Source of the DNA: Myxococcales bacterium
Lineage (GTDB): Bacteria > Myxococcota_A > Polyangia > Palsa-1104 > JAEUJZ01
DNA length: 64,000 nt
Reading direction: 5' to 3'
Assembly (NCBI GenBank): GCA_016794505.1
Contig: JAEUJZ010000074.1
Location: 49,061 to 113,060 of the forward strand
Below, piece after piece: positions 1 to 64,000 of this stretch. The position numbers were made by a program, and so were the translations under genes. The number at the start of each line of letters is the position of its first letter. Within the stretch, counting starts at the first letter, position 1. The notes under the pieces were generated by a model, which ran no database searches, was not told where the DNA came from, and saw nothing but the letters and a program-made list of their open reading frames with translations.

Positions 1-460
1 CACTCTCAGCTCTCCGCGTCAGGTGCTTGCCACGCCGACGCAGCTTCTGGTCGCTGACTCGGGCAATCACCGCGTGCTTTTGTGGCGCGCGTGGCCCATT
101 GCCAATGGCACACCCGCCGATGTCGTGATCGGGCAAGAGGACTTTGCAAGCTCGTACACCCGGACCTCGCGCAGTCGCTTGGAAAACCCCGCCGATCTTC
201 TGCTGTGGAATGGCGCGCTGTACGTCGCAAGTGCCGATCAGCACCGCGTCTTGATCTGGTCGCAGCTTCCGACGCAAAACGGGCAGCCGGCGGATGCTGT
301 CATCGGTCAGCCTGACTTTGCGTCCTCGCTGCCCAACCATCCCGAGCAGTCGCTAGCCAGTCGCCTAAGCGCCCCCGTGGGCCTGGCTGCCGTCGGCAAT
401 CAGCTGTTTATCGCGGAATCGATCAATAACCGCGTCGTGGTCCATGACCCGCTGCCGTAA
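1..460 (+). CDS. NHL repeat-containing protein, C-terminal fragment (gene begins upstream of the window)
   Basis: The translation shows repeated hydrophobic-Gly/Asp NHL-like beta-propeller motifs (LLVADSGNHRVLLW, LYVASADQHRVLIW, LFIAESINNRVVVH). The frame is open to the window edge and stops at 458-460. Confidence 0.6.
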   Translation, partial: TLSSPRQVLATPTQLLVADSGNHRVLLWRAWPIANGTPADVVIGQEDFASSYTRTSRSRLENPADLLLWNGALYVASADQHRVLIWSQLPTQNGQPADAVIGQPDFASSLPNHPEQSLASRLSAPVGLAAVGNQLFIAESINNRVVVHDPLP

Positions 461-1445
461 GCGGCGGACCGATGGGCTGCGTGGCTCGTCGTGCCACCAC
501 CACGCCGCGCAAGAGCACCGAGCCGATGATGATCGCGCCGCCAAGCAGCGTCGCCCGGCCAGGCCTCTCGCCCGCCCACAGCGCCACCCAGATCGGGTTT
601 AGGATCGGCTCTAGCGACACGGCAAGCAGGCACTCGACGGCGGACAGACGACGCACAGCCGCGGCATAAAACAGGTACGCAAGACCGATCTGAAACAGCC
701 CCAGCCCGCTAAGCGCCAGGCCCTGCTCGACGGTCTGTGGCACATGCCGAATCATCCACGGCGCACAGATCGCGGCGGTAAGCAGGTTGCCAAGGACCAA
801 CGAGAGCCCCGAAAACAGCAAGCGATCGCGCTGCGCAAGTCGTTCCGTCTCGGATGGAGCGGGACCTGCGGGGTCGATGGGGTCGGGCTCGCGTGCCATG
901 CGCCGCCAAAGCAGCGGCAGAAGCCCAAAGCCCAGGCCTGATGCCATGGCCAAGCCGTTGCCCAGCCAGCCCGCCGCCGAAAGCTCGCTGGAAAAGCACA
1001 GCGCGATGCCTACGAGGCAGGCCAGCACGGCCAGCCAGTCGCCGCCGCGCACTGGCTCTCGCAAGAGCGGCCCCGACAGCAGCGCGACATAGATCGGCGC
1101 GCTGTACTGAAACAAGATCGCGTTCGCCGCGCTGGTCTGCTTGTTCGCGAGGACAAACAGCGTCACGCAGCCGGCATAGGCCAGGCCGGCGCAAAAAATC
1201 AGCGGCTGCCGCAGGGCTCCGGCGTAAAAGCTCGCTTGGCGCAGCCGGGGTCCGCGCAAAAGCAGGGCTGCGATGAACACGGGCAGCGAAAACAGCGCGC
1301 GGTATCCCGCGATCGCCGGCCCTGGAAGCGGCAACAGCTTGATGCCGATCCCGGCAGAGCTCCACAAGATCGCCGCTGCCACCGCGAAAAGCAGACCCGC
1401 GCCGCGCGACAGCGAGACCGTGGCCACCTGAGTTGAGCCCGACAT
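423..1445 (-). CDS. EamA/DMT-family (drug/metabolite) transporter
   Basis: The protein has about 10 hydrophobic helices and duplicated EamA-like halves. A more plausible internal start is MSGSTQVATVS at 1445 rather than the ORF-track start at 1631. The antisense ORFs across this gene are R/A-rich artefacts. Confidence 0.7.
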   Translation of the reverse strand: MSGSTQVATVSLSRGAGLLFAVAAAILWSSAGIGIKLLPLPGPAIAGYRALFSLPVFIAALLLRGPRLRQASFYAGALRQPLIFCAGLAYAGCVTLFVLANKQTSAANAILFQYSAPIYVALLSGPLLREPVRGGDWLAVLACLVGIALCFSSELSAAGWLGNGLAMASGLGFGLLPLLWRRMAREPDPIDPAGPAPSETERLAQRDRLLFSGLSLVLGNLLTAAICAPWMIRHVPQTVEQGLALSGLGLFQIGLAYLFYAAAVRRLSAVECLLAVSLEPILNPIWVALWAGERPGRATLLGGAIIIGSVLLRGVVVARRATQPIGPPLTAAGHGPRRGY

Positions 1446-1540
1446 ACCGCGCGCACGATACCGCAGTCTGCCCCCTCGCGTGCAGCACCTTCCCTGCATG
1501 CTCGACCGCACTGGCTCGCGGGCAGGGGCCTTTTCGTGCG

Positions 1541-1600
1541 CCCGATTTCTGCCGCGCGTTTCTGCCGCGCGTTTCTGCCGCGCGTTTCTGCCGCGCTGAA
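1541..1600. repeat. 13-bp direct tandem repeat, about 4.5 copies (GTTTCTGCCGCGC)n, in the intergenic region upstream of the amidase gene
   Basis: The repeat can be read directly: cgcgcgtttctgccgcgcgtttctgccgcgcgtttctgccgcgcgtttctgccgcgctga. Confidence 0.85.
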
Positions 1601-1670
1601 TCGCGCTGTACAGGGCCCGCGGCGCTTCCATATAGTCGCGCCACGCCGGGTTCCGGCGAAGGAGGCTGCT

Positions 1671-3314
1671 ATGCGCTCGAAGCTCTCGGTTTCACGCGTA
1701 TTCCCCACAGGGGGTACGCTTCTCGGTTCGCTGTTTGTGCTGTCGCTGGGCTGCGGAGGGCTTGCAAGCGACACGGTGGCGGGATCCGTCGCGGGACCGG
1801 ACGCGCCCATCCCCGCTGCGCAGGCTGTGCCGGCTGGCGAAGCAGCCACCGAAGCGCCGCGCCTGGGCGATGCGATTCGCGAGGCGGCGCTGCGCTTCTC
1901 GGTGCCCGCCGATCTTCTGACGGCGATTGCCCAGATCGAGACGGGCTTGGTGTTCCTGCCGGGTCTCGACGGCGATGCATTCGAGGGTCAGCCTGCCTAT
2001 GGCGTGATGGCTCTGCGCGGCGAGCGCTTGGCCCGTGGCGCCGAGCTTTCTGGTCAGTCGGTCGCTGCGGTGAAGACCGATCCGCGAGCCAATATTCAGG
2101 CAGCGGCGGCGCTTCTGCGGGCGGCCGCCGACGGCGAACAGGGCCTTACCGCAGCGCCGATCGAAGGCTGGGCGGCAGCCGTCGCGCGCTTTTCCGATCT
2201 GACCCGCGAGGATGCCCGCGCCGACTATGCCAAAGACGTCTATGCCACGCTGCAGCGCGGCCTGCCCGACGAAGTGAATCGTCGACACGACCTGCGCCTG
2301 AGCCCGCGTCCCGAGCTTGGGGCTGCGCTTCCGTCCACGCCAGGCGGCCTCGACATCCGGTCCGCGTACTATTCGGGCGCCAAGTGGAAGCCGGCCCCGA
2401 ATTCAAACTTCACCAACGGTCGCTCGGCTGCGATCGATGTCCTGGTGCTGCACACCTGCGCGGGAGCGTGGTCGGGTTGCTGGGGCTGGCTGACGACGCC
2501 GTATCCGACGAACCCGTACAAGACCTCGGCGCACTATGTCGTCAAGGAAGACGGCAGCGAGATCTATGCCCTGGTCGACGAGACAGACACCGCGCACCAC
2601 GTCGGCAAGCCCTGGCTCGGCGCGTCGACCAACGCTCGCTCCGTCGGCATCGAGCACGCCGGCACGTCGTACCAAGGCAGCAACGTGTGGCAGGCCGGAC
2701 AGATGGCGGCATCGCTGAAGCTGTCGTGCGACATCGTCAAGCGCCAGCGCATCATCCAAGACCGCAACCACGTCATCGGCCACTATCAGCCCGACCCAGT
2801 GAACCGCGCCAGCGACCCTGGCACCGCCTTCCCCTGGGCTAGCTATATGAGGGACCTCGCCACCTGCGTTGGCGGTGGTGGTGGTGGCGGCGGCGGCATC
2901 ATCATCGACAGCAACCAGGCCAACAACGGCCCCAAGGCACGCGTCGCGACACCCAGTGCCAACTGGGTCTCGTCGACCAACGTCGCTGGCTATTGGGGAA
3001 CGGGATATTACGTAGCTCAGACGGCTGCAGTCTCGGATGCCGCAGTGTTCGAATTCCAGCTCGATGCCGGGGGCGAGCGCGAGGTCTTTGCCTGGTGGAC
3101 CGCCGCGTCCGATCGCAGTCAGACGACGCCCTTTGTGATCTTCGACGCCGCGGGCAACCGCTTGGCCACGGTGAACAAAGATCAGACGACAAACGGCAGC
3201 CGCTGGGTCTCGCTGGGTCGGTACCGCTTTGCCGCGGGCTGGAATCAGGTTGCGGTCTCGCGCTGGACGACGCCGGGTGACGTGGTTGTCGCCGACGCCA
3301 TCCGCGTTGAGTAA
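1671..3314 (+). CDS. Secreted N-acetylmuramoyl-L-alanine amidase (amidase_2/PGRP fold) with a Gly-rich linker and a C-terminal golvesin-like domain
   Basis: A strong RBS (AAGGAGgctgctATG) precedes the start. The N-terminus is a signal peptide with a lipobox-like LSLGCGG. The central region matches the amidase_2/PGRP family (HTCAGAWSGCWGWL..AHYVV..VGIEHAG..NHVIGHYQ..DPG). A poly-Gly linker (GGGGGGGGG) leads to a C-terminal beta domain ending AIRVE. Confidence 0.75.
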   Translation: MRSKLSVSRVFPTGGTLLGSLFVLSLGCGGLASDTVAGSVAGPDAPIPAAQAVPAGEAATEAPRLGDAIREAALRFSVPADLLTAIAQIETGLVFLPGLDGDAFEGQPAYGVMALRGERLARGAELSGQSVAAVKTDPRANIQAAAALLRAAADGEQGLTAAPIEGWAAAVARFSDLTREDARADYAKDVYATLQRGLPDEVNRRHDLRLSPRPELGAALPSTPGGLDIRSAYYSGAKWKPAPNSNFTNGRSAAIDVLVLHTCAGAWSGCWGWLTTPYPTNPYKTSAHYVVKEDGSEIYALVDETDTAHHVGKPWLGASTNARSVGIEHAGTSYQGSNVWQAGQMAASLKLSCDIVKRQRIIQDRNHVIGHYQPDPVNRASDPGTAFPWASYMRDLATCVGGGGGGGGGIIIDSNQANNGPKARVATPSANWVSSTNVAGYWGTGYYVAQTAAVSDAAVFEFQLDAGGEREVFAWWTAASDRSQTTPFVIFDAAGNRLATVNKDQTTNGSRWVSLGRYRFAAGWNQVAVSRWTTPGDVVVADAIRVE

Positions 3315-4518
3315 CCCGCGCCGCAGGCCGACGGCGCACCTGCTGCGGGGGGCGCTCGGGCGCGGCCTTGCGTCGCTGGGCCTTGCGTCGCTGGGCCTCT
3401 GGGCGCACGGTCCGTGGGGCGAGGTGCGGGCGCAGTCGAAGCCTGTGCCGCCGCGCCTGTCGTTTGTCTCTGAGCGGGACGGCCAGCGCGATGTCTATCT
3501 GATCGGCGGAGATGGCCGCGGCGAGACACGCTTGACCTTCAGCCCTGAAGACGAGAGCAACGGACCGAGCGCGCCCGACGGCACGCGGCTGCTGGTCACC
3601 ATCGGCTCCGCCGAGGAACGCCGAGCGACCCACGGCTTTCGCTTCGCGCTGCTGCCGCTGGTTCGATCCGCAACAACAAGCCCGCTGTCGCCGCTGCGCG
3701 ATCGCGGGCTGGACCTGCTTTCTGGCTCGCGCGCTTGGCTGCGTGAGCCCAGCTTTCTTCCCGACGGCAAGCGCCTGGTGTTCGAGTCCGAGCCCGACAC
3801 GTCCCAGTCCGGCCTGCGCGAGATCTTCCTTGTGCAATGGGACGCGGGGCCCGGCCGTCGTCCGACGCTGCGTCAGTTGACCCAAAACCGCGAAGGCAAC
3901 TTCGAGCCTACCGTCTGCGGCAAGACCGACTACATCGCATTCACATCGAGCCGCGATCAGAAGTCCGAGCTATATCGCATGCGCACCGACGGCAGCGACT
4001 TGCGTCGCCTGACCTATGCAGCGGGCAGCAAGTGGCAGCCACGCTGCAGCCCCGACGGCGTGCGCATCTTTTTTGTCAGCGATCGCGATGGTGCCGATCG
4101 CATCTATTCCGTCCACAAGAACGGGTCCGAGCCCAAGCGCCTCACGCGAGCGGGGCTGGATCCGACCCTCAGCGAAGACAGCCCAGCGCTGTCGCCCGAC
4201 GGCCGCAAGGTGGCGTATGTGCGACGCGGCGCGACGCTGGGAGCACGACTGCACGTGCTGGATCAGGCGACCGAGCGCGACTGCGAGGTACCGACCCCCC
4301 CTGGCTCGCGCGCCAGCGATCCAGACTGGTCACCGCGTGCAGGCGATGGCACATCGCGCTTGGCGTTTTCGCTGCAGCCCGCGGCGCACACCGACGCTGG
4401 CGCAGCCGCGCCCGCAAGCCCCAAGCGGCAGATCTTTGTCAGCGACGATCGCTGCGCTCGCATCACCCCGCTGACCACCGCCCGTGGCCCCAACTGGCAC
4501 CCGCTGTGGATTCGCTGA
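3229..4518 (+). CDS. TolB-like PD40/WD40-like beta-propeller periplasmic protein
   Basis: PD40-type repeats are present (DVYLIGGDGRGETRLT, DGKRLVFESEP, DGVRIFFVSDRDGADRIYSV, DGRKVAYV). The N-terminus is signal-like (LASLGLASLGLWAHG). The start is uncertain: the ATG at 3229 overlaps the amidase 3' end in another frame, and a GTG at 3277 is an alternative. Confidence 0.6.
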   Translation: MPRAGIRLRSRAGRRRVTWLSPTPSALSNPRRRPTAHLLRGALGRGLASLGLASLGLWAHGPWGEVRAQSKPVPPRLSFVSERDGQRDVYLIGGDGRGETRLTFSPEDESNGPSAPDGTRLLVTIGSAEERRATHGFRFALLPLVRSATTSPLSPLRDRGLDLLSGSRAWLREPSFLPDGKRLVFESEPDTSQSGLREIFLVQWDAGPGRRPTLRQLTQNREGNFEPTVCGKTDYIAFTSSRDQKSELYRMRTDGSDLRRLTYAAGSKWQPRCSPDGVRIFFVSDRDGADRIYSVHKNGSEPKRLTRAGLDPTLSEDSPALSPDGRKVAYVRRGATLGARLHVLDQATERDCEVPTPPGSRASDPDWSPRAGDGTSRLAFSLQPAAHTDAGAAAPASPKRQIFVSDDRCARITPLTTARGPNWHPLWIR

Positions 4519-4532
4519 CCGGGTCTCCGCTT

Positions 4533-6008
4533 CTACGTCTCCTCTTCCAGCCGACCGGGCAGAAGGTGCAAGAGCTCGTGCTTGCGCAGGCGGTAATACA
4601 GCGTCGAGCGATTGATGCCCAGCAGGCGGGCCGCCGCCGCAATGCGCCCTTCGCTTTTTTCCAGCGCGGCGAGGATCTCGCTGCGCTCTTGTTCCCCCAG
4701 GCGATCGGTCAGCGTGCGGCCTGAAATGCCTGCTGGATCGATGGTCGAAGGCAGCGTCGCGGGCATGGGCGCCGCCGTGACCGCCGTCGCTGGCATCGCG
4801 GCCGTCGGGCTGCCGCTGAATTCCAGATCGCAGATCCGCAGGGCCTGGCCCGTCGCCAAGATCAGGGCGCGCTGAATCAGATTTTCCAGCTCGCGCACGT
4901 TTCCAGGGAAGCTATAGCGCAGCAACAGATCGAGCGCTGTCGGCTCGATCCCGACGACGCGCCCGCCGCTATAGTGCCGCCACTTCTGCAAGAAGTGCAG
5001 ACACAAAGCCGGTACGTCTTCCAGACGCTCGCGCAGCGGTGGCAAGTGAATGGGAAAGACGTTCAGGCGATAGTACAGGTCCTCGCGGAAGCGGCCCTCG
5101 GCGACCAGTGCTTCCAGGTTTCTGTGCGTGGCCGAGATGATGCGCACATCGACATTCAGCGTCTCGCTGCCACCGACGCGCTCGAAGGTCCGCTCTTGCA
5201 GCACGCGCAAGAGCTTGACCTGGATCTCCATCGGCAGATCGCCGATCTCGTCGAGAAACAGCGTGCCGCTGTGCGCCAGCTCAAAGCGCCCAGGATGACG
5301 CGACACAGCTCCGGTGAATGCGCCGCGCTCGTGCCCGAACAGCTCCGACTCAAGGACTCCGGCGGCCAGGGCCGCGCAGTTCACGCGGACAAAGGGCTTG
5401 GAATCGCGCGGCGAGTTGATGTGGATGGCGTGCGCGACCAGCTCTTTTCCGGTGCCGCTCTCACCGCGCAGAAGCACGGTCGCCGCAGTGCGTGCCACCT
5501 GCTCGGCCCGCGACAAAGCGGCCTGCAGCGCGGGCGAATCCCCGACGAGCTGACCAAAGTTAAACGCGCTGTGCCATTCGCGATCGAGATAGCCGGCGTA
5601 CTGCCGAAGCTGCTCAACAAGGCGCTGATTTTCGGCGCGCAGATGATAGCGCTCAAGCGCCTGCGTCAGCACACCGCGCATCTCTTTTCCGTCCCAGGGC
5701 TTGACGATGTAGCGGTAGATCTGCCCCATGTTCACCGCTTCCACCAAGACCTCGACGTCGGTATAGGCAGTCACGATGATCGGCACGACATCCGGTGACA
5801 GCGCTCGCGCTCGCGACAGAAACTCAAGGCCCGTCATGCGCGGCATGCGCTGATCGGTGATCACCACCGCGACCTTTTCACGCTGCAGGATCGCCAGGCC
5901 TTCGGTCCCCGACTGCGCCGTCAGAATGTTGAAGCTCTTGCGAAAGCTGAAGCGAAACGCATCGAGGTTGTCCGGCTCGTCGTCGACCACCAGGATCGGC
6001 AGCGTCAT
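4533..6008 (-). CDS. Sigma-54-dependent two-component response regulator (NtrC family)
   Basis: The N-terminal receiver domain reads [10 protein letters not shown]...VITDQRMP..K. The central AAA+ sigma-54 interaction domain carries GESGTGKE and [15 protein letters not shown]. The C-terminus has a Fis-type HTH ([12 protein letters not shown]). The start is chosen at [10 protein letters not shown] (6008). Confidence 0.85.
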
Positions 6009-6229
6009 GGGATCGAAGGCGGGAGCAGCGGGTGTCCCTGGTACCCCAGCGTGCGAGATCGACGAAGCGAGCAGCCCCGGCGAAGATGGCGAGCCAGCAC
6101 CGACGGATTGCGACATGGCTCGGCACGGTAACAGGGCCACTTGCGAGAGTAAAGCCGCCCTCTAGCGACCGACCGCGCGATCGCACGCGCGACCATCGGA
6201 GCGCTCGCCCATACGATCACCCCAAAAAA

Positions 6230-7669
6230 CTAGGGCGTCGTGGGCTTGCTCGGGTCGTGGTTCAGAAGAAGCTGTGCCGAGACCACAAGCGGCTCGTTGT
6301 GACGATCGCGTCCGTGGAACAGCACCACCAGCCGCTGCACTCCGACCAGATCAGCCGCTGGCAGCGGCAGCTGCGTGAGCTCTCCCCCGGCGAGCGTGGG
6401 AGGGGTAGCCAAGGCGCGCAAGAGCCGACGCTGACCTTCGCCCTCTTCGACATACAGCGAAAGCGATCCCGATCCCACGGCCCATTCCTCGACGCGAATC
6501 CGCAGGTTGCCCTCGGAAAGGGACAGCACAAGCTCACCGCGAAACAGGTAATCGAGCAAGCGCCGGGCCTGCTGTGTCGCATCGAGAAGCTGCGGAATCG
6601 CCGACTGGGCATAGCACTTCCAAGCGGGCTGGCAGCGCCGCGCCGTGCCTTCGGCCAAGCCCCCGCCTTCGCCGTCGGCAAACAGATCGCGCAGGCGATG
6701 CGGCGGGTTCGCTGGACTGCGCGCCGATCGCGCTTGTGCAGGCGGCTCTGGGATGGCGGCGCGACCAAAGCGACGCGCGACCCGCCCTGCTCCGTCCCCT
6801 TGGAGCACAGCCTGCAGATCGCCCCGCACATAGGCCGGATCCGCCATCTGCGATAGCACGCCCATCATGGCGCCCGCGCACAGCAGCGCCTCGGCCAACG
6901 CCGAGTCCCGCTCAGACGGTGAGGCAGCCGCGGCGGTGCGCTGATAGGCCCGCAGAAACGCTGGATAGCTCAGCTCGTTTTCTTCGCTCAAAAGCCAGTC
7001 CGGGGCTGCCCAGCCGGTGCCGTCAAACGCCGTGCCCGTCATCACCTCGCGCACACTGGCTAGGCCGCTTGAAAGCGACTGCCCGACGACCTCGGACACG
7101 CCTTGGTCCTTGCCGCGCGACAGCCCTTGCCCCGTCGCTGGATTAAAAAAGTGATGCCGCGCTCGGACGCCCGGACTGTGCTCGATGACGCTGCCCGCAG
7201 CTAGCCAGCCAAGCGCATGCAGACGAGCCAGCGGATACAGCTGACCGCTCTCTGGCTGCCACTCGGGGGCGTAGCCTTCCGCCGGACTAAGGACAGCCAG
7301 CCGGCCATAGATCGATCGGCTGCGCCGACCCGAGCGCGGACTGTCGACCACGGCGGCCGCGGCAAGGGGCGTTTGCTCCCCCGGCCGAGCGAGAGAATCG
7401 GGCCCGCTGTGCAGCCGCGAAAGATCGAGCCGCAGCGGCTCTAGCACGCCCAGCGGATGCGCAAAGCGAGCCATCAAGCGACGATGCAAGCGCGAGCGCA
7501 GAGCGGCCTGCTCAACAATTCCGGCGACGGTGGTCTCGGCCTCGAACGCCTCGGCCACGGACAGCGAGACCAGCGCGACTGCGACCGCCGCGAGCCAGCC
7601 CGCTGCATGACGGAACCTTATGAAGGCCCCTTGTGCGGGGCTCGCAGCGACAGCCTGGCTCTGGTGCAT
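6230..7669 (-). CDS. Secreted hypothetical protein with weak similarity to zinc-dependent phospholipase C / S1-P1 nuclease-like motifs
   Basis: A signal peptide follows MHQSQ (AVAVALVSLSVAEA). An HFFNPATGQG motif resembles the HFYDPDNGK zinc-ligand region of Bacillus phospholipase C, and a later LSQMADPAY segment is loosely similar. The functional call is tentative. Confidence 0.45.
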   Translation of the reverse strand: MHQSQAVAASPAQGAFIRFRHAAGWLAAVAVALVSLSVAEAFEAETTVAGIVEQAALRSRLHRRLMARFAHPLGVLEPLRLDLSRLHSGPDSLARPGEQTPLAAAAVVDSPRSGRRSRSIYGRLAVLSPAEGYAPEWQPESGQLYPLARLHALGWLAAGSVIEHSPGVRARHHFFNPATGQGLSRGKDQGVSEVVGQSLSSGLASVREVMTGTAFDGTGWAAPDWLLSEENELSYPAFLRAYQRTAAAASPSERDSALAEALLCAGAMMGVLSQMADPAYVRGDLQAVLQGDGAGRVARRFGRAAIPEPPAQARSARSPANPPHRLRDLFADGEGGGLAEGTARRCQPAWKCYAQSAIPQLLDATQQARRLLDYLFRGELVLSLSEGNLRIRVEEWAVGSGSLSLYVEEGEGQRRLLRALATPPTLAGGELTQLPLPAADLVGVQRLVVLFHGRDRHNEPLVVSAQLLLNHDPSKPTTP

Positions 7670-7718
7670 GGCCCCGGCCCATCTCCTATCGGTGCTCACT
7701 CGTCGACTCACAGTCGCC

Positions 7719-9227
7719 TCACAGCCGCCCCAGAGCACGCAGCAAGAGCGCGCTCGTCGCCGCCTCGGTCTCGCAGAGATCTGCGCCGCAGATCAGCTCT
7801 AGAACCAGGCCATGCTGACGGATCAGCACGGCCACTCCATACGCTCGCTGCTTGGCGTCATGGACGCGCAGCGTGGCGTCGATCCGCAGCGGGGTCTGAA
7901 AGGGTGCCGCATTCGGCAGAAGCGTCGGCAGCGGCATGGTATGGCGGCTCGCTTGACCGTCGCGCAACGGCGGCGAGACCACGGGTACTTCCGGCACCAG
8001 CGGCGAAGCGGCTCGCTGGGACGGCGGCACGAGCGGCGCGGCGGTCGTGATCTCGTTTAGCTGCGGGGTCACAAGCTGCTCGCGCAGCTTTTTCCACAGA
8101 ACCTCGGCGTCACGCCCGCTGCCCAGACGAAACGCGCGCAGCAGGATGTCGTGCGACTCAGGATGATCCGAGGCGCGATAGTGAACGCCGGAATACTGCA
8201 TGGCCAGCGGCGGGTTTACGAGCAAGGATCGCTCGGGCGCGGCCTTGCTCTCATAGACGCGTGCCTCGCGCTGTGACGCCATCTGCTCGACGTCGGTCAG
8301 CGTCAAGAGCTGTTCTGCCAAGGTCGGCGGGCCCACGCGCGTCGCCTCACGCAAGGGCTGCGGCGCGGTCCGAGCACGGTCGCCCTGCTGTTCTTTCGCT
8401 GTCGCCGCCTCTTTCGCGGTCTCGCTGGTGACGGTCGGTGCGCGCTCGGGCTGCAGCTCAGCAAGCTCTAGCGCCGCTTGGATGACATCGGCCTGCGCCG
8501 CCCGCTGCACCAGCGAGCCACCGCCTAGGAACACCAGATTGCGCAGTCGGGACTCGCCGCTGCCCAAGCGATCCAGGCGAATCTTGTTGCCGGCCTGCAC
8601 GAAGTCCTGTCGCGGAGTGCCGTCGTCCGAGCGATAGTCCGAGCGATAGCCAACATAGCCCGCTTTGTAGACCAGCAACGTGAAGCGCCGCAGCAGCGAG
8701 AGTCGCCGTTCGCGCTGCGGCAGGCTCGGCAGCGCATACGACCCGTCGGGCCCAGTCACCACACTCGTCGAGTACGCCCCCGCCGGAACCGGCAGCGCGC
8801 TTTCGTCTTCAAAGGCCCACGTGCCGATAACCAAGGCCCCTGCGACGGGGCTGCCAGTGCTCTGTTCGAGCACGACGCCCTCGAAGGGACCAAGCAGCGA
8901 GCCCCAGACCGTCGTATCTGAACGCAGACGAAACGACGCCCTAGCGACGCGAGCGATGCCGGGCGAGCACGCCGAAAGCCCCACCAGGGACACGGCCATC
9001 GCCCCGAGCAGGACCAGGGATCCCAGGCGCTTGCGTAGGCTGCACCGGCCAGGCTTGCGCGCTGCCCTCGGTGAAAGGTCTGCGGACGACAACCCACCCG
9101 CGATCGCCGACAGTGAAGAGGGCGACGAGCTCAGCGGCCCCCCACTATGCCCAGCGGCACTACCCGCCAATCGTCGGGGCCAATGTATGCTGATATGTGT
9201 ATGCACGCGCGTCGCCGAATGCCTCAA
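7719..9227 (-). CDS. Hypothetical lipoprotein
   Basis: The long ORF contains a lipoprotein-type signal (LVLLGAMAVSLVGLSAC). No recognisable catalytic motif was found. The true start may lie internal to the ORF-track start. Confidence 0.45.
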   Translation of the reverse strand: MRHSATRVHTHISIHWPRRLAGSAAGHSGGPLSSSPSSLSAIAGGLSSADLSPRAARKPGRCSLRKRLGSLVLLGAMAVSLVGLSACSPGIARVARASFRLRSDTTVWGSLLGPFEGVVLEQSTGSPVAGALVIGTWAFEDESALPVPAGAYSTSVVTGPDGSYALPSLPQRERRLSLLRRFTLLVYKAGYVGYRSDYRSDDGTPRQDFVQAGNKIRLDRLGSGESRLRNLVFLGGGSLVQRAAQADVIQAALELAELQPERAPTVTSETAKEAATAKEQQGDRARTAPQPLREATRVGPPTLAEQLLTLTDVEQMASQREARVYESKAAPERSLLVNPPLAMQYSGVHYRASDHPESHDILLRAFRLGSGRDAEVLWKKLREQLVTPQLNEITTAAPLVPPSQRAASPLVPEVPVVSPPLRDGQASRHTMPLPTLLPNAAPFQTPLRIDATLRVHDAKQRAYGVAVLIRQHGLVLELICGADLCETEAATSALLLRALGRL

Positions 9228-9510
9228 GGGACAGAGCCGATAGGTTCTAGCCTAGACGGAGCTGCGCTGTAAACCCTCTCGATCGTTGAGCAATCGCCGA
9301 CGTTTGGCGAGCGAGCCGAGGACACGCAGCCCGCCGACAGCGGTGGCAGCCCGACGAAAGCCATCCAGCGCAAGCGTTCGGCCAGGTCGGCTGGCTAGGT
9401 CGGCTGGCCAGGACAAATTCATGTCGCCGGGCTCGCTCGCCTACTTTGCGCTTGGCTCAGAGGGACTGTGTTTAGTTATATATAAGAGAGGCAGGCAGAT
9501 TTATCTGGCG

Positions 9511-10521
9511 ATGGCACGGTGTGGAAATTGTGGGCGAGCCAATCGAGACGGAGCGCTCTTCTGTCAGGACTGCGGCAAGTCGCTCGACGGGCGGCTCGTC
9601 GGGGCCTCTGAAGCCAGCGTTGCGCGCGAAGTCCATTATGACGATCGCCCTGCGGCGCCTGCGGTTGCGGGGGGACAAGCGGTGTCTCCGCCGCGCGTGG
9701 CGTGCTCGGTCTGTGGCGAGCCCACGCCTGCAGGCTTTGCGTTCTGCCAGCACTGCGGTGCGCGCGTGAGCCCCGCCTCTGAGCCGTCGGCGGCCATCCC
9801 TGCCGCCCGCGTACCCATCTTCGCGCCTGCCGAGCCGCTGCCCGCCCCTCGCCGAGATGCCCGCCCGCAGATCTTGCGTGGCCGCCTGATCGTGCTGCGA
9901 CGCGATGGCTCTGACGGCGAAGCCGTGCCGCTAAGCGGCGACCTGTTCGACATCGGCCGCACCGAAGGCCAGCGAACGTTCCCCGACGATCTGTGCATGG
10001 CGACACGACACGCGCGACTGACTGCCACGTCGGGTGGTGCGATCGTGCGCTCGCTCGACTCGGTGAATGGCGTGTTCCTGCAGCTTCACGAGCCTTGGGA
10101 TCTGCAGTCTGGGGACGTCTTTTACGTCGGTCGCGAGCTGCTTCGCTTTGAGCTTGTGCCTGCCGATGAGCGCGATCCAGCCCCCGTGGCAGAGCACGGC
10201 GTGCGCCTGTTCGGCACGCTGCAGCGCGAGTCCTGGGGTCGCCTGCGCCAGCTAACCGTCGCAGGCACCGCGCGCGATGTCTTTCACCTTTCTCGCAGTG
10301 AAGTACGCATCGGGCGAGAGGAAGGCGACATCGTCTTCCCCGATGATGAGTTCATGTCGAGACGCCACGCCGTGCTGACCCGCCATGGCAGCCGCGCTCG
10401 ACTGGAAGATCAGCATTCTTCAAACGGGACCTATGTTCGTCTGCGCGGCGAACGCGAGCTGAAGTCAGGAGACATCCTGCGCATCGGCGATCAGGTCTTG
10501 CGGTTCGAGGGGCTCGCGTAA
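9511..10521 (+). CDS. Double zinc-ribbon / double FHA-domain signalling protein
   Basis: Two zinc-ribbon motifs are present (CGNCGRANRDGALFCQDCG and CSVCGEPTPAGFAFCQHCG). Two FHA domains follow (GRTEGQRTFPDD...SVNGVFL and IGREEGDIVFPDDEFMSRRHAVL...SSNGTYV). The start is set at MARCGNCG (9511). Confidence 0.75.
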   Translation: MARCGNCGRANRDGALFCQDCGKSLDGRLVGASEASVAREVHYDDRPAAPAVAGGQAVSPPRVACSVCGEPTPAGFAFCQHCGARVSPASEPSAAIPAARVPIFAPAEPLPAPRRDARPQILRGRLIVLRRDGSDGEAVPLSGDLFDIGRTEGQRTFPDDLCMATRHARLTATSGGAIVRSLDSVNGVFLQLHEPWDLQSGDVFYVGRELLRFELVPADERDPAPVAEHGVRLFGTLQRESWGRLRQLTVAGTARDVFHLSRSEVRIGREEGDIVFPDDEFMSRRHAVLTRHGSRARLEDQHSSNGTYVRLRGERELKSGDILRIGDQVLRFEGLA

Positions 10522-10545
10522 GCGCGCAGAGAGTAACGGTAACGG

Positions 10546-12681
10546 ATGACACCCCCAAGCCCAGCCATCACCGTCCGCATCGTCGGCGCGACCGATGTCG
10601 GGCTGATTCGCGAGCACAACGAGGACAACTTCACCGTCCTCAACCTTGAAACCGGCGAAATCGACTTCTCGCAAGGCCGAGAGCTGCCGCTGTCTAGTCA
10701 GGGCGCTCTTCTCGTGGTCTGCGATGGCATGGGCGGCGCCGCGGCTGGCGAAGTGGCCTCGCACATGGCCGTCGAGGTCATCCGTCGCGAACTAGGCCCC
10801 AAGCTGGCCTTGGATGCGCCCCCAAGTCCTACCGCAGGCGGGAACAGCGCGTCCCCAGCCAGTGATGCGCCGAGCAGCGCCGACAAGTCCACCGGCCTCA
10901 AGGATGGCGAAAAGACGGGCGATGGCTTGAACCCAGTGTCTGCTGCGCCCGCTGAAAAAGAGGCAGCACCCGCTGAGGCTGAGACGGCAGAAAAGGCCGA
11001 AAGTCCGCCGAAAGCCGCCGAGTCAAAGGACGTACCGACCAGCGAGGCCCCGCCGCTGGCTGCAGAAAAAAATACCGCCGCGGACCCGGCCCGCGCCGAA
11101 GGCCCGCAGAGTCGCCCGCCAGCGGAGGCAGCGCCAGCGACTAGCGCAGCCGCGATGGCGACGGGAACCAGCCCGGCCCCGTCTGAGCTCAGCGGCCCCC
11201 TGAGCGAAGCCCAGCTACACGGCTTGGCCCGCAAGCTACGGCAAGCGGGTCAGCGCGCAAACCAAGAGATCTATGAGGCCGCCTGCGCCGACATCAGCAA
11301 GGCCGGCATGGGCACGACGCTGACCTGTCTTTTGCTCTTGCGCTCGCACGTCATCGTGGGCCAAGTCGGCGACAGTCGGGCGTATCTTTGGCGCAAAGGC
11401 CGACTGACGCAGATCACGCACGATCAGTCGCTGGTCAATCAGCTTCTTGAGAGCGGTCAAATCACGCCCGAGCAGGCCAAGCTCTTCGAACACTCGAACG
11501 TCATCTTGCAAGCGCTTGGCGTGCAGGAAGATGTCGAAGTCGTGCTGTCCACCGAGACCGTGCGGCGTGGCGACCGTCTGATGCTGTGTTCTGACGGCTT
11601 GGTCGGCGTCGTCAGCGATGAAGAGATCCAAGAAGTCCTGACGCAGTGCGAGCACATCGACGAAGCCGTACGCCGCTTGATCGAGTTGGCTCGGGCCGGG
11701 GGTGGCCCCGACAACATCACAGTCATCGTCGCGCAGGTCGATGGCGATGGGGCGCCGGCTGCGGCCGAGACCGAGCTTGCTGAGTATCGCGTGTTGTATC
11801 TCGATGGCGAAAAGCCGCCCGAGCGACGCATGTGGGGCTCGGAATATGCGTTCATGGCCCAGACATCGGGGGCGCGCGATGTCGTGGGCAGCGCAGCGAC
11901 GGCGCAGCCGATCTCGTCGCGCCTGTCGATCATCTCGATGGCCGCAGTATTCGCGCTGCTGATTCTGGGTGTGCTGGGCGGCCTATTGTATCAGCCTCGA
12001 CGCCCGGTCACGCCGGGTAGCAACGGCATCGGCCCAGCGCCAAGCCCGCAGCCCGCCTTGCCGCCCCCTGTGGTTCCATCGCCGCCGCTGCCGCCGACTG
12101 GGCCAAGCACGGCCGTAGCGACCAGCAGCAGCCCGGATGCCGGGGTTGGCGTGGCGGCCGCAGCGCTCGACGCAGCGGCTGTGCAGCCAACCAGCGCGGC
12201 GAGTGTCGATGCCGGATCGCAGGATGCATCGGCAGCCCTTGCGCACGAGGCGGGGGAAGAAGACGCCCGTCCCAGCGATACCCCCGAAGCAGAAAAAGCC
12301 ACCAAGCCCGGTAAGAAGAAAAATAGACCGCCAAAGAAGAAGGTCGCGGACGAACCGACCGAAGCTCCTGCTGCCACGGGCCCGGCCACCGCTCCCTCCG
12401 AAGTAACGCCTGCGCTTGCGCCTGCTTCAGCACCGACCACTCCGCCGACGACCGGAACAACGGGAGCGACCGGAGCAACGGGAGCGACCGGAGCAACGGG
12501 AGCGACCGGAGCGACCGGAGCGAGCGACAAACAAGCCGCGGAGAAACCGGGAACCGAAAAGACACCACCGCCTGCGACAGACAAGCCGGCGGTTGAGAAA
12601 CCAGCGGTTGAAAAGCCCACGCCTGAAAAGCCCGCGCCTGAAAAGCCCGCAACAAGCCCACCGCCCGCTTCGGTTCCCTAA
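10546..12681 (+). CDS. PP2C-family Ser/Thr phosphatase with a long low-complexity insert, a transmembrane segment and a Pro/Ala/Thr-rich repeat tail
   Basis: PP2C motifs are present (VGLIREHNEDNF, LLVVCDGMGGAAAGEVAS, GGPDNITVIVAQV). After the catalytic domain comes a hydrophobic helix (LSIISMAAVFALLILGVLGGLL). The tail carries proline-rich PPVVPSPPLPPTGP, TGATGATGATGATGATGATGA and EKPAVEKPAVEKPTPEKPAPEKPAT repeats. Confidence 0.8.
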   Translation: MTPPSPAITVRIVGATDVGLIREHNEDNFTVLNLETGEIDFSQGRELPLSSQGALLVVCDGMGGAAAGEVASHMAVEVIRRELGPKLALDAPPSPTAGGNSASPASDAPSSADKSTGLKDGEKTGDGLNPVSAAPAEKEAAPAEAETAEKAESPPKAAESKDVPTSEAPPLAAEKNTAADPARAEGPQSRPPAEAAPATSAAAMATGTSPAPSELSGPLSEAQLHGLARKLRQAGQRANQEIYEAACADISKAGMGTTLTCLLLLRSHVIVGQVGDSRAYLWRKGRLTQITHDQSLVNQLLESGQITPEQAKLFEHSNVILQALGVQEDVEVVLSTETVRRGDRLMLCSDGLVGVVSDEEIQEVLTQCEHIDEAVRRLIELARAGGGPDNITVIVAQVDGDGAPAAAETELAEYRVLYLDGEKPPERRMWGSEYAFMAQTSGARDVVGSAATAQPISSRLSIISMAAVFALLILGVLGGLLYQPRRPVTPGSNGIGPAPSPQPALPPPVVPSPPLPPTGPSTAVATSSSPDAGVGVAAAALDAAAVQPTSAASVDAGSQDASAALAHEAGEEDARPSDTPEAEKATKPGKKKNRPPKKKVADEPTEAPAATGPATAPSEVTPALAPASAPTTPPTTGTTGATGATGATGATGATGATGASDKQAAEKPGTEKTPPPATDKPAVEKPAVEKPTPEKPAPEKPATSPPPASVP
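12451..12528 (+). repeat. In-frame coding tandem repeat (about 18-bp unit, ggagcgaccggagcaacg and variants) encoding (TGA)n within the PP2C phosphatase tail
   Basis: The repeat is read directly from the sequence. It is followed by AVEKPAVEKP and PEKPAPEKP peptide repeats at about 12586-12650. Confidence 0.8.
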
Positions 12682-12775
12682 CGCGAGGGGCCTGAGCTTG
12701 CTTCAGCTACAGGCCCTTGCTGCCGGAATCCCGACGTCCCGTGCCGATTCTGTATGCGATTCTTGGGAGTATCCA

Positions 12776-12866
12776 CAGACATTCCCGAGACATTCCTAAT
12801 AGATCCCTACAATATTCCCAATACACCCCTGCGATATTCCTAATATACTCCTAATATATTCCTAAG
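12776..12866. promoter_or_regulatory. AT-rich island with about 6 direct repeats of A(T/C)ATTCC(T/C)AAT upstream of the FGE-lipoprotein gene
   Basis: The motifs acattcccgag, acattcctaatag, atattcccaatac, atattcctaatat, atactcctaatat and atattcctaag are spaced about 11-14 bp apart. The island is strongly AT-rich relative to its surroundings. An RBS (GGAAGATAGAGGatacATG) follows. Confidence 0.4.
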
Positions 12867-12904
12867 CTTATCATCACAGAACAAGCAAGGAAGATAGAGG
12901 ATAC

Positions 12905-13822
12905 ATGCGTTCGTTCCTTTTGGGGCTCTGTCTATTGGGGATGCTGGCATGTGGTGACAGCGACACGGAAAGCCCAGCCTGCACCAGTGACGAAAGCTGT
13001 CTTTCGGGCGATGCCGTGCGCTGCGAAGCGGGGATGTGCAAAAAGCCGATCTGCCCCAGCGGTGCGCGCTATGTCCCAGGTGGGCGTTATCGTCGTGGCT
13101 GCGCCGCGATGTCCGAAGACTGCGAGCCCAGCGCCCAGCCCCTGCATGTGGTCACGATCAGCAACGGCTTCTGCCTGGCTGAAACGGAGACAACGGTGGC
13201 TGAATACCGTCGCTGTTTGGCACGTGGTAGCTGCCCGGCTCCTCCGGCTCCTGAGACGCTGCAGAGCCTGCGCTGTTCGCCGGATCGCGCGACTTGGACC
13301 GTGGATGCGCAGGGTGATGAGACGCTGCCGATGAGCTGCCTTTTGTGGTCCGAAGCCGCCGCCTTCTGCGCCGCCGCTGGGGGTCGCTTGCCCACGGAAG
13401 CCGAGTGGGAAAGAGCCGCTCGCGGTCGAGATGAGCGACCGTTTCCATGGGGACGCATTGCGGCCGTCAGCTGCGATCAAGGCGCGAACTTCGCAGGCCT
13501 GGGTTGCAGCGAGCTTCCTTGGCCAGCCACAACCAGCGATCGCGACGGCTCGATGCAGCGTGGCGCTTTTGGCCAGCTTGATCTCGGCGGCAACCTGTCC
13601 GAGTGGGTGGCGGACTTCTTCGATGCCACGGCGTATGCCCGCTGTGGCTCGGCCTGCACCGATCCCAGCGGCCCCCCCCAAGGCGAGGTCCGCGTGCGCC
13701 GCGGCGGCACATTCCTAAGTCCGCTCTCTGAGTTGCGCTCGTTCGCGCGGGAATTTCATCGGCCACAGGGACCCCGATCAGACCTGCTCGGCGTCCGCTG
13801 CGCCTTTGCTGCGGCGCGCTAG
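12905..13822 (+). CDS. Formylglycine-generating-enzyme (FGE-sulfatase/SUMF1) domain lipoprotein
   Basis: The N-terminus has a lipobox (LLGMLACGDS). FGE-sulfatase signatures are present (RVVTISNGFCLAETETTVAEYRRC, LPTEAEWERAARG, GNLSEWVADFF, RVRRGGTF, LGVRCA). Confidence 0.75.
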   Translation: MRSFLLGLCLLGMLACGDSDTESPACTSDESCLSGDAVRCEAGMCKKPICPSGARYVPGGRYRRGCAAMSEDCEPSAQPLHVVTISNGFCLAETETTVAEYRRCLARGSCPAPPAPETLQSLRCSPDRATWTVDAQGDETLPMSCLLWSEAAAFCAAAGGRLPTEAEWERAARGRDERPFPWGRIAAVSCDQGANFAGLGCSELPWPATTSDRDGSMQRGAFGQLDLGGNLSEWVADFFDATAYARCGSACTDPSGPPQGEVRVRRGGTFLSPLSELRSFAREFHRPQGPRSDLLGVRCAFAAAR

Positions 13823-13905
13823 TCTCGACGGAAGCGACGTAGAACTGCCGCCGTCCCCCGCGATATGATGAGGATGAATATTCATCCACAGTCCTCGGGG
13901 GAACC

Positions 13906-15246
13906 ATGTCACGTCTCGCTCTTACGCTTCGCTTTGGTGTAGCGCTTGTTGCACTCCTCACTCTGCCTTGGCTGGGCCGAGCACACGCCGGCCCATGTCC
14001 AAACTTGGCAATCATCGTCGACCGCTCGGGCTCGATGCTCGACAACGTGGCGGGCATGCCGCCGATGGCTGGCGAGCTATCGCGCTGGCAGATCGCCAAG
14101 AACGCCATCACCACCCTCGTCTCGCAGTACGACGGCAAGCTGCCGATCGGCATCTCATACTTCCCGCGGGCCGGCAGTAGCTGCGGCACCAGCAGCTTCA
14201 GCGTGAACCCTGGCTATGGCACCAGGCAATCGATCTTGCAGTCTCTCGACAACCCGCAAGTGATCCCGGTTACGACGGCCCTGACCCCAACGTGCGGAGC
14301 CATCGATGCCGTAGCAGCCGATCCAGCCATGAAGGATGCCGGCCGCGGCCAGTACATCTTGTTGGTGACAGATGGAGCACCGCGCTGCACGAACTCAGTC
14401 AACTGCACCTGCGATGCCTGCAACTCGCTGGGCGCGGTGTTCGCAACCATCGAGTCTGTGCGCTTGGCCAAGATGCAGTCACCCAGCATCCACACGTTTG
14501 TCGTCGGCTTCGGCGGCAGCTTGGGCACGACGGAAAAGCAGAACCTAAATGACATGGCCAAAGAAGGCGGCGAACCCAACCCCGATCCCGCTTATGACTA
14601 CTATCCCGCCGAGACCGAGGCGGCGCTGCTGATGCAGCTCGATCGCATCATCCGTTCGATCACAGGTGGAGGCGACGCGGGTCCAGGCAGCGTTCTGTGC
14701 GACGACTCCTGCTATACGAATGGCTGCCCTGAAGGCCAGGTGTGCGTACAGGCGACGTGCCGGGGCAATCCCTGTGACAGCCAGACCTGCAGCAACGGCG
14801 AGTACTGCTATTCCGACGGCGTGACTGCATCCTGCGTCGCCCCTTGCACCGTCAGCTGCAGCGCCGGCAGTCGCTGCGTCCGCGGTACGTGTGTGGCCGA
14901 CCCCTGCGGCACGCCGTGCGCGTCCAGCCGAACGTGCGACCCGGCCACCAAGCAGTGCCAGCTGGATCCAGCATGTAGCGGCATCACCTGCAAGGCCGCG
15001 CAGTCTTGTCAGGCCGGCAAGTGCATCGATGATCCCTGCCTGTATACCCGCTGCCCGCAGGGCACTGCGTGCGTTCAATTTGAAGGCACGTGTCTGGCCG
15101 TGACCGACGGCACAATTTCGCGCGGTTGCAGCTGTCAGCTACACGGAGAGCCCACGCATAGCGCATGGGCCGCCCTGCTCGCACCGCTGCTGCTGCTCAG
15201 CGCAGCCCTGTATCGCCGCCGCCGCACATCTTCCCTGCTCTCCTAG
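13906..15246 (+). CDS. Secreted von Willebrand factor A domain protein with Cys-rich repeats and a MYXO-CTERM-type C-terminal sorting signal
   Basis: A signal peptide is followed by a vWA core with a MIDAS-like DRSGSM motif. About 8 Cys-rich CxxGxxC repeats follow. The C-terminus reads GCSCQLHG..AWAALLAPLLLLSAALYRRRRTS, which is the pattern of the MYXO-CTERM protein-sorting domain. Confidence 0.75.
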   Translation: MSRLALTLRFGVALVALLTLPWLGRAHAGPCPNLAIIVDRSGSMLDNVAGMPPMAGELSRWQIAKNAITTLVSQYDGKLPIGISYFPRAGSSCGTSSFSVNPGYGTRQSILQSLDNPQVIPVTTALTPTCGAIDAVAADPAMKDAGRGQYILLVTDGAPRCTNSVNCTCDACNSLGAVFATIESVRLAKMQSPSIHTFVVGFGGSLGTTEKQNLNDMAKEGGEPNPDPAYDYYPAETEAALLMQLDRIIRSITGGGDAGPGSVLCDDSCYTNGCPEGQVCVQATCRGNPCDSQTCSNGEYCYSDGVTASCVAPCTVSCSAGSRCVRGTCVADPCGTPCASSRTCDPATKQCQLDPACSGITCKAAQSCQAGKCIDDPCLYTRCPQGTACVQFEGTCLAVTDGTISRGCSCQLHGEPTHSAWAALLAPLLLLSAALYRRRRTSSLLS

Positions 15247-15439
15247 CCTCGCTTCCCCGCAAACTTGGCGCTGGACGCGCCATTGCCCGCAGATTCTGTG
15301 CGCTTGGGACGGACTCACTCCGCCATCGAACACTCTCTGACAGAGTGATACGATGACAAAGAGAGACAGGTGTCTTGCGGCTGCCGGCCGGCCCCCAGGA
15401 TGGACCTGTCGCCAACCCCCTGCACTTAGGAGAACTGCC

Positions 15440-17215
15440 ATGTTGCGCAAGACGCTTATCGGCCTTGGCCTTGGAATGAGCGCGCTCGTCGGGGTGTCCT
15501 GCAATTCCGTCATCACGTCGGGAGAAGGAACGTGCCCGCCAGAGCAAACAAACTGCGACCCTCAAAACCCCGGTGGCATGACGCCCACCGAGATGACAAC
15601 CGGCGTCGGTCCAGGCGGCGGCGGTGGCGGCGGTGGCACCGTTCCCTTTGATCCCAAGGGGGACGGGAGCATCGGTGTCTCTGTCGATCCCAATGGCAAC
15701 ATCATCCTGGACCCAACGGCCGGCACCAGCACGCAGTCCTCGGTGATCTGGGTTGCCAACAGCGGCGACGGCACGGTGTCCAAGATCGACACGCGCACGC
15801 GCAAGCAGCTGGCTCGCTATAAGACCTTGCCGGGCACCGTCAACTCGGACCCATCCCGCACCACGGTCAGCTTGGGCGGCGACGTGGCAGTCGCCAACCG
15901 CTCGTGGACCAACGGCGCCGACGGAAACAATGGCTCGGTGATCAAGATCGCCGGGGATAAGGGCAACTGCGTCGATCGCAACGGCAACGGCCGCATCGAC
16001 ACGTACGAAGGCGAGGCAACGACGATCCCGGCTCCGTTCAACACCTGGACCAATGGCCAGCCTAGCCCCGACGAGTGCGTGCTGTGGCTGACCATGACCA
16101 ACACAAACTCCGCCGGCACCGTCATGATGACGCGGCCGCGCGCCGCCGGTTGGGACGGTGAGATCACAGACACGAGCCTGAGCCAATATCTATATGTTGG
16201 TCTGTTCGACACCAGCGAAGTGCTGCGCCTGGATGGGGCCACGGGCAGGATCGTCAAGCGCATCAACGTCGCGCCGACGCAGCCCTATGGCTTGGCCCTC
16301 GACAAGAACGGTAACGTCTGGGTCATGGGCCGCGAGAGCAACACCGGCACTCTGGCCAAGATCGAGGTCAAAAACCCCACACAGCCAGACCTGGTGAAGC
16401 GCTACACGCCGGCTGCTGGCTGCAACTATGGCATCACGGTCGACCCACGCGGCTTGGTCTATCACGCGTTCAACTCGTGCCTGGCACGCTTCGATCCGGT
16501 AGCCGAAAAGTATGAGTACCTGACGGTGCCGGGCTCGAATCAGCTGCGCGGCCTGGGCATCGACAACAAGTACAACCTGTGGGTCGCAGACAGCAACGTC
16601 GGCGTCCACCACGTCGATGTCAGCGCCCTGCCGCCGGCCACCGGTACCTCGATGGTGCATCGCCAATCGATCGCGACGGCGGGCACCAATGCCGGCGTTG
16701 GCATCGACTTCGACAACAAGACCTGGGTGGTCTCGTACAACGGCAATAGCTCGCACGCATACCAGATCAATCCGGGTGCGCAGGCTGGCCAAGCCACGCT
16801 TGAGTTCACGTACAACAGCGCGAACACTGGCGCGCTGAACAACTCCTATATGTACTCGGACATGACGGGGTATCAGCTGCGCAACGCCTCGCGCGCGGGG
16901 ACGTTCCGCACGACGTTCCAGGGTTGCCCGAATGGCAACACGACGTGGACCAACTTGAACTACAGCGTGTCGGCTCCGCGTGGCACCAAGGTGTCGATCC
17001 GCTACCGTGGCGCTGCCACGACCGCCGAGCTAACCAACTCGCCGTGGACGACGGCCTCTGGCACCTCACCCGTACCGATCAGCGTCACCGTCCCGATGGG
17101 CCAGACGCCGCGCTATCTGCAGGTTGAAGTCACGATGACCTCTGTCGATGCCAGCCTGACGCCGGTCCTTTCGGGTCTGTCCGCGGGTTACACCTGCATG
17201 CAGATCATTGGCTAG
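15440..17215 (+). CDS. Lipoprotein with a Gly-rich linker and YVTN/NHL-like beta-propeller repeats
   Basis: An RBS (AGGAGAActgccATG) precedes the start. The N-terminus has a lipobox (LVGVSCNS). A poly-Gly stretch (GGGGGGGG) is followed by repeated propeller-like units (VANSGDGTVSKID, VAVANRSW, LDKNGNVWVMG, IDNKYNLWVADSN). Confidence 0.6.
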   Translation: MLRKTLIGLGLGMSALVGVSCNSVITSGEGTCPPEQTNCDPQNPGGMTPTEMTTGVGPGGGGGGGGTVPFDPKGDGSIGVSVDPNGNIILDPTAGTSTQSSVIWVANSGDGTVSKIDTRTRKQLARYKTLPGTVNSDPSRTTVSLGGDVAVANRSWTNGADGNNGSVIKIAGDKGNCVDRNGNGRIDTYEGEATTIPAPFNTWTNGQPSPDECVLWLTMTNTNSAGTVMMTRPRAAGWDGEITDTSLSQYLYVGLFDTSEVLRLDGATGRIVKRINVAPTQPYGLALDKNGNVWVMGRESNTGTLAKIEVKNPTQPDLVKRYTPAAGCNYGITVDPRGLVYHAFNSCLARFDPVAEKYEYLTVPGSNQLRGLGIDNKYNLWVADSNVGVHHVDVSALPPATGTSMVHRQSIATAGTNAGVGIDFDNKTWVVSYNGNSSHAYQINPGAQAGQATLEFTYNSANTGALNNSYMYSDMTGYQLRNASRAGTFRTTFQGCPNGNTTWTNLNYSVSAPRGTKVSIRYRGAATTAELTNSPWTTASGTSPVPISVTVPMGQTPRYLQVEVTMTSVDASLTPVLSGLSAGYTCMQIIG

Positions 17216-17356
17216 TCACCTCGCCCAGGCGCCGCTCTCTCGGCGCCGACAGCTCCCGCCACAGTGGCCTTGCTCCAGCCTGCCCACGTCGCAGAGCGCG
17301 ACGTGTCGGCCAGGGGCATCTGCATGGGCCAGCCCTGGGCAGACCGCTCTGCGCGC

Positions 17357-19267
17357 TCAGCGTCGCAGGTTGACGAAGTCGTAGCGGAAGCCGTAGCTAT
17401 CGCCGTCCGTAGGCGGCGGCAGACGAAGACCGCGAATGACGCCGAGCACACACGCTGCGCCGTCTTCGGCTCCATCAATATTGGCTTCGCTGACACGGCC
17501 GTCGGCCTGCACCGTGAGATCGACCGAGATCTTCGGCGGCGGACTGGCATCGGCGGGATAGCAGCGCAGCACCGCCGGCAGTGCGCGTCGCATGACACCG
17601 TTTACGTTGAGCGCTGAGTCATTCAAGCCAGCGCCGCTCTTGCCCGGACTCGCAGCAGCGACGGGAACGGGCGCCGTTGCAATGGGGCGCAAGCCGCCCC
17701 GCCCTTTCTTTCCGCGTGGCACAAGCCCAGCCGGTTTGCTGCCCGTGCCAACCGCCACCGCCGCGACGAGCGGTGCCGGGTCTTCGCCGGGTTCATCGGC
17801 ACCGCGTATAGGCGGTAGCTTGTCGGCCCCCACAGGTCGTGCTTTGGTCACACTCGGCGCCTCGACGGGCGCGCTGCTGCCAGTCCCCTGGGTCGAAGCT
17901 GGCGATGCCACAACCGGGCTCACCACCACCGGCTGTGGCCCTGCTATCTGCGAGCCAGTGCCGACTGTGCTGCCCCCTGTGCCGACGCTGTGTACCGGGG
18001 TCGACGTTGTATCCCCAGGTGCAGGCTCGCTGGTCCCAACAACCGGTGAAGCCGAGCGCCGCTGCAGCACTGCGTATCCGATGCCACCGACGATGGAAAG
18101 CGCCACTGCCCCAGCCGCAAGAGCCACCGCGGCACCACTTCTTCGTCGCGGCGGCGTAGCGGGCTTGTCCAGCACCAGCTCACCACCGCCAACGCTCGAT
18201 GCATTCGATGTGCGGTCTCCGATCAGCGCCGCCGGCAAGGGAGGTGGACGCTGACCGCTTGACTGGCTAACAGATGACGGAGCAAGACCCAAGGCCGGTG
18301 CAATCGTCGGAACCAACAGCTGTGCCGCGACCTGCGTCGCTTGCCTAAGGAGGGTACGTTCAGCCTCTTCCAGCGCATCCTTGAGCGCTGCCGCTGTCTG
18401 GTAGCGATCTTCAGGACGCCGTGAGCAGGCGCGCGTGATGATCGCGTCAACCAGCGGCAGCCCCCGTTCGCCAAATGCCAGCGGCGGCAGCTTGGCTGCC
18501 ATGATCTGCTGACGCTTCTGCTCTAGGCGCTCGGCGTTAAACATCTTTTCGCCGATCAAGCACTCGTACAGCAGAACACCGACGGCAAAAATATCCGATC
18601 GCGCATCGACCAAGTGCGAGTCGCCGCGAGCCTGCTCAGGCGACATGTACGAAGGCGAACCGAGCAAGCGGCCCGTCCCCGTGATCTCGACTCCGTCGAG
18701 GAGCTTGGACAGTCCGAAGTCGAGCACCTTGAGCGTCGTGTCCAGTTCATCGGGCCCCGGTGAATCGACGCGCACCAGAAACAAGTTCTCGGGCTTGAGA
18801 TCGCGATGAATCACGCCCCGGCGATGCGCCGCACTCAGCGCATCGCAGAGCTCGATCATCAAGCGCAGGGACAGGCGCGGCGAAAGGGGGCCGCGTTCCA
18901 AGCGATCGCGCAGCGTCTCGCCGATGACCAGCTCCATGGCCAGATACGGCCAGGCATTGGGGTCGTCGCGAAAGTCGGTGATCGCGACGATGTTGGGATG
19001 CCCCAGCTGAAATGCGCTCTGCGCCTCGCGACGAAAACGCGTTCGCAGCTCGGGGTTTGAAACCAGCTGCGGGTGCATGAACTTGATCGCGCAAGGCCGC
19101 TGCAGATGCAGGTGAAACGCCCGATACACGACGCCAACGCCGCCCTTCCCGAGCTGCTGATCCAGACGGTACGTGCCGTCCAGCACATCGCCAGGCTGAG
19201 GCTGCTTGCGCACTTTGAGTGCGGTTGCCGAATCCACCTGATGTGGGCTCTGTTGCTGATCACTCAT
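17357..19267 (-). CDS. Eukaryotic-like Ser/Thr protein kinase with a Pro-rich linker, a transmembrane segment and a C-terminal TonB-C/AgmX-like domain
   Basis: Kinase subdomains are present (GKGGVGVVYRA, AIK, HRDLKPENLF, DFGLSK, SPSYMSPEQ). A Pro/Ser/Thr-rich region and a TM helix (AVALAAGAVALSIVGGIGYAVL) follow. The start is chosen at MSDQQQ (19267). Confidence 0.85.
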   Translation of the reverse strand: MSDQQQSPHQVDSATALKVRKQPQPGDVLDGTYRLDQQLGKGGVGVVYRAFHLHLQRPCAIKFMHPQLVSNPELRTRFRREAQSAFQLGHPNIVAITDFRDDPNAWPYLAMELVIGETLRDRLERGPLSPRLSLRLMIELCDALSAAHRRGVIHRDLKPENLFLVRVDSPGPDELDTTLKVLDFGLSKLLDGVEITGTGRLLGSPSYMSPEQARGDSHLVDARSDIFAVGVLLYECLIGEKMFNAERLEQKRQQIMAAKLPPLAFGERGLPLVDAIITRACSRRPEDRYQTAAALKDALEEAERTLLRQATQVAAQLLVPTIAPALGLAPSSVSQSSGQRPPPLPAALIGDRTSNASSVGGGELVLDKPATPPRRRSGAAVALAAGAVALSIVGGIGYAVLQRRSASPVVGTSEPAPGDTTSTPVHSVGTGGSTVGTGSQIAGPQPVVVSPVVASPASTQGTGSSAPVEAPSVTKARPVGADKLPPIRGADEPGEDPAPLVAAVAVGTGSKPAGLVPRGKKGRGGLRPIATAPVPVAAASPGKSGAGLNDSALNVNGVMRRALPAVLRCYPADASPPPKISVDLTVQADGRVSEANIDGAEDGAACVLGVIRGLRLPPPTDGDSYGFRYDFVNLRR

Positions 19268-19506
19268 GCCGTGGCCCGCTTCACCCCTCTTGCCCCAACG
19301 GACAAGGCTAGACCTTGTATCGTACCACGCGGCTTGGCTCTTCCGCGGGGTTGTGAGCAACTTCGCAGCCTTAGCGCAGCCCATAGCTAGACAGACGCGT
19401 TACACACCACCCGGCACCTGCCAACACAGGCTTCGCAGAAAAAACAGCCTCTAAAGTAAGACTAGCGGCGCTGGCCGGACGAGCAAGCTCGAATGCGGGG
19501 TGATCT

Positions 19507-20712
19507 CTATTTGGCGGCGCGAACCAGGGCCACGCTTTCGCCGATCGCACAAGCGATGTGCTCGATGTCCGCCGATGTCGTATCGGGCCCCAGCGAGACG
19601 CGGATGGCCTCGCGCGCTTGGCGTTCGTCCAGGCCCAAGGCCACAAGCACGCTCGACGGTTTGATCGATCCAGAGCTGCACGCGGCTCCGGCCGAGACGG
19701 CGATCCCACGCAGATCGAGGTTCATCAACAAGAGCTCGCCTTCCACTCGATCGAAGCCCAGGCTGCTCGTACCCGGAGCCCGCGAGGCTGCAGATTGGCT
19801 GTCGCCGTGAACGCGCGAGCCTGCGATCGTCGATTGGATCTGCGCTTCGAGCGCATCGCGCAGCGACGCGACCTGCGACCAGCGTGAAAGAAGCTGCTCT
19901 TGTGCAAGCAGCGCCGCTTCCCCGAGCCCGACGATGCCCAGCAGGTTCTCGGTCCCCGGCCGCAGCCCGCGCTCTTGCGGTCCGCCGTACAAAAGTCCCG
20001 GCAGCTCGGCAAGGGATGGGATCGGATCGGACTGCCTGGGCAGAGCGCGACGCGTGCGGACATACAGCGCCCCGACCCCCTTGGGCCCAAAGAACTTATG
20101 ACCCGATACGCTGAGCAGATCGACATCGAGCTCGCGCACCGAGACCGGTACACGCCCGACGGCCTGCACCGCGTCACAGTGAACCAAGGCCCCTGCGGCA
20201 TGTGCAACCGCTGAAAGCTCGGCGATGGGATACAGGTTGCCGAGCTCGTGATTGCAAAGGGCAAACGACACAACATCGGCCGGATCTTCGTTCAGCAGAT
20301 CCGCTAGACGCTGGGCAGACAGTCGACCACGCGCATCGCACGGCAGCTCGCGCACCGCACAACCCTGCTGCCCCAGTGCGGCGACAGTCTGTCGCACCGA
20401 CGGATGTTCAAGGCCACTGGTCACGATGCGCGCGGGTCGCCCATGCTGACGGGCCAGAAGCGCTGCCGTGCTGCGCAGCGCGCAGTTGTTCGACTCGGTT
20501 CCGCCGCTGGTAAAGACGATCTCGCTGCTGTGCGCCAAGAGCAAGGCGGCAACCTGTGCGCGAGCCTGCTCGATCAACTGTCGAGCGCGTCGGCCTTCGC
20601 CATGCACAGAGGATGGATTGCCAAAGCAGATCTCGGCGGTCTCGATCATGCGCGATAAGACACGCGGATGAAGCGGTGTCGTCGCGTTGTAGTCGCAGTA
20701 GATGCGCTGCAT
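19507..20712 (-). CDS. Cysteine desulfurase (NifS/IscS family, PLP-dependent)
   Basis: The N-terminus reads MQRIYCDYNATTPL. The PLP-lysine region is SVSGHKFFGPKGVGALYVR. The C-terminal active Cys region is SAGAACSSG. Confidence 0.85.
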   Translation of the reverse strand: MQRIYCDYNATTPLHPRVLSRMIETAEICFGNPSSVHGEGRRARQLIEQARAQVAALLLAHSSEIVFTSGGTESNNCALRSTAALLARQHGRPARIVTSGLEHPSVRQTVAALGQQGCAVRELPCDARGRLSAQRLADLLNEDPADVVSFALCNHELGNLYPIAELSAVAHAAGALVHCDAVQAVGRVPVSVRELDVDLLSVSGHKFFGPKGVGALYVRTRRALPRQSDPIPSLAELPGLLYGGPQERGLRPGTENLLGIVGLGEAALLAQEQLLSRWSQVASLRDALEAQIQSTIAGSRVHGDSQSAASRAPGTSSLGFDRVEGELLLMNLDLRGIAVSAGAACSSGSIKPSSVLVALGLDERQAREAIRVSLGPDTTSADIEHIACAIGESVALVRAAK

Positions 20713-20871
20713 AGATCGCTATGTGGCAGAAATTCAGGCCCAGGGGAACTTCTGTCTTGCTCGCGCAGCACGCAGTGCGATCGTTCCGTCGACAGCGCCG
20801 CGCCCACCCGACGCACGCAGCACACTGCAGACCGTCGTCAATGGCTCGGCCCTCGAACGCAGCGCTGCGAT

Positions 20872-22224
20872 CTAGGGCTTCAGCGAGCGCCAGCTTGGTG
20901 CGCTAAACAGCCGGGCCTCTTCGCCGGAAAGCGCCGTGCCATCAGCGACGCGTCCACCGACCAGCAGCGACCCCGTGAGCTCGGGTGCATAGGCAAATGA
21001 AGCCCCGCTGCACGGCGCAGGAAGCATGCCCTCCGTGATCGGCTTCCAGCGATAGTCGATGGGGCTCCAGGTCAGCGTATCCGACAGCGGTGCGCCTGCG
21101 GTGGTGCCACCGAATAAGACCAGCGCACCGGCAAACAGATCAAACGACACCGAAAAGTCACTGCGGCGAATCGGTGCCGTGTTCCCAGGCGGTGGAACCT
21201 GCTCGGTGAAGTTTGTCTCAAGCCGCCAGACTTTGATCGTCGTTGGATTGGCCTCGTCGCTGCCAACCAGAAGCACATAGCGCCCATCAAAGACCAGCCG
21301 CGGATTGGCGACCACGGGCGCGGCCATGCCCAACGTGCGCGGAATCCACGTGCTGCTCTCGCCGGGAAGTTCCCACACGTCGTTCAGAAGCTGTGCCTGT
21401 GCTTCGTTTCGACCGCCGTACAAAACCAGCGAGTCGGTCCGCGTGTCATAGGCCAGCGCCGCCGTGCTACGAGCGGATGGCGCAGTAGGTTGACTGATGC
21501 TGCTCCACGAGCCGCTTTGGTCGAGCACCCACAGATCGTCGAGACCCTTGTTTCCACCATCGGTCGACAAGCCACCAAACAGCGCCACGGCATGACGGCG
21601 TGCGTGATAGACCAGCGTCGAGGCTCGCGCGCTGGGATGGCTCAAGCTGCGCAGCGGCTGCCAGCGCCGCTCAGCAGCCAGAAATTCCCACGTGTCATCG
21701 AGCGCACGGCCTTGGCTGTCCAGGCCCCCAAACAAAACGATGCTGCGCCGCTCCGGGAAATACGCCATACCGGCGCTGTGACGCGCCGCAGGGTAGCCGC
21801 TCGACAGCGTGGCGGCATTGCCAAGATCAGGCCCCAGCTTGAGTGTGAGCTGCTTGTGCTGCCCAGCAGCCACCGTGTCCCCGCCTTGCCCCCGCAGCAC
21901 CGGACTCCCCGAGAGCTCTGCGATCACATCCAGGCTGACCTGGCTCGTGCGATCTCCCAACAAGACGCTGAACGAAAGAGGAAAGCGCAGGGCTGCGCTG
22001 CCCAAGGGCGGCTTGCTGATGCGTTCTGCAGCGTTTCCTCCGTCGATGCCCACCAGCACTCGCAGACGATCACTGCGCTGCTCGCCATCGGCTTCCAAGC
22101 GCACGCTCAAGCACGTCTGACGGATGCCGTCACAGACATCGGGTCCACAGCCTGCCGCAAGAGCCACAAGGCTCACACACAGACCCACGACTCGGCGATA
22201 GGAAGAAGACGAATGCTGCGTCAT
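20872..22224 (-). CDS. Kelch-repeat lipoprotein
   Basis: The N-terminus has a lipobox (LVALAAGCG). Repeated Kelch-like blades contain conserved Gly-Gly and Trp motifs (ALFGGLSTDGGNKGLDDLWVLD, LVLYGGRNEAQAQLLNDVWEL, IVLFGGLDSQGRALDDTWEF). The start codon overlaps the stop of the upstream TPR gene as ATGA. Confidence 0.65.
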   Translation of the reverse strand: MTQHSSSSYRRVVGLCVSLVALAAGCGPDVCDGIRQTCLSVRLEADGEQRSDRLRVLVGIDGGNAAERISKPPLGSAALRFPLSFSVLLGDRTSQVSLDVIAELSGSPVLRGQGGDTVAAGQHKQLTLKLGPDLGNAATLSSGYPAARHSAGMAYFPERRSIVLFGGLDSQGRALDDTWEFLAAERRWQPLRSLSHPSARASTLVYHARRHAVALFGGLSTDGGNKGLDDLWVLDQSGSWSSISQPTAPSARSTAALAYDTRTDSLVLYGGRNEAQAQLLNDVWELPGESSTWIPRTLGMAAPVVANPRLVFDGRYVLLVGSDEANPTTIKVWRLETNFTEQVPPPGNTAPIRRSDFSVSFDLFAGALVLFGGTTAGAPLSDTLTWSPIDYRWKPITEGMLPAPCSGASFAYAPELTGSLLVGGRVADGTALSGEEARLFSAPSWRSLKP

Positions 22225-22802
22225 GGCGTTACCGGCTCAAAGACATTGGCTTGTGTGCTGCGCGTTCCGAAGTAGACCCCAAGGCCCACGGCCACTCCGA
22301 CCACCACGGCACCGCCGACGACGCCCAGCGCGATCGGCCACACCGCCTGCTTGCTGCGGCTCCCGCGAACCAGACCAGCCGGGGCCGGCTCGGTCATGCT
22401 CTCGGCACCGGGTGGCACATACAGCGTCGAGTAGTACGCGGGACCGAGCTGCTGTTCGAGAGCACTTATGCGCTCTTCGACTTCGCTGCGGTTGGGCGCG
22501 CTGGGGCTCTCGCGCAGATAGCGGCGATACATCAACAGCGCCTTTTCGGATTCGCCCGAAAGGCGATGTGCCTGCGCGATGTTGTACAAGAACACCGGCT
22601 GCGGGATGAGCTTGTAGCCGTTCTCAAACTCGACGATGGCCTTGGCGTACTCTTTGGCCTGGTACTGCTTCATCCCGCGCGCAAAGGCCTGGCCGGCTTG
22701 GGCTTTGGTCTCGGCACTGACCTCTTCAGCCGCAGCGCGCCGAGGCTCAGCCATCATGACAGTCCCTAGTGCAAGTAGCAGGACTGCAATAATCGTTTTC
22801 AC
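22221..22802 (-). CDS. Signal-peptide TPR-like protein with a C-terminal transmembrane anchor
   Basis: The N-terminus is a signal peptide (MKTIIAVLLLALGTVMMA). A TPR-like stretch follows (YAKAIVEFENGYKLIPQPVFLYNIAQAHRLSGESEKALLMYRRYL). The C-terminus is a hydrophobic helix (IALGVVGGAVVVGVAVGLGVYF). The gene is translationally coupled to the Kelch gene. Confidence 0.5.
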   Translation of the reverse strand: MKTIIAVLLLALGTVMMAEPRRAAAEEVSAETKAQAGQAFARGMKQYQAKEYAKAIVEFENGYKLIPQPVFLYNIAQAHRLSGESEKALLMYRRYLRESPSAPNRSEVEERISALEQQLGPAYYSTLYVPPGAESMTEPAPAGLVRGSRSKQAVWPIALGVVGGAVVVGVAVGLGVYFGTRSTQANVFEPVTP

Positions 22803-22841
22803 GGCTCACAGTACCACGTAACCTAGCGCGTCGTACAGCCC

Positions 22842-23780
22842 TTGTCCGACGCGCATTCACAGCAAGATGGTCCGCATTCCACCGACATGGATCGCGCTTT
22901 CCGCATCGCCGATTCGCAGAGCGCGCGGGCGGCTGGTGAGTCGGGTGTGGCGCTGCTCTTGTTCGCGGTGGCTCTGCTGCTCTTGATTGTCATTGGCAGC
23001 TTGTCGCAAGCCTACCGACCTGGACCGCTGGGCACCGCCGTCACCGAGGTCTTGGCCATCCTGCTGCCTGCGCTGATCTTCTCGCGAGCGCGACGATCAC
23101 ATGCGCTTCATGCGCTGCGCTTGCTGCCGCTTTCACGCCGGATCCTGCCGGCACTTCTTGGCGGCGTGATGCTGGGTTTGGCCTGGTTCTATGTTCTTGC
23201 CGGCTGGATCGAACCGGTGTGGGAACACTGGGTGCCGGTCCCCGAAGCCGAGCGCCAGCACATGCTGCGCATGCTGCGCCCAGCGACGGGCCTGCGCCCG
23301 CTGTGGCAGGACCTTTTGTGCTTCGCGGCTGTGCCGGCTATCTGCGAAGAGGTGTTGTTCCGCGGTGCGCTTCTGCCGCTTCTGACCCCCGCGATAGCGC
23401 CAGCGCTGCGTCGGGCGGGACACCATCGAGTGGCCGCTATCCTGCCCGTCCTTGCCTGCGCGGTCTTGTTCGGCGTGTTTCACCTGTCGCTGTCCAAGCT
23501 CGTTCCGACAACCCTTCTTGGCATCGGGTTTGGCGCGGCGCGGGTCCTCAGTCATTCGCTGTGGGCCGCCATCGCCATGCACGGCACGAACAACGCGATG
23601 GTGATCGTGCTCACTCGCGCGGGCCTTGACGAGGGTCCTGCCGCGGGGGGCGACCTCGCTACGGGCACCAGTGTGGGCCTGCTTGTGGCTGCGATTGCCC
23701 TTGGAATTCTCGGTGTGCAGGCTCTGCGCTGGGCGGCTCAACGGTCTGCGATCATGACTCGTTCAGTCGATGCTGCGTGA
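22842..23780 (+). CDS. CPBP-family (CAAX protease/Abi) intramembrane metalloprotease
   Basis: The protein is polytopic. It carries the three CPBP motifs: EExxxR (CEEVLFRGAL), FxxxH (FGVFHLS) and HxxxN (MHGTNNAMV). The start is uncertain (22842 or the MDRAF start at 22887). Confidence 0.7.
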   Translation: MSDAHSQQDGPHSTDMDRAFRIADSQSARAAGESGVALLLFAVALLLLIVIGSLSQAYRPGPLGTAVTEVLAILLPALIFSRARRSHALHALRLLPLSRRILPALLGGVMLGLAWFYVLAGWIEPVWEHWVPVPEAERQHMLRMLRPATGLRPLWQDLLCFAAVPAICEEVLFRGALLPLLTPAIAPALRRAGHHRVAAILPVLACAVLFGVFHLSLSKLVPTTLLGIGFGAARVLSHSLWAAIAMHGTNNAMVIVLTRAGLDEGPAAGGDLATGTSVGLLVAAIALGILGVQALRWAAQRSAIMTRSVDAA

Positions 23781-25224
23781 TCAGCTTGTGCAGGTACATG
23801 CGATCGATCTGCGCGCGACGGGCCGCTTCGCTGACGTTGTTGCGGGCCGCTTTCAGCAGTGCGCTGATATAGCGACGCTCGAAGTCATCGATCAGCGCTT
23901 GCTTGGCTTGCTTAAACGGCACGTTGATGTCGACGGATTCGTGCGAATTGCTGGCGGCGCTGCTGCGCGGCGCATCCTGGCTGGCGGCGGCGCTGGCTGC
24001 ATCACTGCCCTGGGGTGAAGTGGGCTGATCCAAAAGCGGATCTTCGTCCGGTATCGCCACGGCGCGTTCGACGACATTGCGTAGCTCGCGAATGTTGCCG
24101 GGCCAGTGATAGTCCGCGTTGTGTTCCAAGATCCGCGCGCCGATGCTGTCGACAAGTTGCCGCATCTGGGCCTCGGATCCCGACTGCCGATGACCCGGCA
24201 ACACGTGCTGCACGAAGTGCTGAATCAGCAGCGGTAGATCCTCGCGACGATCGCGCAGCGGCGGAATGTGGATGTTGACCACGGACAGCCGAAAGTACAG
24301 GTCTTGGCGGAAGCGGCGCTCATTCACCTCAGCGCCTAGATCGCGGTTGGTGGCCGCGAGTACGCGGACATCGACGGAACGCACCGTTTCTGAGCCCACG
24401 CGGCGCACTTCGCGGCGCTCAAGTACGCGCAGAAGCTTCGGCTGCAAATCCAGCGGTAGCTCGCCGATCTCGTCGAGAAAGACGGTTCCGCCGGATGCTC
24501 GTTCAAACGCCCCGCGATAGTCGCTGTGCGCCCCCGTGAAGGCACCGCGCATATGGCCAAACAGCTCACTCTCGATCAGGTTCGCAGGCAGCGCCGAGCA
24601 GTCGATGACGACGAACGGCGCTTGCGCCCGCGGACTCGCCTGCACAAGCGCCTCGGCAACGGCCTCTTTTCCGGTGCCTGTCTCGCCGGTAATTAGAACC
24701 GTGGCTGGCGTCGCTGCGACCTGCTCAATGCGCGCAAACATGCGACGCATGGCTACGGACGCACCGACCATGTCAAAGAACCGATCACGTGGATACAGCG
24801 TCGCTCGCAGCGGTCGATCGTCCAGCGAGTCAAAGCGCAAGCGGCTGCGTCCAAGTGCGATGATCGTGCCCGGTCGTAGCTGCACATCAAACACGCGCAG
24901 GCCCGCAACATAGGTGCCGTTGGTGCTGCCGACATCGCGCAGCCGCCAGGCAAACGCCTCAGGACCGCTGCTTGCCTCGCTCGCCCCATCGCCGCTGACC
25001 CGTCGCGAGATCTCCAGGTGATAGCCGCTTATGCTCTTGTCGCTGAGGATCAGGTGATTGTTCTCGCGCGTGCCGACCCGCAGCAGCATCTCGTCATCGC
25101 TCTCGACACTCATGCCGACATCGGGGCCCTCAAGCACCGACAGCCGTACGCGCTGCAAAGCAACCGATGTGGCCAGGCGGCCATCATCGGAACGCGGCAT
25201 CCGCTGCGTCCGCTTCTCACTCAT
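23752..25224 (-). CDS. Sigma-54-dependent transcriptional activator with an N-terminal FHA domain
   Basis: The FHA region reads [25 protein letters not shown]...GSTNGTYV. The AAA+ sigma-54 interaction domain carries [23 protein letters not shown] and GNIRELRN. The C-terminus has an HTH ([19 protein letters not shown]). The start is chosen at MSEKR (25224) because it avoids overlap with the upstream cNMP gene. Confidence 0.8.
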
Positions 25225-25255
25225 CTCGCTCGGCTCCCAACGTGTCGTTTGCCCG

Positions 25256-25720
25256 TTAGCCGCCTGCGAACTTGGCCAAGGCAAACGTGGCCATCACTTT
25301 GTCGTTGGTGTTGCGCAGGCGCTCAGACAGCGTCAGCACGAAGTTCCACAACAGCGAGATCGTCATCTCGCGATCGTCGTGCATGGCCTGATGCAGGTCG
25401 GCGATGCGTATGGCTTGCAAGATGCACGTCGTGTGCGCCATGGCTTGCGCGGCGCGTGGAATCGGCTCGAAGATCTCCATCTCGCCGAAGTAGCTTCCCT
25501 TGTCGAGGATGGCGAGCGCCTCTTCGCCCATGCCCGGAATGATGCGCGAGATGCGAATGCGGCCCTGCACGATGATGTAGAAGAACGCGGGCTCGTCGCC
25601 TTCGTGAAACAGGATCTCACCGGGCTGCAAACGGATCTCGGTGCAGATCGATTCGATATGCTTCAGCTGTTCGGGTGTCAGGTTGCTGAAAAGACCAACG
25701 TGGCTGAGAAAGCTGTCCAT
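25256..25720 (-). CDS. Stand-alone cyclic-nucleotide-binding (cNMP/Crp-like) domain protein
   Basis: The cNMP-binding beta-roll signature is present (GEILFHEGDEPAFFYIIVQGRIRISR...GSYFGEMEIFE). The GC content is visibly lower than the neighbouring genes. Confidence 0.7.
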   Translation of the reverse strand: MDSFLSHVGLFSNLTPEQLKHIESICTEIRLQPGEILFHEGDEPAFFYIIVQGRIRISRIIPGMGEEALAILDKGSYFGEMEIFEPIPRAAQAMAHTTCILQAIRIADLHQAMHDDREMTISLLWNFVLTLSERLRNTNDKVMATFALAKFAGG

Positions 25721-25879
25721 GCTCTAGGCCTCAGACCCATGCAAAGAAGGATGGCGAACTTAGAATTATCCGCTGCATAGGCAGCGATGGCGAGCGGAAA
25801 ACCCGACCGCGCTGGCCATCGTCGCGCGTGGTCCACGCTCGCAGCGCTCACGTAAGCCCTTCGGCGCGCGAACGCCGCC

Positions 25880-26731
25880 CTAGGCCGAAAGTGGGCCCGC
25901 GTCGCCGAGAATCCGGCGAGCTTCTTCGGTGTAGTCCCCGCCGCCGCCTTGGCTCGGCACCGAGCGACAGCGCAGATAGAGGGGCGGCTCGATCAGCAAG
26001 CTGCTCTTCGATCCTTTGCAGGCCTCAACGAGCACGCGCTGGCCTGGCTCATCCGCATACGGATGCACAACCCGCAGACGGACCGGCGTCAGGCCTTCGG
26101 CCTGCAAAACAGACAGCAGCTCGGTCAAGCGCGGCGTTGGATAGACGACCGCAAACCGCCCACGAAAGCGCAGCAGCCGTCGCGCAGCGCACACCAGATC
26201 AGCCAGCGGCAGATGAACTTCGTGACGGGCGATGGCCTCTTCGCCCTGCGGGTTCACTCCGCCTTGGCCCAGCGGATAGTACGGCGGACACGACGCAACC
26301 AGATCGAACGTAGCGCCAGGCAGCACGCTGCGCAGGGCCGCGGCCCGCACATCGCCTTGCACAACCTGCGTGCGATCGGCCACACCGTTTTCTTGGGCAT
26401 TGCGTCGGCACAGCGCAGCCAAGCGCGGCTGAAGCTCGACCAGCGTCACACGCGCGCAGGGATCGCTCTTGGCGAGCAACAGGCCAACGATGCCAACCCC
26501 AGCACCGATGTCCGCCAAGGCGCCAAGCGGCGCCGCGCCCACGAAGTCAGCGAGCAAGATGGGATCGATGCTGAAGCGATACCCGATGCGTGGCTGCCAC
26601 AGGGTGACGCGGCCGCGCACGATGGGATCATGGCTCAGCTCATGATCGCTCCGCGCGTCGCTCTCGGCTCGCTCTGCCGCAGCCGAAGCGCTCGCAGGTG
26701 GCATCGGCGCGTTGGACACATCTGACGACAC
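25880..26731 (-). CDS. Class I SAM-dependent methyltransferase (N6-adenine/tRNA m6A-type, small methyltransferase family)
   Basis: SAM motif I reads LADIGAGVGIVGLLLA. A (D/N)PPY-like catalytic tetrapeptide is present as VASCPPYYPLGQGG. The start lies 6 nt downstream of the DUF1015 stop. Confidence 0.65.
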   Translation of the reverse strand: MSSDVSNAPMPPASASAAAERAESDARSDHELSHDPIVRGRVTLWQPRIGYRFSIDPILLADFVGAAPLGALADIGAGVGIVGLLLAKSDPCARVTLVELQPRLAALCRRNAQENGVADRTQVVQGDVRAAALRSVLPGATFDLVASCPPYYPLGQGGVNPQGEEAIARHEVHLPLADLVCAARRLLRFRGRFAVVYPTPRLTELLSVLQAEGLTPVRLRVVHPYADEPGQRVLVEACKGSKSSLLIEPPLYLRCRSVPSQGGGGDYTEEARRILGDAGPLSA

Positions 26732-26736
26732 AGCCG

Positions 26737-28098
26737 CTACACCGCGTCGACTGCTTCGCTGGGATCGACGGGATTCAGCACGATGCCCGATGCGATCTTA
26801 GGAAAGAAGTAGGTCGACTTCTGCGGCATCACTTCACCGGCTTCGGCCACCGACATCACTTGCTCGACGCGCGTCGGGTTCAAAAGGAAGACGGCCTGTT
26901 CCCCGTCGCGACCGGCAGCAGCCTGCAGAGCCTGGCCGAAGTCTTTCAGATAGCGCAGGTTGGTCTGCGCCTCTTGCGCGGCGCGATCGATGCCCAGCGC
27001 TTGCTCAAACACCAGCGCGTGCAGAACCGTCACATCGAGATCGCGCAGGACATCGGGCCCCCCGACGGCGGCTCGCGCCTCGGGCCGGCGGGTGAGAAAC
27101 AGCGATCGACCTGCGCTGCACAGAAGAAAGCTGGGCCCGCGCTCTCCGTAGTCCCGCAGCGTAGCCTGCGCGATCTCGTGCGATCCCAGCGATGATTCGA
27201 CGATGTCGAAGTGCTCGGCGAGCTTCCGCAAGAGCGCATCCAGATCGAAGCCGGGTACGCTGTGCAGCACTCGATGCGTCGGAAAGACGACCAAGCCGGG
27301 ATCGCGCGCGTTGCACAAAAAGATCGATCCGTATTCCGCTGCTGAGTCGTTGCCGCGATAGCCAGGCTCACGCCGCCACTCTTCGCGCAGCGCGAGCATG
27401 GTCTCGTACCGATGGTGGCCATCCGCGATGTAGATGCGCTTGTCGCGCAGCAGACGACAGACCTGCGCCATCGCCGTGCGATCGGTCAAGCGCCACAGCC
27501 GATGCAAAACATTGTCATCTGTGGTGCCGAACAGATCGGGCGGGCGGCTTTCAATCGACGAGAACATGGCATCGGTGTCGCGAGCTGTGTCGTCATACAA
27601 GCCAAACACTTGCGATAAGTGCGTGCGGGTTGCGCGCTTGAGCTTCAAGCGGTCAAGCTTCGGCCCGGCCAGCGTGCGCTCGTGCGGCAACACCACGCCT
27701 TCTGAAAAGCGGTGCAGGCGAATGCGACAGATGAAGCCGCGGCGCACGATGGGACTGGTCGCCGCGATGCTCGATGTGCTGCTGGGTCCCGTCGAGCCCG
27801 GCGGCAGGAAGATCTGGTGATAGCGATACAGCGCGGGCTGCGCGTCTCGCTGCAGCGCGCCCTCGTGCAGCATGCGGCGCAGCGCTGCGCCCGCGACCTC
27901 GTACTTGCCGTCGCTATCGCCGCCGCGATCGTCTTTGGGCAGGATCAGGTGGACGGCGTTGTACGGACTGCGCGCGGCCAAGCCCTGGCGCTGCGCTTCA
28001 CTGATCACGTCGTAGGGAGGAGCCAGCAGCGCAGAGACATCGGGGTGCTGGTCAGCTTGTGGGCGATAGAGAATGCCGCGGAACGGTGCGATCTCAGC
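26737..28098 (-). CDS. DUF1015 family protein
   Basis: The N-terminus MAEIAPFRGILYRP and the overall length and layout match the DUF1015 family. The start is set at MAEIAPF (28098). Confidence 0.7.
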   Translation of the reverse strand, partial: AEIAPFRGILYRPQADQHPDVSALLAPPYDVISEAQRQGLAARSPYNAVHLILPKDDRGGDSDGKYEVAGAALRRMLHEGALQRDAQPALYRYHQIFLPPGSTGPSSTSSIAATSPIVRRGFICRIRLHRFSEGVVLPHERTLAGPKLDRLKLKRATRTHLSQVFGLYDDTARDTDAMFSSIESRPPDLFGTTDDNVLHRLWRLTDRTAMAQVCRLLRDKRIYIADGHHRYETMLALREEWRREPGYRGNDSAAEYGSIFLCNARDPGLVVFPTHRVLHSVPGFDLDALLRKLAEHFDIVESSLGSHEIAQATLRDYGERGPSFLLCSAGRSLFLTRRPEARAAVGGPDVLRDLDVTVLHALVFEQALGIDRAAQEAQTNLRYLKDFGQALQAAAGRDGEQAVFLLNPTRVEQVMSVAEAGEVMPQKSTYFFPKIASGIVLNPVDPSEAVDAV

Positions 28099-28164
28099 CA
28101 TGGCCGCTAGTTCTACATCGGCGGCGGCCCAGCCCGACAAAAAAGAGCGCGCTCGATCCGCGAA

Positions 28165-28749
28165 CTAGGTCGCGGTCTTTTGGTGCCACGCTGCAAGCTC
28201 GGCGACCGCGCTATCTAGCTCGTCGCACAGCGGGTGGCCCCCCAGCAGCCGGCGCGAGATCGCCGCCAGCGAGGTGTAGTACCAGAGCTGGTCGGCCGAT
28301 GAACCGCGGAACTTGCTCCACAGCGCTTCGCCCTGTGCCTGCAGATCGCGCAGCATGGCGTGGCAGTTGTGCAGCGCGTCAGCGGCCTTGACCGCTGCGA
28401 TCAGGCTGTCCCCGGCGGCAAGCTGGGCCAGCTTTTCTTGCTTGCGCTCTCGCCATGAGCGCAGCTTGCCCCCCTCGGTCTTCTTTTCAGAGACGGCATC
28501 CACCAGCCGCGCCACCGCCTGCCCGAATTCCTCGCTGATCTGCGACAGCGGGATGTCGGTGTCTTCGACCACATCGTGTAGGACCGCTGCCACCACGACC
28601 TCTTCGGGGAACTGGTACTTGAGCAGCACCATGGCAACGTGTGCGGGATGCACGATGTACGGAATCGCGGTGCCCTTGCGTAGCTGCTGTCTGTGGGCCT
28701 GCGCAGCGACAACAAGAGCCCGGTCGAGGACAGAAGAATAGGCAGGCAT
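28165..28749 (-). CDS. HD-domain phosphohydrolase (small RelA/SpoT-type HD domain protein)
   Basis: The HD metal-binding motif is present (IVHPAHVAMVL...VLHDVVEDT). Confidence 0.7.
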   Translation of the reverse strand: MPAYSSVLDRALVVAAQAHRQQLRKGTAIPYIVHPAHVAMVLLKYQFPEEVVVAAVLHDVVEDTDIPLSQISEEFGQAVARLVDAVSEKKTEGGKLRSWRERKQEKLAQLAAGDSLIAAVKAADALHNCHAMLRDLQAQGEALWSKFRGSSADQLWYYTSLAAISRRLLGGHPLCDELDSAVAELAAWHQKTAT

Positions 28750-28910
28750 GCCCGCAGTATATCAAGCGGGCCGCCTGGGCGGCGAAGCGCACCGATCACA
28801 CGGGGGCCAAGACGAGCCAGCGAGCCATGCACGAGAGAGGAAAAGCAAAGACCGAGCGAGAGAGGGAGAGAGACGAAGCGCGCGTCAGCGGATGGCAGGA
28901 GCAGCGGAAG

Positions 28911-30245
28911 CTAGTAGCGGTAATGTTCCGGCTTGAACGGACCTTCGACCGAGACGCCGAGATACGCCGCCTGCTTTTCGGTCAGCTTGGTCAGCTTGAC
29001 GCCGAGCTTGGACAGGTGCAGCGCCGCGACCATCTCGTCGAGCTTCTTGGGCAGGACGTGAACGCCCAGCGGGTACTTGCCCGTCTCTTGCCACAGCGCA
29101 AGTTGGGCTAGCACTTGGTTTGTGAAGCTCGTCGACATAACGAACGAGGGGTGACCGTTGGCGCAGCCGAGGTTTACCAAGCGACCGCGCGCCAAGACGA
29201 TCAGGCGATGGCCATTCTTGAGCTGGAACTGATCGACCTGCGGCTTGATCGGCGTCTCGACGCTGTTCTGCTCTAGCCAGCGCATGTCGATCTCGCAGTC
29301 GAAGTGACCGATGTTGCACAGGATGGCGTTGTCCTTCATCTGTGCCATGTGCTCGCCACGCACGACGTCCAAGCAGCCGGTCGCGGTGACGAAGATGTCG
29401 CCCTGCGCCGCGGCCTCTTCCATGGTCGTGACTTCAAAGCCTTCCATGGCCGCCTGCAGCGCGATGATCGGATCGATCTCGGTGACCAGCACGCGCGCAC
29501 CGAAGCCGCGCAGCGACTGTGCGCAGCCCTTGCCGACATCGCCGTAGCCCGCCACAACGGCGACCTTGCCCGCGAACATGACGCCGGTCGCGCGCTTGAT
29601 GCCATCGGCCAGCGACTCGCGGCAGCCATACAGGTTGTCGAACTTGGACTTGGTGACGCTGTCGTTGACGTTGATCGCCGGGACCTTGAGCTTGCCGGCC
29701 TTGTGCATCTCGTACAGACGGTGAACGCCGGTTGTGGTCTCTTCGCTGATGCCGCGGACGGGATCCGGGCCGGAAAATAGCTCGGGGTACTTCTCATGCA
29801 CGACGATGGTCAGGTCGCCGCCGTCATCGAGGATCATGTTCGGTCCACGCCCGCCCCACTTGTTGGGCGAAAAGGCGCGAAGCTGCATGTCGATGCACTC
29901 GTAGTACTCCTCTTCCGTCTCACCCTTCCAGGCATAGACGGGGATGCCGGCCTTGGCGATGGCGGCGGCCGCGTGATCCTGCGTCGAGTAAATGTTGCAG
30001 GACGTCCACGTGACCTCGGCGCCTAGCTCGACCAGCGTCTCGATCAGAACGGCGGTCTGCACGGTCATGTGCAAGCAGCCGGCAACGCGCGCTCCGGTCA
30101 GCGGCTTGCTCTTGCCGTACTGCTGACGAAGCGCCATCAGGCCCGGCATCTCGCTCTCGGCGATGATGATCTCTTTGCGGCCCCAGTCGGCAAGCGACAT
30201 GTCTTTGACCTTGTAGGGCGGAACTTCTCGGGTGCTGTCGGCCAT
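28911..30245 (-). CDS. ahcY: Adenosylhomocysteinase
   Basis: Conservation to S-adenosyl-L-homocysteine hydrolase runs end to end ([49 protein letters not shown]-binding [23 protein letters not shown]-terminal [15 protein letters not shown]). Confidence 0.9.
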
Positions 30246-30369
30246 AACGTCTCCTTAAGCGGGTGCCTCGCGCCAGGGCGAGGCGTTCAATTGACTGTAT
30301 CGCAGGTGAAGTAGAGAGGAAGTGGCAGGTCTGATGCCGCGCTCGGTGGAGACGCAGCGCAGAGGAGAG

Positions 30370-33300
30370 CTAGAACGCCAAGCGTGCGCCCACGCGGAGA
30401 TACAGCGGAGCTTGGTATGCCGTCGGCTGACCGTAGTTGCTGTTGAGCACCGGCACCGAGCCATCTGGCGAGCGCAGCCGCTTGAGATCTTCCGGCTTGC
30501 CATAGCGGATGGGGTCAACGAACGAGAACGTGTACTCATCGTCGACGTTGATCACTTCCTGCTGGTTGAACAGGTTGATCACGTCGAAGTACAGCGTCGC
30601 CTTCACTTGATCCGTCAGCTGATGGTCATAGCCAATGTGCGCGTCCATCTGCGTGATCATCGGCGTGCGACCGCCCGATCCCGACGGCAGGATGAACGTC
30701 TCGCGCGCACCATAGACCGAGTGCTGACCCAGCACTTGAATCGGGCGACCCGACAGCGCTGTAAACGTCAAGCTGGCGGTCAGCGAGCCCTTGCCACCGA
30801 ACAGCGGCTGCACATAGAAGCCCGTCGCCTTCAGGTTGTGCGGGCGATCGTTGTTCAGCGGACCGTCGCGGTTCACGAGCAGATCGATGATGTCGTACTG
30901 CGTCGTGATGTTGGGATCGAGCTGATTGTTGTACGGGTTGAACGGGCCGGGGAAGTTACCCGTCAGGCGCGAGTAGGTGTAGTTGGCGAGGATCGAAAAG
31001 CGGTTCGACAGCCGCTTGTTGATGGTGAACGTGATCGCGTGGTACTCGCGCTTGGGCGGCGGGAACAGAGCAACCGCCTTGGTCACTTCCAGGCGACGCT
31101 CGGCCTGCGCTGCTTTTTCCGCCAGATCCTTGTTCGTCGGATTGGCTTCGGCGGCTTTCTTGGCCGCGGCTAGATCGTCCTCAAGCTGCTTGACCTGCGA
31201 TGGGTCGGCGACCGCACCGGGGTTGGCGATGAAGTACGTCTCGCCGCCGTTCACAGACAAGTCTTCGACGGCCTGGCCCAGCGTGCGGTACGTATAGAAC
31301 GCGCCGACGACGATGTCCCAGCCCACGTCGTACTGACCACCGGCCACGAACTCGTCGAGATACTGGCCCTTGAGGCCCGGCTGAACCGGCGCGAACACGC
31401 CACTGCCTGCCACGCGCGGCTGGGATAGGTTGCACGGCAAGTCAGACGTTGAGCCAGGCACCACCAACGAGCGACCCGTCTGCGAGTTGGCTCGCTTGGG
31501 GCAATCCGTCACAAAGCCGCGACCGACCAGCAGACCTTCGCCGCTGAACGCGCGGTCGTTGATGTCCATTGGGATCGACTGGAAGAAGCGGCCGAAGTTG
31601 CCATAGATCTTCGCGCGACCCTTGCGCGTCGGATCCCAAGCGAAGCCGACGCGCGGCGCGATGTTATCGAGCAGCGAGATCTGCTTGCTGCCGTCGGCGC
31701 CGTAGACATCTTGGATCTCCCAGCGAACTCCGGCGTTGATCACAAAGCCCGGCAGGAACGACACGTTCCAGCTATCGCGCAGGTACACGGCATAGTTCCG
31801 CGTCTCGGTGACGGCGCGGAAGTAGTCGTAGCAATAGAAGCCCTTGGCGATCGGGCACGGCGTGCCTTTGTCGCCAAACTGGTTGACTTCATCCGGCAGC
31901 GCAAAGCCACGGTTGGTGCGCAGACCCGAGCCATCGGCGTTCGTCGTGTACGTCACGCGACCGGCGTACAAGCTGTTCGGATCGAAGTCGGTGCCGGTGT
32001 ACTTACGCGTGTTGTCCGATAGGTTGTCTTCGAAGTCGAAGCCAAGCTTGAACTGGTGGTTGCCCAGCAGGTTCACAAACAGCGTGCCGGACGCTTGCAG
32101 AGCATGACGCTGCAGCACGCGGTTGAGCACGAACTGCCCATAGCCATACGCGAAGTAGTCGGTGATCGGGCAGGGGTTGAACGCTTTGGGGTCGTTGGGA
32201 TCGTTGCCATCGCGACGACAACCTGGCACGTCCTCGAAGTCCGCCAACGAATAGGGATTGGCGCCCGAGGCACGATAGCGAATCTGCTGCCGACCCAGCG
32301 CGTTCGGAACATCGGCGCGCCCCTGGTAGTGATAGCCGTACAAGACGTCAAGCTGCAGCTTGCGATCGAACAGCTTGCCGATGTAGTGGACCATGCCGTC
32401 GTGAACTTGCTGCGAGCGGTCGACGAGCAGGCCGTTCGGATCGTTGCGCACGTTGCCGTTGTAGAAGCGATCAATCTGCGGCGCCCCGATGTAGCCCACC
32501 GTGATGTTGTGGTCGGGGTTGATGTTGAACTGCAGCTTGCCGATCCAGTTGTAGATGCGCTGGTACTCGCGAAGCTCTTGGCTGCCGACCTCCGTCGTGC
32601 GCAGCGCGTTCTGCTCAAGACCCGCGCTCAGCGCCGGATCCGCGAGGTAGCTCGGCGCGCGGTAATCGGTATCGCGCTCGGGCAGGAACGTGCCGTCGGC
32701 CTGCATCGCGCCCTTGACGCGGCTGCGCAGTACGCGATCGATGCCGGTGATGGTGAACGTCGGAGCAAAGCCGGCATAGAACCAGATGCGGTCTTTCAGA
32801 ATCGGACCACCTAGCTCGAAGCCGAAGTCGTATTGGTGCAGCTGACGCGTGCGCGTGCCCAGCGCTTCGCCCAAGCGCGCCACCGTGTTCGGTGTTGCTT
32901 GGTAGGGAGCCCACGCGCCGAACACGCCTCCGTGGAATTCGTTGCTGCCGGTCTTGGTGGCGATCGAGATCACGCCGCCTGTGGCTCGGCCATATTCCGC
33001 CTGATAGCCACCCGTAATGACCTGGATGTCTTTGATGAAGTACTGGTGTAACTGCGTAGCCACCACGCCCGTGTTGAGATCCGTGGTGTTGAGACCGTCG
33101 ATGATGACCGCGTTCTCGTTGCCCACCGCGCCCGAAAACGAGACACCGACGTCTCCGCCTGCCTGCTGACGCGGCGCCACGTCGGCCGAGCCAGGAGCCA
33201 GCGACATGACCGACTCATACGTCCGGCCACGCACGGCGGTGTTTTGCAGGATCTCTTGCGTCACTTCGACGCCTGTATTGGCCGTGACGGTATCGACGTT

Positions 33301-33762
33301 CGGCGCCCGCTCGCGCAGGACGATCTTTTCCGCCCGTCCCTTGGTCGTCGACATCGCGACACCGACCGTCAGCGTCTTGTTCAGGCTGACGCGAACGCCC
33401 GGTCGCTCGACGATGACGTCGTTGAAGTAGAAGCGGACGATGTAGTTATCGCCCGGCGGTAGCTGCGTGATCAGATACCGACCGCTGCTGTCGGTTACTT
33501 CCGTCTGATCGCCTTGCAGCGCGGGACCGCTGATCACCACGGTGACGCCCGGCAACGGACGCCCGCTTTCTTTGTTGGTCACCTGTCCCTGAATGCCGCC
33601 GAACTGGACCTGCGCCATCGCCGATGGCGCATACAGCGTCGACAGAGCCATGCCGCCGGTCAGCAGCGCAGGCAGGGAAAGCTGACGCAAAAGCGGGCGG
33701 GCCAACGGCCGCTCCGTCGAGCGCAAAGGACGCTTAGAACGATTCTGCTTTCGTGATCTCAT
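30370..33762 (-). CDS. Oar-like TonB-dependent outer-membrane receptor with an N-terminal carboxypeptidase-regulatory-like domain
   Basis: A signal peptide leads into a CarboxypepD_reg-like beta-sandwich (GIQGQVTNKESGRPLPGVTVVISGP...TDSSGRYLI). A TonB-dependent plug and a roughly 1000-aa beta-barrel follow, ending in the aromatic residue typical of this family (RLAF). Confidence 0.8.
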   Translation of the reverse strand: MRSRKQNRSKRPLRSTERPLARPLLRQLSLPALLTGGMALSTLYAPSAMAQVQFGGIQGQVTNKESGRPLPGVTVVISGPALQGDQTEVTDSSGRYLITQLPPGDNYIVRFYFNDVIVERPGVRVSLNKTLTVGVAMSTTKGRAEKIVLRERAPNVDTVTANTGVEVTQEILQNTAVRGRTYESVMSLAPGSADVAPRQQAGGDVGVSFSGAVGNENAVIIDGLNTTDLNTGVVATQLHQYFIKDIQVITGGYQAEYGRATGGVISIATKTGSNEFHGGVFGAWAPYQATPNTVARLGEALGTRTRQLHQYDFGFELGGPILKDRIWFYAGFAPTFTITGIDRVLRSRVKGAMQADGTFLPERDTDYRAPSYLADPALSAGLEQNALRTTEVGSQELREYQRIYNWIGKLQFNINPDHNITVGYIGAPQIDRFYNGNVRNDPNGLLVDRSQQVHDGMVHYIGKLFDRKLQLDVLYGYHYQGRADVPNALGRQQIRYRASGANPYSLADFEDVPGCRRDGNDPNDPKAFNPCPITDYFAYGYGQFVLNRVLQRHALQASGTLFVNLLGNHQFKLGFDFEDNLSDNTRKYTGTDFDPNSLYAGRVTYTTNADGSGLRTNRGFALPDEVNQFGDKGTPCPIAKGFYCYDYFRAVTETRNYAVYLRDSWNVSFLPGFVINAGVRWEIQDVYGADGSKQISLLDNIAPRVGFAWDPTRKGRAKIYGNFGRFFQSIPMDINDRAFSGEGLLVGRGFVTDCPKRANSQTGRSLVVPGSTSDLPCNLSQPRVAGSGVFAPVQPGLKGQYLDEFVAGGQYDVGWDIVVGAFYTYRTLGQAVEDLSVNGGETYFIANPGAVADPSQVKQLEDDLAAAKKAAEANPTNKDLAEKAAQAERRLEVTKAVALFPPPKREYHAITFTINKRLSNRFSILANYTYSRLTGNFPGPFNPYNNQLDPNITTQYDIIDLLVNRDGPLNNDRPHNLKATGFYVQPLFGGKGSLTASLTFTALSGRPIQVLGQHSVYGARETFILPSGSGGRTPMITQMDAHIGYDHQLTDQVKATLYFDVINLFNQQEVINVDDEYTFSFVDPIRYGKPEDLKRLRSPDGSVPVLNSNYGQPTAYQAPLYLRVGARLAF

Positions 33763-33809
33763 TGCCGGTTTCCACGGGATGGGTCGTGTCGTGTTGCGTC
33801 ACGCCCCGA

Positions 33810-35069
33810 CTAGGGGCACTTGCTCGCTGCGCGTGCGTCGGCGTTCTTGACATGCGGCTCTGCTGCCGTCGCTGCAAACTTCACATTCAGGATTAGCTCG
33901 CCGCTTATGCTGTGCCGCCCCTGCGTGAACATGCCCCCCTGCGCGACGTCCTTGATGCTGCCCGCCGGGATGCGAATCTTCAGCTCGTTGGCATCGCTGG
34001 GCCAGTCGCCAGTCATCGGGAAGACGTACAGCTCTCGCTGGCTCTGGGGCTTGCATTCCGAGCGACCAAAGGCGTTGCTGCCCAGCCCGACTTGGATGAG
34101 CGCCCCACCGTCTCTGCGTGCTTCCACCATCACGGCGCTCAGGCCGGCGTGAAAGACCGGCGCATTGAGCAGCAGCGTCACCGCTCCGTTGCGCTGCTGA
34201 TCGGCCACGTCAAACGTCGTCAGCGCCGGCTGGCTCTTGTAAACCCACTCATCCTTGTCGGGGCTGTTCTTGCTGCCAAACACCCGCAGGATCTGGAATG
34301 GCTCGGTCTTGAACTTCAGCAGCGCACCCTGTTCCCCTGCGCCCGACCACTTTTCGCCATCGCGGCCCGCGATTCCACTTGCGAGCTGGATCGTGTAGCT
34401 GCTGTCCGGTTCCAAGGCCGCCCGCGGATCCGTGTTGTCCTTTGACTTGTCGTTCTTGGTGAACAGCGACAGTTGGATCGATGGGCCGTAGGGGATCGAT
34501 ACCGGATCAAACGACACATCCGATCCGCTGATGAACAAGTTGCGCGACATCGGAGGCTGGCCGCCACACTCCGTACAGATCAGCTTCACCGAGTCGCGCA
34601 AGGCCACGCTGGCCGCATCCGTGGTGTTGGCATCTTTGCTCGCATCCCACGAGGTACCCAGCTCTTTCCCGTCGAGCATAAGCGGCGCCTTGTTGAAGAC
34701 GATGCGAATGTCCCGCCCGGAATCGGGCGTCGGCGGACTCTTGTGCGGCGCGTAGCGATCTTTGAAGACGTCGTTGTAACAGATGCGGCAGATGCGCAGC
34801 TCGCGGTTCTCGGCCTTCGTGCAGTCCGGCGCCATCTTGCAGTCAGGCAAGCTGGTATCCGTGAAGACGGTCGCATCGCGCGAGCCCGGATCAGACAGCG
34901 TCAACCTTAGGACTTGGATCGGACCCTTGGGCTCTTCAAGCTGACCCGTCAAGTAGTCAGCGCAGCCCGAAAGAAGCAGCGCGGCGCTCAGCCCAGCGCA
35001 GGCGCCTAGGCTGACACCGGCACCGGAAACGGCACCAGAAAAAGCTCGGAAGGTTCGTGACGATGACAT
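33810..35069 (-). CDS. Hypothetical lipoprotein
   Basis: A signal peptide with a lipobox (AALLLSGCADY) is present. No recognisable domain was found. Coding-like composition runs across 1.2 kb. Confidence 0.5.
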   Translation of the reverse strand: MSSSRTFRAFSGAVSGAGVSLGACAGLSAALLLSGCADYLTGQLEEPKGPIQVLRLTLSDPGSRDATVFTDTSLPDCKMAPDCTKAENRELRICRICYNDVFKDRYAPHKSPPTPDSGRDIRIVFNKAPLMLDGKELGTSWDASKDANTTDAASVALRDSVKLICTECGGQPPMSRNLFISGSDVSFDPVSIPYGPSIQLSLFTKNDKSKDNTDPRAALEPDSSYTIQLASGIAGRDGEKWSGAGEQGALLKFKTEPFQILRVFGSKNSPDKDEWVYKSQPALTTFDVADQQRNGAVTLLLNAPVFHAGLSAVMVEARRDGGALIQVGLGSNAFGRSECKPQSQRELYVFPMTGDWPSDANELKIRIPAGSIKDVAQGGMFTQGRHSISGELILNVKFAATAAEPHVKNADARAASKCP

Positions 35070-35222
35070 CGCAATGCTCCAGGCGTGGTTGCTGCAGACC
35101 AGCTGAACTACACGAGCCGGCGCAATGCCTATACAACGAGGAGACCGCCAAAGTCATCAATGAAGATCACGCCCCCGGCCAGCCCCTGGGCGCTCTCCTT
35201 TGGCTTCGCATCCGCCGTCGGA

Positions 35223-36611
35223 TCACGATGAGGCGCGCTGAAGTCGCGGCAGCAAGACGTCTTCGAGCGCGTCGATCCGCGGCGCGACGATCTGCGGCGA
35301 GTTATGCGGTAGAACGCCGCGTTGCTCTAAGCGCTCTGGGTCAACGTTTTCTTGCGTTCGCAGCGGCGATTCGAGCCGTTCGGGTCGATGGTGTCGCAGC
35401 TTCTGACCACTGAACTTCAAGCCGTGCGCCGTGCTAATGACCACAACGCGCTCGTGCGATCGCACGGTGTCCTGCTCGCGCAGGTGTCGCAGCGCGGCCA
35501 GCGCCACGCCGGTATGCGGATCGGCATACAGGCCGTGTCGATCGCCCTGCAGCCAAGCCTGCGTGATCTCATCTTCGCTGGCTTGCTCGACCACGCCCGC
35601 GAAGTCTTTCAATGTGGCGATCGCTTTGTCGACATTGACCGGGTGACCGATGCGAATGGCGCTGGCCTGCGTCGGACCGGCCAGCGTTGGATGAAAGCGC
35701 CACTCGTTCTTGAACGCCGCATAAAGAGGGGCCGACGCTTGTGCTTGCGCGGCGCACAGACGGGGCAGCCGATCGATGAGCCCCACAGTTCGAAGCAGCT
35801 TGAAGCCTTTGCCGATCGCGGTGACGTGTCCCAAGTTGCCGCTGGGAACGATGATCCAGTCGGGCACTTGCCAGCCCAGCTGCTGGCAGATCTCCACCGA
35901 TAGTGTCTTTTGTCCCTCGATCCGCAGCGGGTTCATCGAGTTCGCCAAGTAGACGCCGTGGCGCCCGCAAAACTCGGCGACCAAGCGCATGCAGCCATCA
36001 AAGTCGGTATCCAGCGCGCACGTCGTCGCGAAGCTTGAAAGCGGCTGAGCCAACTGTTCGTCGCTGACCTTGTCAGCTGGCAAGAAAACGATGGCCGGGA
36101 TGCCAGCCCGCGCGGCATACGCCGACAGCGCCGCCGACGTGTCACCCGTGGATGCACAAGCAATCGCCGCAATCCGATGATTCCGCCGCAGCGCTTGCAC
36201 CATCGAGACCAGCGCCGTCATACCCACGTCTTTGAACGATCCCGTGGGGTTGTGTCCGCACTGCTTGATCCACAGATGCTCACAACCAAGCTCACGCCCC
36301 AGCGTCGGCATCGGTACCAGCGGAACCCTCCCCTCGCCCAGCGAGACGATGTCCGCGTCGGTTAGGGCCGGCAACACCCACTCTCGCTGAGCCCAGACGC
36401 CGCTCTGATCTAGAAACGCGGCACTACTCGCCCGCGCCGAAAGGAGGGCCCGCCATGCATCGGCCGATCGCTCTTGCCACGCCGCTTCGTCATGTACGAC
36501 ATCTAGCAAGCCGCCGCAGCCCCGGCAGCGCACCAAGATCTCGGTCAGCGGATACGTTGCACCGCAGCCGGCAAAGCAGCGAAACCAGGCAGAGAAGTTC
36601 GGGGATGACAT
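35223..36611 (-). CDS. thrC: Threonine synthase
   Basis: An N-terminal zinc-ribbon-like segment reads CFAGCGATYP..RCRGCGG. The PLP-lysine motif is SFKDVGMTALVS. The PLP enzyme fold continues beyond it. The start is chosen at MSSPNF (36611). Confidence 0.85.
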   Translation of the reverse strand: MSSPNFSAWFRCFAGCGATYPLTEILVRCRGCGGLLDVVHDEAAWQERSADAWRALLSARASSAAFLDQSGVWAQREWVLPALTDADIVSLGEGRVPLVPMPTLGRELGCEHLWIKQCGHNPTGSFKDVGMTALVSMVQALRRNHRIAAIACASTGDTSAALSAYAARAGIPAIVFLPADKVSDEQLAQPLSSFATTCALDTDFDGCMRLVAEFCGRHGVYLANSMNPLRIEGQKTLSVEICQQLGWQVPDWIIVPSGNLGHVTAIGKGFKLLRTVGLIDRLPRLCAAQAQASAPLYAAFKNEWRFHPTLAGPTQASAIRIGHPVNVDKAIATLKDFAGVVEQASEDEITQAWLQGDRHGLYADPHTGVALAALRHLREQDTVRSHERVVVISTAHGLKFSGQKLRHHRPERLESPLRTQENVDPERLEQRGVLPHNSPQIVAPRIDALEDVLLPRLQRASS

Positions 36612-36678
36612 GCACGGCCGTCCTTGGCGAGGTGAGGTGTGATTCGTCAACGGGCTTCGTCTTCAGCGCGCTTCGTCT

Positions 36679-38244
36679 TCAGCGCGCTTCGTCGTTCTGG
36701 CGAATGAAGTGCTCGTAAAACGCAACCACTCGCGCAAAGTCCGCGATCGCGATCCGCTCGTCGGTCCCATGGAATCGCGCGAGGTCATCCGGGCGGAACA
36801 GAATGGGCATGAAGCGATAGGCGTTGTCGGCTACGGCGGCATAGTGGCGAACATCGCTGGCTCCGATCATCAGCGAAGGCGCCACGACAGCGTCGGGGAA
36901 GTGATCTCGGATGCTCTGCGCGATGCGCGCAAAGGCCGGCGAATCGGCAGACGATGTAGTCGAGGGCTCGTTGCCGCGCCCGCCTGCGATCTGCACTTCA
37001 ACACGAGGGTCAGCGACCGTCTTGCGCACGTGCTCCAGCACTGCCTGGACGCTGTCTCCGGGCAAGATGCGAAAGTTGACATAGGCCCGCGCTCGCTGCG
37101 GCAGCACGTTTTCTTTTGGGCTGCCTTCCAGCATCGTGATCGCCGTCGTCGTGCGCACCAGAGCATTGGTCGAGGGTCGCTGCGCTAGCTGCCAGTGCAA
37201 GACGGGCTCGAACAGCCATAGGTTGGTCATCAGCAACCGCAGCGCGGGCGGCATCTCGGGCGCTAGGTGTTCGAACATCAAGCGAGGCGCACCAGACAGA
37301 CGAACCGGAAGCTGATGCGTCTCAAGTCGCGTGAGCGCTGCAGCCAAGATACCGGCTGCCGTCTGCGTCGGCGGCATCGAGGAGTGTCCCCCCTGCGATC
37401 GCACGGCCACTTCGATCGTCACGGAGCCTTTTTCAGCAAGCCCGATCAGCGCCACCGGCTGGCTGAGGCCGGGCAGCATGCCCTCGACCAAGGCCATGCC
37501 TTCGTCCAGAGCGAACTCCACGCGAACGCCGCGCTGCGCCAAGCGCGCTGTAATCGCTTGCGCCCCGCTTCCACCCACTTCCTCGTCGTGCCCACTGCCG
37601 ATATACAGTGTTCGCTTCGGCTTGTAGCCGCTTTTGATCAGTCGCTCGATCGCCTCCATTATTCCGATCAAGCTGAACTTGTCGTCGAGCGCTCCGCGTC
37701 CCCAGATGTGGCCATCGACGAGAGCCCCCGAAAACGGTGGCTGCTGCCAGCGCGACTCGGTCCCAGGCTCAACCGGCACGACATCTTGGTGCGCCGCAAG
37801 CAGGTACGGAGGCAGCGTGCCATCGCTGCCGCGCCAGGTATAAAGCAGCGCCTGTCCCGGAACTGCAGCGTCCGAGGCAATGGCTTCCCGTTCGAGCGCA
37901 GCATGAAGCAGCGGAAAGGTCGACTGCAGGTACGCGTGCAGCGCCGTAAAGGCTTGTGCGCTGCGTGCCACGGCAGAGGCGTCCTTCTGAAGAGGTGAAA
38001 GCGAAATCGTGGGAATGCGAACCGCCGCCGCCAAGTGTTCTGCCATGGCCTGCTGTTCGGCCGAACTGATAGGTGCAGCGATGGATCCTGGGTTCTTTGG
38101 TGGCTGCCGTGAGCGTGTCATGGCCATCTTGATGACCAAGCCTGCGAACAGCGCGCAGAGTCCGATCAGGGAGACGACCATCAGCTGTTTCCAGCGCCGA
38201 GCGCCACCAGGTCTTGCCTGTTCTAGCGACGTCTCGGTGCTCAT
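36679..38244 (-). CDS. M20/M25/M40-family metallopeptidase (ArgE/DapE/CPG2-like) with an N-terminal membrane anchor
   Basis: An N-terminal TM helix is followed by M20 metal-binding motifs (HQDVVP, GRGALDDK, SGHDEEVGGSGA). Confidence 0.75.
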   Translation of the reverse strand: MSTETSLEQARPGGARRWKQLMVVSLIGLCALFAGLVIKMAMTRSRQPPKNPGSIAAPISSAEQQAMAEHLAAAVRIPTISLSPLQKDASAVARSAQAFTALHAYLQSTFPLLHAALEREAIASDAAVPGQALLYTWRGSDGTLPPYLLAAHQDVVPVEPGTESRWQQPPFSGALVDGHIWGRGALDDKFSLIGIMEAIERLIKSGYKPKRTLYIGSGHDEEVGGSGAQAITARLAQRGVRVEFALDEGMALVEGMLPGLSQPVALIGLAEKGSVTIEVAVRSQGGHSSMPPTQTAAGILAAALTRLETHQLPVRLSGAPRLMFEHLAPEMPPALRLLMTNLWLFEPVLHWQLAQRPSTNALVRTTTAITMLEGSPKENVLPQRARAYVNFRILPGDSVQAVLEHVRKTVADPRVEVQIAGGRGNEPSTTSSADSPAFARIAQSIRDHFPDAVVAPSLMIGASDVRHYAAVADNAYRFMPILFRPDDLARFHGTDERIAIADFARVVAFYEHFIRQNDEAR

Positions 38245-39608
38245 AACGCCTCCGTTTTCTTGGATGGATCGGTCGCGCGGATCGCTCGCAGCAGAAGGTG
38301 TAGCGCGGTGATCGCAGACAAGCGCCGAATGTCCTCGCGATCACCGGGCCAATAGATCGCTCGCGCTTCGATCCCCATCGGACCGCAGACCGCGATATGC
38401 ACCGTCCCGACGGGCTTTTCAGGCGTTCCGCCCCCCGGACCCGCAACGCCCGAGATCGCTACACCGTAGGTTGTGTTGAAGCGCTCGCGAGCCCCACGCG
38501 CCATCTCTTCGACGCACTCGCGGCTTACCGCGCCGTGCTGCAGCAGAGTCTCCTCCCGCACTCCAAGCTGCTGCACTTTGGCTTCGTTTGCGTACGAGAT
38601 GACGCCTCCTTGGTAGTAGTCGGAACAGCCGGCGACTCCCGTGATCAGCGCCCCGAGCAATCCGCCTGTACACGACTCCGCGGTAGCCAGCTTCGCTCCC
38701 GCTTGGCGCAGCGCACGTCCGATGACAAGCGGCAACTCATCGGCAAGCTCGCCATACGCCGCATCGCCCAAGCGATCGCGCACTTTGCGCAGCAAGCCCA
38801 TGTGGTGCGTCTGCGCGTCGGTCGTGTCTCCCGTCGTAACGAGGGTCACCAGGATCTCAGGAAACGCCAACCGATAGTGCAGGGTCGTTCTTGTCGGTGC
38901 CAAGCCATCGCGGCCCGCGGCCACCAGTTCGGGCAGCAGGTCACGCAGCTTCTGATCCGTCTGTCCTTCCGTGAGTCCAAAGACACGCAGTGTTGTCTTC
39001 TGCTGGCTATACGCAGCCGGCAGGCGCTGACGCAGTCGCGGGGCGATCGCAGTCGCAAAGATCGCTTTCAGCTCAGCTGGGACGCCGGGCATGAAGAACA
39101 GCTCGCAGTCCTCGTGGTGAATTGCAAAGCCCGGTGCCAAACCGACCGGATTGGCCAACACCGTCGCTCCTGCAGGGACGCGCACCTGGCGCAGCGCCAG
39201 CGCCGGCACATCCCGCTTTCTCTCGGCAAAGCGAGCCCGTAGGCGATCTTCATGAGCTTGGTCGACCACCGCGCTCGATCCGATCAATCCCGCAGCGACA
39301 TCGACCGTCAGATCGTCCGAAGTGGGCCCCAACCCGCCGCTTACGAGGACCACCGAGGCACAGGAACAAGCTCGTCGGAGCGCCTCGATCATGTCGGACT
39401 CGATGTCATTCACACCGAAGCGCCACATGACTTGATATCCCAAATCGCTGAGCTGCTCGCCCAGCCACGCGGCATTGCGATCGACGACTTCGCCGCGGTT
39501 GAGCTCATCTCCGATACAGACGATCGCTGCGCGACCTGCTGACGACCACGTACGATCAGACGCAGAGACTGGCACGTGAGGAGCACGTTCAGACGAGACT
39601 TTTGACAT
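38241..39608 (-). CDS. cinA: CinA-family competence/damage-inducible protein (nicotinamide-nucleotide amidohydrolase)
   Basis: The N-terminal MoCF-biosynthesis-like domain reads AIVCIGDELNRGEVVDRNAAWL. The C-terminal CinA domain reads LATAESCTGGLLGALITGVAGCSDYYQGGVISYAN. The stop overlaps the start of the downstream M20 gene by 4 nt. Confidence 0.8.
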   Translation of the reverse strand: MSKVSSERAPHVPVSASDRTWSSAGRAAIVCIGDELNRGEVVDRNAAWLGEQLSDLGYQVMWRFGVNDIESDMIEALRRACSCASVVLVSGGLGPTSDDLTVDVAAGLIGSSAVVDQAHEDRLRARFAERKRDVPALALRQVRVPAGATVLANPVGLAPGFAIHHEDCELFFMPGVPAELKAIFATAIAPRLRQRLPAAYSQQKTTLRVFGLTEGQTDQKLRDLLPELVAAGRDGLAPTRTTLHYRLAFPEILVTLVTTGDTTDAQTHHMGLLRKVRDRLGDAAYGELADELPLVIGRALRQAGAKLATAESCTGGLLGALITGVAGCSDYYQGGVISYANEAKVQQLGVREETLLQHGAVSRECVEEMARGARERFNTTYGVAISGVAGPGGGTPEKPVGTVHIAVCGPMGIEARAIYWPGDREDIRRLSAITALHLLLRAIRATDPSKKTEAL

Positions 39609-39825
39609 GCGCGCGATTCTACCGCAAAGCACATGGCGCCCTGTTTGGGGCTGGCTCGCTGTAGGCTAGACCGACAGGCACGATGTCCTGCACGCCTGCT
39701 TACTGGTTCGTCACCGACTCACCGGCCAAGGTTCGACGGAGTGGGGTCAGCAGTCCCGTTGACTTTATCTCGCCGGTTGATAAAGTCCTATTCTGCGCGG
39801 TGATATAGGGCCGGGCGTTTTTACC

Positions 39826-40638
39826 ATGAAGATCCGCTACGCTGCCAAGACCGATCCTGGAATGAAACGCACCCACAATGAGGACTTCTACCTCACGCTC
39901 GATGAGGAGAAACTCTTCATCGTGGCGGACGGCATGGGTGGCCATGCAATGGGCGAGGTGGCCTCGAAGATGGCCGCTGAGACCTTGCAGGAGTTCTACA
40001 AGCGGACCAAAGACGAGGACGCCACCTGGCCCTATAAAATGGACCGGCAGCTCTCGTATGTGGAAAACCGCTTGGTGTGCGGCATCAAGCTCGCCAACTG
40101 GAAAGTCCACGAATCTGCCACCAAGGACCCCCGCTGCAAGGGTATGGGCACCACGATGGTGACCTGCATGCTCAACGGCGATCGGGCGTACTTTGGTTGG
40201 GTGGGTGACTCGCGTGGCTACCGTCTGCGCAACGGGGTCATCAAGCAGATGACGCGCGATCACAGCCTCCTTGAGGACTACAAAGAGGCGAAGCCGGACA
40301 TGACCGAGGAAGAGCAGCGCAACTTCCCGCACAAGAACGTCATCACAAGAGCCCTCGGCATGCGGGAGACCGTCCAGGTTGACATCCGCCCCGAGGGAAT
40401 CGAGATCGGCGATACGTTCATGCTGTGCTGCGACGGACTCACCGGCATGATTGACGATCAGCGGATCGGCGAGATCATCAAAATTGCCGATGAAGACCTT
40501 GAGAAGTGCGTGACCGATCTAGTCGACCAAGCCAACAAGAACGGCGGCGTCGACAACATCACGGTCATCGTCCTGCGCACCTACGAGGACGACAAATACA
40601 AAGAGGTCGCAGAGAAGTTCGACAAGAAAAAGAACTAG
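39826..40638 (+). CDS. PP2C-family Ser/Thr protein phosphatase (Stp/PrpC-like, soluble)
   Basis: PP2C motifs are present ([50 protein letters not shown]). The GC content is somewhat lower than the flanking genes. Confidence 0.85.
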
Positions 40639-40736
40639 CGCCCTCGCCGCCTCTCGCCTCGCAAGCTGTTCTCCAGTCAGCCTCCCCGCAAATTTTTCAG
40701 CAGACAAGAAGCCGCGCCTGCCATTAGATCCGTCTC

Positions 40737-42020
40737 ATGGCTATCGGATCTTCATGTGACGTAGACGTTGTGATTGCCGGCGGTGGACCGGCGGGCTCGA
40801 CTACCGCGAGCTTTCTGCGCCGCCACGGCAGAAGCGTGCTGGTGCTCGAACGCGAGCAGTTCCCGCGCTTCCATATTGGGGAATCGCTTCTCCCCTGCGC
40901 GGGCGATATCTGGGACGAGCTGGGCTTAAAAGAAGAGATGCATCGTCGCTTCATCGTCAAGCCCGCGGCTCGCTTCATCCACAACGAGTCGGGCGCGCAG
41001 TTCACGTACTACTTCGCCAACGCCATCCGTCCCGACTACCCCTACGCGTACGAAGTTCAGCGCGATGAGTTCGATCACATGCTCCTTGAGCGCTCGCGGG
41101 AGCTTGGGGCTGACGTGCGTTACCTGAGCGAGGTGCGCGATATCGATATCCAAGCCGATGGCGTACGCACCGAGGTACAGCCAAGCGAGGGGGCGCCATA
41201 CGAAGTGCGCAGTCAGGTCTTTGTCGACGCCACCGGCCGAGACACCCTGCTTGGCAACCGCTTGGGCCTAAAAGTCGCAGACGAGCTCGTCACGACCAAC
41301 GCTGCTTGCTTCACGCACTTCCGCAACTGCAACCGTCAGACCGGCAGCGACGAAGGAAATATCACCATCGTCCTCTTCGACGGTGGTTGGTGGTGGTTCA
41401 TCCCATTTAAGGGGGACATCACATCGGTTGGCTGCGTGCTTCAGAAGCATTTCTCCTTGGCGCATCGCGGTGCATCACCCGAAGAGATGTTCAACGCAGC
41501 GCTGGCTGTCACGCCGTCGATGCAGGACCTTTTGCGCGGAGCCGTCCGCATTCGTCCAGTCGGTACCACCGGCAACTGGTCGTATCGCTGCCGCCAGTTC
41601 TACGGCGATCGCTTCCTTCTAGTCGGAGACGCGGCAGGCTTCATCGATCCACTGTTCTCAACCGGCGTATTGATGGCGGCCTACGGTGGACGCTATGCAG
41701 CGCAAGCCATCGACGCAGCCCTTGCCGCATCGGACTTCTCGGCGAACCGTTTCGCGGAGTATCAGCAGCAAGCGCTGCAGGGTGCCGATCTCTTCAAGAA
41801 GCTCGTCCATGAGTTCTATGGTGAGAGCCTGCGCAAGCTGCTCGTCCACTCGGCTGCCCATCCCGCCACCTGCGCTGTGATCACCAGCATGCTGGCTGGC
41901 GATGTCTATCGACCCGCCCTCTGGCAGTCGGTGGTCCGCTCTGGCTTTTCGCGCGACATCCCCGAAAGCGGGCTGCCCTCTCGCGCTGAGCGACGCGGCA
42001 AACCCAACGATCTCACCTAG
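40737..42020 (+). CDS. FAD-dependent oxidoreductase of the flavin-dependent halogenase type
   Basis: An N-terminal FAD Rossmann motif reads VVIAGGGPAGSTTA. The GWxWxIP-type motif is present (GGWWWFIPF) and the FxxPxxSxG motif is present (FIDPLFSTG). Both are signatures of flavin-dependent halogenases. The geranylgeranyl-reductase-like fold is consistent. Confidence 0.65.
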   Translation: MAIGSSCDVDVVIAGGGPAGSTTASFLRRHGRSVLVLEREQFPRFHIGESLLPCAGDIWDELGLKEEMHRRFIVKPAARFIHNESGAQFTYYFANAIRPDYPYAYEVQRDEFDHMLLERSRELGADVRYLSEVRDIDIQADGVRTEVQPSEGAPYEVRSQVFVDATGRDTLLGNRLGLKVADELVTTNAACFTHFRNCNRQTGSDEGNITIVLFDGGWWWFIPFKGDITSVGCVLQKHFSLAHRGASPEEMFNAALAVTPSMQDLLRGAVRIRPVGTTGNWSYRCRQFYGDRFLLVGDAAGFIDPLFSTGVLMAAYGGRYAAQAIDAALAASDFSANRFAEYQQQALQGADLFKKLVHEFYGESLRKLLVHSAAHPATCAVITSMLAGDVYRPALWQSVVRSGFSRDIPESGLPSRAERRGKPNDLT

Positions 42021-42130
42021 CCGTCCCCACCAGGCGCGCCCCCGCTGTCCTCGCGCTTGGGCCCTTGCATCATCACCGACAATAAACGGACGCTCTGCCA
42101 GTCTAAGCAGACAGATTCATCGAGTTCTTT

Positions 42131-43021
42131 GTGAGGCAAGCGTCTATGCAAACGTGTTACCCTCGATTCATGGTCCGTAAGTACCTATGTTCCGCACTGT
42201 TAGGTGTCGCTCTGGCTTTGCCGACCGTGGCGTTCGCAGATGAAGCGGATGCCCAGTACCGCAAGGGTCTAGAGCTAATGCAGCAAGGCAAACACGACGA
42301 CGCGCAGGCCGCACTCGAAGAGGCCCTGCGACTGCGTCCCAACTACGCCGCTGCCCAGCTCACACTGGGCAACGTGTTCCGGCGGCAAAAGAAGTGTGAC
42401 AAGGCGGTCGTGCAGTACGAGGCCGTCATCAAGACTCAGCCCAACGATCCGTTTGCACACGGCAACCTGGGCTTCTGCTACTCGATGCTGGGCAAGCCCA
42501 CCGACGCCATCCGCGTGCTAGAACGAGCGACAGAGCTTGCGCCAAACGAAGTGCAGTGGCGTATGTCTCTGGGGGCGCTGTACCGTCAGGCCAAGCAATA
42601 TGACAAGGCCGTTGCTCAGCTCGACAAGGCCGCGCAGCTTGACCCCAACAACGCTGACGTCATGCGCAACTTGGCCGTCGCCCTGCGGCAGACCAAGCAG
42701 CTTGATCGCGCCGCCGAGGTGACCAAGCAGGCCATTCGGCTCAAGCCCGGTGACAGCGATCTGCACTTCGATCTCGCAGTGATCTATCGCGTGCAGCAAA
42801 AGACGCAGGAGGCGATCGCGGCCTATCGCGACGCTGTGCGCCTAAACGACAAGAATGCCGACGCCTGGTACGACTTGGGCGTGCTCCTCGCGCAGGACAA
42901 GCAGCGCCAGGAAGCGATCGATGCGTTCAACAAGTACATCGACCTCGTCGGCGACAAGCGGGGCAATTCTGTCGAGGGTGTGCGGCAGCAGATCAAGGGC
43001 CTAGGTGGCACGCCTCACTAA
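42131..43021 (+). CDS. Secreted tetratricopeptide-repeat protein
   Basis: A signal peptide is followed by about 7 consecutive 34-aa TPR units with conserved W-LG-Y, A and P positions. Confidence 0.7.
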   Translation: MRQASMQTCYPRFMVRKYLCSALLGVALALPTVAFADEADAQYRKGLELMQQGKHDDAQAALEEALRLRPNYAAAQLTLGNVFRRQKKCDKAVVQYEAVIKTQPNDPFAHGNLGFCYSMLGKPTDAIRVLERATELAPNEVQWRMSLGALYRQAKQYDKAVAQLDKAAQLDPNNADVMRNLAVALRQTKQLDRAAEVTKQAIRLKPGDSDLHFDLAVIYRVQQKTQEAIAAYRDAVRLNDKNADAWYDLGVLLAQDKQRQEAIDAFNKYIDLVGDKRGNSVEGVRQQIKGLGGTPH

Positions 43022-43655
43022 GAGCGCCGTCGACCCTCTGCCAGCTGAAACCTGGCGCGAACAGATCGTCGAGTTTCACGATCAGCTCGTGCGTGAGCGC
43101 GGTGAAGGCTGGGGTGCATTCTGGGGCAGCCCAGCCTCGCAGCGCAGTCGGTACGAGATCTTCTTCCGCGAGCTGCCTCTTTCCGGCAGCGACGTCCTCG
43201 AAGTCGGCTGCGGCTTCGGCGATTTCCTACACATCGCGCGCGAGCGAAGTGCCCTGCCCCGTCGCTATCTCGGCGTCGATCTCAGCGATTCAATCATCGC
43301 CGCCGCACGGCGCAGCCACCCGCAGGCGGACTTCGCCGTCCTCGACCTCTTGGCCAGTGAGCCGCCGTTTCAGCCTGACTTCGTGATCGCCTCGGGCATC
43401 ATGGCCGTCGATGTTCCCGACTACGAAGCCTATGCCGTCGCCATCCTGCGGCGCTTTCATGGCCTGGCACGCCACGGCTTCGCGATCAACTTCCTTAGCA
43501 CCTGCAGCGACAAACCCGATGGGCGCAGCCGCTATGTCGATCCTGGCTGGCTACTCGGTGTGTTTCTGCGCCACGTCGACTGGCGCTGCCGCCTGCTGCA
43601 CGACTATCGCCAGAACGACTTCACGCTGGTTCATCTGCGCCCGCCGTCGCCGTAG
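43005..43655 (+). CDS. Class I SAM-dependent methyltransferase
   Basis: SAM motif I reads VLEVGCGFGDF. An acidic loop (LGVDLS) and motif-III-like segments are present. The gene overlaps the TPR gene's 3' end by 17 nt. Confidence 0.6.
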   Translation: MARLTKSAVDPLPAETWREQIVEFHDQLVRERGEGWGAFWGSPASQRSRYEIFFRELPLSGSDVLEVGCGFGDFLHIARERSALPRRYLGVDLSDSIIAAARRSHPQADFAVLDLLASEPPFQPDFVIASGIMAVDVPDYEAYAVAILRRFHGLARHGFAINFLSTCSDKPDGRSRYVDPGWLLGVFLRHVDWRCRLLHDYRQNDFTLVHLRPPSP

Positions 43656-44049
43656 CATCACCGTCGTGGAGTGCCCCAGACCGCGCCCGTGCTTCGCTCT
43701 GCCCCGTCAAGCGCTGCCCGCGGCTCTCGGTCGCGTGTGGGTCCTCGTGCCAGCGCATCAGCCGACGCAGCCACTCGCCATCGCGCTGCGCTTCGCGGAA
43801 TAGCTGCCGAGCCAAGGCCAGAAGGTGCTTGTGAACCCAGGCCGGCAGATCGCGTTCCGCGGCATACGCGTCAGCCCCCGGCGCAGAACGAATCTGACAT
43901 CGACCGTCGCTGCGATCGACCTGTAGCGCGCAGCGCAGCGTCTGGGTCGGCAGATAGATCGTTACGGCGTACATCACCGATACCGCATCGACTGCCTGCC
44001 GCAGCATCTCGAAGCGAGCCCCAAACGAAGGCGTCATGGCATGCACCAT
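43621..44049 (-). CDS. Hypothetical protein
   Basis: The ORF has protein-like composition. It sits between a convergent methyltransferase and alr. No recognisable motif was found. Confidence 0.35.
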   Translation of the reverse strand: MVHAMTPSFGARFEMLRQAVDAVSVMYAVTIYLPTQTLRCALQVDRSDGRCQIRSAPGADAYAAERDLPAWVHKHLLALARQLFREAQRDGEWLRRLMRWHEDPHATESRGQRLTGQSEARARSGALHDGDATATAGADEPA

Positions 44050-44099
44050 GGCCGCACCCTAGCACTGCCCGGCAGCCCGTAGGTCCCCCAATGCAGCGG

Positions 44100-45269
44100 C
44101 TATAGGCCTGTATAAATACGTGGGACACGCTTGGAGATCGCACAGCAGATCTCGTACGCGATTGTGCCCGCCCAGCCGGCCATCTCGTCGAGTGTGATCG
44201 GTGCATCCGCGACGCAATCCCGTCGAGCCTGGCCTCCGATCAGCACCACTTCGTCGCCGATCTGTACGTCGGGCACCGCGCTGACGTCGATCATCGTCAT
44301 GTCCATGGTGATCGGGCCCAGCACCGAGCAGCGTCGCCCGCCGCACAGCACCTGGGCCTGACCGCTCATGCGGCGGCTGTACCCATCGGCGTAGCCGATC
44401 GGCAGTGTGGCGATGCGAGCAGCGGCCTGGGTTCGCGTGCGACTGCCATAGCTGACGCCGGTATGGGCAGGCACCTCTCGTAGCGCGACGATGCGCGTCT
44501 TCAGCGACAAGACCGGCCACAGCCCAGAAAGAGCGGTATTCGGCGGTGCCACGCCATACAGGCCAATGCCCGGCCGCACCAGGTCCAGTCGCGCCGATCC
44601 AAAGCGCACGGCGCCCGCGGTGTTGGCTGCGTGCAAGACCCCCGGCTGAAGCCCCATCGCCGACAGGCGCTGCCGGCAGGCGAAGAAGCGCTCTAGCTGC
44701 TCATGGGTCGTCTCGTCCCCCGGACCGTCGGCATCAGCCAAGTGCGTACACAGCCCGCCAAGCGCCACACCGGGCTCGGCCCGCAGCACATCGACGAAGG
44801 CGTCCAGACTCTCGGGGCGAACGCCCAAGCGCGACATCCCGGTGTCGATCTTCAGATGAACTGGCACTCGCGGCGCTCCCAGGTCCGCCGCCGCCCGAGC
44901 AAAGCGCGAAAGGTCGCGGGCATCGGCCACAACCGGCGTCAGGCGATAGGCCACGACATCGCGATGCGACAGACCATAAAAGCAGCCCAGAACGACGATC
45001 GGTTGATCGATCAAGCCCGCCCGTCGAAGCTCAACGCCCTCTTCCACCAGCGAGACGGCGAAGCCCCAGACCTGGCGCGCCACCGCCTGCGCACACGGCA
45101 CCGCCCCATGGCCATAGGCATCGGCTTTGAGCACGGCCATGATACCCGTCCGCGACGGTGGATCCCCCGCCGCAGCGAAGAATGCATCGGACGAAGGATC
45201 GCCACCGTCAACGTGGGAACGCAGCACATCGACGTTGCGGCGCAGGGCTCCCAGGTCGATCTCGGCCAC
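44100..45269 (-). CDS. alr: Alanine racemase
   Basis: The N-terminus reads AEIDLGALRRNV. The PLP-lysine motif is AVLKADAYGHGA. The C-terminal Tyr-region is consistent with the fold-type III PLP enzyme. The apparent start is a GTG at 45269, and the upstream frame closes with a TGA 25 codons above it. Confidence 0.85.
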   Translation of the reverse strand: MAEIDLGALRRNVDVLRSHVDGGDPSSDAFFAAAGDPPSRTGIMAVLKADAYGHGAVPCAQAVARQVWGFAVSLVEEGVELRRAGLIDQPIVVLGCFYGLSHRDVVAYRLTPVVADARDLSRFARAAADLGAPRVPVHLKIDTGMSRLGVRPESLDAFVDVLRAEPGVALGGLCTHLADADGPGDETTHEQLERFFACRQRLSAMGLQPGVLHAANTAGAVRFGSARLDLVRPGIGLYGVAPPNTALSGLWPVLSLKTRIVALREVPAHTGVSYGSRTRTQAAARIATLPIGYADGYSRRMSGQAQVLCGGRRCSVLGPITMDMTMIDVSAVPDVQIGDEVVLIGGQARRDCVADAPITLDEMAGWAGTIAYEICCAISKRVPRIYTGL

Positions 45270-45392
45270 CGTGGGCCGAATGTCCGTACGAATGTCGTAA
45301 ACCGAGTAGATGGCGTGATTTTCCGAGACCGGTCTAGCCCGTCAACTTTCGCGCTTCCCTTTTGCCACAAGGCAAGCTAACCGTCCTATCCC

Positions 45393-46700
45393 ATGTCGCT
45401 GCTTGCAAAGATAGAGAGCCGGCAGGCCCGCATCACCGTCATCGGGCTGGGCTATGTCGGTCTCCCGCTCGCTGTCGAGATCGCCTCCGCCGGCTTCCAT
45501 GTCACGGGCTATGACAAGAACGCCGAAAAGGTCGACTCCATCTGCCGCGGAGTGTCGTACATCAAGGACGTTTCCGACGTGGCTCTTGGTCCCCATGTGC
45601 AGTCTGGGCGCATCACCGCCACCAACGATCCCGCCTGCTTGGCCACGGCCGACGCGGTGATCATCTGCGTACCGACGCCGCTCAACAAGTCCAAGGCCCC
45701 CGACAACGGCTACATCATCGCGGCGGCTGCCGATCTGCTGCCGCACATGCACCGCGATCTGCTGGTCGTTCTCGAATCAACGACCTTCCCCGGCTTCACG
45801 CGCGAGGTGCTCTTGCCTCGCCTGCGCGAGTCGGGCCTGGTCCCCGGCCGCGACTTTTTCCTGGCGTTTTCGCCCGAGCGCGTCGATCCCGCGAACCCGA
45901 CGTATCACACGCGCAACACGCCCAAGGTCATCGGCGGCACCACGCCGCAGTGCTTGGCCGCGGTGCAGGCGCTGTATCAGACGTTTATCGATCGTTTGGT
46001 GCCGGTGTCGTCGACCGACGCTGCCGAGATGGTCAAGCTGCTGGAAAACACCTTCCGCGCCGTCAACATCGGCCTGGCCAACGAGCTGGCACTGATGTGC
46101 CAAAAGCTCGGGCTCGACACGTGGGAGGTCATCGAAGCCGCGGCCACCAAGCCGTTTGGCTTCATGCCGTTTTATCCCGGCCCCGGCCTCGGTGGGCACT
46201 GCATCCCCGTCGACCCGCTGTACCTTTCGTGGAAGCTGCGAACCCTCAAGTACGAGGCGCGCTTCATCGAGGTCGCCGATCAGGTCAACGCTGGCATGCC
46301 CGAGTTCGTCGTGTCGCGCCTGCAGGATGCGCTGAACGATGTCTCGCTGCCGCTGCGCGGGGCCGAAATCTTGGTCTTGGGCGTCGCCTACAAGCGCAAC
46401 ATCGACGACATCCGCGAGTCGCCGGCCCTCGATATCATCGAGATGCTGGCGGAAAAAGGCGCCCGCGTTCAGTACCACGATCCCTATGTGCCCAGCCTTC
46501 AGCTTGGCGAGCACACGTATCACAGCCAGCCGCTGGCCGACGTGGGACGCTATGCCGCAGTGGCCATTCTGACCGACCACAGCAGCGTCGACTATGCCCG
46601 TGTGGCTAGCGAGGCCGCGCTGATCGTGGACACCCGCAACGCCACCCGCAGCGTGCGCGATCTGGCTGCCCGTCGCGGCGTCCGCATTGTTCGTCTATAG
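45393..46700 (+). CDS. UDP-sugar (UDP-glucose/GDP-mannose family; WecC/TviB-like) nucleotide-sugar dehydrogenase
   Basis: An N-terminal NAD Rossmann motif reads ITVIGLGYVGLPLAVE. Central and C-terminal UDPG/MGDP dehydrogenase domains with the catalytic Cys region (GPGLGGHCIPVDP) are present. Confidence 0.85.
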   Translation: MSLLAKIESRQARITVIGLGYVGLPLAVEIASAGFHVTGYDKNAEKVDSICRGVSYIKDVSDVALGPHVQSGRITATNDPACLATADAVIICVPTPLNKSKAPDNGYIIAAAADLLPHMHRDLLVVLESTTFPGFTREVLLPRLRESGLVPGRDFFLAFSPERVDPANPTYHTRNTPKVIGGTTPQCLAAVQALYQTFIDRLVPVSSTDAAEMVKLLENTFRAVNIGLANELALMCQKLGLDTWEVIEAAATKPFGFMPFYPGPGLGGHCIPVDPLYLSWKLRTLKYEARFIEVADQVNAGMPEFVVSRLQDALNDVSLPLRGAEILVLGVAYKRNIDDIRESPALDIIEMLAEKGARVQYHDPYVPSLQLGEHTYHSQPLADVGRYAAVAILTDHSSVDYARVASEAALIVDTRNATRSVRDLAARRGVRIVRL

Positions 46701-46714
46701 ACCCGCCGCCCGCC

Positions 46715-47122
46715 ATGGCCCCGGCCTCTTTTGTCCCGCTGTCTGCGCCGCGTCGACGCCTGGCCGTGCTCTTGGCCACAGCCCCAGGGGAGCGCTTTCA
46801 GCCCCTGCCGCCCGCGAGCGATCCGCCGAGCCACACGCTGTTCGCTGACGACTTTGCCTGCGTTGCCTCGGCGCTTCGGTCGGCGGTGGCCGCCGGAGAC
46901 GACGCCGCCCTGTTCTTGATGGATCACGGCGTGCTGTACGCCACCGATCCGCGCCTGCCGCCGCTTCTCGCTGAGGGAATCGATGTTGCGCTGTGCGCCA
47001 CCGATGCCGAAGCACAGGGCCTGGATCTGATGGCCGCCGCGAGCCATGGCATCTTGCTCGGCTCGCAGCACGACCACGCCCGCCTGGTGCGCGACAGCGA
47101 TCGCTTTCTGTCGTTTACCTAG
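46715..47122 (+). CDS. DsrE/TusD-like sulfur-relay family small protein (tentative)
   Basis: A DsrE-like layout is present (LAVLLATAP...ALFLMDHGVLYA...VALCATDAEAQGLD...GILLG). The call is weak. Confidence 0.4.
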   Translation: MAPASFVPLSAPRRRLAVLLATAPGERFQPLPPASDPPSHTLFADDFACVASALRSAVAAGDDAALFLMDHGVLYATDPRLPPLLAEGIDVALCATDAEAQGLDLMAAASHGILLGSQHDHARLVRDSDRFLSFT

Positions 47123-47143
47123 CCGCTCGTCTCGCAAGCCCGC

Positions 47144-47479
47144 ATGCCGTCCCGCCCCGCGAACCGTCCACAAGGCCACGCCGCGCCGAAGCGCGTCCTG
47201 GTCATTCTGCGTCGCCCGCCCGAGCATCCTCGCACAGCCCAAGGCCTGCGCGCTGCCGTCGGCTATGCCGCGGTGGGCCTGCGCGTGCAGATCGCCTGCG
47301 TCGGCCCGGCCCAGCCCATCGGCTTGCGTCCCGCGGCCGAGCTTCCCCCGCTGCTTGTGCGTCCACGACAGACCCTGGTGGCCTTGGGCAGCCTTCTAGT
47401 CTCACTGTCCGATGATCCGCAGGCCGCCGAGCGCCTGTCTGAGCTGGCTCAAGCCAGCGATGTCGTCGTCTGCTGGTAA
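47144..47479 (+). CDS. DsrE/DsrF (TusC)-like small protein (tentative)
   Basis: The N-terminus KRVLVILRRPP and the QIACVG segment resemble DsrF/TusC-type proteins. The gene is paired with the upstream DsrE-like gene. Confidence 0.35.
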   Translation: MPSRPANRPQGHAAPKRVLVILRRPPEHPRTAQGLRAAVGYAAVGLRVQIACVGPAQPIGLRPAAELPPLLVRPRQTLVALGSLLVSLSDDPQAAERLSELAQASDVVVCW

Positions 47480-47517
47480 GGCAACGCCGTCCCACATCCC
47501 CCGCGCCAACGCCGCCC

Positions 47518-48906
47518 TTGCAAGCGGCCCACCGCGACGCAGACTGCGATACGCTGGAGAGCATGAGCGAACATCAGGCAGGCGCAGCCGGACCCGCCCA
47601 GGCCACGGCCCGCCCATCCGCAGGCTCCGACGAAGCGCGCGTCTTGGGCGGCCTGGTCAACGTACGCGTCAGCGAATGGCCCGCGGTGCTGTGGTCGTTT
47701 CTGTATTTCTTCTGCCTGCTCTCCGGCTACTACGTACTTCGCCCAGTCCGCGACGAGATGGGCATCCTCGGGGGCATCAAGAACCTGCCCTGGATGTTCT
47801 CGGCGACCTTCGTCGGCATGCTCGCCACCTTGCCGATCTTTGGTCTCGCCGCCGCCCGCTGGCCGCGCAGCAAGCTCGTCCCTGGCGTCTATTTCTTTGT
47901 CATCAGCAACCTGCTCGTCTTTTTCGTCGCGATGTACGCCGGCTACCGCCCTGCCGTCGTCGCCAAGGTGTTCTTCGTCTGGCTGTCAGTGGTCAACTAC
48001 TTCATCGTCAGCGTCTTTTGGTCGTTCATGTCCGACCTGTACGAAAGCGAGCAGGCCAAGCGCCTGTTCCCGGTCATCGCAGCCGGCGGCAGCGTCGGAG
48101 CCATCGTCGGCCCCGCCATTACCGCGGCCCTGGTCAAGCACATCGGCATCGCCAGCCTGTTCCTGGTCTCGGCCGGCCTTTTCACCTGCGCCACCGTCTG
48201 CATCAGCCGCCTGAGCGACTGGGCCAAGGCCCACAGCCACGGCGAGCGCCAGCACGGCGAGGCCGTCGGAGGCGGCATCTTTTCCGGCGTCCGCCTCGCG
48301 CTGTCGAACCCCTACCTGCTCGCCATTGCCGGGTACATCCTGCTTCTGCAAGTGCTGGGCACGTTCTTTTATCTGGAGCAGACGCGCGTCGTCTCGCAGA
48401 CCCTGTCGTCCTCGACCGCCCGCACGCAGCTTTTCGCCCAGCTTGACCTTTCGGTAAACGGCCTGACCTTGCTCTTGCAGATCTTCGTAACCGGGCGCCT
48501 GGTGCTGTCGCTGGGGCTCTCGACCTGCCTGGTGCTTTTGCCGGTGTTCGGCGGCCTGGGCCTGCTGACCGTCGGGCTGTGGCCGACGCTGTGGGTGGTC
48601 GCAGCGGCCAGCGTCGTGCGCCGCGCCACCGAGTTCGCGATCTCAAAGCCCGCCCGCGAGGTGCTGTTCACCGTCGTCACGCGCGAGGAACGATACAAAG
48701 CCAAGAACGTCATCGACACCCTCGTCTCACGCGGGGGCGATGCCGCATCTGGCTGGGCCCACAATGGCCTGACCGCCCTGGGCATCAACGTCTCGCAGAT
48801 GGCCTTTGCCAGCCTGCCCGCCGCCGTCGCCATGATCGCCGTCGGCCTCTACCTGGGTAAGCAGCAAGAAGCGAAGCGCAAGGCCGCCAAGACCGCCGAC
48901 GCCTGA
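47518..48906 (+). CDS. Polytopic membrane transporter (MFS-like; N-terminal motif reminiscent of Npt/TLC nucleotide-translocase-like families)
   Basis: The protein has about 12 predicted TM helices. The N-terminus reads WSFLYFFCLLSGYYVLRPVRDEMG. The family assignment is uncertain. Confidence 0.5.
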   Translation: MQAAHRDADCDTLESMSEHQAGAAGPAQATARPSAGSDEARVLGGLVNVRVSEWPAVLWSFLYFFCLLSGYYVLRPVRDEMGILGGIKNLPWMFSATFVGMLATLPIFGLAAARWPRSKLVPGVYFFVISNLLVFFVAMYAGYRPAVVAKVFFVWLSVVNYFIVSVFWSFMSDLYESEQAKRLFPVIAAGGSVGAIVGPAITAALVKHIGIASLFLVSAGLFTCATVCISRLSDWAKAHSHGERQHGEAVGGGIFSGVRLALSNPYLLAIAGYILLLQVLGTFFYLEQTRVVSQTLSSSTARTQLFAQLDLSVNGLTLLLQIFVTGRLVLSLGLSTCLVLLPVFGGLGLLTVGLWPTLWVVAAASVVRRATEFAISKPAREVLFTVVTREERYKAKNVIDTLVSRGGDAASGWAHNGLTALGINVSQMAFASLPAAVAMIAVGLYLGKQQEAKRKAAKTADA

Positions 48907-49046
48907 TCCCTCGCTCGCACGCGATCGACGCGCCTGCGCACGCCCTACCCCACGGAACACCGCGCTGACCCGCGGGGCAGCCAAGAGCCGCGTCAGACTG
49001 CCCCACCTCGGCCGCTATCGCGTTTCCCCTATATCGACAGAGTGAT

Positions 49047-49415
49047 CTAGTTGGGCGCCCCGCAGGCTAGCCAGTCGGCGAGCTTTTGTCGTTGGTCGGC
49101 GGGCGGGTCATCAGGTCCAGGGGGCATTGAGCTGTTGTTTGCCGCAGAGCGGACGAAGATTCGCGCTCTGTGGCGCTGGATCTGTTCCAGCGTGTCAAAG
49201 ATGAACTCTCCGGGGGCTCCTTGGCGATCGACAGCCTGCGACCCATGACAGCTCTGGCAGTAACCGTTCATAAACGGAGCGCCAAAGCTCGAATAGCGCA
49301 GCGGCGTCCCCGGCGGTGGGCACGGATGGGAATCGATCTCGGTATAAAAGAGACCGCACGCGGACAGACTCACGAGCGCGACGACAAGCGCGGAACGCAG
49401 TGTGATTTGGGGCAT
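49047..49415 (-). CDS. Small lipoprotein with a single CxxCH haem c-binding motif (c-type cytochrome-like)
   Basis: A lipobox (LVSLSACGL) is present. One CQSCH motif is present, followed by a Met-containing SMPPGP stretch. Confidence 0.5.
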   Translation of the reverse strand: MPQITLRSALVVALVSLSACGLFYTEIDSHPCPPPGTPLRYSSFGAPFMNGYCQSCHGSQAVDRQGAPGEFIFDTLEQIQRHRARIFVRSAANNSSMPPGPDDPPADQRQKLADWLACGAPN

Positions 49416-49427
49416 CGGCTGAGGCTC

Positions 49428-50024
49428 CTAAAAAAGCTGGAAGGCGCCGCCCACGGACAGCCCGACAAAGCCATAAACCGAGGGACCCGTGGAATATGTG
49501 AGATAGCTCAGCGCGACTTCGGGACCGACGGTCAATTCGTACTTGGGTTGGCGATAGGCGACGAAGTCCACGCCCAGATTGCCTTGTACTCCGGCGCGAT
49601 GGCGAATCCCGGTGCCAATGCCAAGCAGCGCGCCGCCTGGCTGTTCGGCCACAGCGGCAATCGACTCTTCGTGCTGATGGATAAACGATACGCTGATGCG
49701 GCCATATACTTTGGAAGACAGATAGCCGCCCCCCATAAGCCCAATAAGAATCGCCGTAAGCTGGCGCTCATCGATCCGCGCGTACCCGAGCCGCCCCTGC
49801 GCAAAGAGCGCAATCGTGCGGAATAGGCGCAAGCCCAGAAGCAGGCTGCCGGTACCTAGCGGATCGCCTTGCCACGTCGTACCTCCCGCCATGAGCCCGA
49901 CGGAAACAAGGAGCTGTCCGCGCGGTTTGCGCGGCGCGGGACTGGCAGGCGTTTCGGCGGCTTGCGGCGGAGGTGCAGGCGCGACCTCTGCCGGTGGATT
50001 CTGGATCGCGGGGTCAAGCTGCAT
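49428..50024 (-). CDS. Hypothetical outer-membrane beta-barrel-like protein
   Basis: The C-terminal half has alternating hydrophobic/Gly-rich strands and ends in an aromatic residue (GGAFQLF). The start is uncertain: MQLDP at 50024 versus the longer ORF-track start, which would run antisense through the FGE gene. Confidence 0.4.
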   Translation of the reverse strand: MQLDPAIQNPPAEVAPAPPPQAAETPASPAPRKPRGQLLVSVGLMAGGTTWQGDPLGTGSLLLGLRLFRTIALFAQGRLGYARIDERQLTAILIGLMGGGYLSSKVYGRISVSFIHQHEESIAAVAEQPGGALLGIGTGIRHRAGVQGNLGVDFVAYRQPKYELTVGPEVALSYLTYSTGPSVYGFVGLSVGGAFQLF

Positions 50025-50103
50025 GCCCGCAGGTATACGCCATAGACGCCGGAAAGGCCGCGACAGAAATTCGCCGATCCGTGGGGATAAAGTCGTGTGC
50101 CGC

Positions 50104-51009
50104 ATGCGCATCCCACGTAAGCCCAATGAGTCGCGCCGCGTTCGCTCTGAAGCCCCGCCCGAAACGCAGCGACCGCATGGCAAGATAGCGACCGTGCGTG
50201 TCCCCCGGAATTCCTCTGCCGCGCAGGCTGGCGAGCGGGCCATCGAGCTGGTCGATATCGACGCCGGCTCGGTGGTGCTGCGCGACGATCGCATCGGCCG
50301 CATCTGGCGCGTCGAGATCCAGCCCTTTCGCATCGCTCGATGCCCCGTCACCTGCGCGCAGTATCGCGAGCTCCTGGGCCTTGCGCCCTCGACCGACAAC
50401 GACGCCCAACCCCAGAAGGACAGCGACGCTCTGCCCGTCGTCGAGGTCTCGTGGTACGAGGCCATCGCCTTCTGCAACGCGCTGTCGGCTCAGTGCGGGC
50501 TGCCCCCCTGTTACACCCTCTCTGACGAGGGCACGCAGGTCACGTTTTCCACGGAAAGCGACGGCTATCGCTTGCCCAGCGAGGCCGAGTGGCAGTACGC
50601 CTGCCAAGCTGGCGACGAGCGCGTGCGCTATGGCGAGCTAGACGCCATCGCCTGGTACCGCGAAAACTCGGGCGGCCAGCGCCACCCCGTCGGGCAGAAG
50701 CAGCCCAACCGCTGGGGCCTGCACGACCTGCTCGGCAACGTCTGGGAGTGGTGCTGGGACCTGTACGATCCGCAGGTCTATGGCGAGTACCGCGTCTTTC
50801 GCGGGGGCGGCTGGGCAGACGCTCACTGGGGCTGCACCGCCGCCAGCCGACGTCGCAGCCATCCGACCTTCCGCATCGACGATCTCGGCTTCCGCCTGGC
50901 GCGCAGCGGGCCGGCCAGCCCGGCGCAGCGCAGCGCAGAAATCAGCGAAGCCAACGACGAGCCCAGCGAAGGAACGCGCCCACAACCGACCCGCAAGGCG
51001 AAGAGCTGA
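50104..51009 (+). CDS. Formylglycine-generating-enzyme (FGE-sulfatase/SUMF1) domain protein
   Basis: FGE signatures are present (RIARCPVTCAQYRELLG, LPSEAEWQYACQAG, GNVWEWCWDLY, RVFRGGGWAD, LGFRLAR). The start is set at MRIPRK (50104). Confidence 0.75.
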   Translation: MRIPRKPNESRRVRSEAPPETQRPHGKIATVRVPRNSSAAQAGERAIELVDIDAGSVVLRDDRIGRIWRVEIQPFRIARCPVTCAQYRELLGLAPSTDNDAQPQKDSDALPVVEVSWYEAIAFCNALSAQCGLPPCYTLSDEGTQVTFSTESDGYRLPSEAEWQYACQAGDERVRYGELDAIAWYRENSGGQRHPVGQKQPNRWGLHDLLGNVWEWCWDLYDPQVYGEYRVFRGGGWADAHWGCTAASRRRSHPTFRIDDLGFRLARSGPASPAQRSAEISEANDEPSEGTRPQPTRKAKS

Positions 51010-51090
51010 CCCATATCGAGTAAATTGATATATAAATATCTCAAATATATTCCGTATTAAACAACATAAATAATAACGATATGGATCCGT
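51010..51090. promoter_or_regulatory. Strongly AT-rich 80-bp spacer between the convergent FGE and LanB genes (likely bidirectional termination region)
   Basis: The sequence reads cccatatcgagtaaattgatatataaatatctcaaatatattccgtattaaacaacataaataataacgatatgg. It contains a TATATTCCGTATT element similar to the ATATTCC repeats at 12.8 kb. Confidence 0.4.
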
Positions 51091-54000
51091 TCATCGGCTG
51101 GGCTTTGCGGAACGAGCCAGGACCGCCTCGGCTGCTCGCTGCGCCAGACACAGAACCTGATGTTCCAAGCGATGATTGCCGAGCAGGCGGTTGCAGTGCA
51201 TGTGAAACAGCGACGCCAAGATGTCGTGAAGCGGACGGCTCAGCGCCGATTGTGCGGCGGCGGCGTGATAGGTCGCGGCAACGCGCTGCACAGACTGCTC
51301 GTACGCCGCAAAGGCCGGGGCGATGTCTCGGTGGTGCAGACACGCCAGGTCTGGCGGCGGCGAGGCAGAGAGGCCCTCGCAGGAGCCCACGAGATCGTGA
51401 AGCGGCTTGGCATAGCGACGGTATGTCGCGTCCAGCGCGCTCTTGTGCAGCGGGTCGTGGGCCGAGCGCAGCGAACGATCAGCTTCGCGCTGTTCGCGCA
51501 GCGCCCAAAAGAGCTGCCGCCTCTGCGCCAGATCAAACCCAAAGGCGCGATACAGCGTGTGGAGTGCCCGCACCGGCACGAGGATCCGCACGTCCCGCTC
51601 GTGATCCAGCTGATCGCGGTAGTACGCGGCAAGCACGCGCAGGCACAAGCGACTGTCGGCGGTAAACAACTGCTCAGCGGCTGCGATCAGCGCCGGACCG
51701 CCATAGCGATCGACCTCTCGCTCGTACGTCGCGACCTCAAAGTGGGCCAGCGCACCGTCGTGTAGCTCGGCAGCGATGCGCTCGGACAGCCGATCCAGAA
51801 GCTGCAGGGACGACAGGCGGCAAGGACGCAGGCGCAGGCGCAAGTGGGCTTCGGGATCGGCATAGCGCACGAAGTGAAACTCGCTGAGCAGATCCTGCCG
51901 CTCGCACTCGTTGATCAGTCGCGCGACAAAGCGACCCAGAAGATGGTCATCGAAGAACGCTCGCGTCGCCTCTTCGCTGCCCAGCCCAGCACCGTAATAC
52001 AGCTTCAGGTACAGCCACGGCGAGCCCGGCGGAAAGACGTGGGCCTTGCGCAGCGCCGACGTCTCGCAGAGCCCACCTGACGGCGGCCAGGTGCTGAATG
52101 CAGAAGCCGCAGCAGGGGTCGGCTCGGCCTGTGATCCCGACGCAGGCTTGCGAGCGCGGTTGGGATGCCTCTGCGCCCGGCCCGGCCCGGCATCCTCAGA
52201 CTGCGAGGGCAGGCGCAGCTGCACGACGGACTCTGCGACAAGCGGCCCGTCTGGACCGACGACGATGGAGCCTTCGTGCAGGAATTCTTCCTGAACCCAG
52301 AACCGCTGATCTTCGACCATGCTGGCCAGCTCGAATAGAGCCATGGGGCCGTCGAGATCCACGGCGTTGTGTTCCGCGTCTCCAAGCCGGACGATGCGCG
52401 GAACGCCGTAGCGCGCACGCCAGGCGGTGATCAGCGAGCGCAGCGCGACGTCGTCACGATCTTTGCGCGGCTGCGCCAGCACGTGCTGCAGGTTCGGTGG
52501 CAGAAACCAGCTCTGCGGTCGCAAGATGACGTCGCCGATGCAGATGCGCGCCGTGCGAGTCGGTAGCTGCTGGCTGTGGATGGGCAGCCCCCACACCATG
52601 CTCTGTGGGTCGAGAGCCTGCAGGACCTGGACAAGCGCAGAGAAGGCTTCCGGCACCAGCGCCGACCCCTGGCGCGCCACGACAGGCACACCGCGACGTT
52701 CCCAAAACAGCATGGGACCCAGCGGGCTCATGGTCACGCTCAGCTCAGAAATGGGAATCTGGAACTCGGCGGATACGCTGGGCTGGCCATCGGCCACGAT
52801 CTGATAGCGAAAGGTCATCGGGCGCTGGCTGAGATCACGCAAGCGGCCCCCACCCCCGCTGGTGATCTCAGCGAGGATGCAGGGGGCAAGATCCTGTTCT
52901 TGCTGTCGCCATAGATCGCGCTGCTGCCGCAGCATGGGGTCGTCGCGATCCCAGTGCAGAAAACGGTTTCCATATCGCCCCACCTGCGGCGTGAATCCCG
53001 AAGCAATCACGCGCGGCCGTCCCTTCAGTACCACGAAGCGCAGCATCCCTTCGACGATCGTCGGGCGCTGACTGAACGGCGGCACATGCTCGCGCAGTGC
53101 GTTGGCAAGATCAGAGAGCGGAAGCTCGATGTGTTCGAAGCCGTGCAGGTCGGCATCGAACAGCTTCTGCACCACGCAGCGATCCAACAGAGTCTGCTGT
53201 TGTGATGCAGTGGGCGCGAGCCGCTGTCCGTTGAAGAGTGGGCGCATATCGTCCAGGTTCCCGCCCTTGGCGATGCGAAAGACGACGTCCATAAGCGGCA
53301 GCCGACTGCCCATCGTGCCCTCGGCAAACAGGTCGCAGATGGCTGCGTAGTACGGCGAGCGCACGAGCTGCCACAAAAACGGCGTACGCGCGATGCAGTC
53401 GGCGACTTGTTGCACCAAGTCTGCGGGCAGTCCGCCTGCCTGAATGGACACGCGCAAGACCGCTTGCTGATTCGTGCCCGCGCGCAAGGCTTTGCTGCGT
53501 CCATCCGGTTGCTCGCTGCGAGTCGCAAGCCACGGGTGGCCCTCAAGGGCATCCCACGCACGATCAAACGAGGGATCAGCAACCGGCAGCGCACGATCCG
53601 TGATCTGAAGCAGAGCCTGACTGTCGGCTGCCAGCCCGGACAAAGCCGGCTCGCCTTCCGCCCACGCATGCAGCGTGCGTTCGGGACGCTCGCCAAGACT
53701 TGCAGGCTGCAAGCTGTCGAGCAAGACGCCGCTTTCGAGAAGATCCAAGACATACGCATCCGCGGTTTCGCGAGTCGTGTCTGGGGCTTCGGACTGCAGA
53801 CGCTCTGTCAGCTCAGTCCAGCTCCAGACCTGGTTGGAAGCCGCGCGGGACAGGATGGCTCGCAGGGGCTTGTCGAGACGCAGACAAGCGACGCGGTAAC
53901 GCGGAGTCTGGGTCTTTAGTCCATCGGGTTGTTGATCGGTGAAGTAGCAGAGAACGCCGCCGCGCTGCATGGCGCTCTCGTTGAAGCGAAAGCGCATGCG

Positions 54001-54474
54001 CTCGCGCACTGCGGAGTGCTTGACGAGGTCGCGCGTGATGGCCAGCACGCTTCCCCACGAAGGCATGACATGCACGCGAGCCTCGGCGATCGGCGCGATG
54101 CGAAGCTGCGTGAAGGGCCCGAGGGTCGCCGCAGCGATTCCGGCAAGAAGCTGCAGCGGCGTGCTGCGCGTGGTGACGCGTGCGAAATACCGATGCAACG
54201 TGATCAGAAGATCTTCGCTGAGTGGCAGTCCGCTCACGATCTGGCGCTGCATCGCAGCCCACATCGCCGGGCTCTTCGCACGCAGCGCGCGGCGCAGGAG
54301 CGGTGACTGAAAGAAGTGCATCAAGTCCTGCTGCCAGTCGCTTGACTGCGAAAGCGACAGAAAGCGTGCGGACGAAGCAAGCGGCACCCGCAGCAGAGCA
54401 ACCGGCAGAACGCTGGCCTGCTGCGATGGCTTCGCAGCCAGCGGATCCGCCCCAGGCTCAACGCGCCGCTTCAT
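51091..54474 (-). CDS. Full-length LanB-type (class I lanthipeptide) dehydratase
   Basis: The roughly 1127-aa protein has a large N-terminal Lant_dehydr_N-like region. The C-terminal SpaB_C/thiopeptide-type elimination domain signature is present (WLYLKLYYGAG...FHFVRYADPEAHLRLRLRP). An RBS (GCAGGAGcgagcgATG) lies upstream of MKRR (54474). Confidence 0.8.
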   Translation of the reverse strand: MKRRVEPGADPLAAKPSQQASVLPVALLRVPLASSARFLSLSQSSDWQQDLMHFFQSPLLRRALRAKSPAMWAAMQRQIVSGLPLSEDLLITLHRYFARVTTRSTPLQLLAGIAAATLGPFTQLRIAPIAEARVHVMPSWGSVLAITRDLVKHSAVRERMRFRFNESAMQRGGVLCYFTDQQPDGLKTQTPRYRVACLRLDKPLRAILSRAASNQVWSWTELTERLQSEAPDTTRETADAYVLDLLESGVLLDSLQPASLGERPERTLHAWAEGEPALSGLAADSQALLQITDRALPVADPSFDRAWDALEGHPWLATRSEQPDGRSKALRAGTNQQAVLRVSIQAGGLPADLVQQVADCIARTPFLWQLVRSPYYAAICDLFAEGTMGSRLPLMDVVFRIAKGGNLDDMRPLFNGQRLAPTASQQQTLLDRCVVQKLFDADLHGFEHIELPLSDLANALREHVPPFSQRPTIVEGMLRFVVLKGRPRVIASGFTPQVGRYGNRFLHWDRDDPMLRQQRDLWRQQEQDLAPCILAEITSGGGGRLRDLSQRPMTFRYQIVADGQPSVSAEFQIPISELSVTMSPLGPMLFWERRGVPVVARQGSALVPEAFSALVQVLQALDPQSMVWGLPIHSQQLPTRTARICIGDVILRPQSWFLPPNLQHVLAQPRKDRDDVALRSLITAWRARYGVPRIVRLGDAEHNAVDLDGPMALFELASMVEDQRFWVQEEFLHEGSIVVGPDGPLVAESVVQLRLPSQSEDAGPGRAQRHPNRARKPASGSQAEPTPAAASAFSTWPPSGGLCETSALRKAHVFPPGSPWLYLKLYYGAGLGSEEATRAFFDDHLLGRFVARLINECERQDLLSEFHFVRYADPEAHLRLRLRPCRLSSLQLLDRLSERIAAELHDGALAHFEVATYEREVDRYGGPALIAAAEQLFTADSRLCLRVLAAYYRDQLDHERDVRILVPVRALHTLYRAFGFDLAQRRQLFWALREQREADRSLRSAHDPLHKSALDATYRRYAKPLHDLVGSCEGLSASPPPDLACLHHRDIAPAFAAYEQSVQRVAATYHAAAAQSALSRPLHDILASLFHMHCNRLLGNHRLEHQVLCLAQRAAEAVLARSAKPSR

Positions 54475-54687
54475 CGCTCGCTCCTGCACGTTGGGATGGC
54501 GTCGAGCGGACGACGTGGATGCCGAGCAAAAGCGAGAACAGGAAGACCCACGAAGCTCATGCGATCACGAACGGGATTGCAGAAAAAAACCGACATCATG
54601 AAGCGCTAGGTGGTGACGACAAGCACGGGCCTCAGGCAGCCGTGCCCTTCGGCCGAGGAGCAAAGAGAAGTCGCGGTCGACCGTGAC

Positions 54688-54912
54688 TCAGACGCTGTAT
54701 CCCTTGGTGGCGATTCGGCTCACCCCCAACACACCAGCCGCCTCGGCAGTAATGTTGCTGCCGGGAGCCACCTGGATCGCGTCGTAGTTCAGGTACAGCG
54801 AGTATCCGCCTTTGAGGTTCGTGCGGACCTTCAGACCGGTGTTTCCTTCGTCATCATCGTCAGCAACGTTTTCAGACTCAGGGTTCGGATTGGCAGTGGC
54901 TTGAGTATTCTG
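54688..54912 (-). CDS. Candidate RiPP precursor peptide (75 aa, Cys-free)
   Basis: A canonical RBS precedes the start (AAGGAGcgactATG). The codon usage is lower in GC than the flanking genes. The sequence is MQNTQATANPNPESENVADDDDEGNTGLKVRTNLKGG|YSLYLNYDAIQVAPGSNITAEAAGVLGVSRIATKGYSV. The leader is acidic and ends in a double-Gly-like KGG. The core is rich in Ser, Thr and Tyr and has no Cys. The ORF lies directly upstream of lanB and downstream of the export cassette. Confidence 0.5.
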   Translation of the reverse strand, partial: QNTQATANPNPESENVADDDDEGNTGLKVRTNLKGGYSLYLNYDAIQVAPGSNITAEAAGVLGVSRIATKGYSV

Positions 54913-55099
54913 CATAGTCGCTCCTTGGGTAGGAATGAACAGGCTTCGATCCAGAATGCCTTGTCCAGGATAGGACGCTGCGACTCGGATTCGTAGATGA
55001 TTTTCACGCGGATTTATCGTCGCTGAATAAGGAAATCGGAACGCAGGCTTAGCGCCGGCCCACCGACCCCAGATGCCCTGAACGAAGCGAGCGCAGGCG

Positions 55100-56335
55100 C
55101 TACTTAGGACGCACGTCCGATCGGTTTGCATCGGACTGCGACGACGAGCTGGCGGGTTCTTGGGCCAGGTGCTCAATGCGGCGACCCAAGCTGCGCAGGA
55201 CAAGCGTGGCGGGCGATACCTCTTCGACGGCGATCTCGACGGTACCGGGCAGTCCATGCTGGAACGGAATCAATGTGCGCGGATCGGACAGCGGGCTCGC
55301 TGAATGGGCCGGCAACAGATCCAGCTCGACGCGAACCGTGCCATCGCGTGGCTCGGCGGCGACTCGCGACACACGGGCCGGCACCGCACCATACTGCAGC
55401 CAAGGAAAGCCAGTCAGGCGAAGCTCGGCTCGCTGCTGTTCGCGCACGCGGCCGAGCGCGCTCGCCGGATCGAATTCCGCGACCAGAATGAAATCACCAC
55501 GCGGCAGCAGCGTCGCCAGCTTGCTGCCCTCAGAGACATATGCACCCACCTGCAGCGCCTGCACTTCACCGACGGTGCCGTCGGCTGGTGCGCGAATCGT
55601 ATGGCGAGCGATCTGCTGTTCAAGCTCGGCCACATTGGCCATCAGGGTGCGCTGCTCGCCTTGCAAAGAAGTCAGCTCGCGGCGCAGACCTTCGATCCGG
55701 GCTTCCCCGCTGCGCAGTCGCGTCTTGCGCTCGGTCAGCGAGCGTTTGACATCGAGTGACAGGGCCGCCGAGGACGCCTGTCGCATCTCGGCTGTGGCCA
55801 ACACGCGCTCCCTCTCCAACTGTGAAACAGCCCCAACCAGTGCGCCATAGCGCTGGGCTTCGCGCTCGGCCAGCTTGGCCCCGATGGCGGCCTCTTGACT
55901 GCGAGCTTTGGCCTGCTTGGCGGCTACTGCAGCAGCGGCTCCCTCGGCTTGCACCGCCCCGCGGGTCGCTCGCAGCTCACTCACCGTGGCTTGCACCTGT
56001 GGCTCGATGGCCTGCAGTCGCGCCTGCGCACTGGCGAGCCGCTGCTGCTCAACCAGTGAGTCGAGTACAAACAGCACATCCCCCTTCTTCACACTCTGCC
56101 CCAGTCGAATACTGACCGTGTCGATCTTTCCTGCGATGACCGAATGCACACTCAGCGATGCTCCGCGCACTTCCAGTCGCGTCTGCTTGCTGACTTCATA
56201 GATCGTCACGCGCGCCCCAAACAGCCACAGCGTCCACGCCAACGCCGCGACCAGCAGAGCAAGCAGACCCACGGCGGCCGCACGCCCGCTGTCCTTTTGC
56301 AGAGATCGCAGGGTATGGGGAAACGGCTGTGCCAT
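55100..56335 (-). CDS. HlyD-family periplasmic adaptor (membrane-fusion protein) of a peptide export system
   Basis: An N-terminal TM anchor (LLALLVAALAWTLWLF) is followed by a biotinyl/lipoyl-like hairpin (GKIDTVSIRLGQSVKKGDVLFVLD), a long coiled coil and a C-terminal beta domain. Confidence 0.8.
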   Translation of the reverse strand: MAQPFPHTLRSLQKDSGRAAAVGLLALLVAALAWTLWLFGARVTIYEVSKQTRLEVRGASLSVHSVIAGKIDTVSIRLGQSVKKGDVLFVLDSLVEQQRLASAQARLQAIEPQVQATVSELRATRGAVQAEGAAAAVAAKQAKARSQEAAIGAKLAEREAQRYGALVGAVSQLERERVLATAEMRQASSAALSLDVKRSLTERKTRLRSGEARIEGLRRELTSLQGEQRTLMANVAELEQQIARHTIRAPADGTVGEVQALQVGAYVSEGSKLATLLPRGDFILVAEFDPASALGRVREQQRAELRLTGFPWLQYGAVPARVSRVAAEPRDGTVRVELDLLPAHSASPLSDPRTLIPFQHGLPGTVEIAVEEVSPATLVLRSLGRRIEHLAQEPASSSSQSDANRSDVRPK

Positions 56336-56358
56336 GACGTATCGAAATCCGCTGAACG

Positions 56359-58440
56359 CTAGGGATGTGCAATCACAAGCAGGGTCGGGGCCCGCTCAAA
56401 CACGCAGCGCAGCGTCTGCGACAAGGTCTCTGGATCAAGAGCAGCGAAGCTCTCATCGAGCAAGATGACCTGCGCACGCTGCAAAAGTGTGCGCGCTATG
56501 TACACGCGGCTGCGCTCTCCATGTGACAGCTGCCAGCCCGTCTCGCCCACGTGGGTATGCAGGCCGCTAGGCATGCGCTGCAGCAGAGGGCCCAGGCCCA
56601 GATCTTCGCAGACCTTCTGCGCGTCTGCGAGATCGGCAGCCGAAGGCGGCCAGGCCCGCCCCAGAAGCAAGTTGAAAGCCAGCGACTGGCTGAACAGATG
56701 ATTTTCGTGAAACTGCGGAGCCGTTGACACCAGTCGCCGCCAAGCGCGCCCCCCAAGCGCTGACATGTCCAAGCCACCGAGCAGGATCTGTCCATTCTCT
56801 AGCGGCAGCAGGCCAGTCAAACACGAGGCCAAGGTGCTCTTGCCGCTGCCCGATGGGCCCTGCACGAGCAGCCGCTGCCCCGCGCGAATCCGCAGCGTCA
56901 GATCGCGAAGAGCAGGTGTCGCCCCCCCCTGGCTGTAGCGCACCGTCACTCGCCGAGCTTCGAGCACCACCGAGTCGCGAGCAAAGCTCGGCAATGCAGC
57001 CGTCAAGGGCAGCGGCTCAGGCGCGGCGGCACTGTGCAGCAGGTGCCGACAGCGGCGAAGTGCGATGGCGACCCCACCCAGTTGAGACAGCCCTGCGCCA
57101 AGCTTGCTGAGAGCCCGAAAAGCCAGCATGACGCCTCCCAGACCCAGGCCAAGCTGTGCCGTGTCCGTTCCGCCATCCAGCCAACGGGGGATCAGCGAGA
57201 TGAGACCCGCGCTCAGCCAGCCATACGGCAGCAAGCCGAACAGCGCCGCTGACCAGCCATCGAGGGTACGCCCCAGCCTGTGGTACTCGACCAAGGCCTC
57301 GTCTTCTCCGCGATGGCGCTGGGCCCGCGGCTCTTGCACCAGCCGCGTGCGATGCCCAAGCATCTTTTCCAGCAAGTCCCCCACCAAGTGAAAGCGCGAC
57401 TCGGTCCAGTGCTGCCGCGTGCGATACAGGCAATAGGAAACGACGCCGACCAGCACGACCCAGGCGAGCAAGGTCAGCGCACTTGCCGTCGAGACAAACA
57501 GCAAAATCGGCAGCGTTCCAAGGAGATCGAGAAGCGCCGAGCCGGCTGCGATACCTCCCGCACGTAGGCCGATCTCGACGGCCTCCGACTCGATGATTTG
57601 ACAGACAAAGTCGCCGTAGCCGCTCTGTCGGGCCGCATCCAACGGCAGTTTGACGGCCCCCCACAGCAGGCGACGCCGCAGCAGAATTCCGATAGAAATC
57701 GCGACCCGACCCAAGAGCCAACTTTCGATCAAGGCCACAGGCGGCATGGCCATCAGGATCAACAAAGCAGCCCACAGCCAGCCGCGATCGATGCGTCCGT
57801 CCAACGCTCCGCGACCGACCAAGTAGAGCAGCGACAGACCCAGCGCATACTGGGCCACATGCGCGAGGCTATAGCCCAGGATCTGCCGCGTCACACCCTG
57901 CTCACGCGCCAGCAGCAGAAGAGGCCGGCCCTGTCCCAAGCGCACCAGAAACATCCCAGGAATCGCCAACCCACCCAACCGCCGCCGCAAAATCTCACGC
58001 GCGGCATGTACACGTCGGTCCCCTTCACCAATCCCCGTCTCGGTAAGGAGTGCCTCGATTTCGGGCAGCAGGGGGGCGAAGGAGGGTTGAGTGAGTGCGT
58101 CGACAATGAGCGAGATCTGGATCCATGTCTGCGCTCCGTCGGGGGAAAGGATCTGCAGGCGCTCACCGCGGCCACGCAGCACGACCAAGATGCCCTCTTT
58201 GGGCACGCGAAGCAGAAGCAGCGCGGGTGGGGCCTGCCGAAGCTGAGCATCTAGCTCGGCGAGCTGTAGCAAGACCGGATCCGCTTCCAAGCCGTAGTGC
58301 TTTGCGACCGCATCCATGAAGTCACTCAGGCTGCCGGGCGTTCCCTCAGGACTCTGCCCCGTCAATCCATGCGGCGGTGGTGGGGGCGAGGTGCTGGATG
58401 ACACGTGCCAACCAGACAACCGAGCCAGTGCGCGCATGGC
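56359..58440 (-). CDS. ABC exporter (fused TMD-NBD) with a non-catalytic N-terminal extension, the second ABC of a three-part RiPP/bacteriocin export cassette
   Basis: An N-terminal domain of about 150 aa has no catalytic Cys. A 6-TM domain follows. The C-terminal NBD carries Walker A (GPSGSGKST), signature (LSHGERSRV) and Walker B (ILLDESFAALD). The start is chosen at MRALARL (58440), downstream of the PCAT stop. Confidence 0.75.
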   Translation of the reverse strand, partial: AMRALARLSGWHVSSSTSPPPPPHGLTGQSPEGTPGSLSDFMDAVAKHYGLEADPVLLQLAELDAQLRQAPPALLLLRVPKEGILVVLRGRGERLQILSPDGAQTWIQISLIVDALTQPSFAPLLPEIEALLTETGIGEGDRRVHAAREILRRRLGGLAIPGMFLVRLGQGRPLLLLAREQGVTRQILGYSLAHVAQYALGLSLLYLVGRGALDGRIDRGWLWAALLILMAMPPVALIESWLLGRVAISIGILLRRRLLWGAVKLPLDAARQSGYGDFVCQIIESEAVEIGLRAGGIAAGSALLDLLGTLPILLFVSTASALTLLAWVVLVGVVSYCLYRTRQHWTESRFHLVGDLLEKMLGHRTRLVQEPRAQRHRGEDEALVEYHRLGRTLDGWSAALFGLLPYGWLSAGLISLIPRWLDGGTDTAQLGLGLGGVMLAFRALSKLGAGLSQLGGVAIALRRCRHLLHSAAAPEPLPLTAALPSFARDSVVLEARRVTVRYSQGGATPALRDLTLRIRAGQRLLVQGPSGSGKSTLASCLTGLLPLENGQILLGGLDMSALGGRAWRRLVSTAPQFHENHLFSQSLAFNLLLGRAWPPSAADLADAQKVCEDLGLGPLLQRMPSGLHTHVGETGWQLSHGERSRVYIARTLLQRAQVILLDESFAALDPETLSQTLRCVFERAPTLLVIAHP

Positions 58441-58484
58441 GTCGGCAGCCTTGCGCAGCGGCCACAGGACAGATGCGAGATTGC

Positions 58485-61265
58485 TCACGACTCCTCCTGC
58501 GAGCCATCTCGTTCTTTCCCCGAGACGAGCTGACCATCCACCATCGCGATGCGCTGCCACTCTTTGGATGCCCACAAGTCATGACGAACCGCTTTTTCGG
58601 CGCGCAGCAGCTTGGCAAAGCGCGAGTCGGGTTTGTTGCTGAGCGAAAGCGGTGGCCCCGATTCCACGAGCGTTCCGTCTTCGATCACGACAACCAGCGG
58701 AAACGACAGCGTGGTTGCGATGTCGTGCGAGACATAGATCAGCGTCGTTCGTTCCCACTTCTTCCGCGTACGGTCGAGCAGTTCCTGTCGCTGCGTGCGA
58801 TCGAGTCCGCGGAATGGCTCATCCAGCAGAACCAGCTGCGGGGTCGACTGCAGCAGCGTACGTCCCAGGCGGACTCGCTGCCCTTCACCGCCCGACACCA
58901 AGCGCCCGCCTTCCCCAAGTGCCGTCGCCAAACCAGCCGGTAAGCGCCCCATGACCCGCGACAAGTCCGCGGTCGCGATGGCTTCGCTGAGAGCATCGAC
59001 ACGGTCGCTGGCCTGGCCATAGTGCAAGTTGTCGAACAGCGAGCGGTTCCACAGCCGGATGTCTGGGTCGACCCATGCGACCTGGCTGCGTAGCTGCACC
59101 AGCTCTTCGTTGCTGACTTCGATCCCATTGATTCGCAGCGTGCCGCTTGCTGCACGATGAAACCCTAAAAGAAGGCCGATCAACGTCGACTTCCCCGCTC
59201 CAGAAACTCCTACGACGGCCACGTGCGTGCCGGCTGCGATGTCCAGGTTCACCCCTTTGAGCACCGGTCTTCCCGAAAGGACCACCGACACATCGCGCAG
59301 GCTGATGGAAATCGTCTTGGCCTCGCGCACGGTCAGCACCGATGCAGAGTCTTCTTCCGATTCGGCGGGTGCTCCCAGTGGCTCGATCAAGCGCATGGTT
59401 ACGTTGCGCAAGTCGGGATACTGCTGCAGCGACTGCGCCAGCTCGCCCGCGTTCCCCGGTAGAGCCATCGCCCAGTAGTACAAAAGCAGCAAGCCGGCTG
59501 CATCGCCGCCTCGGTCGAGATAGCGCGCGATGATCCAGACGATGAACAAATAACCGATGATCACTTGCACGCCCTGCGCGCTGACTTGGGCTCGCAGCCA
59601 GTCCAGTCGCACCCGTGCCCAGTGCGTCAGAACTTCTTCTTGATCGCGGACCAGTGTGCGCTCGGCTCCATGCGTTCGCGTTGGCGAAAGACCGATCAGG
59701 GCATCGAGATACGAGCGCATCAGCGTGCCGGCATACGTGCGCAGTCGCATGTCCAAACCGATGAGCCAGGGCTGAATCAAAAACGACATGCCAAGGACAC
59801 TCAACAGAAGCGAAAACACCAGCAGACGCTCTTGTGGCGCCACCCAAAACAAGGCTGCGGCCGTCAACGTCGTCATGGCCACTGAGCGCATCACGTCGAC
59901 GAATAGCTGCGGCAGCTGACGGACACGCGCAATGCTGTGCGCACGCTCGGTCATGTCTGAGATTGGCCGACTGTGAAAATAGTGATCGTTCAAGCGAGGT
60001 AGCTTGGCGAGCAAGGCGCTGCGCAGCTTGATCTCTAGGTAGCGGCCGACGCGCGTGATGTTCCACTGGGTGACGAGGACCAGCCCAAAAAGACCGCTCG
60101 CAAAAGCCACCACCAAGAGCGGGGCCATCAAGCGCTGGGTCGGAGATCGGACGAAACCGAGCACATGCAGCATGCTGCGGAACAGAGCATCCAGCTCGAC
60201 TTGTAGGGCTGCCGCCACGGCTGCCGCCGCCATCGCCAACGCCAGCAGACCTAGCTGCGTTCGCGGCAAGAGCCGGAACATGCTGCGCAGTGGACGCAAA
60301 GGAGCCTCGACCAGCGCGGCCCGCAGATCCGCGGGTAGGGCCGCCACGCGCTGTGCCTGCTGCTGAACGTCTTCCACGCGTCGACCTCGGATGGCAACCA
60401 AGACAGCGCCGCGAAGCAGCACTTGCTCCACCTGTGCAGTCACTGGCGCTTCGCCGGCAAGCGGGCGCACCGTCCAGTATGAGTCAGGGATCTGCGCCGC
60501 ATCGCGATGTGCGGCCAGTGCCTCGACGAAGCGACCGGCCTCTGCGCCAGAGCTGACGGCACGTGTCGCGATGAGATCAGACGCCATACGCACTGCGGCA
60601 TCCAGCTGAGCCCACGCTTGCCAAGAACCCTGACTGCGAGGACTCTGCAACAGACGCTGCTCGACCGCCTGCGGAATCCCCAACTGACGCATCCGCGTGG
60701 TCAGAGCGCGCGTGAACGCGTTGCCGCCCAGCCACTTGCGAATCGCGGCCACAGGCACCGGCTGCGTGTGAACGAACAAGCGCTGCAGAAAGCGTGCGCT
60801 GTGCTGCCAGTGACGGCCTGTGGCTGGATCCATGACTTGCACAAACTCGCCGTCGAGCCGCCAACACACGACGAAGTGCGGGACCCCATTTTCATGCCGC
60901 ACCACGGCGATCGCGGGCAGGTTCTTGCGTACGTCGAGCAGGATGTGATCGCCTGGAATAACCATCTGTTCGGCGACGAGACCAAGCCGCGCAGCCATGT
61001 CTTGCAGTGTGTCGATCGAGGTTCCATCGACCTCGGTCTGACACGCTTCGCGCAGGCGGCCATAGCTTGCGCCGATCCCCAGGCCGTTGAGCAGGGCGGA
61101 CAAAGCAGCCGGCCCGCAGTCCATCGAAGAGGTCTGGATGACTTCGGGAATCAGGAACCGCCGTCCGCCTTGGCTGGTCCACTGTTTTCGCCACTTCCTA
61201 ACTTCGGCGGTGAGCATCCTAACGGGCCATTCCGATTCACTGCATGCTCTCGGGCAGGCGCGCAC
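58485..61265 (-). CDS. Peptidase-containing ABC transporter (C39 peptidase + TMD + NBD; LanT/PCAT type)
   Basis: The N-terminal C39 double-glycine peptidase domain has its catalytic Cys in IPEVIQTSSMDCGPAAL. A 6-TM ABC membrane domain follows. The NBD carries Walker A (GVSGAGKST), signature (LSGGEGQRVRL) and Walker B (VLLDEPFRGLD). The true start may be MLTAEV at 61217. Confidence 0.85.
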   Translation of the reverse strand: MRACPRACSESEWPVRMLTAEVRKWRKQWTSQGGRRFLIPEVIQTSSMDCGPAALSALLNGLGIGASYGRLREACQTEVDGTSIDTLQDMAARLGLVAEQMVIPGDHILLDVRKNLPAIAVVRHENGVPHFVVCWRLDGEFVQVMDPATGRHWQHSARFLQRLFVHTQPVPVAAIRKWLGGNAFTRALTTRMRQLGIPQAVEQRLLQSPRSQGSWQAWAQLDAAVRMASDLIATRAVSSGAEAGRFVEALAAHRDAAQIPDSYWTVRPLAGEAPVTAQVEQVLLRGAVLVAIRGRRVEDVQQQAQRVAALPADLRAALVEAPLRPLRSMFRLLPRTQLGLLALAMAAAAVAAALQVELDALFRSMLHVLGFVRSPTQRLMAPLLVVAFASGLFGLVLVTQWNITRVGRYLEIKLRSALLAKLPRLNDHYFHSRPISDMTERAHSIARVRQLPQLFVDVMRSVAMTTLTAAALFWVAPQERLLVFSLLLSVLGMSFLIQPWLIGLDMRLRTYAGTLMRSYLDALIGLSPTRTHGAERTLVRDQEEVLTHWARVRLDWLRAQVSAQGVQVIIGYLFIVWIIARYLDRGGDAAGLLLLYYWAMALPGNAGELAQSLQQYPDLRNVTMRLIEPLGAPAESEEDSASVLTVREAKTISISLRDVSVVLSGRPVLKGVNLDIAAGTHVAVVGVSGAGKSTLIGLLLGFHRAASGTLRINGIEVSNEELVQLRSQVAWVDPDIRLWNRSLFDNLHYGQASDRVDALSEAIATADLSRVMGRLPAGLATALGEGGRLVSGGEGQRVRLGRTLLQSTPQLVLLDEPFRGLDRTQRQELLDRTRKKWERTTLIYVSHDIATTLSFPLVVVIEDGTLVESGPPLSLSNKPDSRFAKLLRAEKAVRHDLWASKEWQRIAMVDGQLVSGKERDGSQEES

Positions 61266-61441
61266 ACCCTACGCTGAGCCGCAGGTCATTTTATCACCCC
61301 AGGCAGCGCGCAAGATATCTCTGCAGAGGCGCCCATCCATCCCTCTGAATCGCTGGTGCAGCGTGCAGACCGCGATGCAGCGCCACACCGCGTTTCATGA
61401 TTGTTGTTCGGCGGATCCGTGGCATCAGAGATAATGGCTTC

Positions 61442-64000
61442 ATGGGGAAGCCTGAGGCTGCGTCGCAAGAAGCTGCCGATGAGCTGACTGGTGGCAGCAC
61501 GGCCCCAGAGCGGACGCGTCAGCAGATGGACGACTCGCATGTGAAAGACCCCGCACGCGCGCTCGACGAAGACGACAGCGATCAGTTCCAGACTGTAGAC
61601 ACGCCCAGCGCACGCTCGGCCTCGGCGTCCGCGCTGGCTGGCATCGTCGGTAGCGGTTCGATCGATGGCATCCCATCAAACCGCAGCGGACCGGTGCGTC
61701 CTGTGCCGATCAGCCAGCCGGCCATGCCAAGCAACGGCGCAAACAGCGGACCCAGCGACCCCGGAAGCTTCCCTGTTGCAAAGTGGGATCGCTATGACTT
61801 CCTCAGCCTGCTCGGTCAGGGGGGCATGGGCGCTGTGTATAAGGCGCGCGACCGTCGGTTGCGTCGCTTGGTGGCGTTGAAGTTCATCCGCGGCGGTGAT
61901 GAGCGACTGACGCAGCGTTTCATGCAAGAGGCGCGGGCCCAATCGCGTATCGATCACCCCGGCATCTGCAAAGTGCTGGAAGTCGGCGAGGTCGAGGGCA
62001 AGGCCTACATCGCCATGCAGTTCGTCGATGGCAAGTCGCTGCAGCAAGCCAAGAGCGAGCTGTCGATGCTCGACAAGGTCAGCGTCGTCAAGGCCGCCGC
62101 CGAAGCTCTGCATGCCGCCCATGAGCTCGGCATCATTCACCGCGACATCAAGCCCGCCAACATCATGATCGAGCGGCACGCCGACGGGAAATACTACCCA
62201 GTGATCATGGACTTCGGGTTGGCCCGCGACACCACCGAAAACACCGGCATGACCGAGTCGGGAACCGTGATGGGAACGGCCGCGTTCATGTCGCCGGAGC
62301 AAGCGCGCGGTCATGCCAAGTCCTTGGATCGGCGCACCGACGTGTACAGCCTTGGGGCCACGCTGTTTGATCTGCTGGCCGGGCGACCGCCGTTTCTGGC
62401 CGAGAGCATGGCTGACACGTTGATGCGGGTCATGCTGGATGATGCGCCGCCGCTGCGCAGCCTGGCACCCAATGTGCCTGAGGCGCTTGAAATTATCGTC
62501 GGAAAATCGCTGAACAAAGAGCCGGCGCAGCGCTATGCCACGGCCCAGGACTTTGCTGAAGATCTGCATCGCTTCTTGGAAAAGCGACGCATCATCGGCA
62601 AGCGTCTGAGCCTGTACTACCGCCTGCGCTACAAGGCGCAGCGCAACAAGCCGGCCGCCGTCATTCTGACGATCCTGCTGCTCACGCTGGTCGCGATGAT
62701 CGGATACGGCATTCGACTGCGCATTCAGGCCGCCCAGCGCGAGCGACAAGCCCGACAGCAAGCCGAGCTAGCACAGCGACTCGGACAAGAGATCAAAGAC
62801 ATGGAGTGGATGCTGCGCAGCGCACGGCAGCTTCCGCTTCACAACCTGGATCGCGAAAAGAAGATTATGCGCCAGCGCATCGAGCAGCTACAGCTCGACC
62901 TGACAGGATACGGCGAGCTTGCACGCGGGCTTGCCCACTATGCGCTGGGTCGCGCGCACACCGCTTTGCATGAGTATCCCGCCGCGCTAGAGCAGCTTCG
63001 CTTGTCGATCGCCGTCGGGAACGAGCGCCCTGAGGTGCTGTATTCCTTGGGCTATGTGCTCGGCAAACACTATGAGCAGGCCATGGCCGACGCACGCTTG
63101 GCTGGGGGCGGCGACTTCGCGAAGAAGCAGCTTAAGCAGATCGAGCCCACGTATCTATTGCCAGCCATTGATGCACTGCAGCGCAGCCGAGCGGTAAAGC
63201 TCGACGCAGCGGCGTACCTGGACGGGCTGATTGCGTATTACCAAGGCGACTATGAAAGCGCGATCCGACGAGCCAACGAGGCGCTGCTGGCGGCGCCATG
63301 GCTGTATGAAGCGCACAAGCTGATCGGTGATGTGCAGCTGCAGCGCGGGCTGCGGGCTGTCGATCGCGCGCAGTTCCCCGAGGCCGAGGTACACCTTGCC
63401 GCCGCCGTATCGAGTTTCGAGCAAGCGGCCCACATTGGGCAGAGCGATGCCGAGGTCTACGAGGCGTTGGCCGATGCCTGGATCCAGCGCATGGCCGTCG
63501 CGCAGCAGCAGCAGCAGCGCCCTGCGGTGCAGGCGGGCTATGCCGCAGTGCTCGCGATCAGTGACAAGATTCGCACCACCGAGCCAGGCAGCATCATGGG
63601 CCCGCTGAAGCACGCGCAAGCTCTGGCTTGGCGGATCACCGCCGAGGATCCCAACGATGACATCCCAGATCTGGCAACGCAGTGCCAGGTCCAAGCAAAG
63701 CGCGTCTTGGCGATGCAAGCGCAGCATCCATACGCCAGCAACTTGCTTTCTACGTGCATCGCGCTCATGGGGACCTTGGCCTTCGCCAAACGACAAGAGG
63801 CCGAGCCGTGGTTCCACAAATCGATCGCTGCGCTGGAGCCGATCCTGGAAAAGACGCCGTACTTTTTGGATGGCTTCCGCAACCTGGCGATGCACTATCG
63901 CGATCTGGCGCGGCATGCTCAGCGACGAGGCGGAAACGATCAGCGCCTGTTTTTGACGAAGTCTCTAGAGAACTTTGGCCGCGCGCTGGCGCTTGACCCC
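61442..64000 (+). CDS. Ser/Thr protein kinase with a transmembrane segment and a long TPR-like C-terminal domain (3' end beyond the window)
   Basis: Kinase motifs are present (LGQGGMGAVYKA, ALKFI, HRDIKPANIM, DFGLAR, AAFMSPEQ). A TM helix (AAVILTILLLTLVAMIGYGI) and a helical repeat region follow. The gene is absent from the ORF track because it has no in-window stop. The start could be 61397 or 61442. Confidence 0.75.
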   Translation, partial: MGKPEAASQEAADELTGGSTAPERTRQQMDDSHVKDPARALDEDDSDQFQTVDTPSARSASASALAGIVGSGSIDGIPSNRSGPVRPVPISQPAMPSNGANSGPSDPGSFPVAKWDRYDFLSLLGQGGMGAVYKARDRRLRRLVALKFIRGGDERLTQRFMQEARAQSRIDHPGICKVLEVGEVEGKAYIAMQFVDGKSLQQAKSELSMLDKVSVVKAAAEALHAAHELGIIHRDIKPANIMIERHADGKYYPVIMDFGLARDTTENTGMTESGTVMGTAAFMSPEQARGHAKSLDRRTDVYSLGATLFDLLAGRPPFLAESMADTLMRVMLDDAPPLRSLAPNVPEALEIIVGKSLNKEPAQRYATAQDFAEDLHRFLEKRRIIGKRLSLYYRLRYKAQRNKPAAVILTILLLTLVAMIGYGIRLRIQAAQRERQARQQAELAQRLGQEIKDMEWMLRSARQLPLHNLDREKKIMRQRIEQLQLDLTGYGELARGLAHYALGRAHTALHEYPAALEQLRLSIAVGNERPEVLYSLGYVLGKHYEQAMADARLAGGGDFAKKQLKQIEPTYLLPAIDALQRSRAVKLDAAAYLDGLIAYYQGDYESAIRRANEALLAAPWLYEAHKLIGDVQLQRGLRAVDRAQFPEAEVHLAAAVSSFEQAAHIGQSDAEVYEALADAWIQRMAVAQQQQQRPAVQAGYAAVLAISDKIRTTEPGSIMGPLKHAQALAWRITAEDPNDDIPDLATQCQVQAKRVLAMQAQHPYASNLLSTCIALMGTLAFAKRQEAEPWFHKSIAALEPILEKTPYFLDGFRNLAMHYRDLARHAQRRGGNDQRLFLTKSLENFGRALALDP

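Follow-up and report, generated by a model that had tools for sequence, protein, structure and literature searches.

The 64,000-nt window analyzed here, which is the whole stretch of DNA under study, comes from an uncultured myxobacterial MAG lineage whose related records are labelled Myxococcales or Polyangia. It contains an 11-bp direct-repeat array on the plus strand at 12780-12867, where eight contiguous head-to-tail units span 88 bp in front of a gene for an FGE-sulfatase-domain lipoprotein. The repeat keeps its 11-bp phase, is conserved in a position-specific pattern and is associated with the same operon in a different lineage. The chances seem somewhat better than even that the array is an operator, predicted to consist of phased direct repeats for a direct-repeat-binding transcription factor. 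The motif is most likely previously undescribed, and the device itself is most likely of an ordinary regulatory kind.

The window has a GC content of 64.0%, which is lower than the "well above 65 %" given as background in the earlier note. Just two stretches have a 100-bp GC content below 45% (12744-12953 and 50962-51134), and the first of these, with a minimum 100-bp GC of 35%, holds the array. The earlier note had described this island as carrying a regularly spaced 11-bp motif before the FGE lipoprotein gene, and the repeat statistics below bear this out. The note had counted about six direct repeats; the repeat is real, but the number of units is eight. The units start at 12780, 12791, 12802, 12813, 12824, 12835, 12846 and 12857, and in register they read CATTCCCGAGA, CATTCCTAATA, GATCCCTACAA, TATTCCCAATA, CACCCCTGCGA, TATTCCTAATA, TACTCCTAATA and TATTCCTAAGC. 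The consensus is TATTCCTAAGA, made up of a core A-Y-T-C-C-Y-A followed by about four variable bases, and the CC is invariant. Units 2, 4, 6, 7 and 8 are strong and units 3 and 5 are weak, resulting in a 22-bp super-period. TRF reports a period of 11 (6.7 copies, score 64) and a period of 22 (score 85) at 12792-12865, the latter because the weak units 3 and 5 alternate with strong ones. Compared with itself at lags of 11, 22 and 33, the array has self-identities of 0.573, 0.65 and 0.58, and for lag 11 the dinucleotide-shuffled expectation is 0.275 +/- 0.043 (z 6.9). Over lags of 5 to 30, none of 2000 shuffles equals the observed self-identity, which places the periodicity far outside what chance would give. 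The composition of the array is A28 C28 G6 T26 (39% GC), so that the plus strand is strongly G-poor and pyrimidine-rich.

Upstream of the array lies a PP2C phosphatase gene (10546-12681, plus strand), and directly 3' of its stop codon is a GC-rich hairpin at 12683-12720 on the plus strand (-27.3 kcal/mol, z -3.58). None of 200 shuffles is as stable. The hairpin, which is without a U tract, is probably a transcription stop, and the genes downstream would therefore need their own promoter. The block GTATGCGATTCTTGGGAGTA follows at 12750-12771 (plus strand) and contains one inverted unit, TCTTGGGAGTA, at 12761-12771. This unit reads TACTCCCAAGA on the minus strand, with a motif score of 15.8 bits there, lies eight bases 5' of the array, and makes inverted repeats together with its units. 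The spacer from the array to the start codon (12868-12904, plus strand) is 37 nt long and holds purine-rich ribosome-binding sequences, which were read from the sequence as AAGGAAG at 12887-12893 and GAGGA at 12897-12901. Small ORFs in this island are short and overlapping, and none has support. A DnaA-box-like 9-mer, GTATCCACA, at 12768-12776 is rejected as it is not kept in the sister species, and a motif match inside the gene at 13710 is accounted for by conserved GTFLS codons. The part of the PP2C gene for the low-complexity C-terminal tail contains in-frame repeats of 18 bp (4.2 copies, 12449-12523) and 15 bp (2.8 copies, 12609-12650). Most metagenome contigs of both the window species and its sister species end 400-450 bp 5' of the FGE gene, which is the position of these tail repeats.

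The first gene 3' of the array encodes the FGE-sulfatase-domain lipoprotein (12905-13822, plus strand, 305 aa; PF03781, E 1e-34), with its ATG at 12905, 37 nt after the end of the array. Its N-terminus, MRSFLLGLCLLGMLACG, was read from the sequence as a signal peptide with the lipobox LAC. A VWA-domain protein gene (13906-15246, plus strand; marginal Pfam VWA score) lies 83 nt 3' of the FGE gene on the same strand and is the partner of FGE in all relatives; the two are probably co-transcribed in one unit. A 620-aa ORF at 15353-17215 on the plus strand, whose matches are sub-threshold beta-propeller repeats alone (SBBP, NHL), is syntenic with a 591-aa gene in two related loci (L002 and L022) and is possibly the third gene of this unit. 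The wider neighbourhood encodes an FHA/zinc-ribbon protein, a Ser/Thr kinase, two sigma-54 activators, an aminotransferase and a Kelch protein. Among the window ORFs scanned against Pfam, none has a transposase, integrase, rep or par domain. The window also has a second promoter-proximal direct-repeat array, a perfect, GC-rich 13-bp tandem repeat of TTTCTGCCGCGCG (3.9 copies) at 1546-1596. It lies about 75 nt 5' of the ATG (1671) of an N-acetylmuramoyl-L-alanine amidase / Golvesin_C gene, in a divergent region shared with an EamA transporter gene. A tryptophan-halogenase-like gene is present at 40737-42020.

The array is identical in all ten same-species metagenome contigs that encode an identical FGE protein, and these contigs differ only in a C/T polymorphism at 12774, in the gap that separates unit 1 from the inverted unit. 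A sister species, with an FGE protein 95% identical and the gene order of the window, has an array of six units (TCTTCCCAAGA, TACTCCTAAAA, TAATCCTGTAG, TATTCCCAGTA, TACTCCTACGA and TATTCCTAAGC), and this copy number agrees in six of six sister-species contigs. The change between eight and six units is a length difference of exactly 22 bp, which preserves the helical phase. The repeat thus appears stable within populations, and to change by whole two-unit steps between species. A phase-variable contingency repeat was considered and rejected, as the units are degenerate and the copy number is constant in the 10 + 6 contigs. Four-fold synonymous sites differ by 17-20% between the two species. The aligned units differ at 16 of 66 positions (24%, hand count), none of them in the CC core, suggesting that the spacer positions drift at about the neutral rate while the core is spared. 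The inverted unit is identical in both species, as is the stretch CTCTTGGGAGTAT, and the 37-nt spacer is partly conserved, with a 7-nt indel.

More distant relatives place the array in the history of an operon. At loci with an FGE protein of 59-83% identity (L028/29, L030, L223-227, L229, L230 and L232-234), a B12-binding radical-SAM gene ends 1-18 nt before the start of the FGE gene and faces a second, divergent radical-SAM gene. The downstream order VWA, kinase, aminotransferase, Kelch is shared, and these loci are therefore the same locus as that of the window. Both radical-SAM genes are missing from the 64-kb window. The two close species supply 14 units, which were made into a motif matrix, and 343 kb of sequence, consisting of the window and related myxobacterial loci, was scanned with it for in-phase pairs. 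Arrays occur at three places: the window locus, the sister locus and L028:797-851 (the same in L029). The L028/L029 relative has about 80% protein identity and carries the orthologous operon. Its five in-phase units, AATTCCTAAGA, GATTCCGAATA, CATTCCGAATT, CTCTCCGATGA and GACTCCGATTT, lie in a 519-bp divergent region 5' of the rSAM-FGE-VWA operon, about 350 nt from the gene start. The sole significant local alignment between the intergenic regions of the window and L028 is the array itself, which aligns over 58 nt, ungapped and in phase (z 4.8).

Over the 19 units of the three lineages, the CC at positions 5-6 is present in 19/19, A2 and T4 each in 17/19 and A8 in 16/19, and positions 1, 3, 7, 9 and 10 vary. 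Unit scores range from 0.5 to 18.8 bits under leave-one-lineage-out scoring. The conservation statistics are weak (P of roughly 0.01-0.04), as no more than two or three independent lineages carry the array. The tandem array is absent from L013, L229, L230, L231 and L232, and it is therefore evolutionarily young or labile. Single matches of at least 8 bits on the gene strand are enriched upstream of the radical-SAM start (10 observed, 1.3 expected), and remain so without L028 (6 observed, 1.0 expected, P about 0.001), with mononucleotide shuffles as controls, two of the lineages related and some matches overlapping ribosome-binding sites. In L013, the order is PP2C-FGE-VWA with a GC-rich spacer and zero motif matches. 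The block GTATGCGATTCTTGGGAGTA resembles the sequence just 5' of the radical-SAM gene in L229 and L028 (local alignment z 3.4), which suggests that the intergenic region of the window descends from a radical-SAM leader and that the radical-SAM gene was deleted. A candidate radical-SAM remnant between the array and the ATG was rejected; the likeness consists of the 8-mer CAGAACAA and the ribosome-binding region, and the alignment is not significant.

Several other elements were observed in these relatives. L028:1040-1100 and L229:4535-4590 share an almost unchanged block of about 55 nt, GTTTAGRATGCACGATCGGAGTTGTGAATCAAGAASGGAGTRTGCGATTTTG. It lies 100-150 nt 5' of the B12-radical-SAM gene and matches nothing in Rfam; the block may represent a leader, a small ORF or a regulatory site. 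L013:200-250 has three copies of a GTTGCATGCG-like direct repeat before the FGE gene, and L230:4968-4997 has two copies of TCCCAAGAGGC, 15 bp apart, right before the radical-SAM start. At L231:2664-7461, a phage-type integrase gene and a series of small genes take the place of FGE after the radical-SAM gene, and a prophage or island appears to have inserted there.

The earlier note had read the repeat as an array of binding sites, and this reading fits the evidence best, given the CC invariant in 19/19 units and the in-phase array at the orthologous operon in a relative of about 80% identity. On this reading, a sequence-specific protein that binds direct repeats would find eight phased sites in the array, spaced by one turn of the helix. 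Such a protein would spread cooperatively from the strong units 2, 4, 6, 7 and 8 onto the weak units 3 and 5, and when bound would govern the promoter of the gene set (FGE lipoprotein, VWA and possibly beta-propeller) that starts 37 nt downstream. The 11-bp phase, the seven-base core with its loose four-base spacer, the alternation of strong and weak units, the 22-bp change in copy number and the location between a probable terminator and the first gene jointly point to a protein of this kind. Relatives have the B12-radical-SAM gene at the head of this operon, with the motif present upstream in one to five copies. The window lineage is without that gene, and there the motif forms a tandem array of 6-8 units directly before the FGE gene. 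Binding by a protein, the family of that protein, the position of the promoter and the direction of regulation are what we infer from this arrangement. No consensus sigma-70 promoter was detected, and nothing of the kind is conserved between the two species. This fits an activator-dependent promoter, as weak evidence. A search of 12640-13479 on both strands for the sigma-54 pattern TGGCACG-N4-TTGCW with up to 3 mismatches gave no match. A sigma-54 enhancer (UAS) for one of the two EBPs of the window is rejected, as there is no -24/-12 promoter in that stretch.

By analogy, an OmpR/PhoB-type winged-helix response regulator is the most likely class of binder, since the architecture of the array matches the multi-unit operators of such regulators. 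The PhoP operators of Streptomyces are made of 11-nt direct repeats with 7 conserved positions and up to 6-8 units; occupancy extends cooperatively from a conserved core to the poorly conserved units, and a unit of 10 nt is a poor binding site (PMC2275107). Like the PHO-box of Streptomyces PhoP and E. coli PhoB, the array has an 11-nt period with about seven conserved positions and four loose ones, in a form that comprises two to eight contiguous units, 'core' units with degenerate 'extension' units, near a gene start. Its repeats are contiguous and exactly 11 bp long, which would place the sites on one helix face. Each unit has a core of 6-7 nt and then 4-5 nt of variable spacer, and strong units occur among weak ones. 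The core AYTCCYA, however, differs from GTTCACC or CTGTCAT (PMC2275107), and the consensus TATTCCTAAGA is likewise unlike either. The array is also unlike a PHO-box in having no nearby cognate regulator gene and no link to phosphate. No OmpR-type regulator gene was found in the 64-kb window by tblastn with an approximate E. coli OmpR query, and the array motif matches neither the PHO-box nor another verifiable consensus.

Other direct-repeat systems share parts of this architecture. The parC site of R1 has ten 11-bp iterons bound by the ribbon-helix-helix protein ParR, at about one dimer per repeat with cooperative coating (PMC2241845). The array resembles parC in its tandem 11-bp direct repeats and in its probable position next to a promoter, but it is one block on a chromosome-like contig, whereas parC has two five-repeat blocks flanking the plasmid parMR promoter. 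A type II centromere (parC/ParR) is rejected because of the single cluster, the PP2C/FGE/VWA neighbours and the lack of par genes in the scanned ORFs. The heptads of the omega repressor are degenerate short boxes in direct and inverted orientation. The parH site of TP228, bound by ParG, has many degenerate short boxes with AT-rich spacers, both direct and inverted (PMC3130281). The window array is like these in having one inverted unit, but its period is 11 bp, compared with 7-8 bp in a plasmid partition context for ParG and omega. The inverted unit fits ribbon-helix-helix binders at least as well as winged-helix ones.

A likeness within the myxobacteria is the C box of Myxococcus xanthus, CAYYCCY, which belongs to C-signal-dependent developmental promoters. 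It occurs as a single copy near -49, with GAACA upstream, at FruA/MrpC-dependent promoters. Units 1, 2 and 5 presumably fit this C box exactly and most others fit AYYCCY, and the GAACA pentamer just 3' of the array resembles what we take to be the '5-bp element' of C-box promoters. Unlike the single-copy C box, the motif forms a tandem array here, and the host is an uncultured lineage rather than Myxococcus. The resemblance may be due to chance because the motif is low in information content.

Public collections were searched with a pattern of three in-phase AYTCCYA cores on an 11-bp period, which gave at least 120 metagenome matches and 72 viral loci. Some of the matches are high-GC contigs with arrays and flanking inverted units much like those of the window. 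The neighbours of the matches are unrelated (pgi, efp, hslU, mnmA, terminases and others), and two control patterns of equal composition match 60 and 52 viral loci compared with 72 for the real pattern. A cross-phylum AYTCCYA array family is rejected since the neighbours are unrelated and the control patterns almost as frequent; the matches reflect the commonness of 11-bp tandem repeats and define no family. The same commonness of arbitrary phased heptamer arrays (72, 60 and 52 loci) speaks for a neutral minisatellite, formed by slippage duplication in an intergenic region that was rearranged after the loss of the radical-SAM gene, and now decaying without a function. The divergence of the array (24%), which is no lower than that of synonymous sites (17-20%), the unit number that differs between lineages and the lack of the array in L013, L229, L230 and L232 point the same way. 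Nevertheless, such an origin is rather unlikely, given that the substitutions spare the CC core with position-specific conservation over 19 units, that an independent in-phase array lies upstream of the same operon in L028/L029, that further lineages have an excess of the motif in front of the operon and that the copy number is stable within populations. The choice of conserved positions also bears on whether the island is a non-specific AT-rich promoter element, either UP-like, flexible or curved DNA, or a pad for a nucleoid or AT-hook protein such as the CarD/HMGA-like proteins of myxobacteria. The best-conserved positions are C-C, not A/T, and the array of L028 still keeps TCC in an intergenic region of 55% GC. 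The AT stretches of the window array are interrupted by TpA steps and, as read from the sequence, contain no A-tracts of four or more, so classical phased-A-tract curvature is not expected. This element is unlikely, even though the array lies in one of two AT-rich islands in a 64% GC window, its units contain several -10-like hexamers (TATACT, TATATT and TAATAT), and the AT-hook protein CarD is known in Myxococcus.

The array could also act as RNA. Eight copies of an anti-Shine-Dalgarno-like CUCCU/UUCCU in the 5' leader would compete with the ribosome for the ribosome-binding site of the gene itself, or an antisense transcript would serve as a CsrB-like, multi-GGA sponge that titrates a CsrA-like protein. 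The G-poor, pyrimidine-rich plus strand and the eight AGGA/GGGA motifs on the minus strand would suit these forms, units 7-8 are paired to the ribosome-binding region in the minimum-energy fold, and with no promoter located the array could sit inside a 5' leader. We regard an RNA-level element of either form as improbable, however, since the sequence folds no better than shuffles (z -1.8, -1.2 and -1.0), the sister species does not keep the pairing of units with the ribosome-binding site, neither the 11-nt phasing nor the 22-bp indel has an obvious RNA rationale, and the L028 array is about 350 nt from the gene start. A search of Rfam up to E = 10 gave two chance-level matches, both outside the array, and CsrB/RsmZ-type or other described RNA families are rejected on the lack of an Rfam match and on the fold z of -1.0 to -1.8. 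If the RNA reading were true, it would be translational control of a kind not described in Myxococcota. The earlier note had offered, as an alternative, a degenerate remnant of a foreign element. Candidates would be the iterons or centromere of a plasmid, the end of a transposon, or a phage site. AT-rich DNA within a GC-rich genome would agree with this, as would the resemblance to the 11-bp and 22-bp iterons typical of plasmid parC sites and origins (PMC2241845), and both flanks differ between the window lineage and L028 despite the shared array. The alternative finds no sign of a mobile element to sustain it and is very improbable: the window ORFs scanned with Pfam contain no rep, par, transposase or integrase domains, plasmids gave zero matches and phages one spurious 33-nt match that falls outside the array, the sister species shares the order of the flanking genes, and the array goes with the same operon in different lineages. 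An iteron-type replication origin was rejected separately because the base period is 11 and not 22, there is no rep gene and the DnaA-like 9-mer is unconserved.

The second AT-rich island is not related to the first. The earlier note had seen a related element at 51010-51090 and argued that two islands with a shared core, both next to FGE paralogues, were unlikely to be random. This island (51010-51090, 81 bp, 26% GC) lies between the stop codons of convergent FGE-domain and LanB-type genes. It has no periodicity, and its best motif score of 3.8 bits is equalled by 59% of shuffles. The two islands share one 10-mer, AATATATTCC; the three overlapping shared 8-mers have a P of about 0.03 under shuffling, before allowing for hindsight. 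The two FGE genes are 26% identical and fall into different subfamilies. With no repeat, no motif match and distant paralogues, the proposed echo and shared core do not hold, and the two islands are unrelated. The L228 locus, whose homologue of the second FGE gene is 89% identical, is without both the second island and lanB. A 23-nt, 78%-complementary inverted repeat flanks the island at 50996-51099 and extends into both convergent 3' ends. The island may be a junction from the arrival of a lanthipeptide-type cluster, as its sequence context suggests. On the minus strand, 51091-61265 carries the gene for a LanB-type dehydratase (1132 aa) and, after it, HlyD-family, ABC and C39-peptidase-ABC transporter genes; judged by these genes, this myxobacterial MAG has a class I lanthipeptide-style cluster for modification and export. 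The family of the second FGE gene has proteins of about 230 aa with about 60% identity across Firmicutes, Proteobacteria and Actinobacteria. The identity of about 60% among Bacillus, Paenibacillus, Burkholderia, Streptomyces and Cystobacter is unusually high across phyla. Homologues cover the last 55-60% of the listed ORF (49816-51009), and the real length of the protein is probably about 240 aa.

The array does not overturn current understanding. If it is an operator, it provides a clean, information-rich motif, AYTCCYA on an 11-bp phase, for a myxobacterial regulator. It would also give a handle on the control of a conserved FGE-lipoprotein/VWA/weak-beta-propeller gene set, which sits in a Ser/Thr-kinase / PP2C / FHA signalling neighbourhood. 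The locus may furthermore illustrate the amplification of a regulatory site, from the 1-5 copies in relatives to an array of 6-8 units after the loss of the first gene of the operon.

Follow-up and report, generated by a model that had tools for sequence, protein, structure and literature searches.

What does a flavin-dependent halogenase (FDH) do in the genome of an uncultured myxobacterium, and does it work with any of the genes around it? The question is raised by a 64-kb stretch of DNA (hereafter the window), in which the initial annotation recognised such an enzyme, noted a TPR and a SAM-methyltransferase gene beside it and connected it, speculatively, with a RiPP-like locus further downstream. 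Our findings establish a real and intact gene, situated in a block of housekeeping genes that belongs to an uncultured lineage of myxobacteria; a partnership with the nearby peptide-modification genes or with the methyltransferase is not supported. We consider the best explanation, and a fairly probable one, to be a functional two-component FDH of the compact (~420-450 aa) phenol/pyrrole class, acting apart from both LanB and the methyltransferase.

Sequence, fold and family of the halogenase

The open reading frame and the three motifs first read from the letters were all recovered (table 1). An identical gene call occurs on two metagenome contigs (L088/L089), which encode the identical protein; one of them matches window positions 30737-52020 at 100% DNA identity. 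Promoter and terminator scans of 39400-44300 returned counts no higher than those in shuffled sequence. Against the Pfam model Trp_halogenase (PF04820) the protein scores 116.4 bits (E 2e-33), so far over the cut-off of 21 that the motif set is not a matter of chance. Its best NCBIfam match is CmlS (NF033113), at 227 bits against an equivalog cut-off of 900 and covering profile positions 4-357 of 570; thus, orthology gives no basis for assigning a substrate. The geranylgeranyl reductase model (TIGR02032) remains below its threshold (142.2 vs 158.8 bits) and, unlike what defines that family, the halogenase-specific Lys and WxWxIP are present. A profile search of the PDB gave 265 bits for FasV, 261 for PltA, 260 for ChlB4 and 253 each for CndH, Mpy16 and CmlS, as against just 40-53 for the Trp-halogenases; MibH had no match at E <= 1e-5 and was not among the top 60 profile hits.

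Structure prediction agrees with these scores. Foldseek comparison of an AF2 model (pLDDT 84.5) returned PltA at TM 0.86 and 2.3 Å, followed by ChlB4 (0.85), the flavoprotein 3NIX (0.84), Mpy16 (0.82), Bmp2 (0.81) and FasV (0.80, PDB 8ZOP being taken as FasV from the Foldseek description), and the top 40 matches are halogenases or 3NIX without exception. Our literature searches found nothing on 8ZOP, on 3NIX as a halogenase or on orphan halogenases in Myxococcota. Together, profile scores and predicted fold support a placement of the FDH with the compact phenol/pyrrole halogenases, far from the Trp type.

The catalytic residues are equally well retained. K75 pairs in alignment with the Lys of CmlS (KKP), PltA (PKKFG), ChlB4 and Mpy16, as well as with that of CndH (IKRGG) and FasV (RKYGG), and E49 matches the Glu of the GES motif in the solved halogenases. 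Across 193 sequences (121 from within the clade plus 72 wider relatives) K75 and E49 are invariant, as are W218, W220, I222 and P223 of the first hallmark motif and F302, P305, S308 and G310 of the second, both motifs as defined previously (PMC8407142). G15, G17 and G20 are invariant in 119/121 clade members and 72/72 wider relatives, the remaining two members being N-terminal truncations. A further set, E359, D389, V390, W396, G403 and F404, is invariant within the clade but variable in the wider relatives. Part of it falls in the C-terminal GDVY helix region, which in the alignment corresponds to that of the carrier-dependent enzymes PltA, Mpy16 and ChlB4, LAGDVY being matched by LLQGDVY in PltA and Mpy16. 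The initial halogenase call is therefore upheld by PF04820, by the aligned K75 and E49 and by the predicted fold alike; the catalytic Lys, whose possible loss had been raised as the mark of a geranylgeranyl-reductase-like protein, is in place.

Among the matches listed, the clade amounts to over 120 clusters when grouped at 90% identity, each at least 54% identical to the FDH. A neighbour-joining tree, crude and with its PDB sequences reduced to aligned regions, puts it on a separate branch. Judged from these sequences it is discrete, uncharacterised and, among the matches listed, so far confined to uncultured Myxococcota. The FDH is an added member of an already known enzyme family.

Table 1. 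Features of the halogenase locus and of the LanB locus, in window coordinates
Feature	Position	Strand	Remarks
Stp1/IreP-type PP2C Ser/Thr phosphatase	39826..40638	+	Directly upstream of FDH; Pfam PP2C
Flavin-dependent halogenase (FDH) CDS	40737..42020	+	427 aa, ATG start; ORF list
GxGxxG FAD-binding motif, G15-G20	40779..40796	+	Inside GGGPAGS (residues 15-21)
E49 of HIGESLLP	40881..40883	+	Matches Glu of CmlS RVGESLLP (HMMER alignments)
K75, predicted catalytic Lys (haloamine or HOX-positioning)	40959..40961	+	Alignment
WxWxIP motif, W218-P223 (WWWFIP)	41388..41405	+	Inside GGWWWFIPF (residues 216-224)
Fx.Px.Sx.G motif, F302-G310 (FIDPLFSTG)	41640..41666	+	Sequence
C-terminal helical region, LVHEFY (356-361) and LAGDVY (386-391)	41802..41909	+	Clade-specific invariant motifs
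TPR protein	42131/42146-43021	+	Pfam TPR_1 E 6e-45; gene call from 42146, 291 aa
Class I SAM methyltransferase	43005..43655	+	Methyltransf_25 E 3e-8; overlaps TPR stop by 17 nt
LanB	51091-54489	-	1132-aa ORF, GTG start; 1127 aa in metagenome gene call
Precursor-like ORF	54688-54915	-	38-aa stretch after GG

A halogenase gene among housekeeping genes

The FDH lies in a collinear block of thrC-like, M20, cinA, PP2C, FDH, TPR, alr and UDP-glucose dehydrogenase genes. The block is retained in an 84% relative, whose collinearity with the window reaches no further than 47314, short of the MFS/FGE/LanB locus; the 75-76% relatives diverge downstream too. The PP2C phosphatase scores 241.6 bits against NCBIfam NF033484 (cut-off 230) and stays adjacent to the halogenase throughout the 70-100% subclade (loci L001-5, L008, L090, L093-95). 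On the other side, the TPR gene and, beyond it, the methyltransferase were found as the initial annotation described them. The TPR gene keeps its place downstream of the halogenase throughout the 75-100% subclade, with 76-100% protein identity in L001-5, L008 and L095; its N-terminus, read by eye and not by a predictor, resembles a signal peptide (...ALALPTVAFA/DE), and the protein is probably exported.

Measured against the 84% relative, dN/dS is 0.09 for the FDH, below the 0.13-0.16 of thrC-like, M20, cinA, alr and the methyltransferase, with PP2C at 0.02. GC and GC3 of the halogenase gene resemble those of its neighbours. The FDH is under strong purifying selection; it is vertically inherited, single-copy and strongly constrained. 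One point leans towards the alternative raised at the outset, an oxidoreductase of primary metabolism: the neighbouring genes are of primary metabolism and the gene has the behaviour of a core gene, although the protein does not cluster in sequence with such enzymes.

Over the whole clade, the halogenase occupies three types of context, none of them biosynthetic. In type II loci it stands between a Na+/H+ exchanger and a glucokinase, with immediate flanks devoid of signalling genes. Seven loci at 56-62% identity keep an array of a small protein, the FDH, a lipase-like lipoprotein and two Ser/Thr kinases, even though the neighbouring proteins of the array are just 45-73% identical across them. 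Pfam assigns neither the 148/167-aa protein encoded upstream nor the 625-660-aa lipoprotein of this array to a family, the latter showing weak lipase/esterase signals only, and these neighbours of the distant orthologues have no homologue in the 64-kb window.

As a separate observation, the clade repeatedly adjoins Ser/Thr phosphatase or kinase genes and genes for apparently exported proteins.

Biosynthetic partners were sought close by. As initially noted, there is no NRPS or PKS among the larger ORFs of the window that were scanned, nor a carrier protein or ketosynthase, and neither a flavin reductase nor an aromatic-building enzyme was recognised in the 64 kb. Two candidates were considered and rejected. 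An NRPS-PKS lies 2.8 kb downstream of the L095 orthologue, from which a reverse-strand gene separates it; it was set aside because the L004 orthologue (79% identical, with upstream synteny in common) has alr, CHAD and P450 genes there. Trp-halogenase-like genes beside TonB-dependent receptors are found in Proteobacteria, and the window encodes such a receptor at 30370-33762; this one is 7 kb off, with five genes between, and the halogenase subfamily differs.

Proposed reaction and competing readings

As a two-component halogenase of the phenol/pyrrole class, the FDH would, by homology, receive FADH2 from a separate, unlinked flavin reductase. FADH2 and O2 would react at the Rossmann-type FAD site (G15-G20), and attack of a halide on the flavin hydroperoxide would yield HOCl or HOBr. 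WxWxIP (218-223) and Fx.Px.Sx.G (302-310) are predicted to line the tunnel and to shield the flavin from the organic substrate, whereas K75, with E49, may capture or position the hypohalite so that an electron-rich aromatic ring is substituted electrophilically. The substrate is not encoded in the window; most likely it is a small molecule of the phenol or pyrrole type, or an acyl group tethered to a carrier protein, produced elsewhere in the genome, and the gene context itself gives no guess at it. Several observations sit uneasily with this explanation. Conservation on a par with housekeeping genes is atypical of a secondary-metabolism tailoring enzyme, the clade was never seen in a conserved biosynthetic cluster, and the 64-kb window lacks a flavin reductase, a carrier protein and an aromatic-building enzyme.

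Another reading, which we regard as unlikely, is a housekeeping or signalling-linked halogenase that modifies a conserved constituent or signal of the cell, be it a lipid, a cofactor, a pigment or a protein residue, instead of a strain-specific natural product, possibly under the control of Ser/Thr phospho-signalling. In its favour, the FDH is conserved at least as well as thrC-like, alr, cinA and M20, its discrete clade occurs in three non-biosynthetic contexts, PP2C is the gene immediately upstream across the 70-100% subclade, and the seven more distant loci keep the halogenase in a kinase-containing array. Myxococcota are, however, very rich in Ser/Thr kinases and phosphatases (this window by itself encodes one kinase and two FHA proteins besides two PP2C phosphatases); thus, their adjacency to the FDH may reflect chance plus vertical inheritance. 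The lack of signalling genes at the immediate flanks of the type II loci also speaks against it, and a housekeeping FDH would, to our knowledge, be without precedent. Taken further, to a "core-genome" halogenase of the uncultured Myxococcota lineage that acts on a conserved metabolite, lipid, pigment or protein, the proposal becomes slightly less probable still.

We are more doubtful that the protein is a non-halogenating flavoenzyme, a monooxygenase or reductase in which halogenase-like motifs persist. The primary-metabolism neighbourhood would suit such an enzyme, as would the sub-threshold matches to geranylgeranyl reductase (142 vs 158.8), QhpG and LodB, and its near structural match 3NIX was deposited merely as a "flavoprotein/dehydrogenase". 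Against this, WxWxIP, Fx.Px.Sx.G, the Lys and the GES Glu do not vary in any of the 193 sequences, bona fide halogenases score ~200 bits above reductases and monooxygenases, and the role proposed for WxWxIP is to keep monooxygenation from occurring (PMC8407142).

A small tailoring pathway, in which the FDH halogenates and the adjacent methyltransferase then O- or C-methylates, is very improbable. The two genes lie near each other on one strand, the methyltransferase overlaps the TPR stop, and the order FDH-TPR-methyltransferase is conserved in 83-98% relatives. Yet the methyltransferase, present in L001-3, L008 and L093, is missing beside the orthologues of L004/L005 (75%), L095 (76%) and L090 (70%) and from all type II/III loci, and for want of this co-conservation the pathway is largely refuted. 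The methyltransferase gene also evolves faster (dN/dS 0.15 vs 0.09), has generic family matches only and is parted from the halogenase by the apparently exported TPR protein. The initial suggestion of a tailoring partner is not supported.

Least probable of all is a role in RiPP tailoring, in which the FDH would halogenate Tyr in the precursor peptide of the LanB locus. That locus, in which HlyD, an ABC transporter and a C39-ABC transporter accompany LanB up to 61265, begins 9.07 kb past the FDH stop, as the initial estimate of about 9 kb had it; our own count after the GG site of the precursor-like peptide is 4 Tyr in 38 aa, not the 5 reported at first. These residues, the shared 64-kb window and the presence of both genes on contigs of the same organism are what the linkage has to offer, but the genes stand on opposite strands with at least 10 genes between them (alr and UDP-glucose dehydrogenase included), the 84% relative has kelch and cytidylate-kinase genes where MFS/FGE/LanB would be, so that the conserved syntenic block does not extend to the LanB locus, the 75-76% relatives likewise diverge downstream, no LanB was detected in an initial set of other FDH loci (flanks of 8 kb), and the sequence type is that of PltA, CmlS and CndH, not that of MibH, the single characterised RiPP halogenase checked, which clusters with indole/Trp-type enzymes and separately from the phenolic and pyrrole types (PMC8269204).

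The practical outcome is negative, in that the FDH should not be counted in the LanB/RiPP locus, nor the methyltransferase as its tailoring partner. What is unusual is the housekeeping-like conservation, rare among tailoring genes of secondary metabolism. If active, the FDH would represent a large environmental clade of compact halogenases, an added biocatalyst scaffold and possibly the source of a halogenated metabolite typical of uncultured Myxococcota.

Comparison with known halogenases

With the MibH-type (lanthipeptide) Trp halogenases the FDH has just the generic FDH motifs in common. The Cytophaga hutchinsonii flavoprotein 3NIX is among its nearest structural matches. Relatives at 35-40% identity occur in Verrucomicrobia, Planctomycetes and Acidobacteria, often in clusters that we call aryl-polyene-like from gene content by ORF clustering, not from curated annotation. 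Their neighbours (ketosynthases, an MMPL-like exporter, a LolA-like protein, GT2 and LpxL-like acyltransferases) match the halogenase-containing xanthomonadin clusters described earlier (PMC3691225). Such neighbours of the aryl-polyene/xanthomonadin/flexirubin-type halogenases (KS/CLF, ACP, GT2, acyltransferase, MMPL, LolA-like) are absent from the window and from all loci of the FDH clade. CndH, the myxobacterial chondrochloren halogenase (3E1T), and CmlS (3I3L) have the same catalytic core, but carry additional C-terminal domains (512 and 570 aa) and overlay less well (rmsd 7-10 Å).

FasV (fasamycin, 8ZOP) and ChlB4 (chlorothricin, 7FCO), halogenases of phenolic polyketides, are the top sequence matches, at ~32% identity and with the same motifs; FasV uses a separate FAD reductase, CtcQ (PMC11420778). 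Unlike the FDH, both are encoded within polyketide clusters, and the FasV alignment ends ahead of the C-terminal GDVY region. The pyrrolyl-S-carrier-protein, or "variant B", enzymes PltA, Mpy16 and Bmp2 (5DBJ, 5BUK, 5BVA) fall outside the query clade in the tree, at ~29-31% identity, and their partners (prolyl-AMP ligase, carrier protein, acyl-CoA-dehydrogenase-like protein) have no counterpart here, with no PP-binding, AMP-binding or acyl-CoA-dehydrogenase domain among the window ORFs scanned. Nonetheless, these three are like the FDH in compact size and fold, possess all its motifs and the Lys and, in the case of PltA and Mpy16, align with it through the C-terminal helices, including the common (L)xGDVY motif.

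Halogenase identity and class

The open reading frame and the motifs quoted for it in the initial annotation are all present in the sequence (table), and the three motifs match the definitions in the literature on flavin-dependent halogenases (FDHs) (PMC8407142). The same gene has been called on two metagenome contigs, both with an identical protein and one with DNA 100% identical over window positions 30737-52020; thus, the organism is uncultured. The Pfam Trp_halogenase model matches FDH at 116 bits (E 2e-33; cut-off 21). The geranylgeranyl-reductase model reaches 142, under its cut-off of 158.8, and those for QhpG and LodB score far under theirs; assignment to the CmlS equivalog was rejected (227 vs. 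a threshold of 900), and the source names of relatives, "tryptophan 7-halogenase" and "NAD(P)/FAD-dependent oxidoreductase", are generic. In HMMER alignments, K75 and E49 (HIGESLLP) fall on the Lys and the GES Glu, respectively, of CmlS, PltA, ChlB4, Mpy16, CndH, and FasV. Both residues, with W218, W220, I222, P223, F302, P305, S308, and G310, are invariant in 121 members of the clade (the query and relatives at least 54% identical) and in 72 wider relatives. The halogenase call thus stands, the catalytic Lys on which it hinged being retained as K75.

When PDB sequences were searched with a profile built from the clade, the scores were 265 bits for FasV (8ZOP), 261 for PltA, 260 for ChlB4, 253 each for CndH, Mpy16, and CmlS, 217 for 3NIX, 208 for Bmp2, 175 for RadH, 127 for PltM, 115 for CtcP, and 40-53 for Trp halogenases; MibH was neither among the best 60 matches nor found in a separate search at E <= 1e-5. 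The AlphaFold model (pLDDT 84.5, pTM 0.85) overlays best on PltA (TM 0.86, rmsd 2.3 Å), followed by ChlB4 (0.85), 3NIX (0.84), Mpy16 and Bmp2 (0.81-0.82), and FasV (0.80). In PltA, Mpy16, and ChlB4 the alignment runs on through the C-terminal helices to a common GDVY/GDFY motif, whereas FasV, CndH, and CmlS give no alignment to that motif of the query. Given these profile scores, model overlay, and C-terminal alignment, FDH is classified as a compact phenol/pyrrole-class enzyme, its activity being predicted by homology.

Features of the FDH neighborhood and of the RiPP-like locus (window coordinates unless residues are named)
Feature	Position	Strand	Remarks
PP2C gene	39826-40638	+
FDH ORF	40737-42020	+	ATG start, 427 aa
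GGGPAGS	residues 15-21 of FDH
GGWWWFIPF	residues 216-224 of FDH
FIDPLFSTG	residues 302-310 of FDH
TPR gene	42131/42146-43021	+	Pfam
SAM methyltransferase gene	43005-43655	+	Pfam
FGE-sulfatase (formylglycine-generating-enzyme-like) domain gene	12905-13822	+
Second FGE-sulfatase domain gene	~50104-51009	+	directly beside LanB, opposite strand
RiPP-like locus	51091-61265	-	LanB, HlyD, ABC transporter, C39-peptidase ABC transporter
LanB, full-length	51091-54489	-	Pfam scan
Precursor-like ORF	54688-54915	-	75 aa; leader ends LKGG; 38-aa core YSLYLNYDAIQ...KGYSV

Conservation and genomic contexts of the orthologues

A large protein database contributes at least 120 clusters to the clade, each sharing 54% identity or more with the query. 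Among the matches listed, species-representative genomes contribute only six MAGs of uncultured Myxococcales/Polyangia (56-83% identity), followed by homologues from Polyangium and Sorangium (40-45%) and from Verrucomicrobia, Planctomycetes, and Acidobacteria (35-40%). In a crude neighbor-joining tree, with PDB sequences entered as aligned regions only, the clade is monophyletic, the Polyangium/Sorangium group is its sister, and all characterized FDHs fall outside. Residues invariant within the clade only are all C-terminal: E359 (LVHEFY), D389-V390-Y391, W396, and G403-F404. Compared with an 84% identical relative (L093), FDH has a dN/dS of 0.09, below the 0.13-0.16 of the thrC-like gene, M20, cinA, alr, and methyltransferase, and its GC and GC3 are similar to those of neighboring genes. 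FDH is native, vertically inherited, and strongly constrained, its one unusual feature being this housekeeping-like conservation outside any cluster. The adjacent PP2C (97% amino acid identity, dN/dS 0.02) and TPR protein (95%, 0.04), at dS ~0.8-1.0, are far above all other block genes in conservation.

Three contexts recur. In type I (70-100% identity; the window, L001-5, L008, L088-90, L093-95), cinA on the reverse strand and an Stp1/IreP-type PP2C precede FDH, usually followed by TPR. In L001, a 98% relative, cinA is called as two pieces (306 and 89 aa; 5461-6828) with a small ORF between, possibly a frameshift, assembly error, or pseudogene. The window is rich in eukaryotic-like signaling genes (9286-12681, 17357-19384, 23752-25284, 4533-6140), including an FHA/zinc-ribbon protein, a second PP2C (711 aa), a Ser/Thr kinase, and FHA-sigma54 and response-regulator sigma54 activators, which weakens any argument from PP2C-FDH adjacency. 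In type II (68-71%; L009, L010, L096), FDH lies between a Na+/H+ exchanger and glucokinase. This CPA2-type exchanger gene is immediately upstream in these Myxococcota, and a similar one lies downstream in seven Verrucomicrobia/Planctomycetes-type loci (L055, L056, L065, L072, L074, L081, L086), so that the pairing recurs across phyla. In type III (56-62%; L006, L011, L013, L091, L092, L097, L098), a 148-167-aa unknown protein or other upstream gene precedes FDH, and a 625-660-aa lipoprotein that weakly resembles VolA/Pla-1 lipases and esterases follows, overlapped or abutted by FDH in L006 and L091; usually there are two Ser/Thr kinases (one or two where the contig extends far enough). The window holds no homologue of the type III small protein or lipoprotein.

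None of these contexts is biosynthetic. In L095 (76% identity) an NRPS-PKS (13379-21266) begins 2.8 kb downstream of the orthologue, encoding an NRPS (A-PCP-C-A, in which a nitroreductase-type oxidase is embedded, and a further PCP) and, after it, a PKS with thioesterase. We rejected it as a partner and treat it as an adjoining variable region, since L004, whose orthologue is 79% identical to that of L095 and which shares the upstream synteny, carries alr, CHAD, and P450 instead. The Polyangium/Sorangium sister group, read from the sequences, also occupies housekeeping surroundings (metK, mnmA). There, in L014, L015, L017, and L018, a divergent plant-type 2Fe-2S ferredoxin-like ORF (~105-140 aa) adjoins the FDH homologue ~30-450 nt upstream on the opposite strand, and could be its electron-supply partner.

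Candidate partners in the window

The TPR and SAM methyltransferase genes flank FDH as initially described, and no NRPS, PKS, carrier protein, or ketosynthase turned up when the window's remaining large ORFs were scanned with Pfam, in agreement with the initial annotation. The methyltransferase, proposed there as a further tailoring enzyme, occurs with FDH only in relatives at least 83% identical and is absent beside the orthologue in L004/L005, L095, L090, and types II and III, which argues against that role. The TPR protein probably does not share a compartment with the cytoplasmic flavoenzyme, since its N-terminus, read by eye, is signal-peptide-like.

A speculative linkage had also been drawn to the LanB locus, with five Tyr counted in the precursor core; we count four after GG, and no LanC was seen in the locus. 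That FDH is its tailoring halogenase is very improbable. The two lie on opposite strands at least 10 genes apart, and the window is collinear with L093 only over 31149-47314, which places FDH inside a conserved block and the LanB locus outside. Past two small ORFs after UDP-glucose dehydrogenase, L093 has kelch, PF1765-like, and cytidylate-kinase genes in place of the MFS, cytochrome-c-like, FGE, and LanB genes of the window; the LanB locus looks like a variable region. Furthermore, MibH groups with halogenases of the indole/Trp type and away from phenolic and pyrrole ones (PMC8269204), and FDH is not of that type.

Proposed activity and comparison with known systems

Overall, the observation is confirmed and the halogenase reading supported, but the proposed partners are not. 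By homology, an unlinked reductase would supply FADH2, which with O2 and halide would give hypohalous acid; this would be guided by way of WxWxIP and Fx.Px.Sx.G towards K75 and E49, and electrophilic substitution would follow on an electron-rich aromatic ring. As substrate we favor a phenol- or pyrrole-type compound produced elsewhere in the genome. Activity and substrate are what we infer; sequence analysis shows the remaining points. Orphan FDHs are common, and this one joins an already known enzyme family.

Recurrent neighbors of the 35-40% relatives are an 840-aa MMPL-like exporter (10 loci), ketosynthases (9), a LolA-like protein (8), GT2 (7), and an LpxL-like acyltransferase (5), gene content that, read from ORF clustering, is of aryl-polyene/xanthomonadin type (L025, L026, L030, L037, L042-44, L060-61, L064, L066, L069, L073-74, L076, L078-80, L087). 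Such clusters are known to contain a halogenase (PMC3691225). These loci suggest that halogenated aryl polyenes are made by a large and still unstudied set of bacteria in Verrucomicrobia, Acidobacteria, and related groups. The nearest functional lead from gene context is that a phenolic polyene starter, bound to a carrier, would be halogenated. Yet aryl-polyene-cluster halogenases have ketosynthase, MMPL, LolA, GT2, and LpxL neighbors, whereas the query clade is without them. In structure, the carrier-protein-dependent "variant B" enzymes are closest to the FDH model, yet at only ~30% identity.

Follow-up and report, generated by a model that had tools for sequence, protein, structure and literature searches.

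We describe a rare yet conserved gene cluster of uncultured myxobacteria that probably (at a rough probability of 0.7) encodes a ribosomal peptide other than a lanthipeptide, whose cysteine-free core is dehydrated by a LanB-type enzyme ahead of cleavage and export. The cluster lies in a 64,000-nt stretch of Myxococcales bacterium assembly GCA_016794505.1 (contig JAEUJZ010000074.1, positions 49,061-113,060, forward strand), hereafter the window. Because the peptides are Cys-free and a ring-forming cyclase is lacking, the product is probably a not-yet-described kind of modified peptide and not a lantibiotic.

A seven-gene cluster is conserved across metagenomic loci

Five co-directional genes on the minus strand encode a C39-peptidase ABC exporter, a second ABC protein, an HlyD adaptor, a 75-aa ORF and a LanB, and all five were found where the original prediction, made from the letters of the window, had placed them. 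The features of the region are as follows.

51091-54474 (mechanical ORF to 54489), minus strand: full-length LanB-type dehydratase, 1127 aa, matching PF04738, PF14028 and TIGR03891
54688-54915, minus strand: precursor gene, 75 aa, no Cys, identified by a ribosome-binding site and 13 orthologous small ORFs
54691-54804, minus strand: precursor core, 38 aa, YSLYLNYDAIQVAPGSNITAEAAGVLGVSRIATKGYSV, with six Ser/Thr and no Cys
54805-54915, minus strand: precursor leader, 37 aa, ending LKVRTNLKGG
55100-56335, minus strand: HlyD-family periplasmic adaptor, 411 aa, matching HlyD_3, HlyD_D23 and Biotin_lipoyl_2
56359-58488, minus strand: second ABC exporter subunit, 709 aa (length as in the gene call in locus L030), without an active peptidase domain; ABC_tran is its only match and it has no C39 domain
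58485-61217, minus strand: C39-peptidase ABC exporter (PCAT), 910 aa, matching Peptidase_C39 (PF03412, 5.8e-18) and ABC_tran
61218-61441, no strand: intergenic stretch from which the exporter operon and the kinase gene diverge, with promoters presumed from position
61442-64000, running off the window to end at about 64882, plus strand: membrane Ser/Thr kinase, 1146 aa, matching Pkinase at 4e-42

The gene set was found again at more than ten independent metagenomic loci, so the arrangement is not due to chance. At four of these (L002 and L033-L035), the order is PCAT, ABC, HlyD, precursor, LanB and a gene for a 286-aa protein, with the kinase gene on the opposite strand, whereas in this genome the 286-aa gene comes first, followed by the kinase gene on the opposite strand and then PCAT, ABC, HlyD, precursor and LanB. 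The seven genes are retained despite this rearrangement, and every other flanking gene differs between loci; at L001-type loci the exporter genes are not adjacent. A word-indexed protein search with the LanB returned only two orthologue clusters, and the fuller locus set was obtained via homologues of the 286-aa neighbor. A scan of JGI metagenomes with the LanB alignment gave no match, and a degenerate DNA pattern of the precursor leader motif retrieved three short contigs from them. All orthologous loci come from metagenome assemblies, on contigs mostly shorter than 25 kb; one lies on the 438-kb JGI contig Ga0590115_0000049, of which 10 kb on either side was taken in.

The predicted flanks of the five genes, an FGE (formylglycine-generating enzyme) gene and a kinase gene, are both present and on the plus strand. 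However, the kinase had been called unrelated, and this does not hold: a receptor-type Ser/Thr kinase is co-conserved wherever the contig extends that far, and it belongs to the system together with the 286-aa protein. The FGE gene beside LanB, a MiaB-like radical-SAM gene and an MBL-fold gene were considered as tailoring genes and dropped, because they are absent from the conserved set at all other loci.

The large ORF is a two-domain LanB of an isolated subfamily

LanBs belong to the textbook enzymology of lanthipeptides; the large ORF proves to be one with both domains, as had been proposed. It matches PF04738 (Lant_dehydr_N) at 6e-40 and 137.5 bits (cut-off 28; profile positions 2-644 of 649), PF14028 (Lant_dehydr_C) at 6e-48 and 164.6 bits (cut-off 24.4; positions 1-254 of 255), and TIGR03891 at 157 bits (cut-off 48). 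A profile of its clade matches MadB 9g04 at 1.5e-50 across both domains, and matches MibB and NisB as well. In alignments to NisB and MadB, the protein keeps the equivalents of NisB R83, R87, T89, R784, R786, E823, R826 and H961, of which R83, R87 and T89 serve glutamylation and R786, E823, R826 and H961 elimination, and the catalytic-residue segments, RYFARVTTRSTP, HLRLRL, EVDRYGG and FHMHCNR, are invariant in all nine clade members. The “GRF” motif of NisB R464 probably corresponds to NRF (R504). The subfamily stands isolated, with 43-50% identity inside the clade and about 30% to the next relatives. Judged by its sequence, this LanB would dehydrate the peptide encoded immediately upstream.

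The precursor combines a conserved leader with a hypervariable, cysteine-free core

The 75-aa ORF starts 5 nt downstream of a ribosome-binding site, AAGGAG (54921-54926), and was also called by a second, independent gene caller. Upstream of orthologous LanB genes, 13 distinct precursors share an acidic leader ending LK(V/I)R(T/S)NLK(A/G)G, followed by cores that are hypervariable, non-alignable and Ser/Thr-rich, and devoid of Cys in 13/13 variants. In nine tallied cores, there is no Cys among 327 residues, and Ser plus Thr make up 21%, against 10.7% in neighboring proteins; the four further cores are likewise without Cys. At the DNA level, the leader is 78-85% and the core 33-50% identical to the L014 orthologue. 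No other DNA segment of the region is as conserved as the leader, and the position of the small ORF is kept. This pattern of a conserved leader, a hypervariable core and co-occurrence with LanB orthologues marks the ORF, by sequence criteria, as a real RiPP precursor, in agreement with the original prediction, which had also proposed that the precursor is Cys-free.

The leader ends in Gly-Gly in the window precursor and in Ala-Gly in the other 12, at the site where leader conservation stops; for a C39 peptidase, Ala-Gly is an uncommon cleavage motif. An FNLD box is not recognizable in the leader, so its recognition by LanB is putative, and the precursor gave no NCBIfam or Pfam match to leaders of the NHLP or Nif11 type. 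The leader motif occurs in no second ORF of the 64-kb window. An attenuator or terminator separating the precursor gene from lanB was considered and set aside, since the search gave one weak terminator-like match and the RNA fold there was no better than that of shuffled sequence (z = -0.05).

The export proteins are analogous to NHLP-type trios in arrangement

The exact 910-aa PCAT product is on record, and its C39 domain has Q28, C34, H114 and D130 at canonical spacings of 6, 80 and 16 residues, with an intact catalytic triad. The predicted cleavage site lies after the leader Gly. The second ABC protein is 64% identical to its L002 orthologue, and the HlyD adaptor is 63-67% identical to those of L002 and L033-L035. 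The three-component arrangement that had been likened to NHLP/Nif11-type export is indeed present, but the proposed membership in TIGR03794, TIGR03796 and TIGR03797 is not borne out, with scores of 49, 169 and 101 bits far below the respective cut-offs of 156, 853 and 709. The exporters are thus analogous to NHLP-type trios in arrangement and are not members of them.

A receptor-type Ser/Thr kinase accompanies the cluster

The kinase carries the GxGxxG, HRDIKP and DFG motifs, followed by a single TM helix (approximately residues 403-425) and a C-terminal helical domain of about 700 aa with weak TPR matches. An orthologue adjoins the cluster at L001, L002, L022, L027-L029 and L033-L035, and the kinase is present at every locus with a long enough contig, the rearrangement notwithstanding. 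It was also considered as a class III/IV synthetase (LanKC/LanL) and rejected: against NF038150 it reaches 90 bits (cut-off 650) and against NF038151 47 bits (cut-off 575), PknB-type proteins match it best, and it combines a TM helix with a helical C-terminal domain while lacking any LanC-like part. With its large, predicted extracytoplasmic domain, at about residues 430-1146, the kinase is a candidate sensor or regulator.

In a possible but less likely reading, the peptide is not primarily an antibiotic: it would signal in a strain-specific manner, for autoinduction or kin discrimination, with the extracytoplasmic domain of the kinase as its sensor. The active-site-competent cytoplasmic domain joined by one TM helix to the large outside domain, and the persistence of the kinase beside the cluster across a rearrangement, are consistent with this idea, as is the faster divergence of the outside domain (52-78% identity among orthologues) than of the kinase domain (78-95%), alongside hypervariable cores; a dedicated immunity gene is also not apparent. 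However, bacteriocins just as typically have hypervariable cores, myxobacteria have very many Ser/Thr kinases, and the linkage may stem from regulated production or from envelope-stress sensing; neither a response regulator nor a target was identified.

A protein with a predicted aldo-keto reductase fold is part of the cluster

The gene for the 286-aa protein is conserved in the cluster; at most loci it is fused to, overlaps or abuts the LanB stop. Here its place just beyond the window explains why it was missed earlier. The architecture had been called “LanB-only”, which is right in that no LanC is present; the word “only” is too strong, because this gene is co-conserved with the cluster. No Pfam or NCBIfam model matches the protein at threshold. 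Its AF2 model (pLDDT 94.9) retrieves NAD(P)H-dependent aldo-keto reductases (AKRs) in Foldseek (E about 1e-12, TM 0.6-0.7), and the protein is accordingly modeled with a (beta/alpha)8 AKR fold. In alignment to the AKRtyl profile, the catalytic Asp, Tyr and Lys fall opposite Phe, Leu and Ser; with moderate confidence, the canonical AKR tetrad Asp-Tyr-Lys-His appears not to be intact, and identity as a canonical AKR reductase is weakened. From the model, the protein is a candidate for a further tailoring step.

LanJ enzymes of three unrelated folds reduce dehydroalanine (Dha) and dehydrobutyrine (Dhb). By analogy, dehydration may be an intermediate stage, with the AKR-fold protein acting as a LanJ-like enzyme on a new fold that reduces Dha/Dhb to D-Ala/D-aminobutyrate and yields a linear D-amino-acid peptide. 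The placement of the gene at the LanB stop at most loci, its retention with the cluster in this genome and the match of the high-confidence model to reductases point in this direction. We nevertheless regard this as rather unlikely: besides the non-matching catalytic residues, non-enzymatic AKR-like ligand binders (SmbA) match the structure equally well, family members further removed (about 60% identity) are found where LanB and the kinase are missing, and in this genome the gene accompanies the kinase and not LanB.

No cyclase gene was found in the window or at orthologous loci

Nine ORFs next to distant LanB genes served to build a LanC HMM, and four of these ORFs were checked and confirmed as PF05147; at the distant LanB loci retrieved, the LanC zinc-ligand motif adjoins LanB in 10/10. 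Against six-frame ORFs of the window, the best E-value was 0.66, and it ranged from 0.66 to 0.76 when L001, L002, L013-L015, L021-L023, L025, L027-L030 and L033-L035 were included. The window, L001, L002 and L013 lack the zinc-ligand motif, and no LanC was found across about 200 kb of orthologous loci. Neither LanC nor LanM is present in the window, in about 10 kb past its right end (L030) or at orthologous loci, and the Pfam gene tables of L013, L030 and L033-L035 contain no YcaO family member. The original prediction had reported no LanC in view and had named LanB-HMM, orthologue and flank checks, including a search just outside the window; their results are in its favor.

Since all loci are metagenomic, a LanC or other enzyme encoded at a distance retains a small share of probability. 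An ordinary class I lanthipeptide system, with LanC and a Cys-containing LanA elsewhere and the adjacent small ORF irrelevant or a decoy, is very unlikely in our judgment. Unclustered RiPP genes are known and the contigs are mostly short, but LanC is missing from more than ten loci, including the 64 kb here and the adjoining stretch, whereas a LanC motif neighbors LanB at every distant locus retrieved; moreover, the small ORF stays in place, no DNA segment of the region is more conserved than its leader, all 13 cores are Cys-free, and the window holds no second ORF with the leader motif. It is about as improbable that the LanB homologue is non-dehydrating and aminoacylates the peptide as PEARLs do, or leaves a stable glutamyl ester: LanB-like enzymes have diverged to other chemistry in PEARLs (PMC12945691) and the present clade is an isolated, fast-evolving subfamily, yet PEARLs lack the elimination domain, which is complete here (PF14028), and the equivalents of NisB R786, E823, R826 and H961 are clade-invariant.

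Proposed pathway and significance

In the pathway we favor, in which a Cys-free core is dehydrated, cleaved and exported, the conserved acidic leader, with its end LK(V/I)RTNLK(A/G)G, would act as the recognition element of the 75-aa precursor. The full-length LanB would glutamylate core Ser/Thr from Glu-tRNA, and elimination of glutamate would generate Dha/Dhb. Thioether rings would not be formed, because there is neither a cyclase nor a Cys. The C39-ABC/ABC/HlyD machine would then cut after the leader Gly and export the peptide.

A more speculative extension, which we put forward tentatively, is an undescribed RiPP class in Myxococcota, in which a dedicated LanB subfamily dehydrates hypervariable Cys-free peptides that are kept as linear Dha/Dhb products or processed by a non-canonical AKR-fold enzyme, exported and read by a co-evolving receptor Ser/Thr kinase, making a polymorphic signaling or kin-discrimination system out of lantibiotic machinery. 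In the literature outside subscription journals, we found no account of a full-length LanB that lacks a cyclase and is paired with Cys-free precursors. Genome mining has mostly been anchored on LanC or Cys-rich precursors, as by Walker et al. 2020 with PF05147 (PMC7268733), and a Cys-free, cyclase-less LanB family therefore escapes such pipelines. If the reading is correct, the cluster represents a family of LanB-made peptides that carry a new type of leader and no lanthionine, provides a natural cyclase-independent LanB whose apparently broad core tolerance could be used in peptide engineering, and ties a non-canonical AKR-fold protein and a receptor kinase of eukaryotic type to a RiPP. The kinase and AKR-fold links would offer testable leads to new chemistry or signaling in a phylum whose RiPPs have received little study.

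Comparison with known systems

The cluster resembles class I lanthipeptide clusters (NisB/NisC, MadB, MibB) in its full-length LanB, which has two domains, is of the Glu-tRNA type and keeps the catalytic residues, in the leader-bearing precursor gene immediately upstream and in its dedicated exporter. It differs from them in lacking both a LanC and core Cys residues, which makes lanthionine impossible, and further in its other leader family without an FNLD box, in a LanB only about 30% identical to ordinary LanBs, and in the co-conserved AKR-fold protein and receptor Ser/Thr kinase.

As in thiopeptides, goadsporin and dehydrazoles, the LanB-installed Dha/Dhb would not be consumed by Cys addition. 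Those systems use a split LanB, a YcaO/cyclodehydratase and Cys/Ser/Thr-rich cores, whereas here there is a single full-length LanB, no YcaO in the gene tables and Cys-free cores. Linaridins (the cypemycin family) share the expected product type, a linear dehydrated ribosomal peptide without lanthionine; dehydration in linaridins is carried out by unrelated enzymes and not by LanB.

With NHLP/Nif11 export systems, the cluster shares a C39-ABC protein, a peptidase-less second ABC protein and an HlyD adaptor beside a RiPP precursor with a putative Gly-Gly-type cleavage site, yet all three export proteins fall far below the family cut-offs and the precursor has neither an NHLP nor a Nif11 leader. 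Finally, as in LanJ-dependent lanthipeptides (lacticin 3147, carnolysin, bicereucin and lexapeptide), a dehydratase is possibly paired with a reductase-fold protein; in contrast to those systems, the fold predicted here is that of AKRs, different from all three known for LanJ, and the canonical catalytic residues are not matched in the alignment.

Organization of the seven-gene cluster

ORF coordinates, domain matches and a codon-position GC pattern typical of real genes bear out the five-gene minus-strand unit claimed at 51091-61265. The original prediction is largely supported in its interpretation; its boundary, however, was set too narrow. The unit proper comprises seven genes, with five and a half inside the window:

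51091-54489, minus: lanB ORF (1127 aa in the database version), matching Lant_dehydr_N, Lant_dehydr_C and TIGR03891
ATG at 54915, minus: small ORF of 75 aa with no Cys, AAGGAG box 5 nt upstream of the ATG
55100-56335, minus: HlyD adaptor
56359-58488, minus: second ABC protein, 709 aa, without a peptidase domain
58485-61217, minus: C39-peptidase ABC exporter (PCAT), 910 aa, with Q28, C34, H114 and D130 in canonical spacing
From 61442 past the window end, plus: Ser/Thr kinase, 1146 aa, with GxGxxG, HRDIKP and DFG intact
About 64917-65777 in window numbering, outside the window, convergent to the kinase: gene for a 286-aa protein

The 75-aa ORF was also predicted by an independent gene caller in another assembly.

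LanB is a complete and rare dehydratase-type protein

LanB matches Lant_dehydr_N (6e-40, profile positions 2-644 of 649) and Lant_dehydr_C (6e-48, positions 1-254 of 255) near full length, confirming the glutamylation region and C-terminal elimination domain first read from the sequence, and its TIGR03891 score exceeds the model cut-off. Alignment to NisB and MadB places equivalents of NisB R83, R87 and T89 within RYFARVTTRSTP and likewise locates equivalents of R784/R786 (HLRLRL), E823/R826 (EVDRYGG) and H961 (FHMHCNR), all of which are invariant across nine members of the LanB clade. The clade profile matches MadB in both domains (1.5e-50), in addition to MibB and NisB. The complete elimination domain makes a role like that of PEARLs, LanB-like enzymes without this domain, unlikely.

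When 1.84 billion representatives were searched exhaustively with phmmer, a handful of relatives scored above 600 bits (43-50% identity), the next full-length LanBs following at about 195 bits and about 30% identity. Judged by these scores, LanB belongs to an isolated subfamily. The family is rare: clustering at 50% identity leaves about five groups among these representatives, all metagenome-derived. At the orthologous locus L002, an N run within lanB (about 12815-12940) splits the ORF, reflecting an assembly gap of the MAG contig, not biology.

A conserved leader precedes Cys-free, divergent cores

The small ORF lies directly upstream of lanB at every orthologous LanB locus, all from uncultured Myxococcales and related MAGs, and a DNA scan with the leader motif added three more precursor-bearing sequences. 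The 13 distinct precursors share an acidic leader ending LK(V/I)R(T/S)NLK(A/G)G, its terminal motif being GG in the window and AG elsewhere, and past this end they diverge completely, except for a few sub-groups with related cores. Between the window and its nearest relative (L014), DNA identity along the locus is 78-85% in the leader, 33-50% in the core, about 73% in hlyD and 60-70% at the lanB 5' end. This pairing of conserved leader and divergent core is a classical RiPP-precursor signature. In nine tallied cores (327 residues), Ser and Thr make up 21% of residues versus 10.7% in neighbouring proteins, and Cys, Trp, Phe and His are all absent; the four cores found later also lack Cys, with Trp in one and Phe in two. 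The proposed Cys-free precursor has 13 leader-sharing variants, and elsewhere in the window no ORF carries the leader motif.

Two contigs deviate. On the short contig L020, a divergent SAM-dependent methyltransferase-like ORF (1-1146, minus; VLDLGCGSG motif, PRMT-like by eye) lies upstream of a leader-bearing precursor at about 1130-1384, where hlyD usually stands. At L019:595-1149 (plus), leader and core are fused in frame to an ORF resembling, by eye from its N-terminal CTGNSCRS motif, a low-molecular-weight phosphatase or ArsC, probably through an assembly chimera or recombination junction.

No cyclase gene accompanies LanB

At distant LanB loci (Kitasatospora, Streptomyces, Parachlamydiales, Lactobacillus and Candidatus Cybelea), the LanC zinc-ligand motif (C-x-G ... 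CHG) adjoins LanB in 10/10 cases retrieved, PF05147 being confirmed for four of these ORFs. The motif is absent from the window and from the retrieved loci L001, L002 and L013. A LanC HMM built from nine ORFs beside distant LanB genes found nothing better than E = 0.66 among six-frame ORFs of the window and all orthologous loci. About 10 kb past the right end of the window, on a contig (L030) assigned to the same genome through an identical 910-aa exporter protein, contain no LanC, LanM or YcaO. The original prediction had named a LanC or LanM gene together with a Cys-containing lanA, just outside the window in the same operon, as evidence against itself; with no cyclase in the window, the orthologous loci or L030, and a single leader-motif ORF, its claim of a LanC-free neighbourhood holds.

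A far more distant full-length LanB (P0004, 25% identity) is encoded on a 71% GC contig (L021:1-9424; Logan SRR23073214), divergent to an adjoining HlyD adaptor and ABC protein, with neither a LanC within 9.4 kb nor an obvious precursor ORF. Judging from this arrangement, LanB clusters that lack LanC and carry type-I-like exporters may extend beyond the present clade.

The export module resembles NHLP/Nif11 systems in arrangement

The export trio had been described as TIGR03794/03796/03797-type. Its arrangement of C39-ABC, second ABC and HlyD proteins is indeed that of NHLP/Nif11 systems, but family membership did not stand: HlyD, C39-ABC and second ABC score 49, 169 and 101 bits against curated cut-offs of 156, 853 and 709, and the leader matched no NHLP or Nif11 model. 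The resemblance is one of analogy, not membership. Adjacent exporter genes are missing at L001-type loci.

A kinase and an AKR-fold protein are co-conserved

Within the window, only the precursor, LanB, export trio and Ser/Thr kinase are common to other loci. The genes bordering the five-gene unit had been called unrelated, which fits the FGE gene, not conserved at other loci, but not the kinase, which is kept. The kinase crosses the membrane once, through a helix at ~residues 403-425; the approximately 700 C-terminal residues behind it form a helical domain with weak TPR matches, a predicted receptor-type architecture. At L001:7728-10499 (minus), its ORF opens only at Pkinase profile position 122, the N-lobe not being in open frame, and a second partial kinase ORF follows (10621-11508); this split may reflect a frameshift, faulty assembly or gene decay.

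The 286-aa gene follows lanB at L001, L002, L022, L027-L029 and L033-L035, often overlapping its stop codon. The order at L002 and L033-L035 is PCAT-ABC-HlyD-precursor-LanB-286aa, then the kinase on the opposite strand; in the window genome, it is 286aa, then the kinase (opposite strand), then PCAT-ABC-HlyD-precursor-LanB. Because the seven genes stay together through this rearrangement while all other flanking genes differ (FGE, MFS, MiaB-like radical-SAM and MBL in the window genome; VWA/AAA, PHO4, amino-acid permease and SDR elsewhere), gene order argues for their functional linkage.

No Pfam or NCBIfam model matches the 286-aa protein above threshold. Its confident structure model (pLDDT 94.9) adopts an aldo-keto-reductase (AKR) TIM-barrel fold, and in profile alignment the AKR catalytic Asp, Tyr and Lys fall opposite Phe, Leu and Ser. 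SmbA, non-enzymatic AKR-like ligand binders, match it structurally equally well, and more distant family members occur without LanB or kinase.

Other neighbours were recorded. The 286-aa gene is immediately preceded, in the window genome only, by a MiaB/RimO-like radical-SAM methylthiotransferase gene (UPF0004, Radical_SAM and TRAM; about 65872-67377, minus, in window numbering, outside the window; L030:3841-5346). The window also encodes a sigma-54 activator with an FHA (phospho-Thr-binding) domain (23752-25284, minus), a PP2C phosphatase (39826-40638, plus) and a second Ser/Thr kinase (17360-19399, minus), typical myxobacterial phospho-signalling parts. An alanine racemase, a SAM methyltransferase, a 291-aa protein and a Trp-halogenase-like flavoprotein (40737-45269; gene calls L013:12753-16931) lie 6-10 kb from lanB, none common to other loci; the 291-aa protein has no Pfam match on record in the L013 gene calls, and the overlapping window ORF contains TPR repeats. 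The FGE-sulfatase/SUMF1-family gene (49816-51009, plus) is convergent with lanB and not conserved at other loci. The afa BGC, a myxobacterial LanB/LanC cluster, also lists a SUMF1/EgtB/PvdO-family gene (PMC11876861), a parallel that is probably coincidental, given how common this family is in myxobacteria.

A proposed maturation pathway

In the proposed pathway, LanB would bind the conserved leader and, given its intact domains and residues, convert core Ser/Thr into Dha/Dhb via glutamyl esters. Thioether rings could not form, since neither Cys nor LanC is present. The candidate AKR-fold protein might act on the dehydrated peptide or work with the kinase. PCAT would then cut behind the terminal Gly of the leader and, together with the second ABC protein and HlyD, export the peptide; more speculatively, the receptor kinase might regulate the system in response to the peptide or to a signal from the envelope. 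LanB is the fastest-evolving protein of the cluster (42-57% identity between loci), compared with 52-78% for the extracytoplasmic domain of the kinase and 78-95% for its catalytic domain. These rates fit, and do not prove, enzyme-substrate and possibly sensor-ligand co-evolution.

Comparison with known systems

Linaridins are linear dehydrated peptides produced by enzymes unrelated to LanB. Full-text literature searches, incomplete in coverage and so no proof of absence, yielded no account of a cyclase-free system that pairs a full-length LanB with Cys-free precursors. Large lanthipeptide surveys use LanC as anchor (PMC7268733), and the present family would therefore go unseen by them. Thiopeptides, goadsporin and dehydrazoles already provide examples of LanB-type dehydration that leads to no lanthionine (PMC10676384); the present cluster would share that feature, yet those systems differ in their split enzymes, YcaO partners and Cys-containing cores.
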